Shown here: in pieces, positions 1-64,000 of the stretch
How the letters are laid out: the number at the start of each line of letters is the position of its first letter
How positions within the stretch are numbered: the first letter of the stretch is position 1
Source: an uncultured Planctomycetaceae bacterium
Lineage (GTDB): Bacteria > Planctomycetota > Planctomycetia > Planctomycetales > Planctomycetaceae
Assembly (NCBI GenBank): GCA_903924405.1
Contig: CAIYBH010000471.1
Span: forward strand, 152 to 64,151
Length of the DNA: 64,000 bases
Direction: 5' to 3'
Translations under genes and position numbers: made by a program
Notes under the pieces: generated by a model
Told to the model about the DNA's origin: nothing
Seen by the model: the letters and a program-made list of their open reading frames with translations, nothing else
Database searches by the model: none

Positions 1-640
1 GATCGTTGGATGCGGGGTCAAAAACACCGCCGGTACCGACGAACAGGCTGACATCCTGCAATTGAATCTGCAGAAGATCGACGTCGACCAGAACCTCATC
101 GCCCAGCAGATCCACTTCTTCCTGCTGCGTCTTCTCAACGGTGAAATGGCCAGTAGCCATCACATAACCCTTGAGATTGAGCGTCATGCCGCCGCCAACC
201 GAAAAGGACGTGTCATCGGCGAGATCATGCAGGGGGTGCGCGTCGTCCGTAAACAACACGGACCAGTCAATCTTCGGGGCGATCTGCGTGCCATTGGAGG
301 CGGAATTGGACACAATACTGAGGTTGTTGGCCTCGATCGTGTAGTCGTCAGGCAGACCGACAATGCTGAGTCCATCCGCACTGGCTGCAATCCCCGTCCA
401 CTTCCGCTTATCCGTTGGCGGATCTTCAGGCGTTGGGTTGGTGACCGTGGCAATGCCGATATTAAGCGCCGCAGTGTCCACGTGGAGGCCTGTCGCGTCT
501 GTTGTGTCGATGTCGTTGGATGCGGCGTCAAAAACACCACCGGTTCCGACAAACAGGCTGACATCCTGCAACTGAATCTGCAGGAGATCGACGTCGACCA
601 GAACGGCATCGCCCAGCAGATCCACGTCCTGCTGTGAAGT
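1..640 (-). repeat. In-frame 510-bp (170-aa) tandem repeat at the C-terminal side of the giant gene, continuing beyond the window start
   Basis: nt 1-120 align to nt 511-630 with 12 mismatches in 120 by hand count. Beyond that, similarity drops to protein level with a 3-nt indel (TLNLKGYVMATGHFTVEKTQQEEVDLL vs RLRIKDYILASGSFKVEKTSQQDVDLL). Confidence 0.8.
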
Positions 641-3600
641 TTTCTCGACTTTAAAGCTACCGGATGCGAGGATGTAGTCTTTGATTCTCAATCTGACCGT
701 GGCAGATGCTTCTGTCAATTCGCCGCGACTTCCGTCGAGCGTGAGAGAAATTGAGCTTCCCGTCCCTGTGGCTACTGTCACGGGATGTGCCGCGTAATCG
801 ACAACGAGGATGGTCGACGAGGCAGGTACGGCTGGCTGACTGAAGCCTTCCACGGTCTGTGTCAATACCGCTGCGGAGACCGAGGAGGTGGCTGTCCCTG
901 TTATTGTCGGCACGTCGGTTTCCGCCAGTGTTCCTCCGAAGCGGACCTGCAACTCAGTACCGCTCCAGTAAGTCACTGTGATCGTCGCGCCGGAGGCGGC
1001 CGAAATAGCGGTGCTGAGTGCCGTCTGAACTTCGTCTTTTCCGGCGGAGGTGGAGATCGCGGTTGTGGTGTAGGTTGTACCGTTGACGACCACGGAAAGT
1101 GTGAATGTGCTTTCGTTTCCGGTTGTCAGAATCCGGATGCGCTGAGTTTCGCCGTCTCCCGCCTTTCCGGGGGTACCTGTGCCTGCTGTGATGGTGGCGT
1201 AGGCAAGCTCCGGATAGGCAGCGGAAATCTGCGGGACATCAGTGTTTGCCAGGTCTCCGGTGAAAGTCACGAGATATCTTGTACCGGAGACCGTTGACGT
1301 GGTGTCAAACAGGACCGAAACATTTCCAGCGCCGATGTTCGACAGACTGAGCAGAGCTGCCTGAATATTCGCGGCCTGTGTGGCGGTGTCGCTGGTGTAC
1401 GCGATGCTGCCGGTGGTCTCACCGTCATAGGACAGTGTAAACGCGCCCGAGGCACTGGGTGCATTGGCTTGTGTCAATACGCTCACAGGGCCCAGATCAA
1501 GACCGGCCAGAGCACCTCCAAACGTAACATCCAGTTGCAATTGTCCATTACTGGTAATCGCCGTAATGATGGTCGTACCGCTGACGCCAGCCAGTGCTGT
1601 GTTTAACGCCGACTGAATGGCTGAGGAACTAGCAGTAAACGACAACGCTGTTGTCTGATAAACATTGCTGCCGACCGGAACCACAAGCTTATACGTGCCT
1701 GTTTCCGTACCAACATTCATCAGAATCCGCTGCACTTCGTTCCCAACAGCCCTGCCTGTTGTCAACGTGGACGTCGAAATGCTCGCGTTCGAAAGACCGG
1801 CTCCCTGAACCAAAAACGTAGACGCCACACCTGCAGTCAGAGCCCCCTTCAAGGCCACCCGGAAGCGCGGCTGCTGAGCAGAAGACGTGCTGTCCCACGT
1901 CACTTCCACATTGCCAGTGCCGATATTTGACAGGCGTTCCAACTCGATCTGAATCAGACTGGCCTGCACTGTATTGCCATTGACCAGATTGATCGCGCGA
2001 GTTGTCTGGCCGCCATAGGTCAGCGTAAAGGAACCGCTGGCTGTCTTTGCCGTTGTGCTGGTTGTCACAGTCACCGGCTGAATGTTTTTGCCACTCAGAT
2101 TTCCACCGAAGGTCACGGTGAGCCTTGCAGCCCCGGGTGATCCGGTACGGGAAACCGTCGCTGAGCCGATGCTGTTGATGGCAGTATTCAAGGCTGACTG
2201 AATGGTGGCCTCAGTCGCATCAAACGCCAGAGCAGAAGTCGTCAGGGTGCTGTCGTTGTATGTGACCGCGAGTGTAAACGTCCCACCGGCGGTGCCGGTC
2301 TCCAGCGAGATCGTCTGCACTTCGTTGACGGTCGTGCTGCTGCCCGAAATCGTCGCTGCGGAAATGCTGGCTCCGTTCGTCAGGCTGCTGCCGCTGGCGG
2401 TGATGTTGTCTACGCCAATCGTGCCTGATGTCACGAGAAAACGCGGCGCTGTATCCGCATTCGACGAGGTGCTGTCGTATTTTACACTGATGTTTCCAGA
2501 ACCGATGCCCGATAGTCTCTCCAATTCAATTTGAATCAGGCTTGCCTGAACCGCTGTTCCGTTGACAAGGTTGATCGCTGCGGTCGTCTGGCCGCCGTAG
2601 CTGAGCGTAAAGCTGCCACTGGCTGTCGGCGTCACGACATCCGTGTAGATCTTCAGCAGCGGCACATCTTTTCCGGCAAGCCCGCCCGAGAATGTTACAT
2701 CGAAGGTAGTTGAACCAGAAGTTCCCGGACGAGTAACGGTCGTGCTTCCCAATGTGCCCAGAGCCGTGTTCAACGCCGTCTGAATGCTGCTGCCTGTTGC
2801 GTTAAACGCCAGATCCGCCGTCGTATAGGTACGATCATTGACCGTCAGCGACAGCCGAAACGTGCCGCTGGCAGATCCGCTGTTCAGAGCGACAGTCTGT
2901 TTCTCATTGATGGATGCTGTACCGTTTTCCAGCGTGCGTGCCTGCACTGTCGCGTATTGCAACTGTGTGCCTGTCGCTGAAATCTCCGTGGCGTTGGCTC
3001 CGGCAAGGCTGCCCGAGAACAGGACATTGTACTGTGGTGCGGCCGCGGTCGACGTCGTGTTGTAAGTCACCTGCACGTTTCCGGCCCCGATCGTCGAGAG
3101 GCTTTGAAGCGCCGTCCGGATTTCGGTTGCTTGTGTGGCGGTGTTACTGTTCAGCGTGATCGGCGAGGTGGTCTGGCCACCGTATGACAATGTAAACGTG
3201 CCGCCGGGCTTGAGACTGTCAGGCGCTGTCTGCACCTGCATTGGTTCCAGATTCTGACCAGCATATGTGCCGGTAAACGTCACGTTCAGACTGAATCGAT
3301 CGCTGCTGTCCGTCCTTGTCACATTTATCGAGCCAGCGCCCAGCACACTATCTAGTGCGGTCTGGATTGCAGAAGCCGGAGCCGCAAGTGATAAATTTCC
3401 CGTCCAGTACATCGCCCCGTTGTATGGCAACGCAAGGCGGAAGGTGCCTGTTGTGGTACCGGTGACAATGGCAACCTGCTGGACTTCATTAATTCCAGTG
3501 GCAGCTGTGGTGGAGTATTCCAGTGTAATGGACGCTCCAAGGCCAAGGTCCTGCGCTGTGATCGTTCCGGTGAATCCGGGAATTCTGATCGTATACTTTT

Positions 3601-6600
3601 GGTTAATGATTTGGCTGTCTTGATCAAACGTGACGTAGACACTCTTCTTCCCGGTAATTTTCTTAAGTGCAGCGATCAGCCTGTCGCGGTTCATGTCATG
3701 CTGGTTTTGCGCCCACCTGATCGCTGCAGATTTCCCTCCGTAGCTTAGTGAGTACTGGCCGCTGGCGGTCGCGCCGGCCGAAATAGTGATACTGTTCAGA
3801 GTACCGGCAGCCATCCTGCCTGCCGTAACTTCACTCACCGTTGCTGTGAGTTTCGGCGTCGGCGGAGTCTGTGTGGTCACTGTGATCTGCTGACGTTCGC
3901 TGGATGCACCAGCTCCCCTCGTCGCTTCTGTCACTGAAGTTGTGACCGTCGGTTTTGTCTGAGCCGGCTTATCAATTGTTAGCTGTCGAAGTACGCTGGT
4001 GCTGGTGTAACCATCGACGGTTTCTGTGACTAATGCCGAGACGGACGGCGTGGAAGTACTCGGCTTGTTAATCACAATTTCCTGAACGTGGCTACTGCCT
4101 GGTGCTCCGTTGGAAATCTGAGTCACCGTCGTGCGGATCGTTGGTTCCGGGATTTGCGACGGGTTGATTGTGATGGACTGCACTTCACTGACGCCGACTT
4201 TGGCCGCTGTCAGTTGCGAGACCGTGACCGAACCTGAGGAGTTGGCGGGTGTCGACACCGTCAGTCCGGTCACATTGGTGCCGGCGAGTGTGCCCTGAAA
4301 TTCAATCGTGAAGCCCTTTGAACGTGATCCAGTGACGGCCACGTTGCCGGCTCCTATGCCTTGCATTCCCTCCAGCGCTGTTGTGATTTTCGTGCGGATG
4401 GCAGCATCGCTGTTGGACCGGGAGATGGTCGCTGTTCCCGTGGCTGACTGATAAGTGAACGTCAGGTCACCAACCGTATCGTTCGCAATCTGCAGACTGT
4501 ACTGCGTGTTGGACGACGAGGCCGGCACACCGGAATCAGAGACTGTCACGCCCCTGTTGATCGCGACAGTGATATCCGTTCCGGAAGCCTCAAAGTCCGA
4601 ACTGCCGAGAAATTCTGCGAGGCCTGCCGTGGCCTGCAGCGTGGTCCATTTTCGTGTGGGTGTTTTTCGATCGGTGATTATCGCCAGACCAAAGTCGGCA
4701 TCCTGCAGACTTAACCCAACGGCGTCTTCATTGGTTGCAGGCCCGTTGTTTCCGGCAAACGCACTGATGTTTGTGCCGCCAAGTGTCAACAGGTCAGCAT
4801 CAACTGTCGTTTCGTCGGACAGCGTCACTGTTTCCCGACGTTTTTCGACGGCAAAACTTCCGGAAACTGTGAAGAAGTCCGAAACGTTCACATCCAGTGT
4901 CCCGGAAGCCCTCAAAAGCGGTCCGAGATCCCCGTCCAGATCGAGGGTGAGAGACTCGGTGGAGCTCGTTCTGACGGTCAGGGGCTGTGATTTGTAGTCA
5001 ACCACCAGTACATCCACTGTGTCCGCACGATTAATCTGTACACTCAGGTCTGTGGCTTCGATCGTGAGTCCCGTAACCCCCACGATGGCAACACTGCCCA
5101 CGCTGGCCTGCAATGTGGTCCATTTTCTGGCGGTGTTCTGTTTGTCAGTCGCCATCGCCACGGCAAACTCAGTATCTGTCAACAACAGTCCGGTCGCCTG
5201 TGGTGTGTCATAATGCACGCCCGCGAAGGCGTTGATGCCTGTGCCGCCAATCGTCAACAGGTCGACGTCGACAGAGCTTTCGTCAGACAGCGTCAGCGTT
5301 TCGGACGATTTGGTGATGGCAAGACTGCCTGTGACGTAAAAGAAGTCACCCACGCCAAGAGTCAGTGTACCGGCTGCTTCAAGAAGCTGTCCGCGCGAAC
5401 CGTCAAAGTCGATGGTGATGGTGGAGGCAACACCGTCACTGTCTTTTCCCGTTTCCACAGAGAGAAAACTGTCGGAAAAGTCGATCACGTCACCCTGGAC
5501 GTCAGCGCGATTGACTGCCAGCGACAGATCTGTGGCAGAAAGTGTCAAGTCATTGACCCCGACCAGCTCAACGCTGCCGGCGGACGCTGTCAGGGCAGTC
5601 CAGCGGCGCGTTGGGTCCGTCTTTGATGTTGCCAGCGCGAGACCAAACTCGACGTCAGACAAGGCCAGCCCCTGGCGGTCACTGCTGTTGCCGTTGACTC
5701 CCGCGAACGCGTTGACGTTGGTCGCTCCAATGGTCAGCAGGTCGACATCCAGACTTGTGCTGTCCGTATCTGCCAGCGTGACCTGGGTTTCTGATTTGCT
5801 GACAGCAAATGACCCGTTGAGCAGGACAAAACCGAACAGATCAATATCGAATGTCGCAGACGCGGTAAGAACCGGCCCGTCCGCCGCATCAAAGTCGAGA
5901 GTCATTGACGAGTCTGGCCCGGTGGCGACAAGCAGCGGCTGGTCACTGAAATTGATCAGGTGCCCTGCTGAATCCGGTTGATTGAGTGCGACATTCAGAT
6001 CGGTTGCGGACACCGTCAGGCCGTCAACTCCGACAAAGCTGACGCTTTCTGCCGTAGCCTTGGCCGCGATCCAGTGTTGACTTCTGTCTGTGCTGGATGT
6101 GGCAACAACAATCGCAACATCCACGGAGGCCAACTGCAGTCCCATGGCGTTATCGGTACCACTGTTGACACCAGCAAACCCGGAAACATCGGCTGCACCA
6201 AACGTCAGCAGTTCCACATCCGTGGCCTGAGTGTCCTGATCCAGCGTCACGGATCCCGTCGTTTTACTGATCGCTATACCGCCTTCTACCTGCAGGAAAC
6301 CCGACACCGTCAGACTTAGTGTGCCGGAAGCTTTGAGCAATTCGCCGTTGTAGTCGAGCACAACCGGCGAGTCCCCGCCTGTCGGGATTGAGAGATTGTC
6401 CGACGAAAAGTCAGCGACAGCCGTCGCCGGATTTCCATTAAGAGTTCCCCCGGCTTTATTGATAGCCACGGTAAGGTCTGTGCCGGTGGCAGTGATGTCC
6501 GCCACGCCCAGCAGACTGGCAGTTGCCGCACTCGCCATCGCAGCCGTCCACGTCCGCTGATCCTGGCCATTCTGGTCGTTCGAGGGCGAAGCGAGCATGA

Positions 6601-8521
6601 CCCCGAAGCTGACACCGGCCACCGACAACCCGACCGCATCTGTATCTCCGGCATTGGAGCCGACAAAGGCACTGATGTCGCTGCCTCCGATCGTCAGCAT
6701 TTCAACCGAGATCGGTGTGCTGCTGCCCGAGACAACCAGATCCTGTGTGGACTTCTCAATCGCCACATTCCCGGAAATAGTGAAGAAATCCTGCACCGTA
6801 AACGCTGCTGTCGCTGACACGCTCTGCTGTTCGGCAGCCATCTGCGGAATCACAACGGTAATTCCGTCCACAGATACGGTCCGCTCATCCACGGCGGAAG
6901 TTGAGGTGTTCTGTGCCACGGAAGCGGTACCACTGACGGCGCCCAGGTTGCCACCGGAGATGATGAATTGACCTGACGCATAGACCTGGCGGGTGCCATC
7001 GGCATTCAGCAGCAATGCCCCTTCGCCGTTGGAAACCCCGGCGTAGTAGCCGGATCCCGCGCGCAATTCGGCGGCGAAATTTGTCGCGACTGCTTCTATG
7101 TCGCCCCCAATACGCTGGAAACCGACGTCACCGGAGAGGTGCACGAAATCGCCCACGCCGACAGTCAGCCCGGTTGCCGAGAGAACCATCAGGTCCGTCG
7201 CTGCAGGAAGATCCGTGAAGACGTAATTCACCAAACCGATGCTGACCGTTGTGTTCGAATAGTCTTCATCTGTGGTGTTGTAACGCAGTGATGCGTAGTC
7301 TGCCGAGGCGGAAGCGAAGTCTCCCCCGGTCAGTGCGAATCCCCCATGCACTTCAAGAGCCATCGTGTCGGTGTCGGTCAGAATCAGCCCGAGGCTGGCA
7401 TCATGGACCCCAGCGGAAAACGGGCCAGCCTGCATGGTGGCGGTCACATTGGTGGCCACAGCAGTCACATCCGGGCCGGACACATCAAATGCAAAATCTC
7501 CCTCAATAGTGGCGAAACCGGTGATGCCAAATTCGACATTGCTGCCCGCGAAGCGTCTGGCATTCGCCTCAACATCAATTGTCACAGATTGCCCGTTGAC
7601 ACTTAGCACACGCTGAACATCTGTGGAAATGGTGCTGCGTTCGGCGTAGAAGGTGCCGGACATTGAGAAGCCGGCGATGCCAGTCAGCGCCGCGGTCCCG
7701 CTGGCTTCCAACGCATAAGTGTGGCTGGCGGTCAGCACGAGCCCAAAACTGGCATCGGTGATCTCTACACCAGCGCTCTCCTGATCCAGTGTGACATTGA
7801 TTGAAGAACCAACGATGCGTGTTTCGCCACCGCCTTGTTCAAAGGCCAGTGTTCCGGAAAAGGTCGCAAAGCCATCGACGGAGATGCTGCCCGTGCAGCT
7901 AAAGGTCGCGGTGCTGTCGTCGAAGTAGCTGCTGAGAAACCGCCCGAAGGCGTCTCGTTGAGAATCGGGCGGAGAAAACTGCAAACCACCGGGAAGCGCT
8001 TTGACTTCCAGACGCAGACTGCCATCACTTCCTGAAACCACATCGAAGTATCGATCGTTGGCCGGGAACGCATACAGCCCCAGTGCGTCAGAAAATTTGC
8101 CAGTGAATGAACTGGTCGAAGAAATGTTCAGAAAATTGAACGTAGTGCCGACGGCGGGCACGTAGTTGTTGACCAACCGCACGTCGAGCATTCCATTCAA
8201 TGAAACGGCACCACCGCCGGTTACGTTGATCTGGTCATAGCCGTCGACGTCATTTCCACCGAGCGGATTGCCTGCCGTGGAACCCCCGATTTCAATCTCC
8301 AGCGTGCCCTCGGCCGAAAGATTCAGAGACGAGTAGGTGAGCACCTCAGTCAGGTCGCTGGTCAGGAGCAGTCGTGGCTCCAGTGACTGAAGCCTTCCGG
8401 AAAGTATGGGAGTCGTTCGCGGTCGAACTGCAGATCGGGACAATCTGCGGTGTTTTCTTCTGTTGGCAGGGTGACTCAGAAGGTCCTGACGGAGACGTTT
8501 CCAGAATTGTTGCAGGCTCAT
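1..8521 (-). CDS. Giant secreted LEPR-XLL-domain repeat protein (adhesin-like); 3' end runs off the window (>=2840 aa visible)
   Basis: Manual minus-strand translation from the ATG at 8521-8519 (in-frame stop just upstream, ~8528) gives MSLQQFWKRLRQDLLSHPANRRKHRRLSRSAVRPRTTPILSGRLQSLEPRLLLTSDLTEVLTYSSLNLSAEGTLEIEIGG... This carries the LEPR-x-LL N-terminal motif of planctomycete giant secreted proteins. The frame was open wherever I translated or stop-scanned it (8521-~7300, ~4100-3600, 640-2). The track lists no minus ORF in this frame, as expected for an ORF with no stop inside the window. All listed ORFs in 1-8500 are short and in other frames. Confidence 0.85.
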   Translation of the reverse strand, partial: MSLQQFWKRLRQDLLSHPANRRKHRRLSRSAVRPRTTPILSGRLQSLEPRLLLTSDLTEVLTYSSLNLSAEGTLEIEIGGSTAGNPLGGNDVDGYDQINVTGGGAVSLNGMLDVRLVNNYVPAVGTTFNFLNISSTSSFTGKFSDALGLYAFPANDRYFDVVSGSDGSLRLEVKALPGGLQFSPPDSQRDAFGRFLSSYFDDSTATFSCTGSISVDGFATFSGTLAFEQGGGETRIVGSSINVTLDQESAGVEITDASFGLVLTASHTYALEASGTAALTGIAGFSMSGTFYAERSTISTDVQRVLSVNGQSVTIDVEANARRFAGSNVEFGITGFATIEGDFAFDVSGPDVTAVATNVTATMQAGPFSAGVHDASLGLILTDTDTMALEVHGGFALTGGDFASASADYASLRYNTTDEDYSNTTVSIGLVNYVFTDLPAATDLMVLSATGLTVGVGDFVHLSGDVGFQRIGGDIEAVATNFAAELRAGSGYYAGVSNGEGALLLNADGTRQVYASGQFIISGGNLGAVSGTASVAQNTSTSAVDERTVSVDGITVVIPQMAAEQQSVSATAAFTVQDFFTISGNVAIEKSTQDLVVSGSSTPISVEMLTIGGSDISAFVGSNAGDTDAVGLSVAGVSFGVMLASPSNDQNGQDQRTWTAAMASAATASLLGVADITATGTDLTVAINKAGGTLNGNPATAVADFSSDNLSIPTGGDSPVVLDYNGELLKASGTLSLTVSGFLQVEGGIAISKTTGSVTLDQDTQATDVELLTFGAADVSGFAGVNSGTDNAMGLQLASVDVAIVVATSSTDRSQHWIAAKATAESVSFVGVDGLTVSATDLNVALNQPDSAGHLINFSDQPLLVATGPDSSMTLDFDAADGPVLTASATFDIDLFGFVLLNGSFAVSKSETQVTLADTDSTSLDVDLLTIGATNVNAFAGVNGNSSDRQGLALSDVEFGLALATSKTDPTRRWTALTASAGSVELVGVNDLTLSATDLSLAVNRADVQGDVIDFSDSFLSVETGKDSDGVASTITIDFDGSRGQLLEAAGTLTLGVGDFFYVTGSLAITKSSETLTLSDESSVDVDLLTIGGTGINAFAGVHYDTPQATGLLLTDTEFAVAMATDKQNTARKWTTLQASVGSVAIVGVTGLTIEATDLSVQINRADTVDVLVVDYKSQPLTVRTSSTESLTLDLDGDLGPLLRASGTLDVNVSDFFTVSGSFAVEKRRETVTLSDETTVDADLLTLGGTNISAFAGNNGPATNEDAVGLSLQDADFGLAIITDRKTPTRKWTTLQATAGLAEFLGSSDFEASGTDITVAINRGVTVSDSGVPASSSNTQYSLQIANDTVGDLTFTYQSATGTATISRSNSDAAIRTKITTALEGMQGIGAGNVAVTGSRSKGFTIEFQGTLAGTNVTGLTVSTPANSSGSVTVSQLTAAKVGVSEVQSITINPSQIPEPTIRTTVTQISNGAPGSSHVQEIVINKPSTSTPSVSALVTETVDGYTSTSVLRQLTIDKPAQTKPTVTTSVTEATRGAGASSERQQITVTTQTPPTPKLTATVSEVTAGRMAAGTLNSITISAGATASGQYSLSYGGKSAAIRWAQNQHDMNRDRLIAALKKITGKKSVYVTFDQDSQIINQKYTIRIPGFTGTITAQDLGLGASITLEYSTTAATGINEVQQVAIVTGTTTGTFRLALPYNGAMYWTGNLSLAAPASAIQTALDSVLGAGSINVTRTDSSDRFSLNVTFTGTYAGQNLEPMQVQTAPDSLKPGGTFTLSYGGQTTSPITLNSNTATQATEIRTALQSLSTIGAGNVQVTYNTTSTAAAPQYNVLFSGSLAGANATEISATGTQLQYATVQARTLENGTASINEKQTVALNSGSASGTFRLSLTVNDRTYTTADLAFNATGSSIQTALNTALGTLGSTTVTRPGTSGSTTFDVTFSGGLAGKDVPLLKIYTDVVTPTASGSFTLSYGGQTTAAINLVNGTAVQASLIQIELERLSGIGSGNISVKYDSTSSNADTAPRFLVTSGTIGVDNITASGSSLTNGASISAATISGSSTTVNEVQTISLETGTAGGTFTLAVTYNDSTLTTSALAFDATEATIQSALNTAINSIGSATVSRTGSPGAARLTVTFGGNLSGKNIQPVTVTTSTTAKTASGSFTLTYGGQTTRAINLVNGNTVQASLIQIELERLSNIGTGNVEVTWDSTSSAQQPRFRVALKGALTAGVASTFLVQGAGLSNASISTSTLTTGRAVGNEVQRILMNVGTETGTYKLVVPVGSNVYQTTALSFTASSSAIQSALNTALAGVSGTTIITAITSNGQLQLDVTFGGALAGLDLGPVSVLTQANAPSASGAFTLSYDGETTGSIAYTSDTATQAANIQAALLSLSNIGAGNVSVLFDTTSTVSGTRYLVTFTGDLANTDVPQISAAYPELAYATITAGTGTPGKAGDGETQRIRILTTGNESTFTLSVVVNGTTYTTTAISTSAGKDEVQTALSTAISAASGATITVTYWSGTELQVRFGGTLAETDVPTITGTATSSVSAAVLTQTVEGFSQPAVPASSTILVVDYAAHPVTVATGTGSSISLTLDGSRGELTEASATVRLRIKDYILASGSFKVEKTSQQDVDLLGDAVLVDVDLLQIQLQDVSLFVGTGGVFDAASNDIDTTDATGLHVDTAALNIGIATVTNPTPEDPPTDKRKWTGIAASADGLSIVGLPDDYTIEANNLSIVSNSASNGTQIAPKIDWSVLFTDDAHPLHDLADDTSFSVGGGMTLNLKGYVMATGHFTVEKTQQEEVDLLGDEVLVDVDLLQIQLQDVSLFVGTGGVFDPASND
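1100..3800 (-). repeat. About 585-bp (~195-aa) in-frame tandem repeat family, ~5 copies (approximate borders)
   Basis: A block encoding FTLSYGGQTT / FTLSYDGETT recurs at ~1435, ~2025, ~2608, ~3193 and ~3752 (plus-strand ccgccataggtcagcgtaaag-like). Each unit also has a second TFTL.V.Y sub-module and an IQ.AL..L..IG.GNV segment. Confidence 0.7.
4400..6950 (-). repeat. About 475-bp (~158-aa) in-frame tandem repeat family, ~5 copies (approximate borders)
   Basis: Related blocks recur at ~4640/5115/5595/6065/6545 and at ~4775/5243/5720/6192/6680 (e.g. gtgccgccaa..gtcaacaggtc.ac.tc). Spacing is 468-488 bp. Confidence 0.7.
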
Positions 8522-9564
8522 TTTGTCTCAATATCGAGCTAAGGTTTGGCGTGCGGCTTTGTAGAAGAAATTCAGCCCGCGAATGGTCAGGGGGGGCAGA
8601 CCAAGGACAACAGGGCCGGAATTTCCGGAAGCGTCAGGCAACGGGCCTGGAACTGCACACGAGTCAAACGACACTAAAACGCCCGGACTTTTCAGTTCTG
8701 GCGAGCACACCCACTGGACGAATGCAGGTACGAGAATTCAGTGAGCAACCTGCGAAGCCAAAAAATGGGCAGGCCCTGATGATATGCTGAGACACAGCCA
8801 ACAATGTGCTGCCACAATGTCACCCGACGGGACTTGCTCCGCATTTCCCGGTCATGTCTGGCGCTTTGATGCAGGTTCGCTTTCAGGCGATTCTGTGCAC
8901 GTCCTGGTTCAGAAATTGTTTGTTCGGTGGCGACTCGGTCAGGTAGCCACCAAGGCTGACGCGCCGTGGGACGTCAGTGATCCGGGCAAATTGATCAGCT
9001 ATTGGTTTGCCCGCAGGGGAAACCCTATGGTGGCACGAGTGCTGATGCAATTCCGCGGCGCAAAATAAAAATAAAAAATCATCAAGTGGTATCGCTGGCA
9101 GATGGGCACAAGCCCGCATGGACGAGTATTGCCGGGATTAGTGCGAGTCGTATTTGAAAAGAATGATTCGGAATGTGAACAGAAGCATCTGCAATACGCT
9201 AATACAGACTTGTATGTCTTTTAATGCCTGGTTTGCCTTCTGCTTGTGTGTGGTTACCTCGGGCTCTTGCCGTGCAGGTCGCAAGTTTGGGGCCTTGATC
9301 GGCTTGTGAGCGGAATCTCGCTTGTGTCGTCTTTCTCAGATCAGGATGCCCCGCAGTACTGCCGCGCCGGGGTGCCATGCCCATCGCGACGACTCTGGAA
9401 AGAGAGTCACTGAGGCTACCTTGTTGATTGACGACGATCGGACCCCGCCTCTGCAGTGGACTCGGGGAAGAAAATTGCCTGCCCGCCTGGTACCCCGGGC
9501 GTAAGCTGTGCTCGCCACACTGTTGGTCCATGGCAAGTTTATAGAAGGCTGACGGGATGTCCTG

Positions 9565-10792
9565 AAAAAAAGGTCCATCCGGGAATTGTGTGGATTTGGT
9601 ATGATTTCGTTTTTGGAGGGAGTCCCCAGGCAGGACCGAGAGCTGTGCCGGGAAATTCGCGGCTTGAAGGGTCGGTGGTCGGTGTCGAAGGGGATGCTGA
9701 ACCCGGAGCGGCAGCATGTGAATGCGACTATCCAGCATCCCTCCGGTACGAACTTTTGTTGTCCTGATTTTTCCGCAACGCTGCCCTGCTGCGATCATAA
9801 TGATGAGCGCCATTGGCGGGACCTTGACAGATTTCAGTGCAAGGCCTTCTTCACGCCCAGTATTCCACGAGTCCACTGTCCTGAGCAAGGTGTCAAACAG
9901 ATTCGAGTGCCCCGGGTCGAGAAAGGCAGCCGGTTCACAATTCTCTTTGAGCTATTTGCCATTCTGGTCCGGCTGGGACTCAAACAGTCAAAGGTGTAAT
10001 GAGCATCCTGCGGACGAAATGGGACCAGACGTGGTCGATCGTGGCACATGCGGTCGCGAGGGGCAATGTTCGCAATGAAACGCAGACTGTGGCTCGGCTG
10101 TGGGATCGACGAGAAGGCTTTTCTCAAGTGGAAAAACTACATCACGCTGCTGAATGATCCGGGCAACAGCACGGTCGAAGCAATCAGCGATGGAAATGAG
10201 TGCCGCGTATGTCAAAGCTGCGAAGCACGTCATTCTGCAGGCGGAAAAAAAATCGTGCATGGTCGATTTTACGTCACTCAGATAGCGACGAAGGCTGTGA
10301 CAAAGTAGGCCGCGGGCAGCCTCGCCAATGGATGACAGACGGCGATAATTCTCTGAGCAGAACAAAGTGCGTCTGGTTCACGAGCTTCGAGAATTTCTCT
10401 GGGAAACAGCAGGCGAGCTTCGATGCAGCTTATGACCTGCAGTTACAGACCGGAAAGGCATGGGATTACAAGGAAATGCTCTGCAATCTGTGGAGCCAAT
10501 CCAGTGCCGCGTGCGCGACGACTTACTTCAACAACTGGTACAAGCGAGTCGTTTACACAAAGTGTGAGCCGGTGCAGGACGTTGCGAGATTGATCAGGGA
10601 ACGCCTGAGGAATGTTGTGAGCTACTGCGCTCACTGCATAACCAACGCCGTAGCCAAAAAGGCGAACAGCCCAATCATGTCGATCAAACGCCGTGTCGGG
10701 GGCTTCAGAAACCGCCAAAACTTCAAAACGGCCATCTTCTGCGACTGCGGCGGTCTCAGCCTTGCCCCACCATAGAACCGGATGGATTTTTT
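9565..10792 (+). mobile_element. Decayed ISL3-like insertion sequence with candidate imperfect terminal inverted repeats
   Basis: Left: AAAAAAAGGTCCATCCGG (9565-9582). Right: CCGGATGGATTTTTT (10778-10792). They share an inverted 9-mer TCCATCCGG plus an A/T run and directly flank the transposase remnant. No target-site duplication identified. Confidence 0.4.
9586..10775 (+). pseudogene. ISL3-family transposase pseudogene (at least 3 frameshifts, internal deletion)
   Basis: Homology runs through different frames. (1) 9586-9999: IRGLKGRWSV...CCPDFSATLPCCDHNDERHWRDLDRFQCKAFFTPSIPRVHCPEQGVKQIRVPRVEKGSRFTILFELFAI, the zf-ISL3 region with the conserved VPW changed to VPR. (2) ~9999-10100: MSILRTKWDQTWSIVAHAVARG. 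(3) 10048-10308: LGCGIDEKAFLKWKNYITLLND...GRFYVTQIATKAV. (4) 10200-10775: ...SFENFSGKQQASFDAAYDLQLQTGKAWDYKEMLCNLW...ITNAVAKKANSPIMSIKRRVGGFRNRQNFKTAIFCDCGGLSLAPP, the typical ISL3 C-terminus. The segment between the DEK block and the D.FHV block is much shorter than in intact ISL3 enzymes. Confidence 0.75.
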
Positions 10793-10808
10793 CTTTCCAT
10801 GGAGTGGG

Positions 10809-13800
10809 TTACTTTCGTGGCAGGGCGATCGGCCGCAGGTCAGTCGGTTGCACGTCCTGATCCCACGTGTCTGACCAGCCATCCCAGTGAATTCGCACGG
10901 TGCGATCCGGGTTCATTCGCAGGATGGTGACGGGCGACCACCCTGAACCGTAGCGGATTTCGGCTTTTTCTCCCTGTTTCCACGTCTGTCGGGATCCCGG
11001 GCTGAGTGCTGCGGTGGTTGCAGCGAAGGCGGCAGCGTTGGTGGGTGACAATCTGGCAAAATGAACCACCGTATTGAATCCCTCGCTTTCAACCCACGCA
11101 AACAGGTCGTTGTCGCCAGTTGAGCAGGCCGTACCGCGCGAGCCGGCTTCGGGTGGGGCTGTAATCGCCGCCGGCGACTGATCGGCAATCCGCCATGCCT
11201 GGAGTTTGCCCCAGCCAAGAGCGACGACCGTTTTCCCGGAATCCGCGAGCAGCAGGCCAGTCAGCGGGGCATTTCGCGCCATGGGAATCGTGGCGACCTC
11301 CCTGCCGGAACTCGTCTCAAAAAAACGCAGGCTTCCGTCCCGATTCCCATCAACGATCAGTAGTTTCCCATTTTGAGAAAACACGGCAGCACCGGGCGAT
11401 TTGTCTCCAAGGGAGATGACGTCTGGCTGTTTTTCATTCCGTGGGGAGAATTTCGCGAGATCGCGGCCATCCGTCACATACACGTCGCGCCCATCTGTAC
11501 TGACCCAGCCGCCGCGAATATCCGACTTCAGGGGATTCTGCAGTACTCGAATGGCTTTACGAGTCCGAAGATTCCAGACATGCAGTTGCTGATTCACACA
11601 CACCGAGAGGACAGTGGTCCCGTCACGACTGATTATCACGTGTTTCAATTCCGCGTGTGAGCCGCTGTCAAGGTGCCCCCGATACGCTTCCACAAACTTC
11701 ATTTCACCCGTCTGCGTGACGTCAAAGACGAGTATCTGGCCATCTCGCCCTGCCACCAGAATCTGTTTTCCCTGCGGGCTGAGACAGAGCATGGTGCCCC
11801 AGGTAATGTCATTCAGCGGCACGGTGGTTCCGATGATTTCCCCGGTGCGTGTGTCCGCCAGCATCAGGGCATTTGTATTGGTGGCCAGTACCAGTCGACT
11901 TCCGTCGGGTGATAATGCCATGGCCGCGGCGCGCACCTGAGGAAAGGAGATTCGGGGCACAATCGTGCGGGACGCATTCATCCGGGCGCTGCTGTCGGCT
12001 GACTCCGGGTCGACGCTCAGCAGCAGCGAGGCTTCTCGAAAGACTTCCGTAAATGAATCGCGTTTCATGGTGCCTCCCGGTACGCGCAGGGCACCCAGTG
12101 ATCGCGGGAGCCCCGGCAGTTGTTCCATACGTTTCAGAAACTCGGCCTGAGTCAGACCAAATTCTGCGGCAGCCATGGAGGTTGGGATTTCCGCCTGAAA
12201 CCGCTGCGACATACTGGAAACCGGTTCACCGGCACGGCTGGTATTGATAATTCCCAGTTGGCTGAGGGTTTTCAGGTAGGCCTGACCGTCCGCCTGATAG
12301 TAACGGTCAAGTGCACTCTGGCCTGGATAAATGGCCTGCAGGTAGCCCACGTTGTCGAACGAACTGCCGTTGATCTCCAGAAACGGGCGAATTTCGTCCT
12401 CTTTACGAATGATGCCGGCGAAATGGCAGGAGAAGCAGGACACACCATTGATCACGGTTCGGTCATGAGTGGCCGGGTCACTGACGATGGCCGTTGGCCC
12501 GCTGTCCAGCCGAGCTCCCGAGCCATCAGAGAGCATGTACCCCTGCAGCCCATTTGGGAGCGTGAAGATCAACTCTCCCCCGTCATGCAGAAACGCCTGA
12601 TCTCCAACGGGGCCCTCTGGATACTCAAACAAATTCTGCCGTCCGGTGTTGGCGGCAAAGTCGTAGCTTTTCCAGTAGGCGCCATAAGCGATTTCGTGAC
12701 GTTCGATGAGACGATTATTTCGGGAGACTCCCGAGCGGTTGAAGCCGGCGCGAACGATTTTCTCCTGTTCGATATTGGCGGGCGCATCCACATGCAGTAG
12801 CAGCTCCAGCTCTTTTTCCGTATCCGGGATTCGCAGTACCTGGTGGTACAGCGGCGGGCGCGATGCCTTGAATACAAACCAATCGGCCCTGACCCACGGT
12901 TCCGGCGTGCCACACTGCTCAGCACAGGCGTCTGCCATTGGGATATCGGGTTCAAATGGGTACGGATTGACTCCCAGAATCTGCTCCCAGATTTCGCTGC
13001 TCCAGTTCAAATCCCGAATATCAAGGCGCAGAATTGTGCGGCTGTCATTCACTTCATGAGGCAGTACGATCTGTCGTCCCCACGAAAGACTATTGACCAG
13101 CTTTGCAAAGGCCAGGCGGTAGGTCTGCATTTCTTCTTCAGAAACGCCGGCGTTGTACAGATGGGTCAGAGTGAAATAGCGAATGAACCGACGGCTGCGT
13201 TCATTCAGAGTCATTAAATCGGCATGGATCGTCTGAACTACCTGTTCGGCTGTGATGAAGGTTCGCTTTGATTGACTGGAAGGAATGGGGGCGCCGTTTT
13301 GTATCCATTGCCGAATCGTCTGGATCTGCGTCGCGGTCAACTGTGGCATTTCTCCCGCCGGGGGCATCAGCGTTGCTGAATCTGTCGAGGCGATGCGGCG
13401 GATCAGCAGCGATGATTCCGGATCTCCGGGCCGTACCAGAAACTCGCGAACTTTTTCCAGGCTGGCCACATAGTTCATGCCGCCTTCGTTCGTTCCACCT
13501 TCTCCGTGGCAGCGATAACAGGCGGTTTTCAGGATGCTGGCAACAGCCTGGGCCTCTGCGACCGATGCCGCGGTTTCCGCGACAGGAACCGGCTGCGGCG
13601 GCAGGCTCCGCCCGGCCAGCAACTCCTCATTCGGCAACAACGGCGCCCCTGGCGACTCAGTAGCCCCTGCCCCGGGTTCCAGTGGAGACGTCTCTAACGC
13701 AGAAGACGCTGCAGGAGCCGAAGACGCGGAGATTTCCGTTGGTTTTTCAGTGCGACCTGCCACGGACGCGTTTTCCGGAGACGACTCGACGCTGCTCGGC

Positions 13801-14342
13801 GGGGATGACGGAGCGGGGGATGGTAATTGGGAAGGCTCGTCTGCCGCCAGCAGATTTTTGAGATCCACGGGTGCCTGTTGCGAAACGTCCGCGGGTGGCA
13901 GAGCAGGTTTCGCTGATACCGGTCCCCCGGCAAACTCCGAGGAAGGCGTCGTGAGGAATTCGGGCGGCTGGCCACCGTCCGAAGAATCGAGCCCCTGCGG
14001 CGGCGACGTGTCTCCGGAAAACGAAAGCAATAGCGATACACTCAGCAGTGCCACCGCGATCACACCGGCGCCGATTTTCCAGACCCCGGTCAGACTTTGA
14101 GGCTGCGGGGCGACGGAGTGTGCCACCGGATTTTTCAGCACCTGCTGCTCCGACGGTTCGAGCGGCCTTGTGCTGCCGCTGCGTCCCGACCGGGGAGCAA
14201 CGGGCGACGGGACAGCAGGAAGTTCGCCGCCGACGACTGAGACGGCGGATGCACAGTCGGGACACCGAATTCGTTTGCCAGCCAGGGCGTCGTCAACGCG
14301 AATATTACGACCACACTGCGGACACACACACACGATAGACAT
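10809..14342 (-). CDS. Membrane-anchored multidomain protein: N-terminal zinc ribbon, TM helix, low-complexity linker, PSCyt1 (planctomycete cytochrome c) domain, large conserved middle region with one CxxCH, WD40-like repeats, C-terminal Tudor/SH3-like module
   Basis: ORF 10809..14381 begins at a TTG; the first ATG (14342) gives MSIVCVCPQCGRNIRVDDALAGKRIRCPDCASAV (CxxC...CxxC). TM: IGAGVIAVALLSVSLLLSF. PSCyt1 motif: CYRCHGEGGTNEGGMNYV...LMPP...QIQTIRQWIQNGAP. Single heme motif: CFSCHFAG. Repeats: LSPDGSRLVLAT.., LSPQGKQILVAGRDGQILVFD. C-terminus: WKQGEKAEIRYGSGWSPVTILRMNPDRTVRIHWDGWSDTWDQDV. Confidence 0.85.
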   Translation of the reverse strand: MSIVCVCPQCGRNIRVDDALAGKRIRCPDCASAVSVVGGELPAVPSPVAPRSGRSGSTRPLEPSEQQVLKNPVAHSVAPQPQSLTGVWKIGAGVIAVALLSVSLLLSFSGDTSPPQGLDSSDGGQPPEFLTTPSSEFAGGPVSAKPALPPADVSQQAPVDLKNLLAADEPSQLPSPAPSSPPSSVESSPENASVAGRTEKPTEISASSAPAASSALETSPLEPGAGATESPGAPLLPNEELLAGRSLPPQPVPVAETAASVAEAQAVASILKTACYRCHGEGGTNEGGMNYVASLEKVREFLVRPGDPESSLLIRRIASTDSATLMPPAGEMPQLTATQIQTIRQWIQNGAPIPSSQSKRTFITAEQVVQTIHADLMTLNERSRRFIRYFTLTHLYNAGVSEEEMQTYRLAFAKLVNSLSWGRQIVLPHEVNDSRTILRLDIRDLNWSSEIWEQILGVNPYPFEPDIPMADACAEQCGTPEPWVRADWFVFKASRPPLYHQVLRIPDTEKELELLLHVDAPANIEQEKIVRAGFNRSGVSRNNRLIERHEIAYGAYWKSYDFAANTGRQNLFEYPEGPVGDQAFLHDGGELIFTLPNGLQGYMLSDGSGARLDSGPTAIVSDPATHDRTVINGVSCFSCHFAGIIRKEDEIRPFLEINGSSFDNVGYLQAIYPGQSALDRYYQADGQAYLKTLSQLGIINTSRAGEPVSSMSQRFQAEIPTSMAAAEFGLTQAEFLKRMEQLPGLPRSLGALRVPGGTMKRDSFTEVFREASLLLSVDPESADSSARMNASRTIVPRISFPQVRAAAMALSPDGSRLVLATNTNALMLADTRTGEIIGTTVPLNDITWGTMLCLSPQGKQILVAGRDGQILVFDVTQTGEMKFVEAYRGHLDSGSHAELKHVIISRDGTTVLSVCVNQQLHVWNLRTRKAIRVLQNPLKSDIRGGWVSTDGRDVYVTDGRDLAKFSPRNEKQPDVISLGDKSPGAAVFSQNGKLLIVDGNRDGSLRFFETSSGREVATIPMARNAPLTGLLLADSGKTVVALGWGKLQAWRIADQSPAAITAPPEAGSRGTACSTGDNDLFAWVESEGFNTVVHFARLSPTNAAAFAATTAALSPGSRQTWKQGEKAEIRYGSGWSPVTILRMNPDRTVRIHWDGWSDTWDQDVQPTDLRPIALPRK

Positions 14343-14853
14343 GATGAAAGGCCCGGACGACTCTGAACGGCAGCAGGACAACGGTCACTCAGGAACTGAT
14401 GAGTCTGATCGAAGGGGCGCTTCACTGTCAAGTTGGGCCGATACCAGCCGCGACTGTAACGCAATCACCCGCTGTGGTACACAGTTCGACCACGTTCGCT
14501 TTGATGGCCCGCGTTTCCGTCCCTTACCGTGCTCGTGCTTGTTTAAGCCAACTTCCTGGGGTATCAGTGATGCTTGCGCTGACGGCGTGACAAAAAGGAT
14601 GGCGGGGCTTCGGCGTCGATTTTGATTTCGGCTTCCAGCACGAGCACGAGCAAAGGGGGCTGGAAAACCGGGGGGGATCGCACCGAAAGGGCTACTCGCA
14701 GAAGAACCCATGGGGAATGCTCAGAATTCGCTGTTTTCCGGGCAGGATTTTTCAGCGGTCCCCCCAGGTCCCGATGGAATGCGGGATGACGATTTGCCTG
14801 CCGAGGCTATGATGCAGCCATTCCGTTCGATTTCCTGCTGCCGGGAGATTTCC

Positions 14854-15381
14854 ATGTCGCTTCCTGATCATCACCATCACTTCGCCCGCGTCGAAGATTA
14901 TCTGCACCATCGAGCCCCCTACCTGATGGTCAGTGGCATCGATGAGATCGGGGATCGTTCCATTCAGACCACGACCCACGTGTCAGAGGACATGGATTTT
15001 CTGCGGGGACATTTCCCCGGAGCGCCGATTGTGCCTGGCGCCATGCTGCAGGAGGTGACCACGCAGAGCGCGGGAATCCTGCTGGCCGCTCGGTTCAATC
15101 CGATGGAACAGTTCAACACCCATGATCCATTCTTCAACCAGTACGCACTTGGTGTGCTGATTCGGGTCAAGGGCGCCCGTTTCCGTGGTTTTGTTCGCCC
15201 CGGGGACGTGCTCACGACCGAGGTGGAACTGATCGAACGTGTGGAAGACATCTTTGATTTTCAGGGGCGGATTCTGAATCGCGGCAAAGTGGTGATGAGC
15301 AACTGCTTTCAGCTGGCCAACATTCTGTCCAGTACCCTGCAGGGAAACACGCCGAGGGCCGCGGCAGAAGCCAGTGTCTGA
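14854..15381 (+). CDS. FabZ/FabA-like 3-hydroxyacyl-ACP dehydratase family (hot-dog fold) protein
   Basis: FLRGHFPGAPIVPGAMLQEVTTQSAGIL matches the FabZ active-site region (HFPxxPvxPGvL..E). The ATG at 14854 is preceded by GGAG at 14844-14847. The longer ORF from 14710 adds an unconvincing N-terminus. Confidence 0.75.
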   Translation: MSLPDHHHHFARVEDYLHHRAPYLMVSGIDEIGDRSIQTTTHVSEDMDFLRGHFPGAPIVPGAMLQEVTTQSAGILLAARFNPMEQFNTHDPFFNQYALGVLIRVKGARFRGFVRPGDVLTTEVELIERVEDIFDFQGRILNRGKVVMSNCFQLANILSSTLQGNTPRAAAEASV

Positions 15382-15605
15382 CCACTGTGATGGCTGATTG
15401 CACTGCGAGAATAGCCGCGGAAATGACGAGTGGACAGTCACCGCATGGATTCCGCTGTGTCGATGCACGGCTTGCCTGGTATTCCTTCAGCATTCTTCTC
15501 ACAATACAGGCAGAACCCTCAGTCATTCCTGCGTTCGGCAACGTCGCCTCCCGCAGGAATCGATGTGTGTGCGTACCGCAGATGCGGATCTGCAGGAGAA
15601 ACCTG

Positions 15606-16466
15606 ATGAAACTTGTGCGCAGTCTCTGTGTTGTCATGCTTGTGGGCGGTCTGCTGTCGGCAGCCCTGCATGCTGAAGAGAAGAAAAAGTCCCGCGTGCT
15701 GATGCTGACGCAAAGCGCCGGTTTTATGCATGGCAGCGTGCGTCGTCCCGCTGCAGACAAGTTGGCGGTTGCCGAAGTGGCCATGATCCAACTGGGTGAG
15801 AAAACCGGGCTGTTCCAGGTCGACTGTACTCAGGATGCCGCGTCGGATTTCACGAAAGACAACCTGAAGAACTACGACATCGTGATGTTCTACACCACGG
15901 GAGCGCTGCCGATCGCGGAGGCGGACCGGGACTACTTTTTCAAAGAGTGGCTGACAGCAAAAGGCCACGGATTCGTCGGCTTTCATTCGGCTGCGGATAC
16001 CTACGGCGACTACCAGCCTTACTGGGACATGGTTGGAGGTACGTTCAATGGTCACCCGTGGAATGCTGGCGACACCGTGACCATTAAAGTGCACGATGCT
16101 GCTCATCCCCTGATGAAGTCCTTCGGCGCGGAATTCACAATTCGTGACGAGATCTACCAGTACAAAAACTGGCAGCCGGAAAAGGTTCGCGTGCTGATGA
16201 GTCTGGATATGTCCAAATGCAAGCCTGCTATGCCTTACCATGTCCCGGTGGCATGGGTAAAGAACTATGGTGAAGGGCGAGTGTACTTCAATAATCTCGG
16301 GCACAACGAAACGTCCTGGGCCGATGAACGGTATCTCACCTCGATCACGGAAGCCGTCAAATGGATTCGGGGAGAAGTGGAACTGGACGCCACGCCCAAC
16401 GCGGAACTGTCTGCTGAACAGGAAAAGGTAGCCAAAGCCGCTGCGGATGCTGCCAGGGCGAAGTGA
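15606..16466 (+). CDS. Secreted ThuA-domain protein (trehalose-utilisation-like, class I glutamine-amidotransferase-like fold)
   Basis: The ATG at 15606, with GGAG 7 nt upstream, gives the signal peptide MKLVRSLCVVMLVGGLLSAALHAEE. Typical ThuA blocks: RVLMLTQSAGFMH, YDIVMFYTTG, GFVGFHSAADT, W..YWDMVGGTFNGHPW, VAWVKNYGEGRVYFNNLGH. Confidence 0.85.
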   Translation: MKLVRSLCVVMLVGGLLSAALHAEEKKKSRVLMLTQSAGFMHGSVRRPAADKLAVAEVAMIQLGEKTGLFQVDCTQDAASDFTKDNLKNYDIVMFYTTGALPIAEADRDYFFKEWLTAKGHGFVGFHSAADTYGDYQPYWDMVGGTFNGHPWNAGDTVTIKVHDAAHPLMKSFGAEFTIRDEIYQYKNWQPEKVRVLMSLDMSKCKPAMPYHVPVAWVKNYGEGRVYFNNLGHNETSWADERYLTSITEAVKWIRGEVELDATPNAELSAEQEKVAKAAADAARAK

Positions 16467-16529
16467 ACGCCTGACCTCGCCGCCCCGCCGCCGCGCCCGT
16501 AACGCTGCCGGGGCGCTGTGTCTTCCAGG

Positions 16530-16554
16530 GAACCCGTCTATGGCGGGTTCTTTT
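16530..16554 (+). terminator. Candidate intrinsic terminator after the ThuA gene
   Basis: GAACCCG-tctatgg-CGGGTTC (7-bp stem) followed by TTTT, 64 nt after the stop codon. Confidence 0.5.
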
Positions 16555-17083
16555 CAGGGGGGACTGGCAGGACCTGGTTCTCCTCCAGCACTCACCTGGA
16601 CATGTGCAGGTATTTGGGGAACGCTGTGGGCTGAAGTATCGAACCACAACGCCGACGGCTGGGATAGCGAAACGCCGCGTATCCCGGCAATAGTCGCCTT
16701 TCGCTCCGCCTAAACGTGCCGGCTTTTCCCAGCCGAAGCCCCGGGGCGACATCTCCAGGCAATTCACCAGAAGACGCCCTGCCCCCCCGTCTCTGCACCG
16801 TGTCGCTATTCCATTCGAGGGCATGCCGCGCGTGCCATGGACGTCGATCGAAACTGCGCCGCCCCGACACGGGACGGCTAACGCCGCGCAGACGGGCAGT
16901 TTCGGCCGATCGCAACTGTGCACGTACACTCTGGTGCACTGTGAGACTGCTTCTCGCCTGATCCCCTCGAATACCCTCACTCGACTGCTGATTCGTGCTT
17001 GCAGTGAACAGGTGTCCTGTTGTATTTCGGGGGAATATAGGCAATGCAGGAGTTATAAGTGATTGAGTTTTCGGACAAACGGC

Positions 17084-19051
17084 ATGTGGGTTGTTAACCT
17101 GATTCGCTTCGCTCGCACCGCCCTTGAGTGGGTGACCGGGGGCGGCGTCGATTCTGTGCGGCAGCCGACCACTGGGTGTGCGAAGGGTGTGCGGCGTGAC
17201 GGCCTGCTGATCGTGCTTGCTCTGCACCTGCTGCGAGCCACGTTAGCGTGGTCTGAGGAATCAGCGCGTGTGGGGACCGTGGGGCGTGCGAGCCTGGACG
17301 AAGTGACCGAGGCCGGAACCGAAAACGACGCGGACTTTCCATGGGTTTTGCGACGATTTCCGGAGGCCGAACAGCAGCGTGAGTTGCCTGCTGGTGAAAA
17401 CCCAACGGACGCTGTCAACGGGGCCGGCGCGCAGATCGTGCCGGATCGTTGGCGTTCGCCATTTCCGATTGCGGACCGTTATCAGGGACGGAAACAACAT
17501 CCGGATCAGCCATATAAACCCCGCACACCCTGGGATCCGTATCACCAGCACGTATTGAAGGGGGACTACCCGATTTTCGGCGAGGACACTTTTCTGAACT
17601 TCAGGGTTTCCAATCAACTTCTGTATGAGCGACGGGAGGTTCCGGCCAGTGCATGGAACGGCAGTCAAACGCAGACCCCGGGCGCAATCCGCAGTATCGG
17701 CGATCCGCACCAGCAGTTTTTTGCGGACAGTCTGCGGTTGCAGGTCAGTGTTTTTCAGGGCGACGCGTCATATCAGCCGGTGGACTGGCAGATCCGTATG
17801 ACTCCGGTGCTGAACAGGAATTATCTGGAGGCGAATGAACTGGGAGTGGTTTCTGCGGACCCGGCCAGTGGCAAGGTGCGTAATCAGGGTGATATTGCTT
17901 TTGATGAATGGTTCGCCGAATGGCGGCTGGCCGACTTGAACACGGATTTTGACTTTATGTCAGTCCGAGCGGGATCACAGTGGTTTGTGAGTGATTTTCG
18001 GGGACTGATTTTCGCTGATACCAATCGAGCCGTGCGTGTGTTCGGCACGGCCGCGGCCAATCGACATCAGTATAATCTGGTCATGCTGGATCAGGCGGAG
18101 AAAGACACGAATAGTTTTCTGAACACTTTTCGGGATCGTCATCAGAACACGCTGATTGCCAACTACTATATCCAGGACTTCGTAACCCCGGGCTATACTG
18201 TACAATTCAGTCTGCACTACAACGATGACCAGGCGGATCAGCAACAGGACGATAATGGATTTCCGGTGCGACCGGCTCCGGTGGGCTCCACGTATTCTCA
18301 CGATGTCCGTGCAGCCTACTTAGGATTTGCCGGGGACGGTCATCTGGGTGTCCTGAATATCAGCCACGCGTTTTATCATGTCGAAGGCACTGATGAGTTC
18401 AATGCACTTCAGGGGCAGAGATCGCAGATTCGCGCGAATCTGGCGGCCGTCGAGCTGTCGCTGGATCGCGACTGGATGCGATTTCGAACATCTGTCCTGT
18501 ACGCGTCCGGAGATTCTGATCTTCAGGACGGTCGAGCGTCTGGCTTCGATGCGATCACGGACAATCCCAACTTTGCGGGAGGGCAATTCAGCTTCTGGCA
18601 GCGTCAGCAGATTCGCCTTCTGGGTGTGAATCTGACTCAGCGGGAAAGCCTGCTGCCGAATCTGCGTCCCGGAAAATTTCAGGGACAGGCCAACTTTGTC
18701 AATCCAGGGTTGCGGCTGCTGAATGCGGGAGTGGATTTTGAACTGACGCCAAAACTGCGCACGGTGACAAATGTCAATCTGCTCTGGTTTGATCAGACTG
18801 AGTCTCTTGAATTGCTGGCATCGCGCCAACGCGTGGCGCGGCGAATCGGGACCGACCTGAGTCTGGGGCTTGAGTATCGGCCATTGCTGAATGATCACGT
18901 GATCCTGACGACGGGACTGGCTTCGCTGATTCCGGGTCAGGGATTCATTGACGTATTTGAGGACGACCTGCGTACGGTGACTGCGCTGCACGATCAACAG
19001 AAGCCGGAGACGCTGCATGCGTTGTTCATGGATCTGATGCTGACATGGTGA
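17084..19051 (+). CDS. Predicted outer-membrane beta-barrel protein (alginate-export/porin-like)
   Basis: ORF 17063..19051 starts at a TTG; the first ATG is 17084. An in-frame GTG at 17189 would give a clean signal peptide (M)RRDGLLIVLALHLLRATLAWSEE. Amphipathic strand pattern runs throughout (SLRLQVSVF, WQIRMTPVL, VQFSLHYN, AAVELSLDRDWMRFRTSVLYA, GVDFELTPKLRTVTNVNLLWF, LSLGLEYRPL). The C-terminus ends in an aromatic residue (LFMDLMLTW), the usual OMP signature. Confidence 0.7.
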   Translation: MWVVNLIRFARTALEWVTGGGVDSVRQPTTGCAKGVRRDGLLIVLALHLLRATLAWSEESARVGTVGRASLDEVTEAGTENDADFPWVLRRFPEAEQQRELPAGENPTDAVNGAGAQIVPDRWRSPFPIADRYQGRKQHPDQPYKPRTPWDPYHQHVLKGDYPIFGEDTFLNFRVSNQLLYERREVPASAWNGSQTQTPGAIRSIGDPHQQFFADSLRLQVSVFQGDASYQPVDWQIRMTPVLNRNYLEANELGVVSADPASGKVRNQGDIAFDEWFAEWRLADLNTDFDFMSVRAGSQWFVSDFRGLIFADTNRAVRVFGTAAANRHQYNLVMLDQAEKDTNSFLNTFRDRHQNTLIANYYIQDFVTPGYTVQFSLHYNDDQADQQQDDNGFPVRPAPVGSTYSHDVRAAYLGFAGDGHLGVLNISHAFYHVEGTDEFNALQGQRSQIRANLAAVELSLDRDWMRFRTSVLYASGDSDLQDGRASGFDAITDNPNFAGGQFSFWQRQQIRLLGVNLTQRESLLPNLRPGKFQGQANFVNPGLRLLNAGVDFELTPKLRTVTNVNLLWFDQTESLELLASRQRVARRIGTDLSLGLEYRPLLNDHVILTTGLASLIPGQGFIDVFEDDLRTVTALHDQQKPETLHALFMDLMLTW

Positions 19052-22000
19052 CCAGCAGGCCTGGAGACGCCAACACCTGGTGTCTCAGCCATTTGGTACG
19101 GAAATCAAGCCCCGGAATGACCCGGGAGCACCGTTCCGAATCACGATGCGGAACTCGCGGTTTTTCGACATACATCAGGGACGAGACGAACATGGTTTTG
19201 GTGCGCTGCTCTTTGCTGATGCTGGCCCTGATGGGCTGGTTCAGTCTGATTGCTCGGAACGCGTGCGATGTGTTCTCGACCGACTCGATCCAGGTTACAG
19301 GCTTGCGAGCCGACGAGACCGACTTTCGCTGGCGGACATCAAGGCCACGAGACGATCGGGAGAGTTCGCCTCCGGAGGCATTACGGTCGGAATCTCGCAG
19401 GGAAGCTAATTCGGTTTCCGACGAGCTCACGGCACGACATCGCCGCCCTGCGGACCTGACCGTCGAATCCGTTCCGAAGCCTGCCGTCACCGACTCAGGA
19501 GAGCGGCAACAGACAGCGGACTCACAGGCTGTACGACCAGTTGAGCTGAAGACGAGGACCCCCGGCGACAATCGAGGAAACCGGCAACAGTTGCCTTCCG
19601 ACTCCACCGAGGGCGTTGTGCACATTTCCGCGACTCGCAAGACGCAAACACCCTGGCAGTCGGCGCAGCAGATCCATGTCAAAAGTCAGGGCTGTGTGAC
19701 CTGCCACCAGGGAGCTCATGACCCACACTTCAGCGATGTGGTCCGCCTGGGCTGTACCGACTGCCACGGAGGTGATGCGACAACCACGGATAAGACCCGC
19801 GCACATATTCATCCGCGAAATCGCGAGGTATTCGTGAACTCTGGAAATCCGGTCCGTTCTTACACGGCACTGAATCACGAGGATCCCGCCTTCATTCGAT
19901 TCATGAACCCGGGCGATCTTCGGATTGCTCACCTGAGCTGCGGGACAACGGGTTGTCATGATCAGGAGCACCAGCAGGTTCGAAACAGCATGATGACACA
20001 CGGCTGCATGCTGTGGGGGGCCGCCTTGTACAACAATGGTTCGGTCTCTCAAAAGTGGTCTCGCTACGGAGAAAGTTACAGTATGCACGGGGAACCGCAA
20101 CGTTTGCTGACAATCCCTGCTCCTACGGCGGAGGACACCGAGCGGCGGGGCATCCTTGCATCTCTGGAACCGCTGCCGCGATTTGAAGTCACCGAGCCGG
20201 GAAATCTCCTGAGGGTTTTCGAACGCGGTGGACGCTTTTCTTCAGAGATCGGAATACCCGAGCGATTCGAGGAGTCCGGACGGCCGAGGACACGGGCCAG
20301 CCAGCGAGGGCCGGGAACAGGAACCCGCACCGATCCCGTCTTTCTCGGTCTGCAGAAAACCCGGCTGCTGGATCCCACGCTTAACTTTCTCGGCACCAGC
20401 GATCATCCGGGGGATTATCGCTCCAGTGGCTGTACCGCGTGCCACATGATCTATGCCAACGACCGCTCGCCGATTCACTCCGGTCCGTATTCCCGTTACG
20501 GAAATCGTGGTACTGCGGCATCGATTCCCGATGCGTTGACGGGCCCACCGGATCCGATGATTCCCCGCAATGAACCGGGGCATCCGATAACGCATCGATT
20601 TACATCAGCAATTCCCACCAGTCAGTGTATTGTCTGTCATATGCATCCGGGGACCTCTGTGATGAACAGCTATCTGGGATACATGTGGTGGGATCTGGAA
20701 ACAGACGCCCGCTTTATGTACCCGGGGCGTGAACGCCGCTTATCGACCACCGAGCTGAATGCGGCGTCGGAATCGGATCCGAATGAGTCGGCCGCACGGG
20801 GGCGATGGTCAGATCCTGACTTTCTGCAGCGTTCCTCAGAGCTGAATGCTCAACTGCCGACCACCCAATTTGCCGATTTTCATGGCCACGGCTGGGTGTA
20901 CCAGGCAGTCTTTCGCAGAGATCGCGAGGGGCAGATTGTCGACTATTCCGGACGTCCGATTCTGCAGCCGACCGTCGAACAGCGTCAGCAGGCGATGCAG
21001 ATTCCCATCGTGGCCCGGGAAATGCAGCGTGACCGTGACTGGACGGAACCCGGCCGTGATCTACTGCAGCGGGTTCAGAGTCAGGAGGCCGAGCTGCTGG
21101 CTAAGAAAGACAATGTCCCGGTTCATATGCTGGACATACATCTGGAAAAAGGCATGCACTGTGTGGATTGTCATTTCGTGCAGGATGTGCACGGAAATGG
21201 GAAGCTGTATGGCGAGGTGCGTGCAGCAATTGAGATTCAGTGTATTGACTGCCACGGTACGGCAGACAAGCCGGCAGGACAGGTCGTTGATGGTCATCGG
21301 CAGTTGACCACCTCCGGGCCGGCCGCTGCGACGTCGGATCAGGCCACTGTGGGACGCAACCTGTCCGCGATGCGAACTCCCTTCGGACAACGACGATTCG
21401 AAAACATATCCGGGCGCGTCATTCAGAACTCTATGGTAGAACCGAACCTGAGCTGGGAAGTGCCTCAGGTGGCCGACACTCTTGATCCGGACCATCCGGA
21501 CTATAATCCTGCGGCTGCGCTCGCCAAAACTGTGCGAATGAAGGCTGACGGGCGTTTTGAGTGGGGTGATTTGCCGTCCGATCAGAGTCCCTGTGCGCAT
21601 CAGCCACGAACGATGTCGTGCATCGCCTGCCATACTTCGTGGAACCCCAGTTGTTTTGGTTGTCATCTGCCGCAGAAAGCCAATCGTCGAACACCCTCGC
21701 TGCATAACGAGGGTCATATCAGTCGCAATCATATCGCCTATAACTTTCAGACCCTGCGCGATGACGTGTTCATGCTGGCTCGGGACGGCAACGTCACGGG
21801 CAATCGGATTGGCCCGGCGCGATCGTCCTGCGCGGTGCATGTGACCTCGTTCAACAGCAATCGGGAAGCTGTTTACCTGCAGCAGCAGACCGTATCAGCA
21901 GAGGGGCTCAGTGGCACAGCCTTCAGCACCAATGTCCCACACACCGTTCGAGGTAAGGGGGAGACAAAGACATGTACCGACTGTCATCTCGCGGCAGATA

Positions 22001-23487
22001 ATGACAACAACGCTCTCATGGCTCAGTTGCTGATGCACGGCACCAACTACTTCAATTTCGTCGGGGCCAATTGCTGGGTCGCGGCCGGTAAGGATGGCCT
22101 GCATGCGATTGCTGTGACGGAACGGGATGAACCGCAGTCTGTGATCGGCAGTACTATGCATCAAACGGTCTATCCCGACCGTTATCGGGCGCATGTCGAA
22201 CGTGGTCGCACACTGTTGGATGCGGTCCGACATCCTGGCAGTGACATTGGCGAACAGTGGCTGCGTCCCGACCGACAGCACGAGGTCCTGAGTGTGCAGG
22301 TGCGGGGTGAATACTGCTACGCGGCCTGCGGCGAAGCCGGAATCCGAATCTACGACACCGCCTTTGTGGAACACAAAGGCTTCTCCCAGCGGATCACAAC
22401 TGCTCCCGTTTCACCTCTGGGGCAGCGTCTGTATGTGGAGAGCCCCTATGCCACAGATATTGCCGCGCCGGCCACGATGGCTGTCGATCCGCAGCGAACG
22501 CGTCTGTCCGAGAACCATGAGCAGGCTGTACATCCTGTGTATGGATACCTCTACGCTACAGATTTTCAGGAAGGACTGATTCTGATCGGCGCCGGGACGC
22601 TTCTGGACGGTAATCCGCTGAACAATGTGCTGAAGAAAGATCTCGTCTTTAACCCGAACGGTCTGCTCCACGGCGCTCGATCCGTCACACTCTCCGGAAC
22701 GACCGCATGGGTTTGTTGCCTTGCGGGACTGGTCAGCATTTCCCTTGACGATCCTTTGAATCCTGTGGTCAACTGTGTCCTTGGACAGGATCTGCTGCGA
22801 CACCCCGTCGCCGTGGAGATTCAGTTTCGCTACGCATTTGTTGTGGATGAAGAAGGTCTGAAGGTACTGGACATTACTGAACCGAAAACCCCAGTCCTGA
22901 AATCGCTGGTCCCCCTGAATGATGCACGAAACGTGTATGTCGCCCGAACGTATGCATACGTGTCCGGCGGTCAACAGGGACTGATCCTTGTGGATGTCCG
23001 TGATCCACTCAATCCCCGTGTGGATCAGATCTACGATGCCGCGGGCAGGATCAACGATCTTCGTGATGTCAAACTGGGGATTACCTACTCCAGTCTTTTT
23101 GCCTATCTCGCCGATGGGAGGAATGGGGTTCACGTCGTCCAGTTGACGTCTCCGGAGACCCCGGGCAACGCTGGTTTCTCCCCGCGTCCCCAGCCCACGC
23201 TCATCGCCACGTTCCCCGTCACGGGAAAAGGACGGGCTCTGTGTATTTCCGAGGGACTGGACCGGGATCGTGCGGTGGACGAAGCCGGGAACCAGATTTC
23301 GGTGTTCGGACGCGTCGGTGCCAGGCCACTGAATCTGGCCGAACAAAAGAAGCTGTACTACAGAAACGACGTAGGGCCGTGGTTTGTCACAGACCCGTTG
23401 CGAGACTGGTCGATGCGTGATCCTTCGGATCGGGAACGCCGTCTGCGGCGACAACTGGAGGACTTTTATGGCCCATCCCGACGTTGA
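19045..23487 (+). CDS. Multiheme c-type cytochrome (9 CxxCH + 1 CxxxxCH) fused to a C-terminal LVIVD-repeat beta-propeller
   Basis: Heme motifs between 19693 and 21987: CVTCH, CTDCH, CGTTGCH, CTACH, CIVCH, CVDCH, CIDCH, CIACH, CFGCH, CTDCH. LVIVD-like repeats at ~22290-23170: YCYAACGEAGIRIYD, YGYLYATDFQEGLILI, TAWVCCLAGLVSISLDDPLNP, RYAFVVDEEGLKVLDITEPKTP, TYAYVSGGQQGLILVDVRDPLNP, LFAYLADGRNGVHVVQLTSPETP. The ATG at 19045 overlaps the upstream stop (ATGGTGA). An alternative ATG at 19192 gives a signal/anchor MVLVRCSLLMLALMGWFSLIARNA. Confidence 0.9.
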   Translation: MVTSRPGDANTWCLSHLVRKSSPGMTREHRSESRCGTRGFSTYIRDETNMVLVRCSLLMLALMGWFSLIARNACDVFSTDSIQVTGLRADETDFRWRTSRPRDDRESSPPEALRSESRREANSVSDELTARHRRPADLTVESVPKPAVTDSGERQQTADSQAVRPVELKTRTPGDNRGNRQQLPSDSTEGVVHISATRKTQTPWQSAQQIHVKSQGCVTCHQGAHDPHFSDVVRLGCTDCHGGDATTTDKTRAHIHPRNREVFVNSGNPVRSYTALNHEDPAFIRFMNPGDLRIAHLSCGTTGCHDQEHQQVRNSMMTHGCMLWGAALYNNGSVSQKWSRYGESYSMHGEPQRLLTIPAPTAEDTERRGILASLEPLPRFEVTEPGNLLRVFERGGRFSSEIGIPERFEESGRPRTRASQRGPGTGTRTDPVFLGLQKTRLLDPTLNFLGTSDHPGDYRSSGCTACHMIYANDRSPIHSGPYSRYGNRGTAASIPDALTGPPDPMIPRNEPGHPITHRFTSAIPTSQCIVCHMHPGTSVMNSYLGYMWWDLETDARFMYPGRERRLSTTELNAASESDPNESAARGRWSDPDFLQRSSELNAQLPTTQFADFHGHGWVYQAVFRRDREGQIVDYSGRPILQPTVEQRQQAMQIPIVAREMQRDRDWTEPGRDLLQRVQSQEAELLAKKDNVPVHMLDIHLEKGMHCVDCHFVQDVHGNGKLYGEVRAAIEIQCIDCHGTADKPAGQVVDGHRQLTTSGPAAATSDQATVGRNLSAMRTPFGQRRFENISGRVIQNSMVEPNLSWEVPQVADTLDPDHPDYNPAAALAKTVRMKADGRFEWGDLPSDQSPCAHQPRTMSCIACHTSWNPSCFGCHLPQKANRRTPSLHNEGHISRNHIAYNFQTLRDDVFMLARDGNVTGNRIGPARSSCAVHVTSFNSNREAVYLQQQTVSAEGLSGTAFSTNVPHTVRGKGETKTCTDCHLAADNDNNALMAQLLMHGTNYFNFVGANCWVAAGKDGLHAIAVTERDEPQSVIGSTMHQTVYPDRYRAHVERGRTLLDAVRHPGSDIGEQWLRPDRQHEVLSVQVRGEYCYAACGEAGIRIYDTAFVEHKGFSQRITTAPVSPLGQRLYVESPYATDIAAPATMAVDPQRTRLSENHEQAVHPVYGYLYATDFQEGLILIGAGTLLDGNPLNNVLKKDLVFNPNGLLHGARSVTLSGTTAWVCCLAGLVSISLDDPLNPVVNCVLGQDLLRHPVAVEIQFRYAFVVDEEGLKVLDITEPKTPVLKSLVPLNDARNVYVARTYAYVSGGQQGLILVDVRDPLNPRVDQIYDAAGRINDLRDVKLGITYSSLFAYLADGRNGVHVVQLTSPETPGNAGFSPRPQPTLIATFPVTGKGRALCISEGLDRDRAVDEAGNQISVFGRVGARPLNLAEQKKLYYRNDVGPWFVTDPLRDWSMRDPSDRERRLRRQLEDFYGPSRR

Positions 23488-24065
23488 CCGGCCGGGAGCT
23501 ACAACTGACGGGGCGTTGCGGAAACACCCGGCGGCTGGCGTTGCAGATCGTGTCACCACAACTGCAACGCAAGAGTGAGCCTTAGATGGCGAAACCATGG
23601 AAGAATCGGAGTTGTTTCGCGTCCCTGGATTGATCACAGAACGGTCACGGTTTCGCGTTTTCGGCAGGAAACAGCGCTGATGCTCGTTTCGTTGGGGCGA
23701 AACGCGACTGTTTGCCGGTTGAACGCCTTTTCGCCATCCCCGGATGAGCCTGGAGATTCCATCGCTTCAGAATGATCGTCAATTCCGGGCAACCCGGAAA
23801 AAAGATGGCCCCCTGGCCCGGGACTCTTTGCGTTTTCCCTGACGGCGGATTAAAACAGTGTCGCCGGTCTTTGTGGTCCTCAATCTGGCACACAAGTACA
23901 CTCCAGGCGTCTTTTCGCCTGGCATCCTGCCGCAACTTCCCCTGCAGGCTCTCTGCGGGGGGATCAACACGGTCCGGAATTCTCCGGCACGAAGGTTTCG
24001 CAGGCAAAAGAAGGTGGCCTGCCGCCTTCACCCACCCACTTCAACATGCTGCTAAGGGCTGCCCA

Positions 24066-25487
24066 ATGCCTGTCTCTTGCTCAACCCTGCCTCGCGTCGC
24101 TGGACTGCTGACTGCACTGTTTTTATCCACGACCACGCTTGCTCAGGACAGTGCCGAAAGCAAAATCAGTTACTACCGCTCTGTCAGACCGATTTTGCAG
24201 AGAAACTGTTCTGGCTGTCATTTCGGTGGAAAGAAAGAAGGCGGGCTGGTTGTCACTTCCGTTGCGGATCTGCTGCATGGCGGTGACTCGGGCGCCGCAA
24301 TTCTTGCGGGCAAGGTTGACGATAGCCCGCTGATCCAGAATGTCATTGGTGACGACCCGGAAATGCCCCTCAACGCGGATCCTCTCAAGCCTGAGCAGGT
24401 CGAACTGCTGAAAAAGTGGATCAGTCAGGGCGCCGTGGATGACACCCCAGCCTCCGTCGAACAGGTCGTGTCGCCCGAGAATCCTCCCGTCTACACGTCA
24501 CCACCGGTTGTGACCTCGCTGGACTACTCGCCGGATGGACGACTGCTGGCTGTCACTGGCTACCACGAAGTGCAGATTCATACTCTGGATGGCAGTGCGG
24601 CTCCTCGACGATTCATCGGGCGTGCACAGCGAATCGAATCCCTCGCGTTTTCCCCCAACGGTCAAATCCTTGCTGTGGCTGGAGGAACCCCGTCGCTGTT
24701 CGGTGAACTGCAGCTTTGGAATGTTGCCGACGGAAAACTCCTGCATGCTCTAACCATCGGCAACGACTCACTGTTTGGCGTCAGTTTCAATGATGATGGA
24801 ACTCTGGTGGCCTTCGGCAGTGCCGACAATCGAGTTCGCGTCGTCAGGGTGGAATCCGGTGAACAGCAGATGCGGATGGATGCCCACGCTGACTGGGTCC
24901 AGGGAACGACATTCTCACTGAAGAATGATCACGTGATCAGTGTCAGTCGGGATCGCTCGATGAAACTGTCCATTGTTTCCAACGGACAGTTCGTGGACAA
25001 CATCACCAGCATTACCCCCGGGGCTCTGAAAGGTGGCCTTGTGGATGTCCAGCGATTGCCGGCGGCTGAAGAAGTACTGGCCGCAGGAGCTGACGGCGAA
25101 CCTCGCCTCTACAAGATCTTCCGTGAGCGTGCGAGGCAGATCGGAGACGACTTCAACCTGATTCGTTCGTGGCCACGAGTGGAAGGACGCCTCACCGATC
25201 TGGACATCGCCCGATCCGGAACGCGTTTCGTGATCGGCTCCAGCACCGCTGTTTCCGGCGCTGCGCGTATCTGCATGGTGGCGGATCCCGCAAAAAATGT
25301 GGATTTGCCCGGGCTTCCATCGCCAGTGTTTGCCGTTAGCTTCCGCCCCGACGATGCACAGGTGGCGGTGGGTGGCTTCGACGGAATTGTCCGACTGTTC
25401 AATGCCGAGTCCGGGCAACTGGAGACTTCCTTCCCGGCTGCCGCGGTCACGGCCCCGGCCGCCGTAACTGCCAGTCGTGCTCCATAA
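24066..25487 (+). CDS. Secreted PSCyt1 (planctomycete cytochrome c) domain + WD40-repeat protein
   Basis: The ATG at 24066 gives MPVSCSTLPRVAGLLTALFLSTTTLAQD (signal peptide). PSCyt1: ILQRNCSGCHFGGKKEGGLVVTS...DDPEMPLN...QVELLKKWISQGA. WD40-like: LDYSPDGRLLAVTGYHEVQIHTL, LAFSPNGQILAVAGG..LQLWNVADGKLL, VSFNDDGTLVAFGSADNRVRVVRV, VSFRPDDAQVAVGGFDGIVRLFN. Confidence 0.85.
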   Translation: MPVSCSTLPRVAGLLTALFLSTTTLAQDSAESKISYYRSVRPILQRNCSGCHFGGKKEGGLVVTSVADLLHGGDSGAAILAGKVDDSPLIQNVIGDDPEMPLNADPLKPEQVELLKKWISQGAVDDTPASVEQVVSPENPPVYTSPPVVTSLDYSPDGRLLAVTGYHEVQIHTLDGSAAPRRFIGRAQRIESLAFSPNGQILAVAGGTPSLFGELQLWNVADGKLLHALTIGNDSLFGVSFNDDGTLVAFGSADNRVRVVRVESGEQQMRMDAHADWVQGTTFSLKNDHVISVSRDRSMKLSIVSNGQFVDNITSITPGALKGGLVDVQRLPAAEEVLAAGADGEPRLYKIFRERARQIGDDFNLIRSWPRVEGRLTDLDIARSGTRFVIGSSTAVSGAARICMVADPAKNVDLPGLPSPVFAVSFRPDDAQVAVGGFDGIVRLFNAESGQLETSFPAAAVTAPAAVTASRAP

Positions 25488-26866
25488 GCACCCCTCGTCA
25501 TCCATGCTGTGGCAAACAAACACGCTGCGGGGATGCCAGCAACTGTGTTGCGCAAAACGTATACCACCATCAGCTGACTTGCCTTCCATGGGTATGTCAA
25601 TCTGTTTCCAGCACTTTCAGGCGTCGCAGCATCAGGGTGTATTGCTGATCGTCAGAATTCCAGGGTGTTCGATTCTCTGAAGGTCGACACGATGGCAAAA
25701 CAGGAAGCGAGGGGCATTTTCCGCTTGATTGCGGAGGCTGTTTTGTGTGCCAGCTTCGCCGGGGATCAGCCGAGCCGCACGGTGCGTGAAAACGAAGCGC
25801 AACAATGTGCTGGTCGAATGAAATTCCGCCATCTCGAGCGATCGCTACTGCCGGGCCAGATTGCTCCTCACGTCATGATTTTCCGCTAACGGCCGGTCAC
25901 TCGGACGGGGTCATGGATTGCCCCGTTGTGCGGTTCAAACGCAATCTATCCACCTGCTGGTGACTGCGCTCACCATCTGGTGGCCCCCCGGTAACCTGAT
26001 CCCCTCATGCTTGCAGGAAACCTGCACAGTTCACCGCGACCCAGTATTCCCAATTATAGAAATCTTCCAGGTCGGAAAATCCATCCTAAACCTCTCAGAG
26101 CCCGAAAAACTCGTATCACCGTCTCAGACGCCACAAACGAATCGCGCCCACTGGCGGCATAATTCGCCAGCGATTCAATCCGGCTCAGGGGTGGCTGCCA
26201 GCATACTGCCGCAGACACGAGCGACGTTCCGGTTCAGGATTCCTGAGGAAATTTCAACGTAAATAATTGATTCAAAAGGACTTACGGCTCCTGATTGGCT
26301 GCACGTTGATTTCCAGATCTGGGCAGATAGCTCGTGCCATCAGAGATCATCTGGCTCTCTACCAGAGTCGCCGAGGCAATTGGGGGGAAGTACGTGAAAG
26401 GCCGTAGACCTGCGTTTCAGCTTTTGCCCGCAACTAGTACTTCAGCCCCTGAACTTCAAAGGTCCGCAGACCTCCCATTTCATGACAGTTGTCACGGCGT
26501 TGCAGTTGACGTATATTCCCCGAGTGTTGCGTCTCATCTTCGCAGGTTGCGAAGCGGGCAGAGTTTCTCAACGGAGCTTGACCGAGTGTTCTGAGTGATG
26601 CATGGTTGATCGACTGAAGTCTGGTCATGCCGGCTTCTGGCGACCCACCGGATCGCAAGTTGACAGACAGTTCTGAAACCTGCGTGACAAACGGTAACTA
26701 CGAGAAATTCTTCTCGTGGTCGTCTGTTGCCGCAAGACAGGTCGTCTTTCAGCAAGCGACTCAGTTGTACGGGGTGAAAGTTCCCCGGGTCGGGCAGAGC
26801 ATTGAAACGGTATCCTGCCGCATGAGGTTGGTAAGGTTGTTCGTATTGAGAAAGGTAGAGGTTGTT

Positions 26867-27328
26867 ATGAAGTCGTTGTCTGTGGTTGCATTGATGCTGT
26901 GTGGTCTGGTCCTGGGCCAGGTAAACGGACAGGAAGCTGCTCCAGCCCCAACGCCGGTTCCTGAGCACGGAACGGTCGTGGAAGCTGCTCCGGAAGCACT
27001 GTTCGAGCATGTGAAGTACAAGGACCTGCACGAAATGGCACCATGTGCAGTTCCGCGCATCATCGCAGTGAATGATCCCTGCGCCTGCGACGAACCCTGT
27101 GACTGCTGCAAGAAGTCCTGCGGCTGTGAAAAGTCCTGCGGTTGCGAAAAGACCTGCTGTGCCTGCGAAAAGAAGGTCGTCTTCATCCAGATCTGCGTTC
27201 CTGAGTGCAGCTGCGAAGAAGAAGTGATCTGCCGCCGTGACGGCGACCGCGTTCGCTACGACTTCGGCAAGTACGCTGTTGACGTTCGCGTAAAGAAGGG
27301 CCACATCGAAGTTGACTACCAGGACTGA
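26867..27328 (+). CDS. Small secreted cysteine-rich (metallothionein-like CxC/CC cluster) protein
   Basis: The ATG at 26867 is preceded by AGAGG 6 nt upstream. Signal peptide MKSLSVVALMLCGLVLGQVNGQEA. Cys cluster: DPCACDEPCDCCKKSCGCEKSCGCEKTCCACEKKVVFIQICVPECSCEEEVIC. A strong terminator follows. The longer ORF from 26627 is unconvincing. Confidence 0.75.
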   Translation: MKSLSVVALMLCGLVLGQVNGQEAAPAPTPVPEHGTVVEAAPEALFEHVKYKDLHEMAPCAVPRIIAVNDPCACDEPCDCCKKSCGCEKSCGCEKTCCACEKKVVFIQICVPECSCEEEVICRRDGDRVRYDFGKYAVDVRVKKGHIEVDYQD

Positions 27329-27371
27329 TTGTCCGGCTGTCATGCTTTGACTGATGTACTATTGATCAAGA

Positions 27372-27405
27372 GGAACGGCTGCGTAAGCTGCCGTTCCTTT
27401 TTTTT
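27372..27405 (+). terminator. Rho-independent terminator
   Basis: GGAACGGCtGC-gtaa-GCtGCCGTTCC (8+2 bp stem with one mismatch, tetraloop) followed by TTTTTTTT, 44 nt after the stop of the Cys-rich gene. Confidence 0.85.
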
Positions 27406-27692
27406 ATGCGCTGCACTACAGTCGGCCTCGGCATCAGCTGCGTTCAGTGGCCTCTGCTTCCGGCGTCTTCCGGTACAGGAACCCCGGTCGCCTCACGAGA
27501 CTTATGGAGTGGCCTGCTGAAACAATTGCAGGTCACAGAATTCGGTAGCAGGTTTGAGAATCACGTCGAAACAAGGGCCCTGCCGCGATAAACGGTGGGA
27601 TGACTTGTGCAGATTGACCGCTGTGTCAGTCCGCCAGCGACTCAGAAGTTAGCTGGCAGAAAAGCTCCTGGATCCCACAGAGAGGTACCGGT

Positions 27693-28160
27693 ATGACCCT
27701 CACATCGAGCGACGGACCAGCAAACGACTCTGCAGTGACTGCCAGTCCGACCACCGTTCCGCCCGTCGGAAAGCCTGTCGTGTTTTTCGACGGAGTCTGT
27801 GGCTTCTGCAATCACACCGTGAACTGGATCCTTAGACGCGACACTCGCGGCACGTTTCTCTTGTCACCTCTGCAGGGCAATCACGCACAACGACTGGTCC
27901 CGGCAGCCATTCGTGAAAATCTCTCCAGCGTGGTCCTGCTGATTGACGGACACTGCTACCTGCGCAGCACGGCAGTCTGCCGCATACTGATGCTGCTCGG
28001 AGGCGTCTGGAGGATGCTGGGGATTCTTCTGTGGCTGATCCCTGCTCCAATTCGGGACCTTGGCTATCGAATAATAGCTCGATTTCGGTATCGTCTGTTT
28101 GGTCGTCGGGAAGCCTGTAGAATGCCCACTCCCTCCGAACGCTCGCGGTTTCTGGACTGA
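27693..28160 (+). CDS. Thiol-disulfide oxidoreductase DCC family protein (DUF393)
   Basis: VVFFDGVCGFCNHTVNWILRRD (FDGxCxxC motif) plus C-terminal hydrophobic helices and IRDLGYRIIARFRYRLFG. Confidence 0.8.
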   Translation: MTLTSSDGPANDSAVTASPTTVPPVGKPVVFFDGVCGFCNHTVNWILRRDTRGTFLLSPLQGNHAQRLVPAAIRENLSSVVLLIDGHCYLRSTAVCRILMLLGGVWRMLGILLWLIPAPIRDLGYRIIARFRYRLFGRREACRMPTPSERSRFLD

Positions 28161-28348
28161 CTTAAGATGGCCAGCTGGAGATGACCCGCGTGGTTGGCAA
28201 CACCGCGTCCACCATGGCAAGCGGCAGACTGCAGCCGGTTACAGGTCAACGCGTGGCCGGGTGCCACCGAGTCGTCCGTCCCTATGCGGATTCATGTCGT
28301 TGCGAACGCCACCAGCCTGCAACTGTTCTCAGGCTGCCGGGTGCAGTA

Positions 28349-29629
28349 TTACGGGGAACCCGTGTCCAGATCCATCCAGACGAGTCGGTGATCGGAACAG
28401 TCAATCAGTTCGAAATCTGGCGATCCTGGCAGTGGCCAGAACACACTTGCATCCCTGACCTTCAGTCCACTGGACGGCAGTACGTAATCCGCGCGAAGAT
28501 TGCCTACCGAGCGGTCTGAAAAATCGGCCGTATCATGCCGCGCATTGCCCTGTTGCCGCAGGTTGGCCTGCCCCTGCTGTTTTGCAGCTTCCTCCGCCCC
28601 ATCACTCTGAGGAATCACAGCAGCATTCACCCGGGGATGCTGCAGCAGTTGCTGGATGGCCCCGGTTACGCTGCCCCCGTCAACAGGATCCGCATTCAGG
28701 TCACCGAGGATCACGAACTGCTCATCCACTGCCATTCCGCCGGATACCCCGGCGTCGTCGATGATCCATGCTTTGGGACCTGTCGTCAGATATTCCTTCC
28801 AGAAGCGGATTTCATCGTGGTTGCGTCGTCCATTGCGGTCCTCAGCTCCATCAAAGGCAGGCGGTGTCGGATGACTTGCCAGAATGTGAACCACCTGAGA
28901 ACCCACGACAAACGGGAGATCCCAGTGGCTTTTGGAGGACAACGCCAGAACATCGAGATCCTGAGCGGAGTACCACGACTTCCCACCTTCGGATGTCAGC
29001 GGCAGAAGTGGATTCGGCAGGCTCTTCCAAAGCAGATTTCGGAAGGTTCGCACCTGAGACTGGCGGAGTGGAAATCGGGACAGCACCAGCATTCCATACT
29101 GCCCGGGAAACTTCCCGAAACCGACCGCGTCCGCCGGACCATCTTTCTGTCCGTCGTGATCCAGATCCCGATCTGTCGGAACGCCGGTGTTGACGGGCAA
29201 GGATACGGTGAATTCATAGGTGAGCGGCTCCTCGACGACCCAATCGCCAGTTGCCTGCAGATACTCAGTCAGAAATGACCGTACAGCCGTGCCGGATTCC
29301 TCGAAGTCAAACTCGTTCAACAGCACAATGTCCGGGCGGATTTTCCGAAGAATCCGGGCAACTTTTCGCGCCTGGACGCTGGTTCCACCGGCCAGATCCC
29401 GGGACAACTGGCCGCTTTCCTCCCTGTTCAGGCTGCAGTTGAATGTTGCCACGCGGAATTTCGTCTCTGACGCACTGAGGGAAACCGCTGAGGATCCCCA
29501 GAGGCTGGCAAACACCAAAGCAAGGCATCGCTGCCAGCCAAAATGCAAACAACGAGGCCGCTGACGTCCCCCGAACACGACGAATCTGCCCGCCATTTCA
29601 GCCACCCCAAATCGCAACGCACTCTGCAC
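28349..29629 (-). CDS. Secreted endonuclease/exonuclease/phosphatase (EEP) family protein
   Basis: FRVATFNCSL...IRPDIVLLNEFD, ILGDLNADPVDGGS, LRADYVLPS and CSDHRLVWMDL are EEP catalytic blocks. 29629 is a GTG; the alternative ATG at 29596 gives MAGRFVVFGG...signal peptide. Confidence 0.85.
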   Translation of the reverse strand: MQSALRFGVAEMAGRFVVFGGRQRPRCLHFGWQRCLALVFASLWGSSAVSLSASETKFRVATFNCSLNREESGQLSRDLAGGTSVQARKVARILRKIRPDIVLLNEFDFEESGTAVRSFLTEYLQATGDWVVEEPLTYEFTVSLPVNTGVPTDRDLDHDGQKDGPADAVGFGKFPGQYGMLVLSRFPLRQSQVRTFRNLLWKSLPNPLLPLTSEGGKSWYSAQDLDVLALSSKSHWDLPFVVGSQVVHILASHPTPPAFDGAEDRNGRRNHDEIRFWKEYLTTGPKAWIIDDAGVSGGMAVDEQFVILGDLNADPVDGGSVTGAIQQLLQHPRVNAAVIPQSDGAEEAAKQQGQANLRQQGNARHDTADFSDRSVGNLRADYVLPSSGLKVRDASVFWPLPGSPDFELIDCSDHRLVWMDLDTGSP

Positions 29630-29864
29630 GTGCTGCCGATCTGAGTGATTTCCGGATTGTCAGCAGCGTGTCACCAATCCGGTACCCCGGATCTTACGAG
29701 CGAAGATGACGTTGGAAAGTGCCCCCGGAGAAATTCCCTGTCACTTCCGGGATTCGCGATGGAATCGATTCACCGCTCAGGTTCCTCGAGACCGCCCAAC
29801 ATCACCTCAGCAGACTCACACGCGCTCGTCCCGCCTCAATGCACCGAATCCACCTCCCCTGCAT

Positions 29865-32800
29865 TCATGGCCGCAGCAACCTGACTCGAATCTCCTCAGC
29901 CAGCGATTCGGTCCCCCGACCATTCGATTGCTGCGTCTGTTCCTCAATCAGCCCCTGACGAAGCGCCTCTACCTGTATTCGCAACTCCGGCAGGTCATAC
30001 ACTTGCAGCAAAGCCAACGCTTCGTTCAGAACGCATAGTCGTACCAGACGCTGCGGACACCTGTTGAGCTCATTCAGCGCCTGTCCGATCAGTGATTCAG
30101 CCTCAGCGACCGGTAATCGGGATGTCACCAGCGATTCCCGAATCAGCAGCAATTTCGCCAGCGACTGAGTAGTTCGCAGACTCACCGGAATTTCAGCCCT
30201 GGCAATCGCATCTGTCACTTTGTCAGTTGTCATCGGCACACCCACAAGCTGCTCCATCAGGTGCTGGTGCAAATTCTTAGTTACCGATGTGACGGGAAGT
30301 TTTCGAGTCAGTAACACGGCCGCGCACGTCAGTCCGGCTGGCAGATTCCTGCTGTCTTTCATCTGAAGCAGGGATTTCAACAGACGGGACTGGGTACTCT
30401 CCTCAGAAAATTCCGCCCTCGTGATTGCCTGGAACAACAGACTCTCTGCACGAATCTCCCTCAGCTTCTCGACATCAATACAACCCGGATCGCTGGTACC
30501 GGATAATTCCAGCAACAGGTCGACATCGAACGGAGATCCGGCGTCCGAAGTCGCTGGCTCCTCGAGGCAACGCTCCAGCCACTTCAGCATCTGCTCCGCC
30601 CCGATCTGCTGCAGACCCCACCGTCGAGCTGCATTCCAGCGTGAGCGAAATGCGATTGCCTTGTCTTCGCCAAGATCCCGCGTGAATCGATCCACATCAT
30701 GAGACGTCACGCTCAGCAACAAACCGGTTGCATCGACGGGATAGCCGGAATGCTGAATCTGCTCTGCCGTCTGCAGCAGACGACGAATCGTCTCCGGACC
30801 TGCGGCCGCCAATTGCTGAGGCCGCAGATTACGCACCTGCTGCAGAAGCAGGTCCTGTGCGTCACGCGGTCTGCCGGTTTGTTCATACAGGTTCACCAGC
30901 GCCAGTGTTGTCTGCTGCGACAGATCGCTGTTCATGGTCTTCACGGTCAACAAGCCCTGCAGAATCTGCAGACGAATCTCCGCTTGAGACGGGCTCTGAT
31001 CCGCTAATCGTTCCTGCAGCAGGAACAAGGCCGCAGCCTCAATAGCGAGCAATTCCTCTGCCCCGCGCGATTCCTGCCCTCGAACCTGTTCCAGCATTTC
31101 GACAAGCTGCTGTGAGGCTGCCGCGTGGTCATTCCGTGCCAGACTGACGAACACCTGCACAACACGGATTTCCGACCCGCTGACAGACTCAGGCTTCAGT
31201 ACCGACAACGCCTGGTTCCAGCTCTCCGGATCCTGCAGGCGACCAAGGATCCGCAGCACCTCATCCAGAATCACTCGCCTTTCAGCCGGATTCCATCTGT
31301 CCGCCTGATGCAGTGCTGTCAGCTCATCGAGGATCGCGGGAAGAACTGTCGATTCAGTAGCGAGACCGGGCCGGGCAAGGACGGTCGCAATTGCCGTGCG
31401 CCGCGTATCGACATTTTGCAGTAGTGTCGACAACGCAGCAGCCACGACTTCCGGTGCTTGTCCGGAGGTTGACACGTCGGCAAGAACATTCAGCAGCAGG
31501 CGACTGTGATCCCTCCAGCACGATGGTTCCGCTCGAAGTACCGCGTCCAGAAAATCCGCACGCCGGTTCGCTCGCTCAAATGCCTGATAGATCGTTTCAA
31601 TCTCCTGCTCAAACGCCAGCGGATCCTCTTTAAGAAACTGCAGATATAAATCACAGGCCTCTGAGGTTTTTCCGGCGGTTTCCAGTGCGGCCGCCTGCTT
31701 TTTCAGTCCCGGAGGCACACGGTTGGATAACACAGCGATCCGATCCCGCTTTGCATTCAACAGCTCCCACTGCTCTGCTGCTTCATGAAACTCCGCCAGA
31801 ATTTCCAGCAAAGCCATCGAATCCGGCGATGCGGCCAGCATCGTTTCGTATCGATCAATCAACGGCTGGAGCCGTCCGAGCCTGCCCAGCGCTTTGATCG
31901 CCTGCAGCCGTTCACCGCCATCATCCCGGTCATCGTTGGGACGCAGACCGGAAAACAGGTTCCCTCCCGACGACAGCTTGAGTAACTCCCAGGCGGCTTC
32001 AGCGGCAAGCTCCTGATTGGCCGAGTTCATCCAGCTCTGCAGCTGCCGACCAAGGACTGCCACTCGGGTTTCTGCACCTCGTCCCAGCCTCGCTTCAATC
32101 GCCTGTGCATCCTCGCCCATGCCCAGTCGATCCAGCACCGGGATCAGACTCAACTGCTGCTGTCGGGACAACGGCAGTCCGGTTAGTCGCAGCGCAGCCT
32201 GTCGAGCACGTTCCGGGCGATCATTCGCAAGGCTGACATTCAACACCAGGAGTTCACCATCAATCACCACTCGCGGATCCGAAGTCGCCAATCGCTCTGC
32301 GACTGCGATCGCTTCATCAATCAGGTCCAGCCCGACGATCTGCTCAGCAATCCATAGCCGCAGATCTGTTGCCTCAGGTGCCTGCTCCGCTGCCACCAGC
32401 AACTGATACAGCATCGGCACAAGTTCCCCGCGCTGCCGCAGCAAGTCCGCCTGCAACATCCTGCGACCAAACTCAGACACAGTCGATTCAGCCAGCCCCA
32501 GTTGCTGAGTCACTTCCGCGGATGTCCCCTCACACACCAGCACCGCTCTGGCCAGCACCTGCGAGATCAGCCGCTCGCCCGCATCCGCCGCCGCCACCTG
32601 ATGCCGAAAACTAATTGCTCCCGGTTGCGAAATGGCCAGCAATCGCGGTGTCAGGGCCCGCTGCTCCATCTGCCGACATCGCAACAGGACCTGCAGCATC
32701 GCCCGCACGTCATCCCTGGTTTCCAGCATGCCTGTCAGCAATCGCTGGTCCGTCTGCTCCAGCTGCCTTCGCAGCTGCAGCACAGTTTCCCCGTCCGGAT

Positions 32801-35800
32801 TTCGCGTCTGCATCTGCGACAGAAACTGTCGCAGTAACGAGGCGTCCTGCCACTGAACGGCCTGCTGCAACACAAACAATAAATGAGGGAGCGTCGATTG
32901 TGGTGACGTGGCCATTTCCAGCAGCCACCCCCGATAATCCTCACGACGCAATCGAAACAGCGCCGGCGACGACCAACGCCCACTGGCCAGTAACCATTCC
33001 GGGTGTGAGACCAGTTGACGCAGACGTCCCAGACACGCAGTTTCCAGTTCCCCCCGATCCCGTTCCGCCGTTGTCACTCCTGGCGCCATCAGCAAACGCT
33101 GCCGAATACGAAATCGGATGACCACGGCCACGACGTCCTGAGAATTCTCCAATGCCTCGTCGACTGCCCACAGCAGCGTATCGTCCCTGAATTCTGCCGG
33201 TGCTGATTCCACAATCGCCACTACGGGCCCCCAACCCAGTTGCTGTGGACACCTCTGCTGAATGACGTCCCGGACCGCCATCGGCCCCGAGCACTGTGCC
33301 AGAATCCCGAGGCATTCCGCGCACGCATCACCGAATGTGGTTGCGTCCCCGCTTCGTGGTTGCTGCCACGCTGTTAGTTCGGCCATAGCAAACTGTGACG
33401 GAGCCGCCAGTCCTGCTCCAGCGGTGCCAGACGATGCCGGCACAGCCTCCATCGGCAGTGTCAAACTCAGTACCGCGCGGGCCGCTTCCTCAGCATCCGC
33501 AGACTGCCCCCCACGAACAGCCAACCGCGCCAGTTGCAGCAGCGACCACCAGTCTTCCGGATCGGCAACTCGCTGCTTTCTGCACAAATCCAGCATCACT
33601 TCTGTCAACTCGAGCGACTCGGCAAGTCGAATGGCCGTGTGCACATCCGTCCGCAGAGGTCGATCGGCGACAGACTCGCGAATCAGGTCCCCGGGGGAAA
33701 ACTGTCGAAGATCAACATTTTCCATCGCAAGCAGGCGACGCACATCATCCGGGTCACGAGTGATGCGCAGCAACTGCAGTTGATAACGAGTCGCCGCTTC
33801 CGCGTTCTTCTCTCTTTCCGCCAACGCTACCAGTTCCGTCAGCAATGTGGTGTTCTCCGGGGTTTCGGCCAGCAGTGATTCAAGAGCTGCTCGTGCCTTT
33901 CGAAAATCGCCCGACTCACGAGCGACCGTTGCCAGATCCCGAGTGGCTTCACCAGGCTCCCGCCCCTCGCGAGACCGCTCTTCAAGACGCTGCAGTAACG
34001 CAGGCAGTGTCTGACTGCGCAGGGCGAGGTCCGTCAGTGAGATCAGCAACGCTTCACGACTATCCGACTCTGCCGACCGCTCAAAGGCACGCCAGTACAG
34101 TTCCATTGCCTCAGCCGTCTGGAACTCATCCGCCAGTGTTTTGGCCAGAGACTTTAACGCCGCTTCATCATCGGGATTGATACGAACGGCTTTCCGCAAC
34201 GCCGCAACCGCTGCCGCTGGTTGTCCCGCTTCAAAGGCAATGTCCGCATAAAACTGCCATGAGGCCACCGCTCCGGGAGCCGATTTCGTGATTTGCTCCG
34301 CGACTTCCATGGCCCGCTGATAACGCCCCATGCGCACTTCCAGCCCCGCTAGCCTGCGCAGGTGTTCCGACTGCCCCCGGCGATCAATCTGCTGCAGCTT
34401 TTCCAACGCATCGGCCGCATCCCCGTAACGCCCCGTGCGTTCATACAACGCCGTCAACTGCTCCCATGCCGTCACTTTATCGTCGTCAAGCTGAGTCAGC
34501 TGCTGGCAGACTTCCACCGCCTCATTCAATCGTCCGGCAGCCTCCAGGCAAACCATCAACTGCTGTCTCAACGCAATCCCGGAAGACGACTCTACTGACA
34601 GCACACGCTGCAATCGCAGAATCTCGGAATCCAGCTGGCCGGTCGCCAGCAGAATCCGTACACGCTGACTTTGCGCCTCTGTACGCTGTTCGGGTGTCGC
34701 TGCAGCTTCAGCAGCCTGATCCAGTTGCCCTAACGCCTCGCGAATCAGCTCACTTGCCCCCACTGCATCATCGACTGGCAACTTGGCTCCACCCACCGCC
34801 CCCTCATCAATTCCGCTGTGGGTGTCATAGCCTGAGGCCTGCAGCAGGAGGTCCGCGAACAATAATCGGTCCGAAAATTCCGGTTGCAGCTCACAGGCTT
34901 CGCGCAGGACCGCGATCGCTTCCTCCAGCCAACCTGCACGCCGCAGAATGCCTGCCAGACGCACCAGATTGTCCCGGGTCCGTTGCGATCCTTCCGCCAT
35001 CCCCTGCCAGACCGCCAATGCTTCCGACTTCTTTTGCTGTCGACTCAGGAACTCCCCAAAAGCTTCACGATATTGCAGCTGTTCCGGCGCGGCTTCCATT
35101 GCCTGCTGATACAACGCCCGCGCCCGCTCTGTGACTCCAGCCCGGTTCATCAACTCAGCAACCCGGCTGAGCACTGCAGCATCCCCGGGCGACGCCGCCA
35201 CCAGCTGTTCCCAGACCCGCACCGCTTCAGCTCGCTGCTGGTCAGGCGCCTGATCCGGGCGTCCCAGACACAACAGGCCCCACGCCACACGATGATCATC
35301 TGTCGCAGTTCCTGCATCCGCCAGAAACTCATACTGGAGAATGGCCTGGCCAATCCGACCATTGCGAACCAACTGCTCAATCAGAACCTCGCGCACACTC
35401 ACGTCACCTGGAGCAGCTGCGACCGCCTTCTTCAGCCACGCTTCAGATTCCTGCGGGCGTCCCATCAGCCCCAGCACAGAGCCCAGACGACTCATCACAT
35501 CCACATCTTCCGGCTGCTGCTGCAGCCAGAGTTCGTAGTACCGCGAAAGCCCGGCCAGGTCCCGCGTATCACGATAAACGGTTTCAATCCGTCCACGAAT
35601 GTCCCGATACAGCCAGCCCTCAGGATCAACTTCCGGAATCAGACCTGAGAGGAGTTCCACCGCAGCGTCGGTCTGCTTCAACTGCAGCAGCATCTCGGAC
35701 ATTTGCAACTGCATCGGAATCCGTTGTTCAGGATCGTCCGATAAGTCGGCAAGCTGCCGGTATCGATCCAGCGCCTCCTGCCAGCGCCCCTCCTGCGCCA

Positions 35801-36506
35801 TCGCCGCAGCAATCTGCTCTCGAACCCGACGGTCCGCCGGAAACTGCTGTTCAAGACGCATCCAGACCGCCAGCGCCTCGTCCGGTCGTCGAGCTCGCTG
35901 CAGTGTCCCGGCATACTCCCGATACAGCTCCAGCAGATCTGCACGCCCCGGCCGCAGGGCAATTGCGCGTTCCCACGAGGCCACCGCCTCAACCGTCGCC
36001 TCCCGCTCAGAGTAGGCGCGGGCGAGGTACCAATGCGCAATGGGGTTGTCTGGTTGCGCCTGCACGACCTGCTGCAGCAACTTCACGGCTGCATCAGCTT
36101 CTGAATGACGCAGATCCAGCATTGCCGCCAGCAGCAACGCAGTTTCCTTTGCACACGCCGGCGGAATGGTCAGGGTCGGTACAGATGCGTCGCCCGCTTG
36201 TTCCGCAGCAGCATCTTCTTCAACCACCAGCCCCGCATGCCGCAGAAGATTGCGACGAAACTCCACAACCACGCCCCGTTCCGCATGCCATGCGTAGACC
36301 CGGTCGAAGGTTGTTCCGTATCGCGCGTTGCGAACGAGGGCAGCGAGCAACTTTTCGGCGCTGGCCCGCTCTGCCTCGTCCGCCCGAAGGCCACCACCCG
36401 ACAACACACACACCAGCCACAGGACACTCGTCGCGCCCCGCAGCCACCACGTGATTGCCGACCACGCACTCCGCATCGTTCCCCTTCGGCCAGTAACAGA
36501 GTTCAT
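29865..36506 (-). CDS. Giant (2213 aa) TPR-repeat protein with N-terminal signal/anchor
   Basis: ATG at 36506. WWLRGATSVLWLVCVLSGGG hydrophobic N-terminus. Many TPR-like helical pairs (AHWYLARAYSEREATVEAVASWERAIALRPGRADL, EAFGEFLSRQQKKSEALAVWQGMAE, etc.). Confidence 0.9.
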   Translation of the reverse strand: MNSVTGRRGTMRSAWSAITWWLRGATSVLWLVCVLSGGGLRADEAERASAEKLLAALVRNARYGTTFDRVYAWHAERGVVVEFRRNLLRHAGLVVEEDAAAEQAGDASVPTLTIPPACAKETALLLAAMLDLRHSEADAAVKLLQQVVQAQPDNPIAHWYLARAYSEREATVEAVASWERAIALRPGRADLLELYREYAGTLQRARRPDEALAVWMRLEQQFPADRRVREQIAAAMAQEGRWQEALDRYRQLADLSDDPEQRIPMQLQMSEMLLQLKQTDAAVELLSGLIPEVDPEGWLYRDIRGRIETVYRDTRDLAGLSRYYELWLQQQPEDVDVMSRLGSVLGLMGRPQESEAWLKKAVAAAPGDVSVREVLIEQLVRNGRIGQAILQYEFLADAGTATDDHRVAWGLLCLGRPDQAPDQQRAEAVRVWEQLVAASPGDAAVLSRVAELMNRAGVTERARALYQQAMEAAPEQLQYREAFGEFLSRQQKKSEALAVWQGMAEGSQRTRDNLVRLAGILRRAGWLEEAIAVLREACELQPEFSDRLLFADLLLQASGYDTHSGIDEGAVGGAKLPVDDAVGASELIREALGQLDQAAEAAATPEQRTEAQSQRVRILLATGQLDSEILRLQRVLSVESSSGIALRQQLMVCLEAAGRLNEAVEVCQQLTQLDDDKVTAWEQLTALYERTGRYGDAADALEKLQQIDRRGQSEHLRRLAGLEVRMGRYQRAMEVAEQITKSAPGAVASWQFYADIAFEAGQPAAAVAALRKAVRINPDDEAALKSLAKTLADEFQTAEAMELYWRAFERSAESDSREALLISLTDLALRSQTLPALLQRLEERSREGREPGEATRDLATVARESGDFRKARAALESLLAETPENTTLLTELVALAEREKNAEAATRYQLQLLRITRDPDDVRRLLAMENVDLRQFSPGDLIRESVADRPLRTDVHTAIRLAESLELTEVMLDLCRKQRVADPEDWWSLLQLARLAVRGGQSADAEEAARAVLSLTLPMEAVPASSGTAGAGLAAPSQFAMAELTAWQQPRSGDATTFGDACAECLGILAQCSGPMAVRDVIQQRCPQQLGWGPVVAIVESAPAEFRDDTLLWAVDEALENSQDVVAVVIRFRIRQRLLMAPGVTTAERDRGELETACLGRLRQLVSHPEWLLASGRWSSPALFRLRREDYRGWLLEMATSPQSTLPHLLFVLQQAVQWQDASLLRQFLSQMQTRNPDGETVLQLRRQLEQTDQRLLTGMLETRDDVRAMLQVLLRCRQMEQRALTPRLLAISQPGAISFRHQVAAADAGERLISQVLARAVLVCEGTSAEVTQQLGLAESTVSEFGRRMLQADLLRQRGELVPMLYQLLVAAEQAPEATDLRLWIAEQIVGLDLIDEAIAVAERLATSDPRVVIDGELLVLNVSLANDRPERARQAALRLTGLPLSRQQQLSLIPVLDRLGMGEDAQAIEARLGRGAETRVAVLGRQLQSWMNSANQELAAEAAWELLKLSSGGNLFSGLRPNDDRDDGGERLQAIKALGRLGRLQPLIDRYETMLAASPDSMALLEILAEFHEAAEQWELLNAKRDRIAVLSNRVPPGLKKQAAALETAGKTSEACDLYLQFLKEDPLAFEQEIETIYQAFERANRRADFLDAVLRAEPSCWRDHSRLLLNVLADVSTSGQAPEVVAAALSTLLQNVDTRRTAIATVLARPGLATESTVLPAILDELTALHQADRWNPAERRVILDEVLRILGRLQDPESWNQALSVLKPESVSGSEIRVVQVFVSLARNDHAAASQQLVEMLEQVRGQESRGAEELLAIEAAALFLLQERLADQSPSQAEIRLQILQGLLTVKTMNSDLSQQTTLALVNLYEQTGRPRDAQDLLLQQVRNLRPQQLAAAGPETIRRLLQTAEQIQHSGYPVDATGLLLSVTSHDVDRFTRDLGEDKAIAFRSRWNAARRWGLQQIGAEQMLKWLERCLEEPATSDAGSPFDVDLLLELSGTSDPGCIDVEKLREIRAESLLFQAITRAEFSEESTQSRLLKSLLQMKDSRNLPAGLTCAAVLLTRKLPVTSVTKNLHQHLMEQLVGVPMTTDKVTDAIARAEIPVSLRTTQSLAKLLLIRESLVTSRLPVAEAESLIGQALNELNRCPQRLVRLCVLNEALALLQVYDLPELRIQVEALRQGLIEEQTQQSNGRGTESLAEEIRVRLLRP

Positions 36507-36527
36507 GAACGAATGTGTCCTGCCTTC

Positions 36528-36572
36528 AAAAACAGAAAAAGCAGGCCTTCGCCGGATGGCAAGTGCCTGCTT
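36528..36572 (-). terminator. Intrinsic-terminator-like hairpin + T-tract between the lipoprotein gene and the giant TPR gene
   Basis: Minus strand: AAGCAGGC-ACTTGCC-atcc-GGC(g)AAG-GCCTGCTT (extended ~14-bp stem with small bulges) followed by TTTCTGTTTTT. It lies ~135 nt after the lipoprotein stop, and the T-tract ends ~20 nt before the ATG at 36506. Confidence 0.65.
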
Positions 36573-36709
36573 CGTCAGACCCGCTCGTCAACACACGCGG
36601 AGTTCAATCTCTCGGGACATCGCCCGACCTGCATTGCTGACTCGATGCCGAACACCGTACGGCAACACTCCGGCTGCGGCAGCCACATCGCTCGCAGGCC
36701 AAACAGTCC

Positions 36710-36904
36710 TCAGCCCGATCCGGGAATCTTGCCCTTGTACTTGCCCATCGACTTCTTCATGGACTCTTCCATCTGCTTCTTGATTTCTTCGTCACTCTTG
36801 GAGTTCTGTCCGCCCTCGGTCGGTGCCAGTTCCGGAGTACCACCGCAGCCGGAAATACAAAACGTGACCAAGAGACACAAAGCAGGAATCCATGGGGATT
36901 TCAT
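36710..36904 (-). CDS. Small lipoprotein (64 aa), Lys/Glu-rich
   Basis: The ATG at 36904 is preceded by GAGGAG. MKSPWIPALCLLVTFCISGCGG has a lipobox (ISGC). Confidence 0.7.
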   Translation of the reverse strand: MKSPWIPALCLLVTFCISGCGGTPELAPTEGGQNSKSDEEIKKQMEESMKKSMGKYKGKIPGSG

Positions 36905-36960
36905 CGCAATACTCCTCGGGAAGACCGTAAACATTGTGGACCAGTTCCACTACCTCGCGA

Positions 36961-38268
36961 TCAGTATACCTTTTGACCCGGCGAGGGCAAATCGGCCTGC
37001 AGTTGCTTCCACGCTTCCACCTCCCGCGGCCGATTCAATTGCCGGTAAAACTCAGCCAGAACCCCTACGTTGTCCGCTCGACTTAAATCCAGCAAGGCTC
37101 GTCGCAGGGGCTGCTGGGCTTCCAGTTCCATCAGCAGTTCGATCTCTTTCGCTCGCGCACGCGATTTCTCCGCAGCCTCCCGCTGCCCCAGCCTCGCCTC
37201 GGACTGAGCACGAAAATGCAGCAAAGACCAGTCCACTGGACCAGGCCAGATTTCCAGTGCCTGATTCAACTCTGAAATCGCTGCCTGATCGTTTCGATCG
37301 ACGATCTGCAGCACTCGCCCTGCCGTCCTGTGATACAGAAAGTGATCCTTCGCGGCCCCCCAACGCTCGAACCACGCCTTCGCGTCGTCCAGTCGCCCCA
37401 GCTCCAGCAGCAAATCAATCCATGTGGCCAGAAAAAATATGTTGGTCACCGCGTCCGGGTTTGCCGACACCGCTTCCAGCACCTGCAATGCCGTTTCCCG
37501 GTCACGGAGATGCACAAGAAAAGCCGCTCGCGCTGTCGCCGTACTCACGGCCTGAGGCTCATGCTCCTGAAACGCTTTCAAACGCGCTAACACAACGTCA
37601 TCAGAATTGTACTGCCCCTCTGGCAGAAAACCCATGCGTCGGTCCAGTTCGGCATTTCCTGAATTCGGGCTGAACTGACTGAAATACCAATCCGCGAGAC
37701 GACCGGGACGCAACTCTTTCGGTGACCGCTCCAGAGTACTCCAGAAGTACGGCTCCGCATACTGAAAACGCTCCGTCAGGTCGTACAGCTTCCACATTAA
37801 ATAGTGCGCGTCCACGGGGGCCGAATCCAGTTCCAGCGAACGTCGCAGTTTCCGTTCTGCGAGGTCGGGCTGCTGCAGGACCAGCAGCGCCAGGCGGCCC
37901 TCACGCATGCGCGATTCAGCACCCTCCTCAGCGTCATCAGTGATCTTCGCCAGACGTTGCATGGCCAGTTCTGCGGCTTCCCGCGGATCGCGCCCACGTC
38001 CACTGATCACCGCCTGCGCCCATAACAGGATGGCCTCTCCGTCGTCCGGAAACCGCCGCAGATAATTCTCCAGTGCTGCTTCCGCAAGATGATCCCGCCG
38101 CTCCAGTAAGTACTGACGCCCGGCCGCCAGGTCATCTCTCGCACGCGCGTCCGCCGCCCTCTCCCACAATACCACCGCGATCGCTGACAGCACAGTCAGC
38201 ACGATCGTGAACCACAGCAGCCAGCGCCGACCCGCAGTTCCAGCAGCGAATTCTCCTCGGTCACTCAT
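36961..38268 (-). CDS. Membrane-anchored TPR-repeat protein
   Basis: The ATG at 38268 overlaps the upstream stop (ATGA). MSDRGEFAAGTAGRRWLLWFTIVLTVLSAIAVVLW is a TM anchor. TPR-like segments follow (AEAALENYLRRFPDDGEAILLWAQAV..., ALEIWPGPVDWSLLHFRAQSEARLGQREAAEKSRARA). Confidence 0.8.
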   Translation of the reverse strand: MSDRGEFAAGTAGRRWLLWFTIVLTVLSAIAVVLWERAADARARDDLAAGRQYLLERRDHLAEAALENYLRRFPDDGEAILLWAQAVISGRGRDPREAAELAMQRLAKITDDAEEGAESRMREGRLALLVLQQPDLAERKLRRSLELDSAPVDAHYLMWKLYDLTERFQYAEPYFWSTLERSPKELRPGRLADWYFSQFSPNSGNAELDRRMGFLPEGQYNSDDVVLARLKAFQEHEPQAVSTATARAAFLVHLRDRETALQVLEAVSANPDAVTNIFFLATWIDLLLELGRLDDAKAWFERWGAAKDHFLYHRTAGRVLQIVDRNDQAAISELNQALEIWPGPVDWSLLHFRAQSEARLGQREAAEKSRARAKEIELLMELEAQQPLRRALLDLSRADNVGVLAEFYRQLNRPREVEAWKQLQADLPSPGQKVY

Positions 38269-40136
38269 CGAACTCTCACTTCCGGTTGCTGCCCCGGACG
38301 CACCAGCACATACTGATTCGTCGCGACGTCCGTGTGAGACTCCACGCGGCCGTCCGCCCACTCAATGTCCACCTGCACCTGTTCACCAATCACCCCAAAC
38401 AACAACCGACCGTCGTTCGTTGACAGGTAGCTGCCCCCGGCCGCCAGAGTCTGCTCGGAACTTCCCCGCGAATCTGTCACCTTCACACGTGTTCCCGTCA
38501 GCGACCGACGCTCCGGGTGCAGCAACTCCAGCCCCAGATATCCCGCCTTCACGGCCGTCTCGTTGCGAAGCAGCACGACCGGGCGATCCAGATGACTCAC
38601 GCCAATGTCCGTGTCGCCGTCATTGTCGAAATCGCCGCCGGCCACTCCACGCCCAATCCATGCGTCCAGAAAATATGCTCCCGCGTGCTCAGAAATATCA
38701 CGAAACCCTGTGCCGGTGTTCAGCAGCAACTGGGGAGGCATGTTGTTGGGCTCAATCGCTGGTCCCAGCACATGTCCATTCGCCACAAAAATGTCCGGCC
38801 GCCCATCACGGTTGTAGTCCAAAGGAATCACGCCAAACCCCAGAAACGCAAAACTACTGGATGCCACCCCAGTCCGAAGACTGTCGTCTTCGAATAACAA
38901 CCCACCAAGGTTCCGATACAACGTGTTTTTCATTTGATAATAATGGGTCAGGTAGAGGTCAGGCAGTCCATCGCCGTCATAGTCCGCCGCCGCAATTCCC
39001 ATACTGGCTTCGTTCACCCCGTCTGCACTCACCGCCGATCCGGATTGCTGGCCAATCTCACGCCAACCCGCAGACCCACCTGAAGACGCACTGCGAGTAA
39101 ACAGGAGGTTCGCTTCCATATCATTCGCCACATAGATCTCCGGCTTCAAATCACGATCCAGATCAATCGCGGTGATTGCCAGACCCTTCGATGCTGGTGC
39201 TGACAAACCTGATTCATCAGCCCCATCGCGAAACGTCCCGTCCCCTGCATTCAGCCAGACCGCGTCCCGAACCCCGTCATACTTCCCGGGACCACAGTAC
39301 CCAGGCTTGTCACCATAAAAACACACCTGATTATTCTGCAGCGTCACGTTCATGTAGTTCGCACAGTACAGGTCCAGCATCCCGTCATCGTTGAGGTCCA
39401 GCCACACGCCGCTGGTGCTCCAGTGAGGATCGCCGATCCCGGCGACTGCCGTCACATCTCGAAAACTGCCGTCGCCGTTGTTCAGATACAGGACGTCATT
39501 GCCGTAATTGGCCACGAACACATCCGGAAACCCGTCCGCATCATAATCTCCGACAATCACGCCCTGCCCATAACCACCATCATCCGCACCAGCCACCTCG
39601 GAACGATCCTCAAACCGCTGCCCAACCCGATTTCGGAACAAACGGTTTCCCGGCACTTCCACAGGTTCCGCCCGCGGATCCAGCACGGCACCATTGGCAA
39701 AGTACAAATCGAGCCAGCCATCAAGGTCCACATCAAGCCACGCGACGCCCCCACCCATCACTTCGGGAAGCAGAAAACGCCCGGGCACACGGTCTTCGAA
39801 ATATCGAAATTCAATACCCATCAAGGGGGCCACATCCGTAAATGCCGGTAATGGATCCGGAGGCACATTCTGCGGTTTCGGCTTGCCACTGCCGGTTGCG
39901 GGGTCCAGGGGGATGGCGTTCGGTCCGGTTTTCCCGGTCCCGAAGACCACTTCCGACGATCCCGCGCTGCCGCTGGTGTCTTCTGACGTTCCGTCACCAC
40001 AGCCGACGGTCAGAACTGCACTCAATAAGCCAGTGAGCATTACGCTGACCGACCTGACATACATTGATTTTGCCACCAGGCTGCCTCTGCAAAAAAACAG
40101 AACAAGGCAAACAAAAAGCCGGGTGTCCTGCGACAT
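38265..40136 (-). CDS. CRTAC1-family lipoprotein (FG-GAP/VCBS repeats + ASPIC/UnbV domain), copy 2
   Basis: FG-GAP/Ca-binding repeats: LDVDLDGWLDLYFANG, GDYDADGFPDVFVANYG, LDLNDDGMLDLYCANY, ADYDGDGLPDLYLTHY, LDYNRDGRPDIFVANGH, GDFDNDGDTDIGVSH. UnbV-like C-terminus: LGLELL...TGTRVKVTD...AAGGSYLSTNDGRLLFG. Lipobox LTVGCG. The likely true start is the ATG at 40064 (MYVRSVSVMLTGLLSAVLTVGC). Confidence 0.85.
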   Translation of the reverse strand: MSQDTRLFVCLVLFFCRGSLVAKSMYVRSVSVMLTGLLSAVLTVGCGDGTSEDTSGSAGSSEVVFGTGKTGPNAIPLDPATGSGKPKPQNVPPDPLPAFTDVAPLMGIEFRYFEDRVPGRFLLPEVMGGGVAWLDVDLDGWLDLYFANGAVLDPRAEPVEVPGNRLFRNRVGQRFEDRSEVAGADDGGYGQGVIVGDYDADGFPDVFVANYGNDVLYLNNGDGSFRDVTAVAGIGDPHWSTSGVWLDLNDDGMLDLYCANYMNVTLQNNQVCFYGDKPGYCGPGKYDGVRDAVWLNAGDGTFRDGADESGLSAPASKGLAITAIDLDRDLKPEIYVANDMEANLLFTRSASSGGSAGWREIGQQSGSAVSADGVNEASMGIAAADYDGDGLPDLYLTHYYQMKNTLYRNLGGLLFEDDSLRTGVASSSFAFLGFGVIPLDYNRDGRPDIFVANGHVLGPAIEPNNMPPQLLLNTGTGFRDISEHAGAYFLDAWIGRGVAGGDFDNDGDTDIGVSHLDRPVVLLRNETAVKAGYLGLELLHPERRSLTGTRVKVTDSRGSSEQTLAAGGSYLSTNDGRLLFGVIGEQVQVDIEWADGRVESHTDVATNQYVLVRPGQQPEVRVR

Positions 40137-40174
40137 CCCGGCTTCTGATGTTGAAAAGGACTTCTCGAAGAATC

Positions 40175-41209
<1,035 letters not shown>

Positions 41210-41502
41210 ACCATCCTCCCCTGCGCGTGATCAAGAAAACACTCGATAAGAACACAATACAGCCATAAACCAGAACGAAATGACCACTTTTTCAGCAGCT
41301 CCGACCGGCTCTTAGGCATCTGCCGTCCCAATTTCGACAGCATTTCTCAACGTGTTACCATTTTTCGGAATTCGTGTCAATCCCTCATAACGATGTTTTC
41401 CGGCGAGCGACGTCTTCCCGCTGCTTTTCCACCGACAAAACGATCACTGCGACCGGGACTCCATGTGCCACGGCGAATTTGAGCTTCCGAGTTCCGGGCC
41501 CG

Positions 41503-42339
41503 TTAGTTCGGCGCAGCCTCAGTTGACTCTGCCGGTTTTTCTGCGTTTTCCGCTGCTGAATCGGCCTCAGTCCCGGCCGGTGCTGCAGCCCCGGCTGCCG
41601 GTTCAGTACCAGACGGTTGTGTTGGTGCCCCGCCGGGTGGGCCCGCCGGCGGTCCTCCAGCAGCGGCCGGTGCCGGTATTGTTCCCTCCAGCTCAAAAAC
41701 CACGTCGTTCCTGGCCGGATCCGAGGTCACTTCAATTTCCAGCGGTGATGTGGCCGTTTCCAGATACTTTGGCGGTACCAGCGGACGTGGCGGAATTCCC
41801 GGCGCCAGACTGCTGATTCTGACCTTATGCCGTCCCACTGATGCCCCCGTCTCTCCATTGGTTTCCAGAGAGAATCGCCCTTGCTGATCAAGATATCCCA
41901 TACTGAAGTCCAGCGGGTCACCAATCACTTCCGTCATGACAGACCCCGTCGTAACCGGTCGCCCCTCAAACAGGACGATGCCCGTAAACGGCACTTTGGG
42001 ACGCTCACCCTGTGTCTGATTCCAAACGTAATACCCGCCGCCAGTCACCAGCCCAATTGCACCCACCAGTACCAGCACTCTGACAATGCTGAATTCACCC
42101 GCTGGCTGCACTGCTACCCGTTCAACCTGACCACTGTCTGCCACTGTCTGTCTCCAGTCCCGATAACTTTCCTGTTGACCTGATAATCGCGACTGATCTG
42201 CCGCTGAATCGTGCCGTTCACGACACCCTGACTGATTTACGATTGGCGAGGCCCGTTGAGCTGGATATGGTCGACGCTGAAAAAAGCCCGCCAGCAACTT
42301 CGGATTCGCCACGCCGGTTCGCCGCTCCGGTTCGTCCAC
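41503..42339 (-). CDS. Membrane-anchored protein with carboxypeptidase-regulatory-like (transthyretin-like) beta-sandwich and Pro/Ala/Gly-rich tail
   Basis: TM: FSIVRVLVLVGAIGLVTGGGYYVW. Then FTGIVLFEGRPVTTGSVMTEV...GYLDQQGRFSLETNGETGASVGRHKVRIS, the pattern seen in small partners of DUF1559 genes. The GTG start lies 4 nt after the upstream stop; the start is uncertain. Confidence 0.6.
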   Translation of the reverse strand: MDEPERRTGVANPKLLAGFFQRRPYPAQRASPIVNQSGCRERHDSAADQSRLSGQQESYRDWRQTVADSGQVERVAVQPAGEFSIVRVLVLVGAIGLVTGGGYYVWNQTQGERPKVPFTGIVLFEGRPVTTGSVMTEVIGDPLDFSMGYLDQQGRFSLETNGETGASVGRHKVRISSLAPGIPPRPLVPPKYLETATSPLEIEVTSDPARNDVVFELEGTIPAPAAAGGPPAGPPGGAPTQPSGTEPAAGAAAPAGTEADSAAENAEKPAESTEAAPN

Positions 42340-42343
42340 TCAA

Positions 42344-44305
42344 CTACTGCACGTCCCGCAGTACGCGCACCGCTGACGATTCCGACTCGTCCTGGACGAT
42401 AACCAAACGCTCGCCACGGGGCAATTGCTGCGTGACGGTTTCCATGCCATCCGGCCAACGGACTTTCAGCGTCACGTCGTCATCGCCCGGCAGCCCGATC
42501 AGCAGTCGCCGATCCGCTGCCGAAGCATAACTTCCCCCTCCGTACACCGTGAACATCCGCCGTTGCTCGCCGAACTCAACGGTTACAACCGCCGCCACCG
42601 CGTCGCGATTTGCCCGCCGGCCAATCAGCCGCAGGACAATTCCCCGGCCCAGGACTTCCACCGGACAACTGTCGTTTCGCAGTAGTTCCGGCTGAGCATC
42701 CTGGTGGCTGATAATCACATCCCCGTCGCCGTCATTGTCCACGTCTGCAGTGGCGAGGCCACGTCCCACATGCGGCTGACGGAAGTAGGCTCCAGCGCCG
42801 CGCACCAGCTGAAATTGTCCCCCCGTGTTTTTCCAGAGGCCCGCTGGTTGCTGATACTGTCCCTCCCGCCCGAGGTCTGCCAGATTGTCGTCCGTGTGGC
42901 CGTTTGTCACGATCAGATCCGGCCACCCATCCAGATCAAAGTCCGCAAAGGACGTGCCCCAGCCGACCCACGGCAGGCTGCCCTCCGGAATCGCCGTCAA
43001 TCCGGTCTCCAGAAATGTCCGCTGACCCAGATTTGTATACAACGCATTGTGCTCGTTCTGATAGTTGGTCACGAACAGGTCCAGAGTTCCACTGCCATCC
43101 ACGTCGGCGATCGCCAAACCCATTCCCGCCTGTGCTTGTCCGACGTGATCAAAGGCCGTCCCGGATTGCTCACCAATCTCCTGAAAACCCTTTTCACCAC
43201 CCACAAACAGAAAATTGGGGTGAATGTCGTTGGCCACATAAATGTCGGTCCGCCCGTCTCCATCCACGTCCGCTATCAAAACACCCTGACCACGCCCCGT
43301 GACGCCACGTATCCCGGATGACTCCGAAGTATCCCGAAACGTGCCATCCCCGGCATTCTCGTACAACACATCCGCTTCCGGGGGAACATGAGTCGGGCTG
43401 CAGAACATCCGGATCCCTCGCGATTCATCTCCACAATACTGACTGGTCTCCCACGTCCACTGCCCGTAATTGCAGACGTAAAGATCCAGCAGCCCATCAT
43501 GGTTCAGGTCGCCAAAGGCTGCACTCGTTCCCCAGTGCTCGTCCGCAACCCCAAACGCCACGGCCGATTCCGAAAACGTGCCGTCCCCATGATTCCTGTA
43601 CAACAGGTTTCGGCCATAACGCGTGATGTACAGGTCCGGAAACCCGTCACTGTCCACGTCCCCCACGGCCAAACCACACGAATATCCCGCCTGACCGATT
43701 CCAGCGACTTCCGAAATGTCCCTGAACCGCCAGTCACCGAGATTCCGGTACAGTCGGTCAAACGGCCCCGCAGCATCCGCCCGCAGCGGGAATTCAGCCC
43801 CATTCGCAAAATACAGGTCCACTTGCCCATCCATGTCGACGTCCAGCGCCGCACAACCAGTTCCGTTCGCTGCTGGAAACGGCTTGGCCGGCGAATTTCC
43901 ACTCCGCTGAAGAAAATCAATGCCACTCCGCTCACGCATCGACGCGAATTGAAACACTCCAGCAGACTCTTCGCCTTCCGAGCCCGACGCCGGCTGCCCG
44001 GACGTACCGTTCGCCGCAGTTGAACTTTGTCTGCCCGGAATCTCACCGGCCCCCGCCTGTATTTTTTCCCCACCCGCGCCCGTACCAGCGGCTGGTTGAC
44101 CACTTTCCCCGACCTGCGCGGTGCCGCCCGATCCAGAACCAACCGGGGCAGGTCCGGCATCTCCACATCCGACACCGGCCAGCAACACACTCAGCCACAA
44201 CCACGGACAACAATACCGTCGCTGCTGAGACAATCGCCGCAGCCCGCGACTTGCTTTCAGACCCACGCGATGCCCCACGCAAGACCACTCCGCCTGCTCA
44301 GTCAT
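42344..44305 (-). CDS. CRTAC1-family lipoprotein (FG-GAP/VCBS repeats + ASPIC/UnbV domain), copy 1
   Basis: LDVDMDGQVDLYFANG, GDVDSDGFPDLYITRYG, GDLNHDGLLDLYVCNYG, ADVDGDGRTDIYVAND, ADVDGSGTLDLFVTNY, ADFDLDGWPDLIVTNGH, ADVDNDGDGDVIISH. UnbV-like: VLRLIGRRANRDAVAAVVTVE...YGGGSYASAADRRLLIG. Lipobox LLAGVGCG. The ATG overlaps the upstream stop (ATGA). Confidence 0.88.
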   Translation of the reverse strand: MTEQAEWSCVGHRVGLKASRGLRRLSQQRRYCCPWLWLSVLLAGVGCGDAGPAPVGSGSGGTAQVGESGQPAAGTGAGGEKIQAGAGEIPGRQSSTAANGTSGQPASGSEGEESAGVFQFASMRERSGIDFLQRSGNSPAKPFPAANGTGCAALDVDMDGQVDLYFANGAEFPLRADAAGPFDRLYRNLGDWRFRDISEVAGIGQAGYSCGLAVGDVDSDGFPDLYITRYGRNLLYRNHGDGTFSESAVAFGVADEHWGTSAAFGDLNHDGLLDLYVCNYGQWTWETSQYCGDESRGIRMFCSPTHVPPEADVLYENAGDGTFRDTSESSGIRGVTGRGQGVLIADVDGDGRTDIYVANDIHPNFLFVGGEKGFQEIGEQSGTAFDHVGQAQAGMGLAIADVDGSGTLDLFVTNYQNEHNALYTNLGQRTFLETGLTAIPEGSLPWVGWGTSFADFDLDGWPDLIVTNGHTDDNLADLGREGQYQQPAGLWKNTGGQFQLVRGAGAYFRQPHVGRGLATADVDNDGDGDVIISHQDAQPELLRNDSCPVEVLGRGIVLRLIGRRANRDAVAAVVTVEFGEQRRMFTVYGGGSYASAADRRLLIGLPGDDDVTLKVRWPDGMETVTQQLPRGERLVIVQDESESSAVRVLRDVQ

Positions 44306-45711
44306 TCCCGGGCTCCCTGCAACTCTTGTTCAACCGCCGCTTCGTCCGCCGCTTCTGCCGCCCCGTCCCGACGCACTCGCTCCGCGATCTCCGGCCAGAT
44401 GCCGATCTGATGGTCCCGCAGTAAGGCCTGCAGACTCCCTCGGTCCGTTTCCATGCGCACTTCCTGATCCCGCGTGGCGGGCATGTGACAGTCCACGCAG
44501 CGATCCTGCGCCTTCGCCCCCAACTGACGTACGTCCGGACACACGTCCGGCTTGTGGCAGTCTCGACATCGCGCCGAATAGTCCGCCAGTCGGCCACGCT
44601 GATCCTTGTGCGGATCATGGCACTTCGTGCAACTCAGTCCACCGCTGGCCGTAAAACAACGACTCTGCATCAGTCGCGCCAGCTGGTTCGCACTGTGAGG
44701 ATCCGCGTTGCTTTCACTGTCACTCTTCAGGTCCAGCTGCAACCACGATTTCAACGGCTCACCAGGACGATAGGCAAACGCATTGCCCAGCGGCTCACCA
44801 GCCGAATGACACTGAGCACACACTTCATTCTGCCGCTCAATCGAGAGTGACCCGGGATTCACAATCCGATGAGCCTCAGTTGCTTCCGGAAACTGACGAT
44901 GATACGCCACATGCTCGTGCCCCGGTCCATGACACCGCACACAGGTCACGCCCGGCAGCAGAGTCTCCCGGTCGAAGCGGTTCACTTCCCGCGCATCCAC
45001 ACCAATCCACGTCGCATGGCAGTCCAGACACCGCGCCGGAACCGGCCGCGAATAGTCCACGGTGCCGTCTGTGTACGGTCCGGGACTGTTCACCCACGCG
45101 TTGCTCTCCGTCAGATAACTCACATGCATCTGATACAACCGATCCTCGTCCCACCACAGATAACTCTGACCGTGATTGCCGGAACCCAGCACGAGATCAA
45201 AACGAAAGTCCCGAACGTACTCAGTCCCCAGCTCGGAATCCCGCCACTGCACCGTCTGAAAAAATCCGCTCTCACCAGCCGTCATGCGAAACTGCAGGCG
45301 CGGGTTGCCGGTCTTCAGCACGTTCTGCCCCTCGGCAAAACTCCCCCGAATTACATTCGGTCCCGGCAACATGGACGTCTTCGCATGCGCTGTCTCAACA
45401 CTGGTCTCGTAGTACTCCTGATGGCATTCGCGACAACTCTCCGCTGGCAGAAATCCGCGATGCTCCGCAGAAACCCCCGATTGAAAGTCGTCCGCCGAAA
45501 ACTTCATCGGCAACAACACCGCATCACGCCCGCGCAGCTCCCCGGAGGTCACGAGGTCCGCCCAATCTTCCGGCGCGACACGCCGCAGCCCGGGCACGTC
45601 TTCCAGCGGCGCAGTTCGCATGGCCGTTTCCGTTCCCAGCCGCTGAGACAGCACGAACACACCCACACTCAGGGCGATCGCCGCTAACAGACTGAGCACC
45701 ATGCGTTTCAC
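44302..45711 (-). CDS. Membrane-anchored/secreted heptaheme c-type cytochrome
   Basis: Seven CxxCH motifs: CRECH, CLDCH, CVRCH, CAQCH, CTKCH, CRDCH, CVDCH. N-terminal helix MVLSLLAAIALSVGVFVL. The GTG at 45711 has GGGGAG 6 nt upstream; an ATG lies at 45702. Confidence 0.88.
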   Translation of the reverse strand: MKRMVLSLLAAIALSVGVFVLSQRLGTETAMRTAPLEDVPGLRRVAPEDWADLVTSGELRGRDAVLLPMKFSADDFQSGVSAEHRGFLPAESCRECHQEYYETSVETAHAKTSMLPGPNVIRGSFAEGQNVLKTGNPRLQFRMTAGESGFFQTVQWRDSELGTEYVRDFRFDLVLGSGNHGQSYLWWDEDRLYQMHVSYLTESNAWVNSPGPYTDGTVDYSRPVPARCLDCHATWIGVDAREVNRFDRETLLPGVTCVRCHGPGHEHVAYHRQFPEATEAHRIVNPGSLSIERQNEVCAQCHSAGEPLGNAFAYRPGEPLKSWLQLDLKSDSESNADPHSANQLARLMQSRCFTASGGLSCTKCHDPHKDQRGRLADYSARCRDCHKPDVCPDVRQLGAKAQDRCVDCHMPATRDQEVRMETDRGSLQALLRDHQIGIWPEIAERVRRDGAAEAADEAAVEQELQGARE

Positions 45712-45758
45712 GGCCCACTCCCCTAACCAGACATACGCACCGTTTCAACCCGAGTCCC

Positions 45759-46739
45759 TCAGACAATCGCAGCTCGCTCAGCCGTCGCTTCCGTCCACAG
45801 CGTTGCACCGCCGTTCAACGGCTCGCTCACCTCCACGTGCAGTCCTGCCGCACCGCCGAAGCATCTCAATCGCCCGCAAATATCCCTGACATGCTCGGCA
45901 TGCTCTGCAGGAATGCAGATGCCCGGGCCCCACGAAGACTGCGCTGCTCCCCGGACTCCCGCCGCACGCAATTCCCGCACCACGTCCCGTATCAGCGGCG
46001 ACGAAAAAATGTCTCCCTGCGCTCGCGAATAAAATCGCCCCGCCAGGTCCCCGTAGTGCTCCAGTCCTTCCGCAAACTGAGCAAACCGCAATTCCGTCAC
46101 ACCCGCAAACACAACTCCCAGTGCCAACTGACTCAGCTCTCGAATCAACGCCGAATCCATCACGGGCCGCGCACCAAACCACGTCTGCTCTTCCGCCCCC
46201 GACATGCCCTGCCCCTCAACAGGACGCACCAGCACAAATCGCCAGCCCTCCGGAACCAGGGCCCGCTGAACCCGCGTCTCCGGGACCGTCTGACCCTGAT
46301 CCAGCAGAAAACCGCCATGATCAAACCCATACGTCCCGATCGCTGAACGCTCAGAACGCCCAACCCGCTGCGCTAACTGCTCAGCCGTGATCCGACGCTC
46401 CCCTTCCACCAGCCACAAACAGGCGGACGCCAGGCCCAGCGCCAATTGTGTCCCGCCCCCCAGACCCGTGTGAAACGGAATCTCTTCCGACACCACCACC
46501 CGGAGCGATGGCAATGCCAGCGTTTCCCGCAGTCGCGATAGCACCCGAGCAATCCGCGACGTCGCCTCGACACCGCCACAAATCTCATCCCCACCAGACG
46601 CAGCGCGCGAAACCATCATGCCCCAGCCCGGTCGACGCACCATCAGGCCCAGCCCGCCAAACTGCCAGCCATCCTCCGCGTTCCCCAGAATCAGCCCGAA
46701 GTGCAGCCGCGCTCCCGTGTGAACCTGTATCCGCCTCAT
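45759..46739 (-). CDS. mptG: Beta-ribofuranosylaminobenzene 5'-phosphate (beta-RFAP) synthase, GHMP-kinase superfamily (tetrahydromethanopterin biosynthesis)
   Basis: MRRIQVHTGARLHFGLI... N-terminus, IPFHTGLGGGTQLALGLASA, GRSERSAIGTYGFDHGGFLLDQG and SSWGPGICIP match the conserved blocks of archaeal/methylotroph beta-RFAP synthases as I recall them. Confidence 0.72.
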   Translation of the reverse strand: MRRIQVHTGARLHFGLILGNAEDGWQFGGLGLMVRRPGWGMMVSRAASGGDEICGGVEATSRIARVLSRLRETLALPSLRVVVSEEIPFHTGLGGGTQLALGLASACLWLVEGERRITAEQLAQRVGRSERSAIGTYGFDHGGFLLDQGQTVPETRVQRALVPEGWRFVLVRPVEGQGMSGAEEQTWFGARPVMDSALIRELSQLALGVVFAGVTELRFAQFAEGLEHYGDLAGRFYSRAQGDIFSSPLIRDVVRELRAAGVRGAAQSSWGPGICIPAEHAEHVRDICGRLRCFGGAAGLHVEVSEPLNGGATLWTEATAERAAIV

Positions 46740-47308
46740 GACAGCAGCCCCCGTCGCCGCTGAATAAACTCCACAATCCGCTCCCAGGCGACCCTTTCCA
46801 CCGATCCCCCCGTCTTCTGCACCGCCGGGGCCAGAAACTGCAACGCCTGATCTATCTCCTCAGCCGGCAACAGGTGCAGTCGAGTCGCCAGGATCGCGGC
46901 TTCCAGCACGGCATGTCGCGCCCGATTGAAGCCCAGAAACCCCCGCCGCTCGCCCCGATGCACCACCCGCGACGGCATCCGACTGCGCGCCTCGCCGGCC
47001 TCCACGTCTTCCACCTCAAACTCATACCAACGGCAACAGTCCACCAGCACTCGACCTGAGACAACCCGCGCCGACTCGGTGGCCGGAAGTTCTGTCAGAG
47101 TCCCCGTGATGGCCCGCGAAATCACGTCCACGTCGTCCGTCACATGAAACACACCACATCGCTGACTCGACAGATTTGAAAATGTCGTCGATGGCTGGAA
47201 AGGACGCAGCACCAGTCGCTCAAAATCACCCTCTACGATCGGACCCATCGGCGCTACGTTCAGCCGTCCATCCAACCCGATACTTGTGACCAGTCCTTCC
47301 ACAATCAT
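46736..47308 (-). CDS. DUF447-family (FMN-binding split-barrel-like) protein, usually linked to H4MPT biosynthesis genes
   Basis: MIVEGLVTSIGLDGRLNVAPMGPIV...LRPFQPSTTFSNL...GFNRARHAVLEAAILATRLHLL fits my memory of DUF447. There is a 4-nt ATGA overlap with the beta-RFAP synthase gene. Confidence 0.55.
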   Translation of the reverse strand: MIVEGLVTSIGLDGRLNVAPMGPIVEGDFERLVLRPFQPSTTFSNLSSQRCGVFHVTDDVDVISRAITGTLTELPATESARVVSGRVLVDCCRWYEFEVEDVEAGEARSRMPSRVVHRGERRGFLGFNRARHAVLEAAILATRLHLLPAEEIDQALQFLAPAVQKTGGSVERVAWERIVEFIQRRRGLLS

Positions 47309-47472
47309 GAATGCCGCTCAGCCCTTTCATCCCGAAACGACTCAGCCCCGCAGCGGCCAGGGTATTGATACACCCCGAATCTTCACCGAATCAGACCACG
47401 GCTCTCCAGACGTTTTCCGAAGTCTATCGCCCCGCCCCTCCCGGAATCAATCCTGCCGGATCTTCCCGAACC

Positions 47473-48810
47473 CTACTCTCGACCTTCTACGCGACTCATC
47501 CAGAATTCCGCCGGACTCGTTCCCCGCCACAAACACAGCGATTTCGCCACATGCGAATAAAATGTGTAGTTCTGGTCAATCTCCGACTGTGGTGTCGCTT
47601 CCACATTTCGTAATAGCCAACCCACGGCACGCTCCACAGTCTCTCGCGGCGGATGAAACCTCTGCGGTGCCATCGCCAGCCACTCCAGCTGATGCCCCGT
47701 TGCGATCACCCGCTTCGACAGCTTCTCCTGAGGATCCGTCTTCTGCGAACATTCTGCGCCCTCCGACCATTGACCATTCCACGATCCATCCGGCCATTGC
47801 GACGCAACCATCAGGTCCCGCACCTCCAGCAGAAACTGCTCCACCGCCGACACCGTCGCCGGTTGCAGCAATCGCCCTCCCTGCGACTCATTCAGTCTCA
47901 GCAGCAACGTCAGCGTGTACACCCGATGCAGCCCCAGACACACTCCGACCCGCTTGTGCTGACGCATCAGTCGGTCAGCCAGCATGTCCAGCGTCACTCG
48001 GCGACCGGACCCGTTATGCCACTCCCGGATTTCCTGCGGTGCCAGCCACAAGGCAAAACACATGCTCGACCACTCTGTCTCCGGCTCGTCCAGTCGAAAG
48101 TCCCGCAACGCCTCGGACAGCACATGCCGCAGCTGAAGCGGTCGCATCGTCGTGAATACGGGTGCATCCAGTCGCAGCCCCGCCTCCGTCAACGCCGCCA
48201 GCGCATGATCATGATGCACCGACGCTGCACTATCCTCCGCAAAACGAATATGCACGCCTTCCGGAGTATCTGCCAGCAACGGCTCAACCTTGCCATCCCA
48301 GGAACTCAGATGCCGCGCCGCGTCCGTCAGAAAGGACACCATAAACGCTCCCGAGATCGCATCCGGATCGCGAAATTCAATCGTCGCCCCCCACGTTCGC
48401 AGAGCATGCTCAATCAGGTTCGGTCGCAGGTGACTACGGCTGAATCGCGGGACCAGTTTCTTCAGTACACCCGCCAGCTGCTCATCCGAAACCAGCGCGG
48501 GCTCATCATACAACGGCCGCACGTCGGCCGCCTTGTCGACTGCCGGAGCCGCATCCAGCCGGTACGGACGCTGCAGTACCGTCGCCACAATCGCTCGCCG
48601 CTGATCCGCAGGTGCCCGTACCCAGGAAACCGCCACAGCTCCGATTACAATCAGCTGCACTGCCAGCACTGTGCTCACCGGCAATGCATGCCGCGTTCCT
48701 GAAAAAACAGCCGCCATATGCTCGTTCATCCCGCAGTACAGTTCCCGACACACCGTCAATGCTTCCCCATCCGCCCGTTGGCGCCCGGACCGACAACACC
48801 ACTCGGACAC
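47473..48810 (-). CDS. Conserved hypothetical membrane-anchored protein
   Basis: Long ORF with protein-like composition. TM: VSTVLAVQLIVIGAVAVSWV. One QW-like motif (VASQWPDGSWNGQW), reminiscent of alpha/alpha-toroid (prenyltransferase/terpene-cyclase) repeats. A probable start is the ATG at 48729 (MNEHMAAVF). Confidence 0.6.
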   Translation of the reverse strand: MSEWCCRSGRQRADGEALTVCRELYCGMNEHMAAVFSGTRHALPVSTVLAVQLIVIGAVAVSWVRAPADQRRAIVATVLQRPYRLDAAPAVDKAADVRPLYDEPALVSDEQLAGVLKKLVPRFSRSHLRPNLIEHALRTWGATIEFRDPDAISGAFMVSFLTDAARHLSSWDGKVEPLLADTPEGVHIRFAEDSAASVHHDHALAALTEAGLRLDAPVFTTMRPLQLRHVLSEALRDFRLDEPETEWSSMCFALWLAPQEIREWHNGSGRRVTLDMLADRLMRQHKRVGVCLGLHRVYTLTLLLRLNESQGGRLLQPATVSAVEQFLLEVRDLMVASQWPDGSWNGQWSEGAECSQKTDPQEKLSKRVIATGHQLEWLAMAPQRFHPPRETVERAVGWLLRNVEATPQSEIDQNYTFYSHVAKSLCLWRGTSPAEFWMSRVEGRE

Positions 48811-48830
48811 CCCGCCGCAACCTCTTCAGA

Positions 48831-50489
48831 CTACACCGGACGTTTCCGCACAAACACAATTCCCTGACGGTCCTCGTATTCCGCTTTCCAGTCCGCCGAT
48901 TCCCGAATCTTCTTCACCAGCACCGGCTGCTCCGCCTTATTCACAATCGCCATGTTCATCCCGTACTCGTCCATCAGCGTCTGCCAGTCCGCAGGTCCGC
49001 GAATCAAACGCAGGTAGTCCTTCCAGACCTCCTCCGGCATCAGATGCACATGCAGATTCACCAGCGGTCGCAGCGACTGCGGTCCCCGATTCATCACATA
49101 GCCGCTCCATTCCGCCGGGACAAAGGCCAGCCCCCGCGGTATCGCCTGATACCCTCGCAGAAATTCCACAGTGCGGATCGGTGTCGCCGGCGACAACAGC
49201 CTTGATTCCTCCGGCACCACTCCCCGCAGCAGCTGAGTCCCAAAGGGGGTGATCGCGACGATAATCCACAACAGTCCCGCATTCGCGAGTGACCAGATCA
49301 CGGCCGGTTCCGACGGGTCCTGCACCTGCACCCGCGCTCGCAAACCACGAACCCCGGCCACCAGATGCACGCCCGCCACCACACCCGCCACCGGGGCAAA
49401 CCAGTTCAGCATTCGCACCGACCACGCTGCAAGGGCCCCCGTCAACACAAGCAGCAAAACTTCACCACATCGAATCCGACGCGGAGTGATCTTCAAGGCC
49501 AGCATCGTCAGTAACACCGCCGCTGCATACCACTGGCCCTGCACAGAACGCAACGTCAGCGGCGCCCACTCAAACATCGATTCCACATTCGGATTCGCCG
49601 AAAACTGCAGGACCTCCGGGTACACCAGCAGGCCCGCAGGATTCGCCAGCACGGCGACCGCGCACAACTGCAGCAACAGCAACCCGCGCCACGCCTCAGC
49701 ATCCCCCAACGTCACCGGCAGTGAGCGCGAACGAAACAGAACATCACCAAACCGGCCCGCAACCGACACCGCCAGTACAAGCAGTCCCAGCACAAACGAA
49801 CCGTGCAGATTGGCCCAAAGCCCGAATAACACCGGCCAGATCAAAAACTGCCAGCGTCCACCCCGTAGCGGTTGCAGGCCATAATTCAACACCGCGCAGT
49901 ACAGCAACAGCCCGGCCAGCTGTGGACGAATCACCTGCAGCTCATGCAGATTCAAACGCACATACACCAGCCCCGCCAACACCCCGGCAACCACCGATTG
50001 CCCGCGCAGCATGGCCAGTCGCGACACCAGAAACAAACTTCCTGCTGCCAGCAACGCCGCTGAAAACTGCAACGCCGTCAAACCCCAGCGCCGATTCAGC
50101 AGCTCCATCCCCAACTGCGATAACCACGCCGTATTGACCATCCGTACACCCGCCGAAACCGCCATTAACGGCTCCGTGTCCGGGACAGTGCCAGTCTGCA
50201 GAATCCGAGCCCCGTAGTTCAAATGATCCCACAAGTCTGTCGGCCACAACGGACGCCCCGCCAGATACACCAGCAGACTTCCCGACAGCACCAGCATCCA
50301 CGTCATCCCGGCGGATGCCTTCAGCCAGCGCGGCACACTGTCCGCCACGATCGTCGGACGCTCAAACGGCGCCGGCACAGTCGCATTCCCCTCGGGCAGG
50401 CTTTCCTGCACACCCGCAATCGGGGCAGATTCTTCAAGAGTCGCAGACATAGTTGGTTTGTTCTCAGTAGAGCGACACAGCGCGGACAT
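48831..50489 (-). CDS. Polytopic integral membrane protein (GT-C/ArnT-like topology suspected) with C-terminal soluble domain
   Basis: At least 10 hydrophobic segments (MTWMLVLSGSLLVYL, ALQFSAALLAAGSLFLV, VVAGVLAGLVYV, LAGLLLYCAVL, FLIWPVLFGLWANLHGSFVLGLLVLAV, LLLLQLCAVAVLA, YAAAVLLTMLAL, VLLLVLTGALAAW, FAPVAGVVAGVHLVA, AGLLWIIVAIT). Confidence 0.7.
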   Translation of the reverse strand: MSALCRSTENKPTMSATLEESAPIAGVQESLPEGNATVPAPFERPTIVADSVPRWLKASAGMTWMLVLSGSLLVYLAGRPLWPTDLWDHLNYGARILQTGTVPDTEPLMAVSAGVRMVNTAWLSQLGMELLNRRWGLTALQFSAALLAAGSLFLVSRLAMLRGQSVVAGVLAGLVYVRLNLHELQVIRPQLAGLLLYCAVLNYGLQPLRGGRWQFLIWPVLFGLWANLHGSFVLGLLVLAVSVAGRFGDVLFRSRSLPVTLGDAEAWRGLLLLQLCAVAVLANPAGLLVYPEVLQFSANPNVESMFEWAPLTLRSVQGQWYAAAVLLTMLALKITPRRIRCGEVLLLVLTGALAAWSVRMLNWFAPVAGVVAGVHLVAGVRGLRARVQVQDPSEPAVIWSLANAGLLWIIVAITPFGTQLLRGVVPEESRLLSPATPIRTVEFLRGYQAIPRGLAFVPAEWSGYVMNRGPQSLRPLVNLHVHLMPEEVWKDYLRLIRGPADWQTLMDEYGMNMAIVNKAEQPVLVKKIRESADWKAEYEDRQGIVFVRKRPV

Positions 50490-50922
50490 CCCGTCGATCC
50501 CGACGGTCAGACGCCAGACTTTAACCCAAACCGCGCCGCAATACTGAGCGGAAAAACGCCTCGCGCCCCACTGTCATCCAATCCGGAACAGGACCGTGGC
50601 AGATAGAGCGCCTGTAGCGAATAGGGGGGATTTACCTCCATCGACACCAGCCCTCAAACGCCTTTCTCCGGAAATCCCGCGGGAAATCCCTGTCTTTCCG
50701 CAGGGCTCACTGGAAAAATTGCGAAACTGGCCTGAACGAATTCCGAACTCCGGCAGAGGAATTCGACCTGCACCCCAGGCACAATCGCTGATCACACGCG
50801 TGCATTTGCCACTCGCACTTCCTACAACGTGTACAGCGACTGCTGTCCGGACGCATGGCGACCGGGCCCTGCAAAACACGTCCTCCTGCAGACAACGGCC
50901 CAAACCCTCAAAGAACTCAAGC

Positions 50923-51933
50923 ATGCCCGAAGCTTTTCTGGAACTGGAGCATCACGACGAAGCCCGTGCCCTGTTCGGCTCACGCGACGAGAACCTGCGT
51001 CGACTGTGCTCCGAAACCGGCGCACAGGTGGTCCTCCGTGGCAATCAGGTCCGCATCCTTGGTGAAACCCCGCAGGTGCAAGCCTGCCTTGATACACTCC
51101 GCAAATGGCGAGGATTGCTGGCAAAACAACAGGAACTGACCACAGAAACCGTCGCTGCTACCCTGGCGCCGACACCCCCCGCGCCCCCGCGTCAACCCCC
51201 GGAACCACCGTCTCGCGGTGCTTCAGTCCTCGCCGAAGCCGGCTGGCCTGCGCGCGGCCTGACAGAGCTGCGCTCCGGTCGGGATCGCGTCGGCACCATT
51301 CGGCCCAAAACCGACGGACAGGCCCGCTACATGGAGGCCATTCGCCGCCACGATCTGGTCTTCGCCGATGGCCCCGCCGGATCCGGAAAAACCTACCTCG
51401 CCGTCGCACTCGCGCTCGAAGCCCTCCGCGCCGAACAGGTCCGCAAAATTGTTCTCGTTCGCCCAGCGGTCGAAGCCGGCGAAAAACTGGGATTTCTCCC
51501 CGGTGATATGTTCGCCAAGGTCAACCCGTTCATTCGCCCGCTCCTCGATGCGATGCACGATATGATCGATTTCGATCAGGTCCGCCGCTACATGTCCAAT
51601 GATGTGATCGAAATCCTGCCGCTCGCGTTCATGCGAGGCCGCACGCTGAACGACACCTTCATGATCCTTGACGAGGCACAAAACACCACTGTGACCCAGA
51701 TGAAAATGTTCCTGACCCGTATGGGACAGAACTCCCGCATCGTCGTCACCGGTGATTCCACACAAAATGACCTCGAAAAAGGCGTGCAATCCGGATTCAA
51801 GGATGCAATTCGGCGACTTTCTGCCATCTCCGGAGTTGCGACAGTGCAGCTGACCGGTAAGGATATTGTCAGACACAGGCTGGTTCGGGAGATCGTTTCG
51901 GCGTACGAAACGGAACAGGAGCGACCGTCTTGA
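50923..51933 (+). CDS. phoH: PhoH-family ATPase (PhoH/YbeZ) with N-terminal KH-like region
   Basis: DGPAGSGKTYLAVALALEAL (Walker A), IVLVRPAVEAGEKLGFLPGD, LAFMRGRTLNDTFMILDEAQNTT, RIVVTGDSTQNDL. ATG at 50923. Confidence 0.92.
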   Translation: MPEAFLELEHHDEARALFGSRDENLRRLCSETGAQVVLRGNQVRILGETPQVQACLDTLRKWRGLLAKQQELTTETVAATLAPTPPAPPRQPPEPPSRGASVLAEAGWPARGLTELRSGRDRVGTIRPKTDGQARYMEAIRRHDLVFADGPAGSGKTYLAVALALEALRAEQVRKIVLVRPAVEAGEKLGFLPGDMFAKVNPFIRPLLDAMHDMIDFDQVRRYMSNDVIEILPLAFMRGRTLNDTFMILDEAQNTTVTQMKMFLTRMGQNSRIVVTGDSTQNDLEKGVQSGFKDAIRRLSAISGVATVQLTGKDIVRHRLVREIVSAYETEQERPS

Positions 51934-52125
51934 AGACGCTCCCTGAACTCTTCCGCATCAGCCAGCGCGATGGACGCTCATCCGTCGGTTCACTGCTCTC
52001 ATGAGAAGCTCATCACCGGGATTCCCGGGATTCTTTCGAATCCTGCGGACTGCGGTTGACCTGTACACACCGCGACTCCGCGTCCCCGCAGAGCCTCGCT
52101 GCCTGCTTCAACCTGCCACGGAAGG

Positions 52126-54444
52126 GTGATCGCCATGTCGTTCTTTGGAACTAGGCGATCACGCCACACCCGGCTGTTTCGCCCCACGCCAACCACGCGC
52201 GACCGGCTCCTGTCCGCCTTCCGCGATTACCGCATCCTGACTTTGGTGATGCTTACCGTCGTCTCCGTGTTCGGACTGCTCATCGCGTCACAGACCTGGA
52301 ACGCACGCTTCAACTATCGTACCGGCCAGATTGCCGCCGTCGGTATCCAGGCACGTACCGACTTCGCAGTCGAAAACGTCGACGAAAGCCGCCGGCAACT
52401 TGACGAAGCGATCAAGGCCGCCCCTCTCGTCCTGCGCCATGAAGCCCCCGTCATCGAACGCCTCCAGTCGCTGCTTCGCGATCAGCTCAGCGAAATGGCC
52501 AACGCCGAAACCATCAAGGACGTCAACGAATCCATCCTCACCGGCTTCGGCATCGCCAATGATGGCAGCGATACCCAGGAAACCTCCTTCAGCGTCCTCA
52601 GAAATCAACTTCGCGACCCCGAAGGTTCCAAAGGCGAACGCATCGACGAACTCATGCGCGAATTCGACCTGCTCACCCGGGACGCCCGCCGACTCGGACT
52701 GATCGACACCTCCGCCGCCCGCCGCCTCTTCGGTGACAACGCGGAAACCTCCCTTGTCCTCGACCGCAATCGAGCCATCAAAGTCCTCGACGAAGTCGGC
52801 AACACCGTGCACAACGGTGTGCTCGCAGACGTCCTGCTGCAGGAACAACTGCGCGAAACCGGACGACTCGGCAAAAACTGGCCCACGCTCGGCAAACTCG
52901 CACGCCTGCAGAAAAACATCGAAATCTGGCTGCAGGTCAACCTGAAAAGCCAGTTGCGCCGCGACAACGAAGCCACCGCCGCAGAACTCCAGGCCGCCCG
53001 CGACTCCGCCACAGGAAAATTTGATCGCTATATCGCCGGGACCGTGATTGTCCCCGCTGAAACTCAACTGAACGAAACCCACCGCAGACTCCTGCAACTG
53101 GAACATGATGCCTTCGAAAGCAAACTGTCTGTTAAACAGAAAACCATCCGACTCCTCGGTTGGACCGTGCTCATCACGATGCTGGTGATCCTCTTCGGCA
53201 TGTTCCTCAACTATGCCTCGCCACGTATGCTGTTCGATACCCCGCGACTCATCATCTTTCTCCTCATGTGCTGCACGACCGTCCTGCTCTCCTGCATCGC
53301 CAGCGATGATCCACTGCGCGCCGAAATCATACCGCTCCTCGCCGCCGTGATGATTTCCGCGATCGTCTACAGCCAGGTCGTGGCCATCATGACCGCCTTC
53401 TGCCTCTCACTCATCATTTCACTGGCCACACTCGCCACGCTCGGCCACTTCATGATCCTGATGACGATCTGCACCACATCCATCCTGCCCCTCCGACGTA
53501 TCAAGTCACGATTGGTCATGATCAAAGTCGGATTCCTCCTCGCCGTCGTCTCGTTCTGCGCCGTCTGGGGTGTCGGTGTTCTGGAACAGCAGGGTGTCAC
53601 CGATTCGTGGCGCAACCTCGGTATCATCGTCACTGCCCTCAAATTCGCCGGTTGGTCACTCGTCTGCTGCTACCTTGTTGCCGGCAGTCTGCCCTTCATC
53701 GAACAGGCTTTCGGTATCGTTACCGACATCAGCCTGCTGGAACTCACCGGAGTCTCACATCCGCTGCTGATGGAACTCTCCCGTCGCGCTCCGGGAACCT
53801 ACAACCACTCCATGACCGTCGCCTCCATGGCCGAAGCCGCCGCCGAATCCATCGGTGCCAACGGACTCCTCGTTCGCGTCGGGGCCTACTTCCACGACAT
53901 CGGCAAAATGATGAAGCCGGAATACTTCATCGAGAACATCGTCGAAGGCACCGAAAACCCCCACAACTCACTGGCACCCGCCATGAGCACTCTGATCATC
54001 ATCGGGCATGTCAAGGATGGACTCGAACTCGCGGAAGAAAACAATCTTCCGGAACCACTGCATCCCTTCATCACTCAGCACCACGGCACCACGCTGGTCG
54101 AATACTTCTACCGCGAAGCCGCACGCAAGGCCGACGTGGACCATCGCACCGACGCCGCGGAATCCAGCTTCCGCTACCCGGGCCCCAAACCCCAGTCCCG
54201 TGAAACCGCAGTCCTCATGGTCGCCGATGCCGTCGAAAGTGCCAGCCGTACCCTGAAGGAACCCACGCCGCGACGCATCCAGTCCCTTGTCCATGAAATC
54301 ATCATGAAACGCCTCCTCGACGGGCAGTTCGATGAATGCAATCTGCAGATGAACGAAATCCGACGCATCGAAGACTCGCTCATCAAGTCCCTGCTCGCTG
54401 CCCACCATGGTCGCGTCCGCTACCCGGGCCAGAAAACCGCCTGA
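52126..54444 (+). CDS. 7TM-receptor/HD-domain (HDIG) membrane phosphohydrolase, PgpH/YqfF family
   Basis: Extracellular N-domain, 7 TM helices (~53150-53700). HD domain: GTYNHSMTVASMAEAAAESIGANGLLVRVGAYFHDIGKMMKPEYF...LIIIGHVKDGLELA...ITQHHGTTLVEYF. GTG at 52126, ATG at 52135. Confidence 0.9.
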   Translation: MIAMSFFGTRRSRHTRLFRPTPTTRDRLLSAFRDYRILTLVMLTVVSVFGLLIASQTWNARFNYRTGQIAAVGIQARTDFAVENVDESRRQLDEAIKAAPLVLRHEAPVIERLQSLLRDQLSEMANAETIKDVNESILTGFGIANDGSDTQETSFSVLRNQLRDPEGSKGERIDELMREFDLLTRDARRLGLIDTSAARRLFGDNAETSLVLDRNRAIKVLDEVGNTVHNGVLADVLLQEQLRETGRLGKNWPTLGKLARLQKNIEIWLQVNLKSQLRRDNEATAAELQAARDSATGKFDRYIAGTVIVPAETQLNETHRRLLQLEHDAFESKLSVKQKTIRLLGWTVLITMLVILFGMFLNYASPRMLFDTPRLIIFLLMCCTTVLLSCIASDDPLRAEIIPLLAAVMISAIVYSQVVAIMTAFCLSLIISLATLATLGHFMILMTICTTSILPLRRIKSRLVMIKVGFLLAVVSFCAVWGVGVLEQQGVTDSWRNLGIIVTALKFAGWSLVCCYLVAGSLPFIEQAFGIVTDISLLELTGVSHPLLMELSRRAPGTYNHSMTVASMAEAAAESIGANGLLVRVGAYFHDIGKMMKPEYFIENIVEGTENPHNSLAPAMSTLIIIGHVKDGLELAEENNLPEPLHPFITQHHGTTLVEYFYREAARKADVDHRTDAAESSFRYPGPKPQSRETAVLMVADAVESASRTLKEPTPRRIQSLVHEIIMKRLLDGQFDECNLQMNEIRRIEDSLIKSLLAAHHGRVRYPGQKTA

Positions 54445-54587
54445 AGTCGCTCCGCTGTTCCCCGAAGCCCTGTCTGTCGTGATTCGCTTCGGCGAAATGC
54501 ACGACAACCTGCCCTGTGTGACCCTGATTACGACCACAGCCAAAACTGAAACAACCGGCCCCTGCCCTTCCAACGTGGACATCGCCC

Positions 54588-55553
54588 GTGACCGTTCGCA
54601 GTTTCACCATCACCGAACAGACTGCTGGAGCTATTCTTTCCGCTCTGCGAAAACACGATACGACGCTCACGTGGTCGGCCGCTCGCTCCCTGCTGGCCGC
54701 ACGACGACTGGGAGTCAACGGCATCCTTGTCATCGATGAGGGCCGCCGAGTCCAGCCGGGCGATCAGCTGGACGTCCGTGCCACCGCATTTCCGCCGCCG
54801 CCGAGCGACAGTGACGTGCGGATTCTGTTTCTTGACCCCCACGTAGTTGTGGCGGAGAAGCCCTCTGGGATGCTGTCCGTGCGACATCCCGGCGATCAGG
54901 ACTGGCGACCGCAACGCCGCCAGCGACAGCCGTCTCTGGAAGAATCGCTGCAGCGGCTGATTGAAAAACGCGAACGCCGTACCGCCGCGCCGAACTTTGC
55001 CGAACTGCTGCCGGTGCACCGGATTGACCGTGAGACCAGCGGGATTCTGGTCTTTGCCCGCACGTCCGAGGCACAACAGGGGTTGATCACCCAGTTTGCA
55101 GCGCACCAGACACTTCGACGTTACCTCTGCGTCGTGCCCGGTCACCCGAAAGCCACCACGCTCCGGTCCTATCAGATTCGGGATCGCGGCGATGGCCTGC
55201 GTGGCAGCGGCAGCGAAGACCAACCCGGGCGACACATGATCACCCACATTCAGCCGCTCAGAGCCCCCGGGGGCTATACGGAACTGGAATGTCGGCTGGA
55301 AACTGGCCGAACGAACCAGATCCGCATACAGCTGGCCGAGATCGGCCATCCGTTGTGTGGTGACGTGAAATACCGGGGGCCCTATGGAGCCGCCCCGCTA
55401 CCGGACCACAGTCAAGCCCCGCGTCTCGCACTGCATGCCGCCGAGCTGGGATTTCGGCACCCGGTGACCGGGGTTGAGCACGCCTGGCAACGCCCCTGGC
55501 CCGGCGACATCCTGCGCTGGCTGGCCACCATTAAATCTTACAGGGCACCTTAG
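54588..55553 (+). CDS. RluA-family pseudouridine synthase with N-terminal S4-like domain
   Basis: LLPVHRIDRETSGILVFARTSEAQ (catalytic Asp block), GRTNQIRIQLAEIGHPLCGDVKY, LALHAAELGFRHPVTG. Confidence 0.9.
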   Translation: MTVRSFTITEQTAGAILSALRKHDTTLTWSAARSLLAARRLGVNGILVIDEGRRVQPGDQLDVRATAFPPPPSDSDVRILFLDPHVVVAEKPSGMLSVRHPGDQDWRPQRRQRQPSLEESLQRLIEKRERRTAAPNFAELLPVHRIDRETSGILVFARTSEAQQGLITQFAAHQTLRRYLCVVPGHPKATTLRSYQIRDRGDGLRGSGSEDQPGRHMITHIQPLRAPGGYTELECRLETGRTNQIRIQLAEIGHPLCGDVKYRGPYGAAPLPDHSQAPRLALHAAELGFRHPVTGVEHAWQRPWPGDILRWLATIKSYRAP

Positions 55554-55590
55554 TTTTGCGGCCCCGCGTTGTCCCGGGGCTACTGGATTA

Positions 55591-55656
55591 TGGAATTGAT
55601 AGGGCAGATAGGACCGATAGGATACATCAGTCCCATCAGTCTCATCAGTCCCATCC
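55591..55656. repeat. 9-nt-periodic tandem array (7 units: nnnGATAGG x3, then nnnCATCAG x3-4)
   Basis: attgatagg gcagatagg accgatagg atacatcag tcccatcag tctcatcag tcccatcc. It abuts the stop codon (55657-55659) of the 4HB gene and is the reverse complement of units in the first half of the 56470-56636 array. Confidence 0.85.
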
Positions 55657-56268
55657 TCAGCCACTGGACCGTTTCCCACCATTCCTCGCGTGAAGGCGTG
55701 CACGCGTCATACGCTCCCGTAGCCCTCCTTCCTGCAGAAAATCCCGTTCCAGCCGCCGCAACTGCTGGTCCAGCAGGTAATTTGTCTGGTGAATCAGGCA
55801 GACCTGTATGTTGGCGACAATCTCTGCCGCACGAGTCCTGAAATACGGCTCAAATGCAGCACTGTCCACTCCGTCGCGTGCCCCCAGTCGCCGCACAAAC
55901 GTGGCTTGCTCGCTGTCCCGCCCCCACAGCGCGGCCTGATGCACCCGCAGATAGTCTCGATAGTCCTCGAGCAGCTCCTCAAGACTGGCGCGCGCCACAT
56001 TGGTCAGCTTGATTTCCATTTCCCGCGACGTGCCGCTGGCACGGCTGCCCTCCACAATATTCTGCTTGCCCGATCGAGCGGCCTGAACCATTTGATCGTG
56101 AGTCCGACTGCGGCGATCTATAAAACGCTCACAAAACCACACGGTTCCATCGTAGACAATCCTTGCTTTTTGAAACGACAGCAACTGTTCGTAACCACCA
56201 TGCGGCGGAATAAAGCCAGGTCCGCTCAAACTTGCCGACCGCTGATCACGACCTCCGCGCTCAGCCAT
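55657..56268 (-). CDS. Four-helix-bundle protein with suffix domain (23S rRNA intervening-sequence protein / Avd family)
   Basis: GGYEQLLSFQKARIVYDGTVWFCERFIDRRSRTHDQMVQAARSGKQNIVEGSRASGTSREMEIKLTNVARASLEELLEDYRDYLR...NYLLDQQLRRLERDFLQEGGLRERM matches the highly conserved core of this family. Confidence 0.88.
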   Translation of the reverse strand: MAERGGRDQRSASLSGPGFIPPHGGYEQLLSFQKARIVYDGTVWFCERFIDRRSRTHDQMVQAARSGKQNIVEGSRASGTSREMEIKLTNVARASLEELLEDYRDYLRVHQAALWGRDSEQATFVRRLGARDGVDSAAFEPYFRTRAAEIVANIQVCLIHQTNYLLDQQLRRLERDFLQEGGLRERMTRARLHARNGGKRSSG

Positions 56269-56469
56269 AACGACACCCTGCCGCCGAATGAGACAAAAAC
56301 CCAGAAAAAGATGCGATGCAAGTGATAATGAATATCATGCCGAAGTGCAATAAAAAATCGGCATATAAGGTGAAATAAAAGATAATAATTGGGCTGCGAT
56401 AGTTGGTATAACATCAGGGTAGATGCAAAAACACCCTGAAGTCTTGTCGGAAGTTCTGTTTTTACAGGG

Positions 56470-56636
56470 ATGCATGGGACTGATGGGACTGATGCGACCG
56501 ATGGGACTGATGCGACTGATGCGACCGATGTGACTGATGCGACCGATAGAACACATCCGTCGTATCCGTCACATCAGTCCCATATGTCTCATATTTCCCA
56601 TATGTCCCATCCAGTCCCATCCAGTCCCATCCTTCC
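56470..56636. repeat. 9-nt-periodic array organised as a ~165-nt imperfect palindrome
   Basis: About 9 units aCYGATGnG (atgcatggg actgatggg actgatgcg accgatggg actgatgcg actgatgcg accgatgtg actgatgcg accgataga). After a centre at ~56548-56554, about 9 units of the complementary type (acacatccg tcgtatccg tcacatcag tcccatatg tctcatatt tcccatatg tcccatcca gtcccatcca gtcccatcc). Around the centre, gatgcgaccgat pairs with atccgtcgtatc. Confidence 0.85.
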
Positions 56637-56826
56637 TCGCCGCAAATCCCGGCTCCGGGTGAACGATATCAGCGTCCATCGGTCCGCTTCAGGCTGCCGA
56701 TCCCGGAATTCCGATACCGAGGTATTGATTAGGCGGGTGAAAACCGGTCCCGGAGTTTAGAATACGCCCCCACGCGAACTTCCGCTCAGGAAGTTCCGGC
56801 TTTTCAATGACACGGAAAATGGCGGG

Positions 56827-59361
56827 ATGAGCAGCGGAGCGTCAGCAATTCAGCGAACGGATTCAGTCTTCACCTGCGCTCCCGGGGTGTTCAACGAGGT
56901 CTATGAGGACGACGGAGCCCCGCGACCACACTGGCAGAAATTCCTGCAGGTGTTTCGCAACACCAGCCCTCAGGACTTTACACGCCGCCATCAGCAGGCG
57001 GACCGTATGCTGCGCGAGAATGGTGTCAACTACCATTCCGTCAATGCCGCCGGTGAAGGGGCTCGACCGTGGCGTCTGGATTTGTTTCCGCTTTTGACGT
57101 CAGCGGCTGAGTGGTCCGTGGCCGAGGCGGCCCTGGCACAGCGCGCCCATTTGCTGAATCTGCTGATCGCCGACATCTACGGCCCGCGTCGCCTGGTGGA
57201 TGAAGGACTGCTCCCTGCGGAATTGCTGTATGCCAATCCCGAGTTCCAGCGATCGTTCTGTGACCTTGGGCGCACAAATGATCGTCCCATGTTTCTGTAC
57301 GCCGCAGAACTGGCTCGCGCCGCCGATGGACGTTTCTTCGTCATGGCGGATCGCTCCGAGGCGCCGGCTGGTCCTGGTTTCGCTCTTGAAAATCGCATCG
57401 TCAGCTCCCGCTCTATTCCTTCGGCGTTCAAACAACTCCCCGTGGAACGTCTGGCCTCCTTCTTTGTGCGGCTGCAGAATGCTCTGCGAAAAAAAGCAGC
57501 ACGACCCACTGATCGCCCCGGAATTGTGCTGCTGACCAGCGGTCCGCGGCATCCGTACTATTTCGAAGATGTGTACCTCGCACGATATCTCGGCTACACC
57601 CTGGTCGAAGGAGGTGATCTGGCGGTGCGCTCCGACGTGCTGTACCTGAAAACACTGTCAGGCCTCGTGCCGGTGGACATTGTCCTTTCCCGATGTGCCG
57701 AATCGGGACTCGATCCCCTCGAAATGGGGGGCTATTCCGAACACGGTGTGCCAGGCATTCTGAATGCCATGCGCTGCGGCAACGTGACCATTGTCAATAC
57801 CCCTGGCTGCGGGATTGTGGGGGCCCCGGTGTTCATGCCGTTCCTGCCGCAGATCTGTCAGCGTCTGCTGGGCGAACCCCTGCTGTGGCCTTCCATCCCC
57901 ACCTGGTGGTGCGGCGATCCACATTCTTTCTCCGAGGTCCGTTCGCGTTTTGCTGACCTCGTGATCAAACCGGCGTTTCAGAAAAGCGGCGGTGAGGAAA
58001 TCATCATCAGTGACCTGGCAGCGCAACAGCGGGCGCAGTGGCTGGCACGCGTGCAGGCCGAACCATGGGCATGGGTCGCTCAGGAAAAAATCAGTCGCTC
58101 GGGAATCCCGATCTGGACCGATTCCGGGCTGCGCTGCGGACATGTCGCCATCCGGGCGTTTCTCGTGGAAGAAGAAGAACGCTGGCACCTGATGCCCGGA
58201 GGTTTGATTCGCATCGCGCCGGATACCGGGCCCATGCAGCTTTCCGTGGCCGCTGGTGACAGCAGCAAGGATCTGTGGGTCCTCGCGGATCGGCGAGTTG
58301 ACCCGGTGTCGTTGCTGACCCCGCAGGATCAGCCTGCAGAACTCAAACGCACCAGCGCTCTGTTTCCCAGTCGCGTGGCAGACAATCTGTTCTGGCTGGG
58401 CCGGTCCCTGGATCGCTGTGACTTTCTGGCACGCCTCGTCCGGGCTCTTGCCGAACGCCTGTCCGGTGAGGGCAGTGCCGAATTGCAGGACGTGCGATTT
58501 CTCGCCCGATTGCTCAGCGAACAGGGACAGCTGGAACCCGGATTTGTGCTGGAGGGCATGGAATCGCAACTCCCATCACTCGCCGAAGCGCTGCCGGCTG
58601 CGGTTTTCGATCCGGGGGAATATGGCGGTCTGGCTCCCACCGTGCAGGATCTGACCCGATTGGCCTCGTTAGTTCGGGACTGGATCAGCCCCGACACCTG
58701 GCACCGCATCAATGTGACGGCAGAAACATTCCGGACCGCGCCCAGTCGCGAATGGCGGGATCTGGCGGATGTGGTTTCTGCCACGGGTATTCTGATCGGA
58801 GACATCGCGTCGGTCAGTGGGTTGATTGCGGACGGGATGAACCGTGGGCCTTCCTGGCGTTTTCTGGAAATCGGACGCAGTATCGAACGAGCTGCAGCCA
58901 CAGCGCGCCTGCTGATCACGGCAGACCTGCGTAAGGGCAACGCCAGCCCGCTGCTGCTGAAGACTCTTGTCGAAGTGCTGGACGTGCGGATGACCTATCG
59001 ATTTCGCTACCGCGAAAATCTGCAGCGCAATGCGGTGCTGGATCTGGCCATCACGGACGAAACCAATCCTCGTTCACTCGCGTTTCAGCTGGAACGACTG
59101 ATCCAGCACACCGATCGTCTGCCAGGTTATACGACGCAGCCACTGCGTTCGCCGGAAATGCGACTGGTCATGGAAGCTGCACATGCCGTCCGCATGCTGA
59201 CCGCCGAAGATCTCGCTCAAACCGGTCTGAAAACCGTCATGACGGCGCTGCGAACCACTGAAGACGCCATGCTGAAACTCTCCGATGCACTGACCCATAA
59301 GTACCTCGTGCACTCAGGTGTGCCCAGGCAGTTCATGGAAAACACGGAAGGATCGACGTGA
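56827..59361 (+). CDS. Fused circularly permuted type-2 ATP-grasp + alpha-E domain protein
   Basis: N-terminal two thirds: FNEVYEDDGAPRPHWQKFLQVF...RMLRENGVNYH...PWRLDLFPLL...LLNLLIADIYGPRRLVDEGLLPAELLYANPEF...YLARYLGYTLVEGGDLAVRSDVLYLKTLSGLVPVDIVLSR (CP_ATPgrasp_2-like). C-terminal third: PSRVADNLFWLGRSLDRCDFLARLVRAL...SWRFLEIGRSIERAAATARLL (alpha-E-like). Confidence 0.85.
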   Translation: MSSGASAIQRTDSVFTCAPGVFNEVYEDDGAPRPHWQKFLQVFRNTSPQDFTRRHQQADRMLRENGVNYHSVNAAGEGARPWRLDLFPLLTSAAEWSVAEAALAQRAHLLNLLIADIYGPRRLVDEGLLPAELLYANPEFQRSFCDLGRTNDRPMFLYAAELARAADGRFFVMADRSEAPAGPGFALENRIVSSRSIPSAFKQLPVERLASFFVRLQNALRKKAARPTDRPGIVLLTSGPRHPYYFEDVYLARYLGYTLVEGGDLAVRSDVLYLKTLSGLVPVDIVLSRCAESGLDPLEMGGYSEHGVPGILNAMRCGNVTIVNTPGCGIVGAPVFMPFLPQICQRLLGEPLLWPSIPTWWCGDPHSFSEVRSRFADLVIKPAFQKSGGEEIIISDLAAQQRAQWLARVQAEPWAWVAQEKISRSGIPIWTDSGLRCGHVAIRAFLVEEEERWHLMPGGLIRIAPDTGPMQLSVAAGDSSKDLWVLADRRVDPVSLLTPQDQPAELKRTSALFPSRVADNLFWLGRSLDRCDFLARLVRALAERLSGEGSAELQDVRFLARLLSEQGQLEPGFVLEGMESQLPSLAEALPAAVFDPGEYGGLAPTVQDLTRLASLVRDWISPDTWHRINVTAETFRTAPSREWRDLADVVSATGILIGDIASVSGLIADGMNRGPSWRFLEIGRSIERAAATARLLITADLRKGNASPLLLKTLVEVLDVRMTYRFRYRENLQRNAVLDLAITDETNPRSLAFQLERLIQHTDRLPGYTTQPLRSPEMRLVMEAAHAVRMLTAEDLAQTGLKTVMTALRTTEDAMLKLSDALTHKYLVHSGVPRQFMENTEGST

Positions 59362-60230
59362 AATACAAGGTCACGCATCGCACCCGCTACACCTGTCAGG
59401 ACCAGGTCTCGGTCGGTCACAATCAGGCATGGCTGGAATTTCGCTCAACGGACCACCAGCAGGTGGAATCTTTCGCGCTGATGATCACCCCCGAACCTTC
59501 CGTCCGCACCCGGCGATTAGATGCCTTTCGCAATCCTGTTCAGATGTTTTCCTTCAATGAAGGCTACCAGTTGCTGGATGTCACGGCCACCACTCTGGTC
59601 ACCGTCCGGCCTCGTGAAATTTCTGCCGCCGGTCGACTGCGCACGTTGCAGGAAGGCCTGGCGATGCTTCGAAATCCGGAGGAACGTCAGCGCAATGAGG
59701 CACTCGAATTCCGCTTTGCCTCCCCCAGGATTCAATGGACTCCGGAGATTCGGGCCTACGCCGAACGTTCCCTCGCAGTCGACCGACCACTCCTGCAAAG
59801 CGTTCTTGAGCTGACACACCGACTTCACCATGACTTTGCGTACGACAATCGCGCTACCACTGTCAATACACCGATCACTGACGTGTTTCGCCTGAAACGC
59901 GGTGTCTGCCAGGACTTCGCTCATCTGCAGATTGCCATGCTCAGAGCTGTCGGAATCCCCTGTCGCTACGTCAGCGGCTACCTGCGCACCATCCCTCCCC
60001 CTGGCCAGCCGCGTCTGGTCGGCGCCGATGCCTCACACGCATGGCTATCCGTCTATCTGGGTGGCGGGGAATGGGTGGATGTGGACCCCACAAACAATCA
60101 GATCTGTGCCCGGGACCACATCACTCTGGCCTGGGGCCGAGATTACGGCGATGTGCCCCCGCTGACGGGTGTGTTTATGGGTGGTGGACAGCATCAGCTG
60201 TCAGTCAGTGTGGATGTACAACCACTGTAA
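59358..60230 (+). CDS. Transglutaminase-family protein (Bact_transglu_N + transglutaminase core)
   Basis: MKYKVTHRTRYTCQDQVSVGHN (N-domain). RGVCQDFAHLQIAMLRAVGIPCRYVSGYL...DASHAWLSVYLGGGEWVDVDPTN (Cys-His-Asp core). The GTG start overlaps the upstream stop (GTGA). Confidence 0.9.
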   Translation: MKYKVTHRTRYTCQDQVSVGHNQAWLEFRSTDHQQVESFALMITPEPSVRTRRLDAFRNPVQMFSFNEGYQLLDVTATTLVTVRPREISAAGRLRTLQEGLAMLRNPEERQRNEALEFRFASPRIQWTPEIRAYAERSLAVDRPLLQSVLELTHRLHHDFAYDNRATTVNTPITDVFRLKRGVCQDFAHLQIAMLRAVGIPCRYVSGYLRTIPPPGQPRLVGADASHAWLSVYLGGGEWVDVDPTNNQICARDHITLAWGRDYGDVPPLTGVFMGGGQHQLSVSVDVQPL

Positions 60231-60411
60231 GCAGGGCAGACTCACTGGTCCTCAGACCACGGAGGGCGAAAGGGTGTTCAGCCAGCAATCAGGCGGAAAA
60301 CGCCACTGACCTCAACTGCCGCCATCGTCGCGCAATCCCATCGTTGACGACCGCAAATCACCGTGATCGTCATTCATGAAGCCTTCGAAAGTCTGCAACG
60401 CACGTGCGGGT

Positions 60412-60448
60412 AGAAGCGAACAGAGGCTCGGTTGACACCGAGCCTCTG
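60412..60448 (-). terminator. Candidate intrinsic terminator downstream of aspS
   Basis: Perfect 11-bp stem CAGAGGCTCGG-6 nt loop-CCGAGCCTCTG (60421-60448). On the minus strand it is followed by TTCGCTTCT, 37 nt after the aspS stop. Confidence 0.55.
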
Positions 60449-60484
60449 AAGTGGCACCTGGCCATTCATTTATTCCACTGAAAC

Positions 60485-62263
60485 TCAGCCCTTTGGCGGT
60501 TCGCTGACCTCAATGTGCAGATCCCGCAATTGTCGGTCATCGACGGGGGATGGTGCACCGGTCAGCATGTCGGCGGCTTTCTGGGTTTTCGGGAAGGCAA
60601 TCACTTCGCGAATGTTGTCGTTGCCGGTCAGCAGCATGACCCACCGGTCCAGGCCAAGCGCGATTCCGGCGTGCGGCGGAGCCCCGAAGCGGAGTGCTTC
60701 AAGCAGGAAGCCAAAGCGGCGCTCCGCTTCTTCCGATCTGATATTCAACAGGTCGAAGACCATCTGCTGAATTTCGGAATCATGAATACGCACGCTGCCG
60801 CTGGCAGCTTCATAGCCGTTCACGACGAGATCGTAGCTGTCAGCTCGAACCTTCCCGGGGTCAGTTTTCAGAAACTCAGCGTCTTCCGGATTGGGCTGAC
60901 AGAACGGATGATGTTCCGCGTCGAACCGACCCTCTTCGGCATTCCACGTGACCAGCGGGAAGTCGACCACCCAGATGCAGTTGAAGGACGTGGGATCGTA
61001 GAGATTTTGTTCGCGACCGATGCGGTTTCGCAGGGCCGCGAGAGCGGCACAGGTGACTTTCCATGAGTCCGCCACAAACAGCAACAGGTCACCGTCCTGC
61101 CCCTGCATGCGGCTGATGATGGTCTGCTGTTGCTCATCGGTGAAAAACTTGGCGATGGTGGATTCGAGCTTGCCACCAGCCACCTTCATGTAGGCCAGAC
61201 CTTTGGCACCATAGTCGCCGACGAAGTTCTTCAGGTCCACATCCAGAATGCGGCGGCTGTATTTTTCGGCCCCGCCCTTGACGTTCAGACCGCGAACACG
61301 TCCCCCGGAACCGGAGACCGCCTTGAATACACCGAATTCGCTGACAGCAGCCAGATCGGTGATGTCGACAATTTCCATACCGAATCGCAGGTCCGGCTTG
61401 TCACTGCCGTAGCGTTCCATGACATCGCGGTACGTGTAGCGTTCCAGCGGCGTCGGCACATCGATGTTGCGGACCTTTTTCATCACAAAGGACACCAGCC
61501 CATCGATGGTGCTGAGGATGTCGTCGCGTTCCACGAACGACATTTCGACATCAATCTGAGTGAACTCGGGCTGCCGATCGGCACGCAGGTCCTCATCGCG
61601 GAAACAGCGAGCGATCTGGTAGTATCGATCAAAGCCGGCAACCATCAGAATCTGCTTGTAGATCTGAGGCGACTGCGGCAGGGCGTAAAAGCTGCCAGGA
61701 TGCACGCGGCTGGGGACAAGGTAATCGCGGGCGCCTTCCGGCGTACTGCGACCCAGCATGGGCGTTTCGATTTCCAGAAAGCTGCGGTCGTTGAAGTACT
61801 CGCGCACAGCCTGAGTCAATTGATGACGCAGCAGAATGTTGCGTTGCAGTTCCGGACGTCGCAGATCGAGGAAGCGGTGTTTCAGCCGCAGTTCTTCGTT
61901 GGGCAGCTCACCCCCTTCAATTTCGAAGGGCGGCGTTTTGCTGCGGGACAGCAACACCAGCTGCTGCACACGCACTTCGACTTCGCCCGTGGCCAGCCGA
62001 GGGTTAGTCATGCCTTCGCCACGCAGACGCACTTCACCGATGACGCGGATCACATCCTCGCGACGGAGACGCCGGGCCAGCGCATCAATCCGGGAATCGT
62101 CGTCGGAATTGAAGACCACCTGGGTCTTGCCGTAGCGATCGCGGAGGTCGACGAACACAAGCTCTCGACCCTGTTCCCGATAACTGTGAACCCAGCCTGA
62201 CAGGGTCACCGTCTGACCCGCATGGTCTCTGCGAAGTTCGCCGCAATGATGAGTTCTAAGCAC
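60485..62263 (-). CDS. aspS: Aspartate--tRNA ligase
   Basis: (M)[117 protein letters not shown] 60485..62320 starts at a TTG. The GTG at 62263 reproduces the canonical AspRS N-terminus. Confidence 0.95.
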
Positions 62264-62709
62264 TGAATCAGATCCAAAAACAGGAGGTGGACAGAAGAAA
62301 GCCGGCGGCGGGGACAGCAAAGCCGCTGAGCCCCGGACCGGAGGCAGTATAAGGATGGGACGGATTCGGGGAAAGAATGGTTCGAAGAATCGTCCGCGGA
62401 CACAGCGGAATCACGGAATTGAGGAAAACAAGGCTGATCGACGTGAATTGCCGCGAATTTTTCGATCTGTTCGCAGGGAAGCCGGTGTTCCGGCGGTTGA
62501 TTTTGTGCCCAGCAAACCGAAATTTGCGAATCTCCCCGGCGAATTTCCAATTCCGCAGGCAAGTCACGGGGTTTTTCTGCATCCGTTTCTCATGAAATTT
62601 CGTTAAAATGCTGAACAGAGGTGCCTTACCGCGTGTCCCAACCAGTGCCGCGTAAAGCCCGCCAAAGGACCGCTGCCCGGTTCGCCCAACAGGACAGAAA
62701 GACAGACAC

Positions 62710-63699
62710 ATGACGTTGCCGGTACTGCAGGAACGCCCCGTACGCGAAGAAGATCCCCTCGATCTGATGGATGAAATCGAAGTCCTGAAGCGGGAAAAAG
62801 ATGCCACCATCCTCGCACACTTCTACGTGGATGGCGAAATTCAGGACATCGCAGATTTCACCGGCGACAGCCTGAAACTGGCCCGCGATGCCACACGCGT
62901 TACCACGTCCACCATCGTGTTCGCCGGGGTGCATTTCATGGGCGAATCCGCCAAAATCATGAACCCGGAAAAACGCGTGCTGATCCCGGACCTGCTGGCC
63001 GGCTGCTCACTGGCTGACAGCTGCCCCCCGGAACAACTAGCCGCCTTCCAGCAGCAACTGCGGGAGCAGGGACGCGATTTCCACACCGTCGCCTACATCA
63101 ACACATCTGCGGCCGTCAAAAGTCTCGTGGACTGGATCGTGACCAGCGGTAACGCCCGCGAAATCATCGATCGAGTGCCCCGCGATAAGGAAATTCTGTT
63201 CGTCCCGGATCAGCACCTCGGACGTTATCTGATGGAAGTCACCGGACGCAAAATGATCCTGTGGCCCGGTGCCTGCATGGTGCACGAAGTCTTCAGTATC
63301 CAGGATCTGATTCGCATCAAACGCAGCCATCCAGGCAGCGTTGTGATGGCCCATCCCGAATGCCCCCAGAACATCCTTGAGATCTCGGATGTGATCGGTG
63401 GTACCGAGAAAATGCGTCAGCATGTGATGAAACTGGAAACTCCCACGACGTTTCTAGTGGCCACAGAAGCCACCATGATCCATCCGCTGCAGAAGATCGC
63501 ACCCCAGCACACCTACATTCCCGTCCCGGGCATCATGACGACCACCGGCGAAACCTGTGCCTGCAACAAATGTCCGCACATGGCCAGAAACACGCTTCAG
63601 AAAATCCGCGACTGCCTCCGCGATGGTCGCCCGGAAATTGAGTGGAAGGACTACTTCGCCAAAGCCCGGGAAGTCCTCGATCGAAGCCTGCTGCAGTAA
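62710..63699 (+). CDS. nadA: Quinolinate synthase NadA
   Basis: [82 protein letters not shown] and C.CNKCPHM are canonical NadA blocks, including the Fe-S cysteines. Confidence 0.95.
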
Positions 63700-64000
63700 C
63701 GAATCGCAAAAAGGGGTCAGGTCTCTTTTTTATAGCCGCATTCTGTGTGCCCCATTAGCGGCAGCGCGTCAGCACGCGGTGTGAGCCTCCCCATTGCGAT
63801 CCAATCGCGAAGCGCTGCCGGCAATTCGCCGTGGGTGTCAATCTACGGTCATGCGAACAGAACACCTCACCAAGCCGTGAAACGGCGGCAGAAGTCGCTA
63901 CGCAATTAACGCGGAACAGCCACAGTGTTTTTGTGTTGGTTCCCACCCACGGCGGGCACCTTGCGGCTCACTTGCACCTCCCGATGAATGATCGTATCCA

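Follow-up and report, generated by a model that had tools for sequence, protein, structure and literature searches.

We identified a pair of adjacent genes encoding an 18-stranded outer-membrane beta-barrel (gene A) and a decahaem c-type cytochrome with a C-terminal LVIVD beta-propeller (gene B), and the same arrangement recurs in distant relatives from two bacterial phyla. The pair appears to be co-inherited. In our preferred reading, which we consider evenly poised between right and wrong, it would terminate an envelope electron-transfer chain at the outer membrane. Planctomycetota and Acidobacteriota, whose envelope biology is, as far as we know and in the literature that we searched, poorly characterized, belong to the most abundant bacterial groups of soils, lakes, and oceans. 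Both proteins are unnamed, their main parts belong to no Pfam family, and a literature search found no paper on the barrel–cytochrome family.

Within the window, which is the whole 64-kb stretch of DNA that was analyzed, the two genes are laid out as follows.

17189..19051, + strand: gene A, outer-membrane beta-barrel, 620 aa from the probable start GTG 17189 (alternative starts: ATG 17085, giving 655 aa, in public gene calls; TTG 17063, giving 662 aa, in the longest ORF)
19052..19191, no strand: spacer of 140 nt from gene A to gene B, after public gene calls
19192..23487, + strand: gene B, decahaem c-type cytochrome / LVIVD beta-propeller, 1431 aa

The initial annotation had described two ORFs, of 662 aa (17063..19051, + strand) and 1480 aa (19045..23487, + strand), with the stop of the former overlapping the start of the latter in ATGGTGA at 19045–19051. 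Both ORFs and the ATGGTGA string are present, and the proposed barrel and haem motifs also held up; the gene overlap did not, as it results from the choice of the longest ORF. Public gene calls start gene B at ATG 19192, the signal peptide opens directly there, and the 49 codons 5′ of this ATG have no counterpart in gene B homologues. The two genes therefore lie 140 nt apart, and this start also excludes the overlap as evidence of translational coupling. For gene A, starting at GTG 17189 would yield a canonical signal peptide, MRRDGLLIVLALHLLRATLA. Scans around the gene pair, spacer included, found no promoter or terminator that was convincing above chance, and no riboswitch or other RNA element above chance was found around the pair. 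Near-identical copies of both genes (99–100%) are present in NCBI MAG GCA_903857035.1, and the closest named relative is a Planctomycetaceae MAG (88%), which confirms that the DNA comes from Planctomycetota. The neighbors of the pair in the window encode ThuA, a FabZ-like protein, and PSCyt1-WD40 proteins.

The gene A product is divided into the following parts.

17189..17248, + strand: putative signal peptide MRRDGLLIVLALHLLRATLA, read from the sequence
17429..17587, + strand: conserved N-terminal extension before the first strand (residues 81–133)
17588..19045, + strand: barrel body of 18 strands (residues 134–619), followed by the aromatic W620, from DSSP of the AF2 model
18506..18709, + strand: highly conserved loop L7, 68 residues between strands 13 and 14 (residues 440–507)

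The hallmarks from which an outer-membrane barrel had been proposed, LLIVLALHLLRATLA and a C-terminal ...LMLTW, are both found in the ORF, the terminal aromatic is kept among homologues as LTY, LTW, or LTF, and these homologues have hydrophobic N-termini comparable to that of gene A. The AF2 model, of medium confidence (pLDDT 68, with strands mostly at 80–90), is consistent with this proposal, showing 18 long strands with turns of 2–7 residues at one end of the barrel and long loops at the other, as in outer-membrane proteins. Structural matches were all to porins: the best Foldseek hit was AlgE (E 1e-16, target TM-score 0.6–0.69, identity of 10–12% in the structural alignment), followed by other 16–18-strand porins (MOMP, OprD/Occ, maltoporin), and among the best 50 matches every one was a porin of 16–18 strands and MtrB was absent. 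By sequence, Pfam gave no family for the barrel protein at E<=0.01, and the barrel family comprises more than 1843 homologues, all of them unnamed, and spans about 2000 clusters at 50% identity in a representative-library search.

In the barrel body, conservation is higher at inward-facing positions (0.81) than at lipid-facing ones (0.67). The interior holds 64 inward-facing positions that are at least 95% conserved, and its charges are balanced (15 Arg versus 15 Asp/Glu). The N-terminal extension, which is probably periplasmic, has column conservation of 0.71–0.92 and includes the invariant residues D86, R87, W88, R89, K124, G125, and D126; in some homologues, HEAT repeats lie N-terminal to it. 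Loop L7 (conservation 0.83) carries the motif DNPNFAGGxFSxWQRQ...NFVNPG and is modeled by AF2 with low confidence; it is a candidate constriction or plug, or a candidate loop for binding a partner. The barrel protein has no cysteine and therefore no c-type haem of its own.

The gene B product has four parts.

19192..19263, + strand: putative signal peptide MVLVRCSLLMLALMGWFSLIARNA, as read from the sequence
19264..19656, + strand: non-conserved, low-complexity linker (residues 25–155)
19657..22278, + strand: haem domain, from a motif scan
22279..23406, + strand: C-terminal seven-bladed LVIVD beta-propeller (about residues 1030–1405)

All ten haem-binding motifs reported in the initial annotation (nine CxxCH and one CxxxxCH) are invariant in sets of 40 and of 87 homologues, while the number of CxxCH motifs expected by chance, calculated from the Cys and His content of gene B, is about 0.03. 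The motifs start at residues 168, 188, 250 (the CxxxxCH), 414, 479, 657, 684, 810, 821, and 928, so spacing the haems over about 780 residues (168–932), and the domain holds at least 15 other invariant histidines. It consists of two five-haem halves, each headed by a paired-CxxCH module, and this internal repeat was recovered by hhalign with a probability of 90%. Homologue N-termini are of the Sec type with A-x-A sites, and among 40 gene B homologues there was no conserved lipobox cysteine at the N-terminus; the gene B product is thus predicted to be an exported, soluble multihaem c-type cytochrome without a lipobox. The linker varies from 0 to about 150 residues across the cytochrome family, and the alignment of homologues begins only at about residue 156. 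A 100% identical protein of 1431 aa exists in a public database, and homologues number about 7975 at 56–71% identity.

Named families matched the cytochrome poorly outside the propeller. Pfam searches with the whole protein and with four segments gave weak, sub-threshold matches to generic c3, c7, and paired-CxxCH families only for the haem region, and the best named-family match, ExtM (NCBIfam NF040943), scored 60.3 bits against a cut-off of 800, its best stretch (residues 636–696) being the repeated dihaem module. For the propeller, LVIVD (PF08309) scored 35.6 bits with the whole protein against a cut-off of 20.2, and 43.9 bits with the isolated C-terminal segment. The AF2 model covered residues 156–1355; its propeller part is confident (pLDDT mostly 85–97) and resembles the seven-bladed propellers 6nau, 1ri6, and AztD in Foldseek, whereas the haem domain falls below a pLDDT of 50 over long stretches. 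A Foldseek search with this model returned propeller matches alone, the haem region being modeled too poorly to classify. PDB sequence and profile searches with both proteins gave nothing significant (NrfA, E 0.09; YncE, E 0.05).

The gene order is conserved well beyond the window, with the cytochrome directly downstream of the barrel on the same strand in 47 of the 64 informative loci, which span Pirellulales, Gemmatales, Planctomycetales, and Acidobacteriota. The same strand and short spacers in two phyla argue for co-expression of barrel and cytochrome. In the other 17 of 64 loci the cytochrome is not the next gene after the barrel, so the barrel may function independently of the gene B product. 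Identity of the pair is 50–60% across orders and 46–50% between phyla; both families are very large, and their conservation is unusual for envelope proteins. Two conditions under which the proposal of the initial annotation would have failed, a soluble non-barrel model for the 662-aa protein and a lack of synteny in relatives, thus did not arise. Among the cultured species with the pair are Rubripirellula obstinata CECT 8602, whose locus L046 has the full trio with the HbpS-like protein, Roseiconus nitratireducens JC645, Rhodopirellula maiorica SM1, Gemmata algarum, and Stratiformator vulcanicus, which makes the role of the pair amenable to direct testing.

A secreted HbpS-like protein, missed in the initial annotation, is the third conserved partner, encoded divergently upstream of the barrel in 50 of 64 loci, a linkage at least as tight as that between cytochrome and barrel. 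Its gene stays with the barrel in loci without the cytochrome (L049, L052, L059, L073, and L081). The partner proteins contain up to four stretches of HbpS-like (PF03928) domain and bear either RTX calcium repeats or an N-terminus of dockerin-like type, and PDB relatives of the domain include the glycolate-utilization protein/EfgA and cobalamin adenosyltransferase. In 13 loci the gene after the HbpS-like one encodes a small secreted protein; the small accessory protein of locus L065 has a His-rich stretch.

In an unbiased census of neighbors over 83 loci, with neighboring ORFs called by a simple longest-ORF heuristic, we found c554-like proteins with 4 or 5 haems (9 loci), an anchored c7-type 10-haem protein (5 loci), an FHA-TM-heptahaem protein (4 loci), a membrane protein of 4–5 helices (6 loci), and a cNMP-binding 4Fe-4S protein (7 loci); NuoF-like proteins recur as well. 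Clusters of relatives also encode small, dense periplasmic cytochromes (9 haems in 262–286 aa). Assignment of the 4–5-helix membrane protein to cytochrome b561 comes from a single sub-threshold Pfam hit, with no hit for its other members. Upstream of the pair in locus L087, from the clade nearest to the window, both the FeS protein and the 4–5-helix membrane protein are encoded in divergent orientation. Neither polysaccharide genes nor Fur-type or transport genes recurred in this census. The 64-kb window itself contains none of the HbpS-like, small secreted, membrane, FeS, or NuoF-like partners, nor any other accessory electron-transfer gene of the relatives; its 7-haem ORF at 44302–45711 is weakly similar to the c554-like family (29% over 90 residues) and shares nothing beyond haem motifs with the FHA-heptahaem protein.

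Beside the pair, relatives thus encode periplasmic multihaem carriers, a membrane protein, and FeS/NADH-type proteins of the cytoplasm, a gene content that fits an envelope electron-transfer chain. In such a chain, electrons would pass along the ten haems of the gene B product, and periplasmic multihaem carriers would deliver electrons to it or take them from it, so that flow in either direction can be envisaged. We infer that the cytochrome is positioned at the outer membrane and associates physically with the barrel, where it would trade electrons with a substrate taken in, let out, or displayed by the barrel. The barrel would then be a specific gated channel or a docking platform and would not sheath the cytochrome; its interior is polar and strongly conserved, with constriction by L7 probable. 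In most relatives the secreted HbpS-like protein, which has a haem-binding fold, would be the third partner.

If the pair is the outer end of such a chain, these bacteria would have a pathway devoted to redox reactions on or close to the cell surface, in which oxyanions, reactive oxygen species, metals, or humic matter could take part. Annotation pipelines, and surveys for extracellular electron transfer (EET) based on Mtr/Pcc homology, would then miss it. A more elaborate version of this idea, which strikes us as distinctly unlikely, is a third, independently built outer-membrane electron route that is widespread in Planctomycetota and Acidobacteriota, phyla whose members are mostly aerobic. 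Here the barrel of 18 strands would be plugged, with its inward-facing His, Arg, and Glu residues conserved; it would dock the periplasmic decahaem-propeller protein and a secreted tandem HbpS-like haem-binding protein on opposite sides and might hold a non-covalent cofactor between them, so that electrons would cross with no inserted wire of the MtrA type.

The initial annotation had likened the pair to Mtr/Pcc conduits, and a true trans-outer-membrane conduit for EET is an unlikely alternative. The outer membrane would be bridged by a portion of the cytochrome or by a cofactor that the barrel carries, with electrons then reaching an acceptor or donor outside the cell, for example minerals, humic substances, or electrodes, or else the secreted HbpS-like protein, whose RTX calcium repeats or dockerin-like N-terminus are typical of extracellular proteins. 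Conserved adjacency of barrel and multihaem genes favors this, as does the content of the fuller clusters in relatives, which make up the classic set of inner-membrane module, periplasmic cytochromes, barrel, and large cytochrome. The barrel's extracellular loops L3, L4, and L7 are conserved as if they bound a conserved partner, and ten haems over about 800 residues in two five-haem halves form a layout like that of MtrC/OmcA. MtrB, however, has 26 strands, and the known sheaths are larger than an 18-strand barrel, which with its packed, conserved interior leaves little room for an inserted cytochrome and cannot draw on a c-type haem of its own. Neither protein has an MtrA-, MtrB-, or MtrC-like Pfam match, the gene B product lacks a lipobox, and such cultured carriers as Rubripirellula, Rhodopirellula, and Gemmata are aerobic heterotrophs for which, to our knowledge, no EET has been reported. 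The pair is also conserved far beyond the known conduit proteins, which are fast-evolving (PMC12977616).

The HbpS-like partner is central to two further readings. In one, which seems to us quite improbable, the barrel serves to translocate or anchor the HbpS-like protein, or exports a polymer as AlgE does, and the cytochrome is a co-regulated neighbor with a separate enzymatic role in the periplasm. The tight barrel–HbpS-like linkage and its persistence without the cytochrome point this way, along with AlgE, the alginate exporter, as the top structural match, and the succession of HbpS-like and small secreted protein genes. Set against them are the short-spaced, same-strand cytochrome gene in two phyla, the lack of polysaccharide-synthesis genes beside the pair, whether in the window or at the loci inspected, the absence of a sequence link to the Alginate_exp family, and the pair in the window, which has no HbpS-like gene at all. 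The other reading, iron or haem acquisition or the sensing of envelope redox stress, we regard as very improbable. In that case the cytochrome could act as a reductase of Fe(III) or of haem iron, its product could enter through the barrel, and the HbpS-like protein could bind haem or iron as HbpS of Streptomyces does. This would suit the repeated PF03928 domains of the partner, the histidines of the L065 accessory protein, and the likeness of the propeller to AztD and other propellers of the periplasmic metal-chaperone type. Members of the HbpS-like domain family differ in function, however, Fur-type and transport genes do not recur beside the pair, and the electron carriers and NADH/FeS modules that do recur are a better fit to electron flow of the respiration type.

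Similarity to MtrCAB, MtoAB, and PioAB (of Shewanella, Sideroxydans, and Rhodopseudomonas) lies in a barrel gene adjoining the gene for a ten-haem c-type cytochrome, with periplasmic and membrane-anchored multihaem cytochromes added in the clusters of relatives. That neither protein resembles MtrA or MtrB, as had been noted by eye, was borne out by Pfam and structure searches, and the Mtr/Pcc mechanism was not. MtrB and PioB have about 26–28 strands, whereas the barrel here has 18, is AlgE-like, and has no MtrB/PioB Pfam match; its packed polar interior is unlike a 26-strand sheath. The MtrA wire is compact (about 300–350 aa), in contrast to a cytochrome of 1431 aa with spread haems and a propeller of about 400 residues. 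There is no surface lipoprotein analogous to MtrC/OmcA, the gene B product having neither a lipobox nor a Pfam match to PF22113. The pair is far more conserved than these systems and has the HbpS-like partner. An Mtr/Pcc homologue is thus ruled out by the 18-strand AlgE/OprD-like barrel and the non-MtrA-like cytochrome.

The extHIJKLMNOPQS cluster of Geobacter sulfurreducens, which encodes the porin-like ExtI, cytochromes ExtKL, ExtM, ExtN, and ExtS, cytochrome b ExtP, and the Rieske protein ExtO, is described by its authors as not analogous to Pcc clusters, with weak similarity of ExtI to phosphate-selective porins (PMC5877670). It shares with the present clusters a porin-like outer-membrane protein, multihaem cytochromes that are large and unusually well conserved, and a b-type/FeS module in the membrane. 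The ExtM match to our cytochrome is far under the cut-off and is essentially that of one dihaem module, and ExtI, phosphate-selective-porin-like by report, is set apart by description from a barrel modeled as AlgE-like. The rhodanese, selenoprotein, and Rieske protein of the ext cluster are missing here, while the propeller and HbpS-like partner are missing in Geobacter. Uncharacterized porin–cytochrome candidates in the PVC superphylum and Acidobacteriota are also comparable, namely the putative verrucomicrobial porin–multihaem cytochrome clusters (PMC5615132) and the candidate acidobacterial/verrucomicrobial EET1-4 clusters (bioRxiv 10.64898/2026.05.27.727921), both proposed from gene order alone. 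For their porins 20 or more strands are predicted, compared with 18 here, and their cytochromes are Mtr/Omc-like with 8–13 haems; neither a propeller fusion nor an HbpS-like partner is mentioned, and the architectures described differ from that of the present pair.

AlgE of Pseudomonas aeruginosa (PDB 3rbh, 4afk) is likewise a monomeric 18-stranded barrel with long loops that possibly fold into the lumen. Identity to it is low, however, no alginate or polysaccharide context was seen, and membership of the barrel in Alginate_exp (PF13372) was rejected, with no Pfam hit and no profile–profile similarity (hhalign probability 0.3% for the barrel profile against the Alginate_exp protein from locus L001). 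Cyc2 of Fe(II) oxidizers is a fused cytochrome–porin with a small barrel of 16 strands. It differs from the cysteine-free barrel here in carrying its own N-terminal CxxCH haem on the same polypeptide, and resembles it in being a small barrel; the involvement of Cyc2 in outer-membrane electron transfer indicates that such transfer does not strictly depend on a wide sheath.

The two adjacent open reading frames described in the initial annotation, 17063..19051 (+) and 19045..23487 (+), were both recovered in our ORF listing, ATGGTGA is present at 19045-19051, and a motif scan of the downstream protein returned the nine CxxCH motifs and one CxxxxCH motif that had been reported. The start/stop overlap read from this arrangement was an artefact of choosing the longest ORFs: public gene calls start the cytochrome at ATG 19192, 140 nt from the barrel stop, giving a protein that is 100% identical to a 1431-aa database entry and begins immediately with a signal peptide (MVLVRCSLLMLALMGWFSLIARNA). 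The 49 extra upstream codons are unsupported, as homologues align only from about residue 156. Public gene callers start the barrel at ATG 17085 (655 aa), and translation from GTG 17189, from which its residues are numbered here, begins with a canonical signal peptide (MRRDGLLIVLALHLLRATLA). The resulting pair is:

17189-19051 (+), outer-membrane beta-barrel protein, 620 aa, probable GTG start
19192-23487 (+), ten-haem c-type cytochrome fused to an LVIVD propeller, 1431 aa

A freshwater MAG (GCA_903857035.1) matches the window; among its named relatives, a Planctomycetaceae MAG is the closest, at 88% identity. Apart from the overlap, the initial observation was essentially right: the pair is real, very widespread and uncharacterised.

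From its N-terminus, the cytochrome comprises a Sec-type signal peptide, a low-complexity, non-conserved linker (0-150 residues; missing in Gemmataceae homologues), a haem domain of approximately 780 residues, and a 7-bladed LVIVD propeller that scores above the cut-off for Pfam PF08309 and is confidently modelled by AF2; the haem region was modelled poorly. Comparison of homologue N-termini found no conserved lipobox. All ten haem motifs, starting at residues 168, 188, 250, 414, 479, 657, 684, 810, 821 and 928, are unchanged throughout two alignments, one of 40 and one of 87 homologues, with only about 0.03 CxxCH motifs expected by chance from the Cys and His content, and identity is 56-71% across Planctomycetia and about 48-50% in Acidobacteriota. 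The haem domain matches no known multihaem family in Pfam, NCBIfam or PDB; Pfam gave only sub-threshold c3, c7 and paired-CxxCH matches, the PDB search gave NrfA at E 0.09, and the Geobacter ExtM model scored 60 bits against a cut-off of 800 bits. Profile comparison of the halves identified haems 1-2 and haems 6-7 as homologous dihaem modules (90% probability), so the domain consists of two five-haem halves, and the ExtM match is essentially this repeated module.

The barrel had no match by sequence in Pfam, NCBIfam or PDB, and its more than 1843 word-index matches are all labelled hypothetical; the family is nevertheless large, a representative library clustered at 50% identity containing 1996 of its clusters at E<=1e-3, or 695 at E<=1e-30. 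An AF2 model built from 40 homologues (pLDDT 68, strands mostly 80-90; pTM 0.66) places 18 long antiparallel strands between residues 134 and 619. Its top Foldseek match in PDB was the alginate exporter AlgE (E 1e-16, target TM-score 0.6-0.69), followed by MOMP, OprD/Occ channels and maltoporin, all barrels of 16-18 strands; MtrB was not among the PDB matches. The model has the topology expected of a classical outer-membrane protein: short turns (2-7 residues) join the strands on one side and long loops join them on the other (L1 23, L2 22, L5 25, L7 68, L8 17 and L9 26 residues), and a C-terminal aromatic residue is kept across the family as LTY, LTW or LTF. Several features are unusual for a porin. 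Identity is 50-60% across orders, and conservation is greater at inward-facing (0.81) than lipid-facing (0.67) strand positions. Of the inward-facing positions, 64 are conserved at 95% or more, and the interior is charge-balanced, with many Arg, Asn, Gln, Phe and Glu residues. Loop L7 and an N-terminal extension of 50 residues belong to the best-conserved parts, and there are no cysteines. We read these features as a sign of a packed barrel, constricted or plugged, with specific partners rather than an open sheath. The AlgE lumen is likewise occluded, by loops and a periplasmic turn.

Scanning one genome per species yielded at least 590 barrel loci. The best 80, which were retained, come from Acidobacteriota and from Pirellulales, Gemmatales, Planctomycetales and Isosphaerales; cultured members of these four orders in the set include Rubripirellula obstinata, Roseiconus nitratireducens, Rhodopirellula maiorica, Gemmata algarum and Tundrisphaera sp. 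Among the 64 loci with enough downstream DNA, the cytochrome directly follows the barrel on the same strand in 47. A third partner is a large HbpS-like protein (530-1200 aa, up to four PF03928 stretches), whose gene lies upstream of the barrel, in divergent orientation, at 50 of 64 informative loci and also occurs at barrel loci lacking the cytochrome; the protein is probably secreted, given N-terminal parts that carry RTX calcium-binding repeats or are dockerin-like. At 13 loci it is followed by a gene for a small secreted protein of no Pfam family, whose conserved core, about 100 residues long, is rich in Gly and Trp (RAGxP...YxGYYVGGG...EGTWGxDY...HGRRxQGGxGxYxTDGP); the protein at L065 also carries a long His/Glu/Tyr-rich stretch. 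An unbiased census of neighbouring ORFs added further families, listed below by locus (L handles) or count, with > and < marking + and - strand genes.

Genes and example gene orders at barrel loci of relatives
HbpS-like gene, for example: L046 4830-7280 (-); L049 5074-7494 (-); L077 5500-7575 (-)
Small secreted protein: L033 1207-1965 (-); L046 4041-4799 (-); L065 3637-4350 (-); 10 other loci
FHA-TM-heptahaem protein, 4 loci: L077 1185-2549 (+); L078 671-1999 (+); L075 14271-15758 (+); L074 8710-10125 (+)
c554-like 4/5-haem proteins: 9 loci
Cytoplasmic cNMP-binding 4Fe-4S protein: 7 loci
4-5-helix membrane protein: 6 loci
Anchored c7-type 10-haem protein: 5 loci
NuoF-like flavoprotein: about 4-5 loci
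c7-type nonahaem proteins (262-286 aa): 3 loci
L079: barrel > cytochrome > membrane protein > c7 10-haem > c554-like
L080: HbpS-like < > barrel > cytochrome < c7 10-haem < membrane protein < FeS protein
L032: small protein < HbpS-like < > barrel > cytochrome < FeS protein < NuoF-like
L087 (clade closest to the window): membrane protein < FeS protein < > barrel > cytochrome

The membrane protein may be a cytochrome b561, a weak assignment based on one member matching PF01292 below the cut-off. The FHA-TM-heptahaem protein of acidobacterial clusters has its FHA domain in the cytoplasm and, across a single transmembrane helix, a seven-haem domain in the periplasm; to our knowledge, a phospho-threonine-binding domain and a multihaem cytochrome have not previously been described in one protein.

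None of these accessory genes (HbpS-like, small secreted, multihaem, membrane, FeS or NuoF-like) lies within the 64-kb window, where the genes flanking the pair are ThuA, a FabZ-like gene and two PSCyt1-WD40 genes. The pair thus sits between two other haem-plus-propeller proteins, which are conserved in near-identical contigs only. Other features of the window are:

10809-14381 (-) and 23772-25487 (+), fusions of PSCyt1 (planctomycete cytochrome c domain) and a WD40 propeller
16467-17188, gap of about 720 nt from ThuA to the probable barrel start; public gene calls include a minus-strand ORF of 188 aa and no family here, and a search for riboswitches and other Rfam elements gave no match
29865-36506 (-), 2213-aa ORF; the same gene in an identical contig has weak or faint TPR-type repeat matches
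38265-40136 (-), FG-GAP/ASPIC-UnbV repeat gene, 2 kb beyond the next
42344-44305 (-), FG-GAP/ASPIC-UnbV repeat gene, directly following the next
44302-45711 (-), 7-haem c554/c7-type cytochrome, only weakly similar to the c554-like proteins accompanying the pair elsewhere

Cumulative GC skew reaches its maximum near 24-28 kb and declines steeply from there to the window end; the peak region (~24000-30000) coincides with a switch of long ORFs from mostly + to mostly - strand.

Taken together, the recurrent neighbours would trace a route for electrons that starts in the cytoplasm or inner membrane and ends at the outer membrane, comprising a cytoplasmic NADH/FeS module, a membrane protein, periplasmic multihaem carriers, the barrel, a large multihaem protein and a secreted protein of haem-binding fold, with the window pair as its outer end. 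The initial proposal of an envelope redox module survives in spirit, whereas its Mtr/Pcc-type sheath mechanism does not; its main claim, extracellular electron transfer, stays hypothetical. Since the barrel is predicted to be 18-stranded, conserved and packed, we favor, at roughly an even chance, a model in which it serves as a specific gated channel or docking platform, with the soluble decahaem-propeller protein acting at its periplasmic face and exchanging electrons with a substrate crossing, or located at, the outer membrane. A genuine trans-outer-membrane conduit would be consistent with the extracellular-type HbpS-like partner, the conserved outer loops of the barrel and the dense small cytochromes of acidobacterial clusters; we nevertheless consider it unlikely, as the barrel is small and cysteine-free, MtrA/MtrC-like features are lacking and sequence conservation is very high. 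That the barrel instead serves the HbpS-like protein or exports a polymer seems improbable, and a role in iron/haem handling or redox stress slightly more so.

A full-text literature search found no paper on this barrel-cytochrome family, and membership in Mtr/Mto/Pio, Pcc, Ext, Cyc2 and Alginate_exp was rejected, with at least one defining feature failing for each. Other gene clusters have been put forward as candidate porin-cytochrome systems, in Verrucomicrobia (PMC5615132) and in Acidobacteriota and Verrucomicrobiota (bioRxiv 10.64898/2026.05.27.727921). By their descriptions, the porins of those clusters have at least 20 strands and the Mtr/Omc-like cytochromes 8-13 haems, and neither a propeller nor an HbpS-like partner is mentioned; porin-cytochrome clusters share with the window pair their genetic logic alone. 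The nearest published analogue is the Geobacter ext cluster, in which the porin-like ExtI, required for reduction of selenite and tellurite and not of Fe(III) citrate, lies among conserved multihaem cytochromes and a bc-type module (PMC5877670).

What the first reader, a model, noticed from the sequence alone, without database searches (positions are those of the whole stretch)
55591..56636. Four-helix-bundle (23S-IVS/Avd family) gene enclosed by 9-nt-periodic inverted repeat arrays: an IVS-like or mobile cassette outside rRNA
The 4HB gene (55657-56268, minus) is inserted between two housekeeping-type plus-strand genes. Its 3' side abuts seven 9-nt units (55591-55656). On its 5' side, beyond an AT-rich spacer, lies a ~165-nt array (56470-56636). 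The first half of that array (aCYGATGnG units) is the reverse complement of the left array. Its second half repeats the left-array orientation, so the right array is itself a long imperfect palindrome. The ORF is thus bracketed by inverted repeats able to form a long-range stem. An 11-nt direct repeat AGTCCCATCCT (55647-55657 and 56623-56633) delimits a 976-bp unit. The founding members of this family are encoded inside 23S rRNA intervening sequences, closed by a stem that RNase III excises. The same stem-plus-ORF geometry at a non-rRNA locus, built from strictly 9-nt-phased repeats, suggests a self-contained mobile or processed RNA element. I do not know it to be described.
Basis: partly seen in the sequence, partly recalled or inferred. 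Interest (0 to 1): 0.65.

Follow-up and report, generated by a model that had tools for sequence, protein, structure and literature searches.

The report
Helical-bundle gene framed by nine-base repeats
A small, very conserved four-helix-bundle gene sits between hypervariable arrays of 9-base repeats, and the same gene-plus-repeat pairing recurs in bacteria of many phyla, so this looks like an undescribed, horizontally spreading protein-and-repeat unit, not a chance feature of one locus.

Summary
The gene at 55657-56268 (-) is a "four helix bundle suffix" protein (TIGR04258, Avd / 23S-IVS-protein superfamily). It lies between a 58-nt and a 167-nt array of 9-nt units. Each array folds into its own hairpin (z -4.0 and -9.8 against shuffles).

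The pairing is general. In 80 homologous loci from more than 10 phyla, the repeat motif is about 25-30x enriched in the 100 nt on either side of the gene, and only lag 9 shows periodicity. A distant Prevotella-type subfamily also carries 9-nt arrays, but with a different motif. Most relatives hold three repeat units inside a coding loop, kept by synonymous-site constraint (p ~1e-19).

Unit number differs between assemblies of the same locus. The gene occurs in unrelated contexts (11 of 80 between hsdM and hsdS), often with flanking direct repeats. Its similarity ranking does not follow taxonomy.

The arrays are not exclusive to the gene: 118 of 120 arrays found by pattern search stand alone. 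A long-range stem enclosing the ORF is possible here but is not conserved across the family.

My best reading is a horizontally spread cassette whose protein recognises the nonamer arrays. IVS-type RNA processing remains untested. I found no description in the searchable literature.

The parts
55598..55655 (.). Array on the gene's 3' side. Six and a half 9-nt units form a small palindrome (3x GATAGGNNN, then 3.5x CATCAGTCY). It starts one base after the gene's stop codon and 45 nt after the RluA stop.
   Evidence: Hairpin MFE is -30.1 against -18.8 +/- 2.8 for shuffles, z -4.0. The array is identical in five independent assemblies.
55657..56268 (-). Four-helix-bundle 'suffix' gene, 203 aa. It has a disordered N-terminus, a PPHGGY motif, the family motif RSGKQNIxEG, and a basic C-terminal suffix GGLRERMTRARL.
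   Evidence: TIGR04258 E 1.9e-22 (78.9 bits, cutoff 40). TIGR02436 26.8 bits (cutoff 24). PF05635 23.7 bits, below the cutoff of 33.8. AF2 pLDDT 82. Best-probability fold match is 2gsc_B (Xcc0516), prob 0.97. More than 8000 homologues; 423 clusters at 50% identity reach E<=1e-30.
55834..55848 (-). Degenerate remnant (CCGTATTTCAGGACT) of the in-frame nonamer element. In most relatives this element reads GTCCTATGAGTCCTATAGGACCTAT and encodes SYESYRTY in a loop.
   Evidence: Only the AGGAC core and the rare AGG codon survive in the window.
56269..56469 (-). AT-rich leader (40% G+C against 58% for the window) between the upstream array and the start codon. It presumably holds the promoter and 5' UTR and is partly conserved in the 89%-identical relative L086.
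   Evidence: No sigma-70-type consensus was found on the minus strand.
56470..56636 (.). Array on the gene's 5' side, a 167-nt imperfect palindrome. Eight ATGNGACYG units occupy 56474-56545, followed by the turn, then NNGTCNCAT-type units, ending in 10-nt units at 56604-56632.
   Evidence: Hairpin MFE is -105.0 against -60.7 +/- 4.5, z -9.8. Unit number and order differ between assemblies of the same population: 27 nt are missing in L081, 10 nt are missing in L082, and L083 has at least 13 units.
55646..55657 (+). First copy of the 12-nt direct repeat CAGTCCCATCCT. The second copy is at 56622-56633. Each copy lies at the end of its array and is part of it, so the pair is not an independent target-site duplication.
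   Evidence: (D4).

Best explanation
The locus is one copy of a two-part unit that recurs across bacterial phyla. The first part is a small four-helix-bundle 'suffix' gene. The second part is arrays of 9-nt repeats placed directly before and after it. Most relatives also carry three in-frame units inside a coding loop.

What is shown: the gene-array association, the conserved 9-nt period, the motif changing with the protein subfamily, rapid change in unit number, hairpin potential, and many unrelated insertion contexts.

What is inferred: the protein is an oligomeric nucleic-acid-binding protein, and the nonamer units are its recognition sites, working like iterons. Sites around and inside its own gene would give autoregulation or cis-packaging. 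Free-standing arrays elsewhere in the genome would be further sites. The gene plus its arrays moves horizontally as a cassette, probably by recombination within the arrays or within short flanking homologies. The arrays grow and shrink by slippage. Whether recognition happens on double-stranded DNA or on the folded RNA or single-stranded hairpins is open.
For: 1. Motif density is 1.0-1.2 per 100 nt in the first 100 nt on each side of the gene, against 0.04 further away. 43 of 75 loci have at least 3 hits within 300 nt on at least one side.
2. A motif-agnostic test gives 30 of 80 loci with at least 19 of 27 matches at lag 9 near the gene, against 0-2 loci for lags 5-14 and 3 of 77 far controls.
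3. The Prevotella-type subfamily (41-44% identity) also has 9-nt arrays but with CTAG-type units. Bacteroidales loci carrying the PVC-type protein (the window's subfamily, GTCCCAT/ATGGGAC-type motif) have GTCCTATAGGAC. The motif therefore follows the protein, not the host.
4. The internal element shows synonymous constraint. Tyr codons are TAT:TAC 100:12 in the loop against 115:157 elsewhere (p 8e-19). The Arg codon AGG is 28 of 51 in the loop against 61 of 1024 elsewhere (p 3e-19).
5. Many units contain 6-12-nt palindromes at 9-nt spacing (GTCCTATAGGAC, TCTAGA, ACTAGT), as expected for sites of a symmetric oligomer.
6. Precedent exists: the alpha-helical KfrA represses its own promoter through five 9-nt repeats in both orientations (PMC7783346).
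7. Cassette behaviour:
   - Similarity to the window's protein does not follow taxonomy. Acidobacteria and Deltaproteobacteria score 71-72%, while Pirellula, Schlesneria and Phycisphaerae score 59-68%.
   - 11 of 80 loci lie between hsdM and hsdS, and L002 has a duplicated 66-nt hsdM 3' end.
   - 15 of the 20 loci with upstream/downstream flank similarity have direct repeats.
   - Near-identical cassettes lie beside different remnants of a decayed hsdM gene (L226 vs L228).
8. Unit number varies between assemblies of one population.
Against: - No binding data exist. The protein has no recognised DNA-binding motif, and its only fold relatives are proteins of unknown function plus Avd.
- 13 of 74 relatives show neither flanking nor internal motif clusters, and internal and flanking motifs are uncorrelated.
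- 118 of 120 arrays found by pattern search have no such gene nearby, and I could not test whether those genomes encode the protein elsewhere.
- The motif-protein covariation rests on two subfamilies only. It would also arise if gene and arrays are merely co-transferred.
- The window's own gene has lost the internal element.
- Close relatives of the host lack the cassette but also lack the downstream synteny, so no clean empty site was seen. No excision joint was seen either.
Confidence: 0.45

Rival explanations
1. The arrays are autonomous REP-like or minisatellite elements, and the gene has no specific relation to them beyond landing there. The nonamer arrays would be dispersed, recombinogenic, hairpin-forming intergenic repeats. 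A cassette flanked by such repeats integrates or excises by recombination in them (Campbell-type). That produces the flanking direct repeats and leaves solo arrays behind.
For: - 118 of 120 arrays are free-standing with no recurrent neighbouring gene family.
- Array k-mers are 3-30x (window population) and about 8-11x (Chlorobium locus) deeper than the flanks, and contigs lead on to other loci.
- Free-standing arrays avoid divergent intergenic regions (tandem 38, convergent 18, divergent 5), like REP elements at 3' ends.
- Whole modules are duplicated on both sides of the gene in L065, L020 and L226.
Against: - This does not explain why the same motif occurs in arrays of hosts from many phyla.
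- It does not explain why the motif switches with the protein subfamily inside Bacteroidales.
- It does not explain why a three-unit copy is held inside the coding sequence against codon preference.
- No other gene family is enriched next to arrays.
Confidence: 0.25
2. The arrays pair across the ORF, or fold locally into long double-stranded RNA. RNase III cuts them, freeing the 4HB mRNA from read-through transcripts and insulating the host genes, as in 23S rRNA intervening sequences.
For: - The MFE of the full minus-strand RNA contains 59 long-range pairs and is 13 kcal/mol better than separate folds.
- Local stems of about 80 and 25 imperfect pairs are long enough to be RNase III substrates.
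- L223-L225 have inverted arms across the gene.
- The family's founders lie in rRNA intervening sequences, and members are inserted inside cas and R-M operons (PMC3936711).
- Short array unitigs stand at depth 28-80 in three metatranscriptomes while the flanks read 0, and at depth 59 in X32.
Against: - Only 14 of 75 loci have arrays on both sides.
- About two thirds of free-standing arrays have a single orientation.
- Palindromic units and the 9-nt period are not needed for an RNase III stem.
- The window's AT-rich leader lies downstream of the upstream array, so the mRNA may not contain that array.
- No RNA ends were observed.
Confidence: 0.15
3. This is a contingency (phase-variable) locus. 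The arrays would be simple-sequence tracts whose unit number tunes expression of the 4HB gene or of its neighbours.
For: Unit number differs between otherwise identical assemblies. The arrays lie next to the leader and at operon junctions such as hsdM/hsdS, where repeat-driven switching is known for R-M systems (PMC7383803).
Against: - A 9-nt unit cannot frameshift.
- Arrays occur on the 3' side as often as on the 5' side.
- This does not explain the conserved motif, the palindromes or the internal element.
Confidence: 0.1
4. The arrays are made by a reverse transcriptase. An Avd-like helper would work with a trans-encoded RT that adds tandem 9-nt cDNA repeats, as DRT10 does.
For: Avd, a homologue, is an RT cofactor. 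DRT10 makes tandem 9-nt repeats (bioRxiv 10.1101/2025.10.16.682844).
Against: Neighbour clustering found no gene family recurrent across the 80 loci apart from the type I R-M genes (hsdM/S/R) in a minority and a few clusters limited to 5-6 loci, and the gene calls around the window's locus show no RT domain. There is no template RNA and no evidence that cDNA integrates.
Confidence: 0.03

Closest known systems
23S rRNA intervening-sequence proteins (PF05635 / TIGR02436; Xcc0516, PDB 2GSC; BT_0352, PDB 2RLD)
   Same: Four-helix-bundle fold and the R-S-x3-N-x2-E-G motif. A small ORF that sits as an 'intervening' gene inside other transcription units. Inverted repeats lie around the ORF.
   Different: It is not in an rRNA gene. 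It carries an extra N-terminal PPHGGY segment, two extra helices and the TIGR04258 suffix. The repeats are tandem nonamers, mostly local hairpins or single-orientation arrays, not one closing stem. Excision is untested.
Avd of diversity-generating retroelements
   Same: Same superfamily. Basic surface and nucleic-acid binding.
   Different: No RT domain appears in the gene calls around the window's locus and none recurs near the 80 relatives. No template or variable repeat pair was seen, though TR/VR pairs were not specifically searched for.
REP elements and their RAYT transposase (REPtron)
   Same: Dispersed palindromic intergenic repeats, mostly downstream of genes. One gene family is characteristically flanked by them. 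The association is asymmetric: many solo repeats and few genes.
   Different: The protein is not an HUH nuclease and has no known catalytic motif. The repeats are tandem 9-nt units of variable number. The same motif crosses phyla.
Iteron or heptad operators bound by small repressors (KfrA of RA3 with five 9-nt repeats; omega of pSM19035 with 7-bp heptads; MetJ metboxes)
   Same: Short units in tandem, in direct and inverted orientation, next to the regulator's own gene. KfrA is alpha-helical and its units are 9 nt.
   Different: Arrays here reach more than 15 units, lie on the 3' side and inside the ORF as well, are hypervariable, and also occur far from the gene. The protein has no recognised helix-turn-helix or ribbon-helix-helix motif.
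Integron gene cassettes (ORF plus attC hairpin)
   Same: A single ORF with an adjacent imperfect palindrome of variable length. Direct repeats flank inserted units.
   Different: No integrase and no cassette array. One gene family only. The palindrome is built of nonamers.

Membership tests
Four helix bundle suffix proteins (TIGR04258) | C-terminal ~49-aa suffix domain scoring above the curated cutoff | tested here: met
   78.9 bits against a cutoff of 40, residues 148-196. Sources name the homologues this way.
Four helix bundle / 23S rRNA IVS protein superfamily (TIGR02436, PF05635) | Profile match above the curated cutoff, plus the four-helix fold | tested here: met
   TIGR02436 scores 26.8 against 24. 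PF05635 scores only 23.7 against 33.8 for this member, but it is precomputed for most homologues. Fold match to 2gsc_B has prob 0.97 and TM 0.71 on the target; 2rld_A has prob 0.69.
23S rRNA intervening sequence (IVS) | Inserted in a 23S rRNA helix | tested here: not met
   No Rfam family, rRNA included, reaches its threshold anywhere in the window. The flanks are protein genes.
23S rRNA intervening sequence (IVS) | Terminal inverted repeats form a stem that encloses the ORF | tested here: inconclusive
   The stem is possible in this locus: 59 long-range pairs and a 13 kcal/mol gain. Each array also folds alone, and only 14 of 75 relatives have arrays on both sides.
23S rRNA intervening sequence (IVS) | Excision by RNase III | not testable with these tools
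   RNA runs are held only as contigs. They cover the gene at depth 2-3 and show no ends.
Diversity-generating retroelement (Avd as accessory) | Adjacent reverse transcriptase and a template/variable repeat pair | tested here: not met
   The genes within 10 kb are PhoH, 7TM-HD, RluA, ATP-grasp, transglutaminase, AspRS and NadA. No RT domain appears in those calls, and neighbour clustering of the 80 loci shows no RT family. TR/VR pairs were not specifically searched for.
REP / RAYT system | HUH (Y1) transposase flanked by REP hairpins | tested here: not met
   The protein is a helical bundle with no transposase family hit. Only the arrangement is analogous.
REP / RAYT system | Repeats dispersed in many copies in the same genome | tested here: inconclusive
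   Array k-mer depth is 3-30x the flanks, with loose ends leading to other loci. These are metagenomes, though, and the 64-kb window holds only this one locus.
Known anti-phage defence or phage protein families | Match to a PADLOC or PHROGs model | tested here: not met
   No PADLOC or PHROGs hit for the window protein. The gene is absent from phage records and viral contigs.

The most novel reading that the evidence does not exclude
The 4HB-suffix protein is the trans-acting partner that recognises, and perhaps seeds or maintains, the nonamer arrays scattered through the genome. It would be a non-nuclease counterpart of the RAYT-REP relationship. The protein and its repeats would then form a self-propagating pair that crosses phylum boundaries and colonises operon junctions such as hsdM/hsdS.
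Probability: 0.17. Interest if true: 0.9.

Novelty: new variant of a known kind. Interest (0 to 1): 0.72.

Why it matters
The Avd / IVS-protein superfamily is very large, yet outside diversity-generating retroelements no function is known for it. Here one subfamily is 60-78% identical across more than ten phyla and is tied to a concrete, testable nucleic-acid feature: nonamer arrays whose motif changes with the protein.

That gives a direct experimental handle, namely binding assays with defined oligonucleotides. It may also explain why these genes turn up as 'intervening' ORFs in rRNA, cas and R-M operons.

The arrays are a widespread class of hypervariable intergenic repeats that break metagenome assemblies. 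They could serve as strain markers. If the protein-repeat link is causal, this would be a new kind of selfish protein-plus-repeat element.

Tried and rejected
1. Presence or absence in relatives. Contigs with RluA at 77-78% identity keep PhoH-7TM-HD-RluA but carry different genes downstream, with no 4HB gene and no arrays. There is no clean empty site to compare.
2. Excision or circle joints in four DNA runs. None were seen. The cassette assembles as a separate ~878-nt unitig bounded by the arrays.
3. Carriage on phages, plasmids or viral contigs. There is no phage hit, one hit on a 568-kb Prevotella replicon, and none in viral contigs.
4. Rfam. Only sub-threshold miRNA-hairpin noise on the arrays, and nothing at gathering score in the whole window.
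5. PDB by sequence gave nothing meaningful. PADLOC and PHROGs gave nothing.
6. Other 4HB paralogues in the window. None by tblastn or HMM. Ten small ORFs scanned against NCBIfam gave none.
7. I first read the spacer between the two arms in L065 as promoter-like. The scan finds no sigma-70 consensus there, only an inner hairpin, so I withdrew that reading.
8. Adjacency to a pseudouridine synthase (window and L213) looked suggestive, but it occurs in 0 of the 80 other loci.
9. Correlation between internal and flanking motifs: none.
10. Literature searches by family names, repeat sequences and 'nonamer repeat' terms found no description of this pairing.
Full report
**What is in the window.** Between an RluA-type pseudouridine synthase (54588-55553, +) and a circularly permuted ATP-grasp/Alpha-E gene (56827-59361, +) lies a 203-aa ORF on the minus strand (55657-56268). 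One base after its stop codon begins a 58-nt array (55598-55655). On the plus strand this array reads GATAGGGCA GATAGGACC GATAGGATA CATCAGTCC CATCAGTCT CATCAGTCC CATCC. Upstream of the gene lies a 201-nt leader of 40% G+C, against 58% for the window. Beyond the leader lies a 167-nt array (56470-56636). It has eight ATGNGACYG units, a turn, and then units of the opposite orientation, the last three with a 10-nt period.

The direct repeat is in fact 12 nt, CAGTCCCATCCT. Two corrections apply. The left array is itself a palindrome, and the phasing is not strictly 9 nt. A two-unit 18-mer matches 13 times in the window against 0.07 expected, with all but one match here. No other 9-nt array exists in the 64 kb.

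**The gene.** It matches TIGR04258, 'four helix bundle suffix domain' (78.9 bits, cutoff 40), and TIGR02436 (26.8 against 24). PF05635 (23S_rRNA_IVP) scores below its cutoff for this member but is recorded for most homologues. The AlphaFold model (pLDDT 82) is all-helical. Its most probable fold relatives are Xcc0516 (2GSC) and BT_0352 (2RLD), both members of the IVS-protein family. No solved structure is related by sequence.

The family is large. More than 8000 word-sharing homologues were found, and 423 clusters at 50% identity reach E<=1e-30. It is also unusually conserved, with 58-78% identity across Planctomycetota, Verrucomicrobiota, Lentisphaerae, Acidobacteriota, Desulfobacterota, Chlorobiota, Bacteroidota, Hydrogenedentota and Chloroflexota. 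The ranking does not follow taxonomy. Acidobacterial and deltaproteobacterial proteins (71-72%) are closer to this planctomycete protein than those of Pirellula, Schlesneria or Phycisphaerae (59-68%). That pattern points to horizontal spread. The gene is absent from phage records, viral contigs and true plasmids.

**Folding.** Each array is a strong hairpin on its own. The large one folds at -105.0 kcal/mol against -60.7 +/- 4.5 for dinucleotide shuffles (z -9.8). The small one folds at -30.1 against -18.8 +/- 2.8 (z -4.0). If the whole 1061-nt minus-strand RNA were made, the minimum-energy fold would use 59 pairs between the two arrays. That fold is 13 kcal/mol better than separate folding (-430.5 against -417.3). 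It competes with a local hairpin that would form first during transcription. It also requires a promoter upstream of the large array, and none was identified.

**Is the association general?** Yes. In 80 loci from species-representative genomes, a relaxed motif (G[TA]C[CT][CT]A[TC] and its complement) occurs 1.0-1.2 times per 100 nt in the first 100 nt on either side of the gene. Beyond 1.5 kb the rate is 0.04. 43 of 75 loci have at least 3 hits within 300 nt on one side, and 14 have them on both sides. Without assuming any motif, 30 of 80 loci show at least 19 of 27 matches at lag 9 next to the gene. Any other lag from 5 to 14 gives 0-2 loci, and far controls give 3 of 77.

A typical module is (ATGGGACNN)n, a loop or spacer, then (NNGTCCCAT)n. 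In some loci the whole module, spacer included, is repeated on both sides of the gene (L065, L020, L226).

**Motif follows the protein.** A distant subfamily from Prevotella and relatives (41-44% identical) is also framed by 9-nt arrays, but of different units: NCTAGTNNT, TCTAGANNN and TATAGTNAC. In L223-L225 the upstream array reads TCCTAGTTN and its complement lies downstream. Bacteroidales genomes that carry the PVC-type protein (the window's subfamily, GTCCCAT/ATGGGAC-type motif) instead have GTCCTATAGGAC directly after the stop codon. The conserved property is therefore the 9-nt period, and the motif tracks the protein subfamily, not the host. Only two subfamilies were compared.

**An element inside the gene.** In most PVC-type genes, the loop encoding '..SYESYRTY..' is written GTCCTATGAGTCCTATAGGACCTAT. 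That is three nonamer units including a 12-nt palindrome. Codon choice there departs sharply from the rest of the gene. Tyr is TAT:TAC 100:12 in the loop against 115:157 elsewhere (Fisher p 8e-19). Arg AGG is 28 of 51 in the loop against 61 of 1024 elsewhere (p 3e-19). This is selection, or continual conversion, at the nucleotide level. Some genes have expanded runs at this spot (L058, L059, L061, L076). Many database representatives split or end near residue 130. The window's gene keeps only a remnant, CCGTATTTCAGGACT at 55834-55848. Internal and flanking motifs are uncorrelated, and 61 of 74 loci have at least one of the two.

**Hypervariability.** The window's protein is encoded on at least 15 metagenome contigs with the same synteny. 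These are identical through gene, leader and small array but differ in the large array. 27 nt are missing in L081 and 10 nt in L082. L083 has at least 13 differently ordered units. Several contigs start or end inside an array. The same holds for Prevotella-type loci and for L226 against L227.

In four DNA runs the cassette is a separate ~878-nt unitig bounded by the arrays. Array k-mers are 3-30x deeper than the flanks, and loose ends lead to other loci. In a run holding the Chlorobium locus, the array stands at 373-521x against 46x for the gene. The arrays are therefore multi-copy.

**The reverse test.** Only 2 have a 4HB-suffix gene beside the array, and no other protein family recurs near the arrays. 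About two thirds of these free-standing arrays have a single orientation. Using naive ORF calls, they lie in tandem (38) or convergent (18) intergenic regions far more often than in divergent ones (5), which places them downstream of genes.

The association is thus asymmetric. The gene nearly always has arrays, but most arrays have no gene. This is the logic of REP elements and their RAYT gene, or of a regulator and its regulon.

**Cassette behaviour.** 11 of 80 loci place the gene between hsdM and hsdS of type I restriction-modification operons. In L002 the 4HB start codon overlaps the hsdM stop. A 66-nt copy of the hsdM 3' end is repeated after the cassette, just before hsdS, and this looks like an insertion scar. 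20 loci show similarity between their upstream and downstream flanks, and in 15 of them the repeats are direct. Near-identical cassettes (L226/L227 against L228) sit beside different remnants of a decayed hsdM gene. Published surveys note IVS-protein genes inside cas operons (PMC3936711). Close relatives of the window's host lack the cassette, but synteny also breaks there, so there is no clean empty site.

**RNA evidence.** One metatranscriptome covers part of the gene at depth 2-3. Three others contain only short array unitigs at depth 28-80, with nothing on the flanks. A wetland metatranscriptome shows the same pattern for the Chlorobium locus. Arrays of this type are therefore present in RNA. 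Strand, ends and locus of origin are unknown.

**Interpretation.** The gene-array pairing, its 9-nt period, its hypervariability and its cassette-like distribution are shown. How it works is inferred.

I favour the reading that the protein recognises the nonamer units (confidence about 0.45). The grounds are these:
- The motif switches with the protein subfamily.
- The same motif crosses host phyla together with a horizontally moving gene.
- A copy is held inside the coding sequence against codon preference.
- Many units are short palindromes at fixed spacing.
- An alpha-helical autoregulator with a 9-nt iteron operator is a known precedent (KfrA).

The main rival (0.25) is that the arrays are autonomous recombinogenic repeats and the cassette merely inserts into them. 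Phase variation (0.1) and RT-made repeats (0.03, compare DRT10) are minor alternatives. These readings are not all mutually exclusive.

**Novelty.** The protein family is catalogued (TIGR04258). I found no description of its nonamer arrays, of the internal element or of the hsdM/hsdS habit in the searchable literature, and no Rfam family covers the arrays. I file it as a new variant of a known kind: a dispersed repeat with an associated gene, or an iteron with its binding protein. It is not an IVS or a DGR component, because defining features of both were tested and not met.

Noticed in passing
L001, L002, L006, L027, L029, L031, L037, L049, L057, L072-L074 (gene at ~4001 in most): In 11 of 80 loci the 4HB-suffix gene sits between hsdM and hsdS of a type I R-M operon. 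In L002 its ATG overlaps the hsdM stop (ATGCCTGA), and 66 nt of the hsdM 3' end are duplicated after the cassette. Many family members, the window's included (ATGGCTGAG), start M-[PSA]-E, that is ATGNCTGA. This may be a relic of that overlap.
   Followed up: partly
window 56474-56543; L065 3924-3962: In estuary and wetland metatranscriptomes, short unitigs made only of array units stand at depth 28-80 (59 in X32), while the adjacent genes read 0-20. Array RNA seems to accumulate, or many loci add up. Strand and origin are unknown.
   Followed up: partly
window 54588-55553 and L213 1409-2302: In the window and in a Prevotella locus, the 4HB-suffix gene lies next to an RluA/RluD-type 23S rRNA pseudouridine synthase. 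None of the other 80 loci shows this, so it is probably coincidence.
   Followed up: yes
L007 ~3893-3990; L001 ~3842-4000: In some loci the upstream array lies inside the annotated ORF. There it reads as a Gly-X-Y-like N-terminal extension (MSERENGTDGKNGTDGTSGTKGTDG...; NRTKGTNRTKGTDGT...PSSQSHPSHS). Whether it is translated is unknown.
   Followed up: no
one search hit list (P0365, P0393, P0395, P0403 etc.): Many representative proteins of the family match only residues ~17-131, or match in two stretches split near residue 130. This is the position of the internal nonamer element. It suggests assembly breaks, frameshifts or insertions there.
   Followed up: no
window 9586-9996 and 10200-10772 (+): Two ORFs match the N- and C-terminal parts of an ISL3-family transposase. 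This looks like a broken insertion sequence.
   Followed up: no
L081 965-1687 (same population as the window, beyond NadA): An IS66-family transposase lies about 9 kb from the cassette on the ATP-grasp side.
   Followed up: no
window 27105-27172: An 18-nt tandem repeat with 3.6 copies (GCTGCGAAAAGTCCTGCG, TRF score 74), unrelated in sequence to the nonamer arrays.
   Followed up: no
window 56827-60230: The CP_ATPgrasp_2 + Alpha-E gene overlaps by 4 nt a transglutaminase-like gene. This is the known conserved ATP-grasp/Alpha-E/transglutaminase peptide-modification trio arrangement.
   Followed up: no
L154 7198-7571; L099 415-1159: Some free-standing arrays form higher-order repeats. L154 has a 374-nt block of alternating ATGGGAC and GTGAGAC units. 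L099 has array copies spaced exactly 360 nt apart.
   Followed up: no
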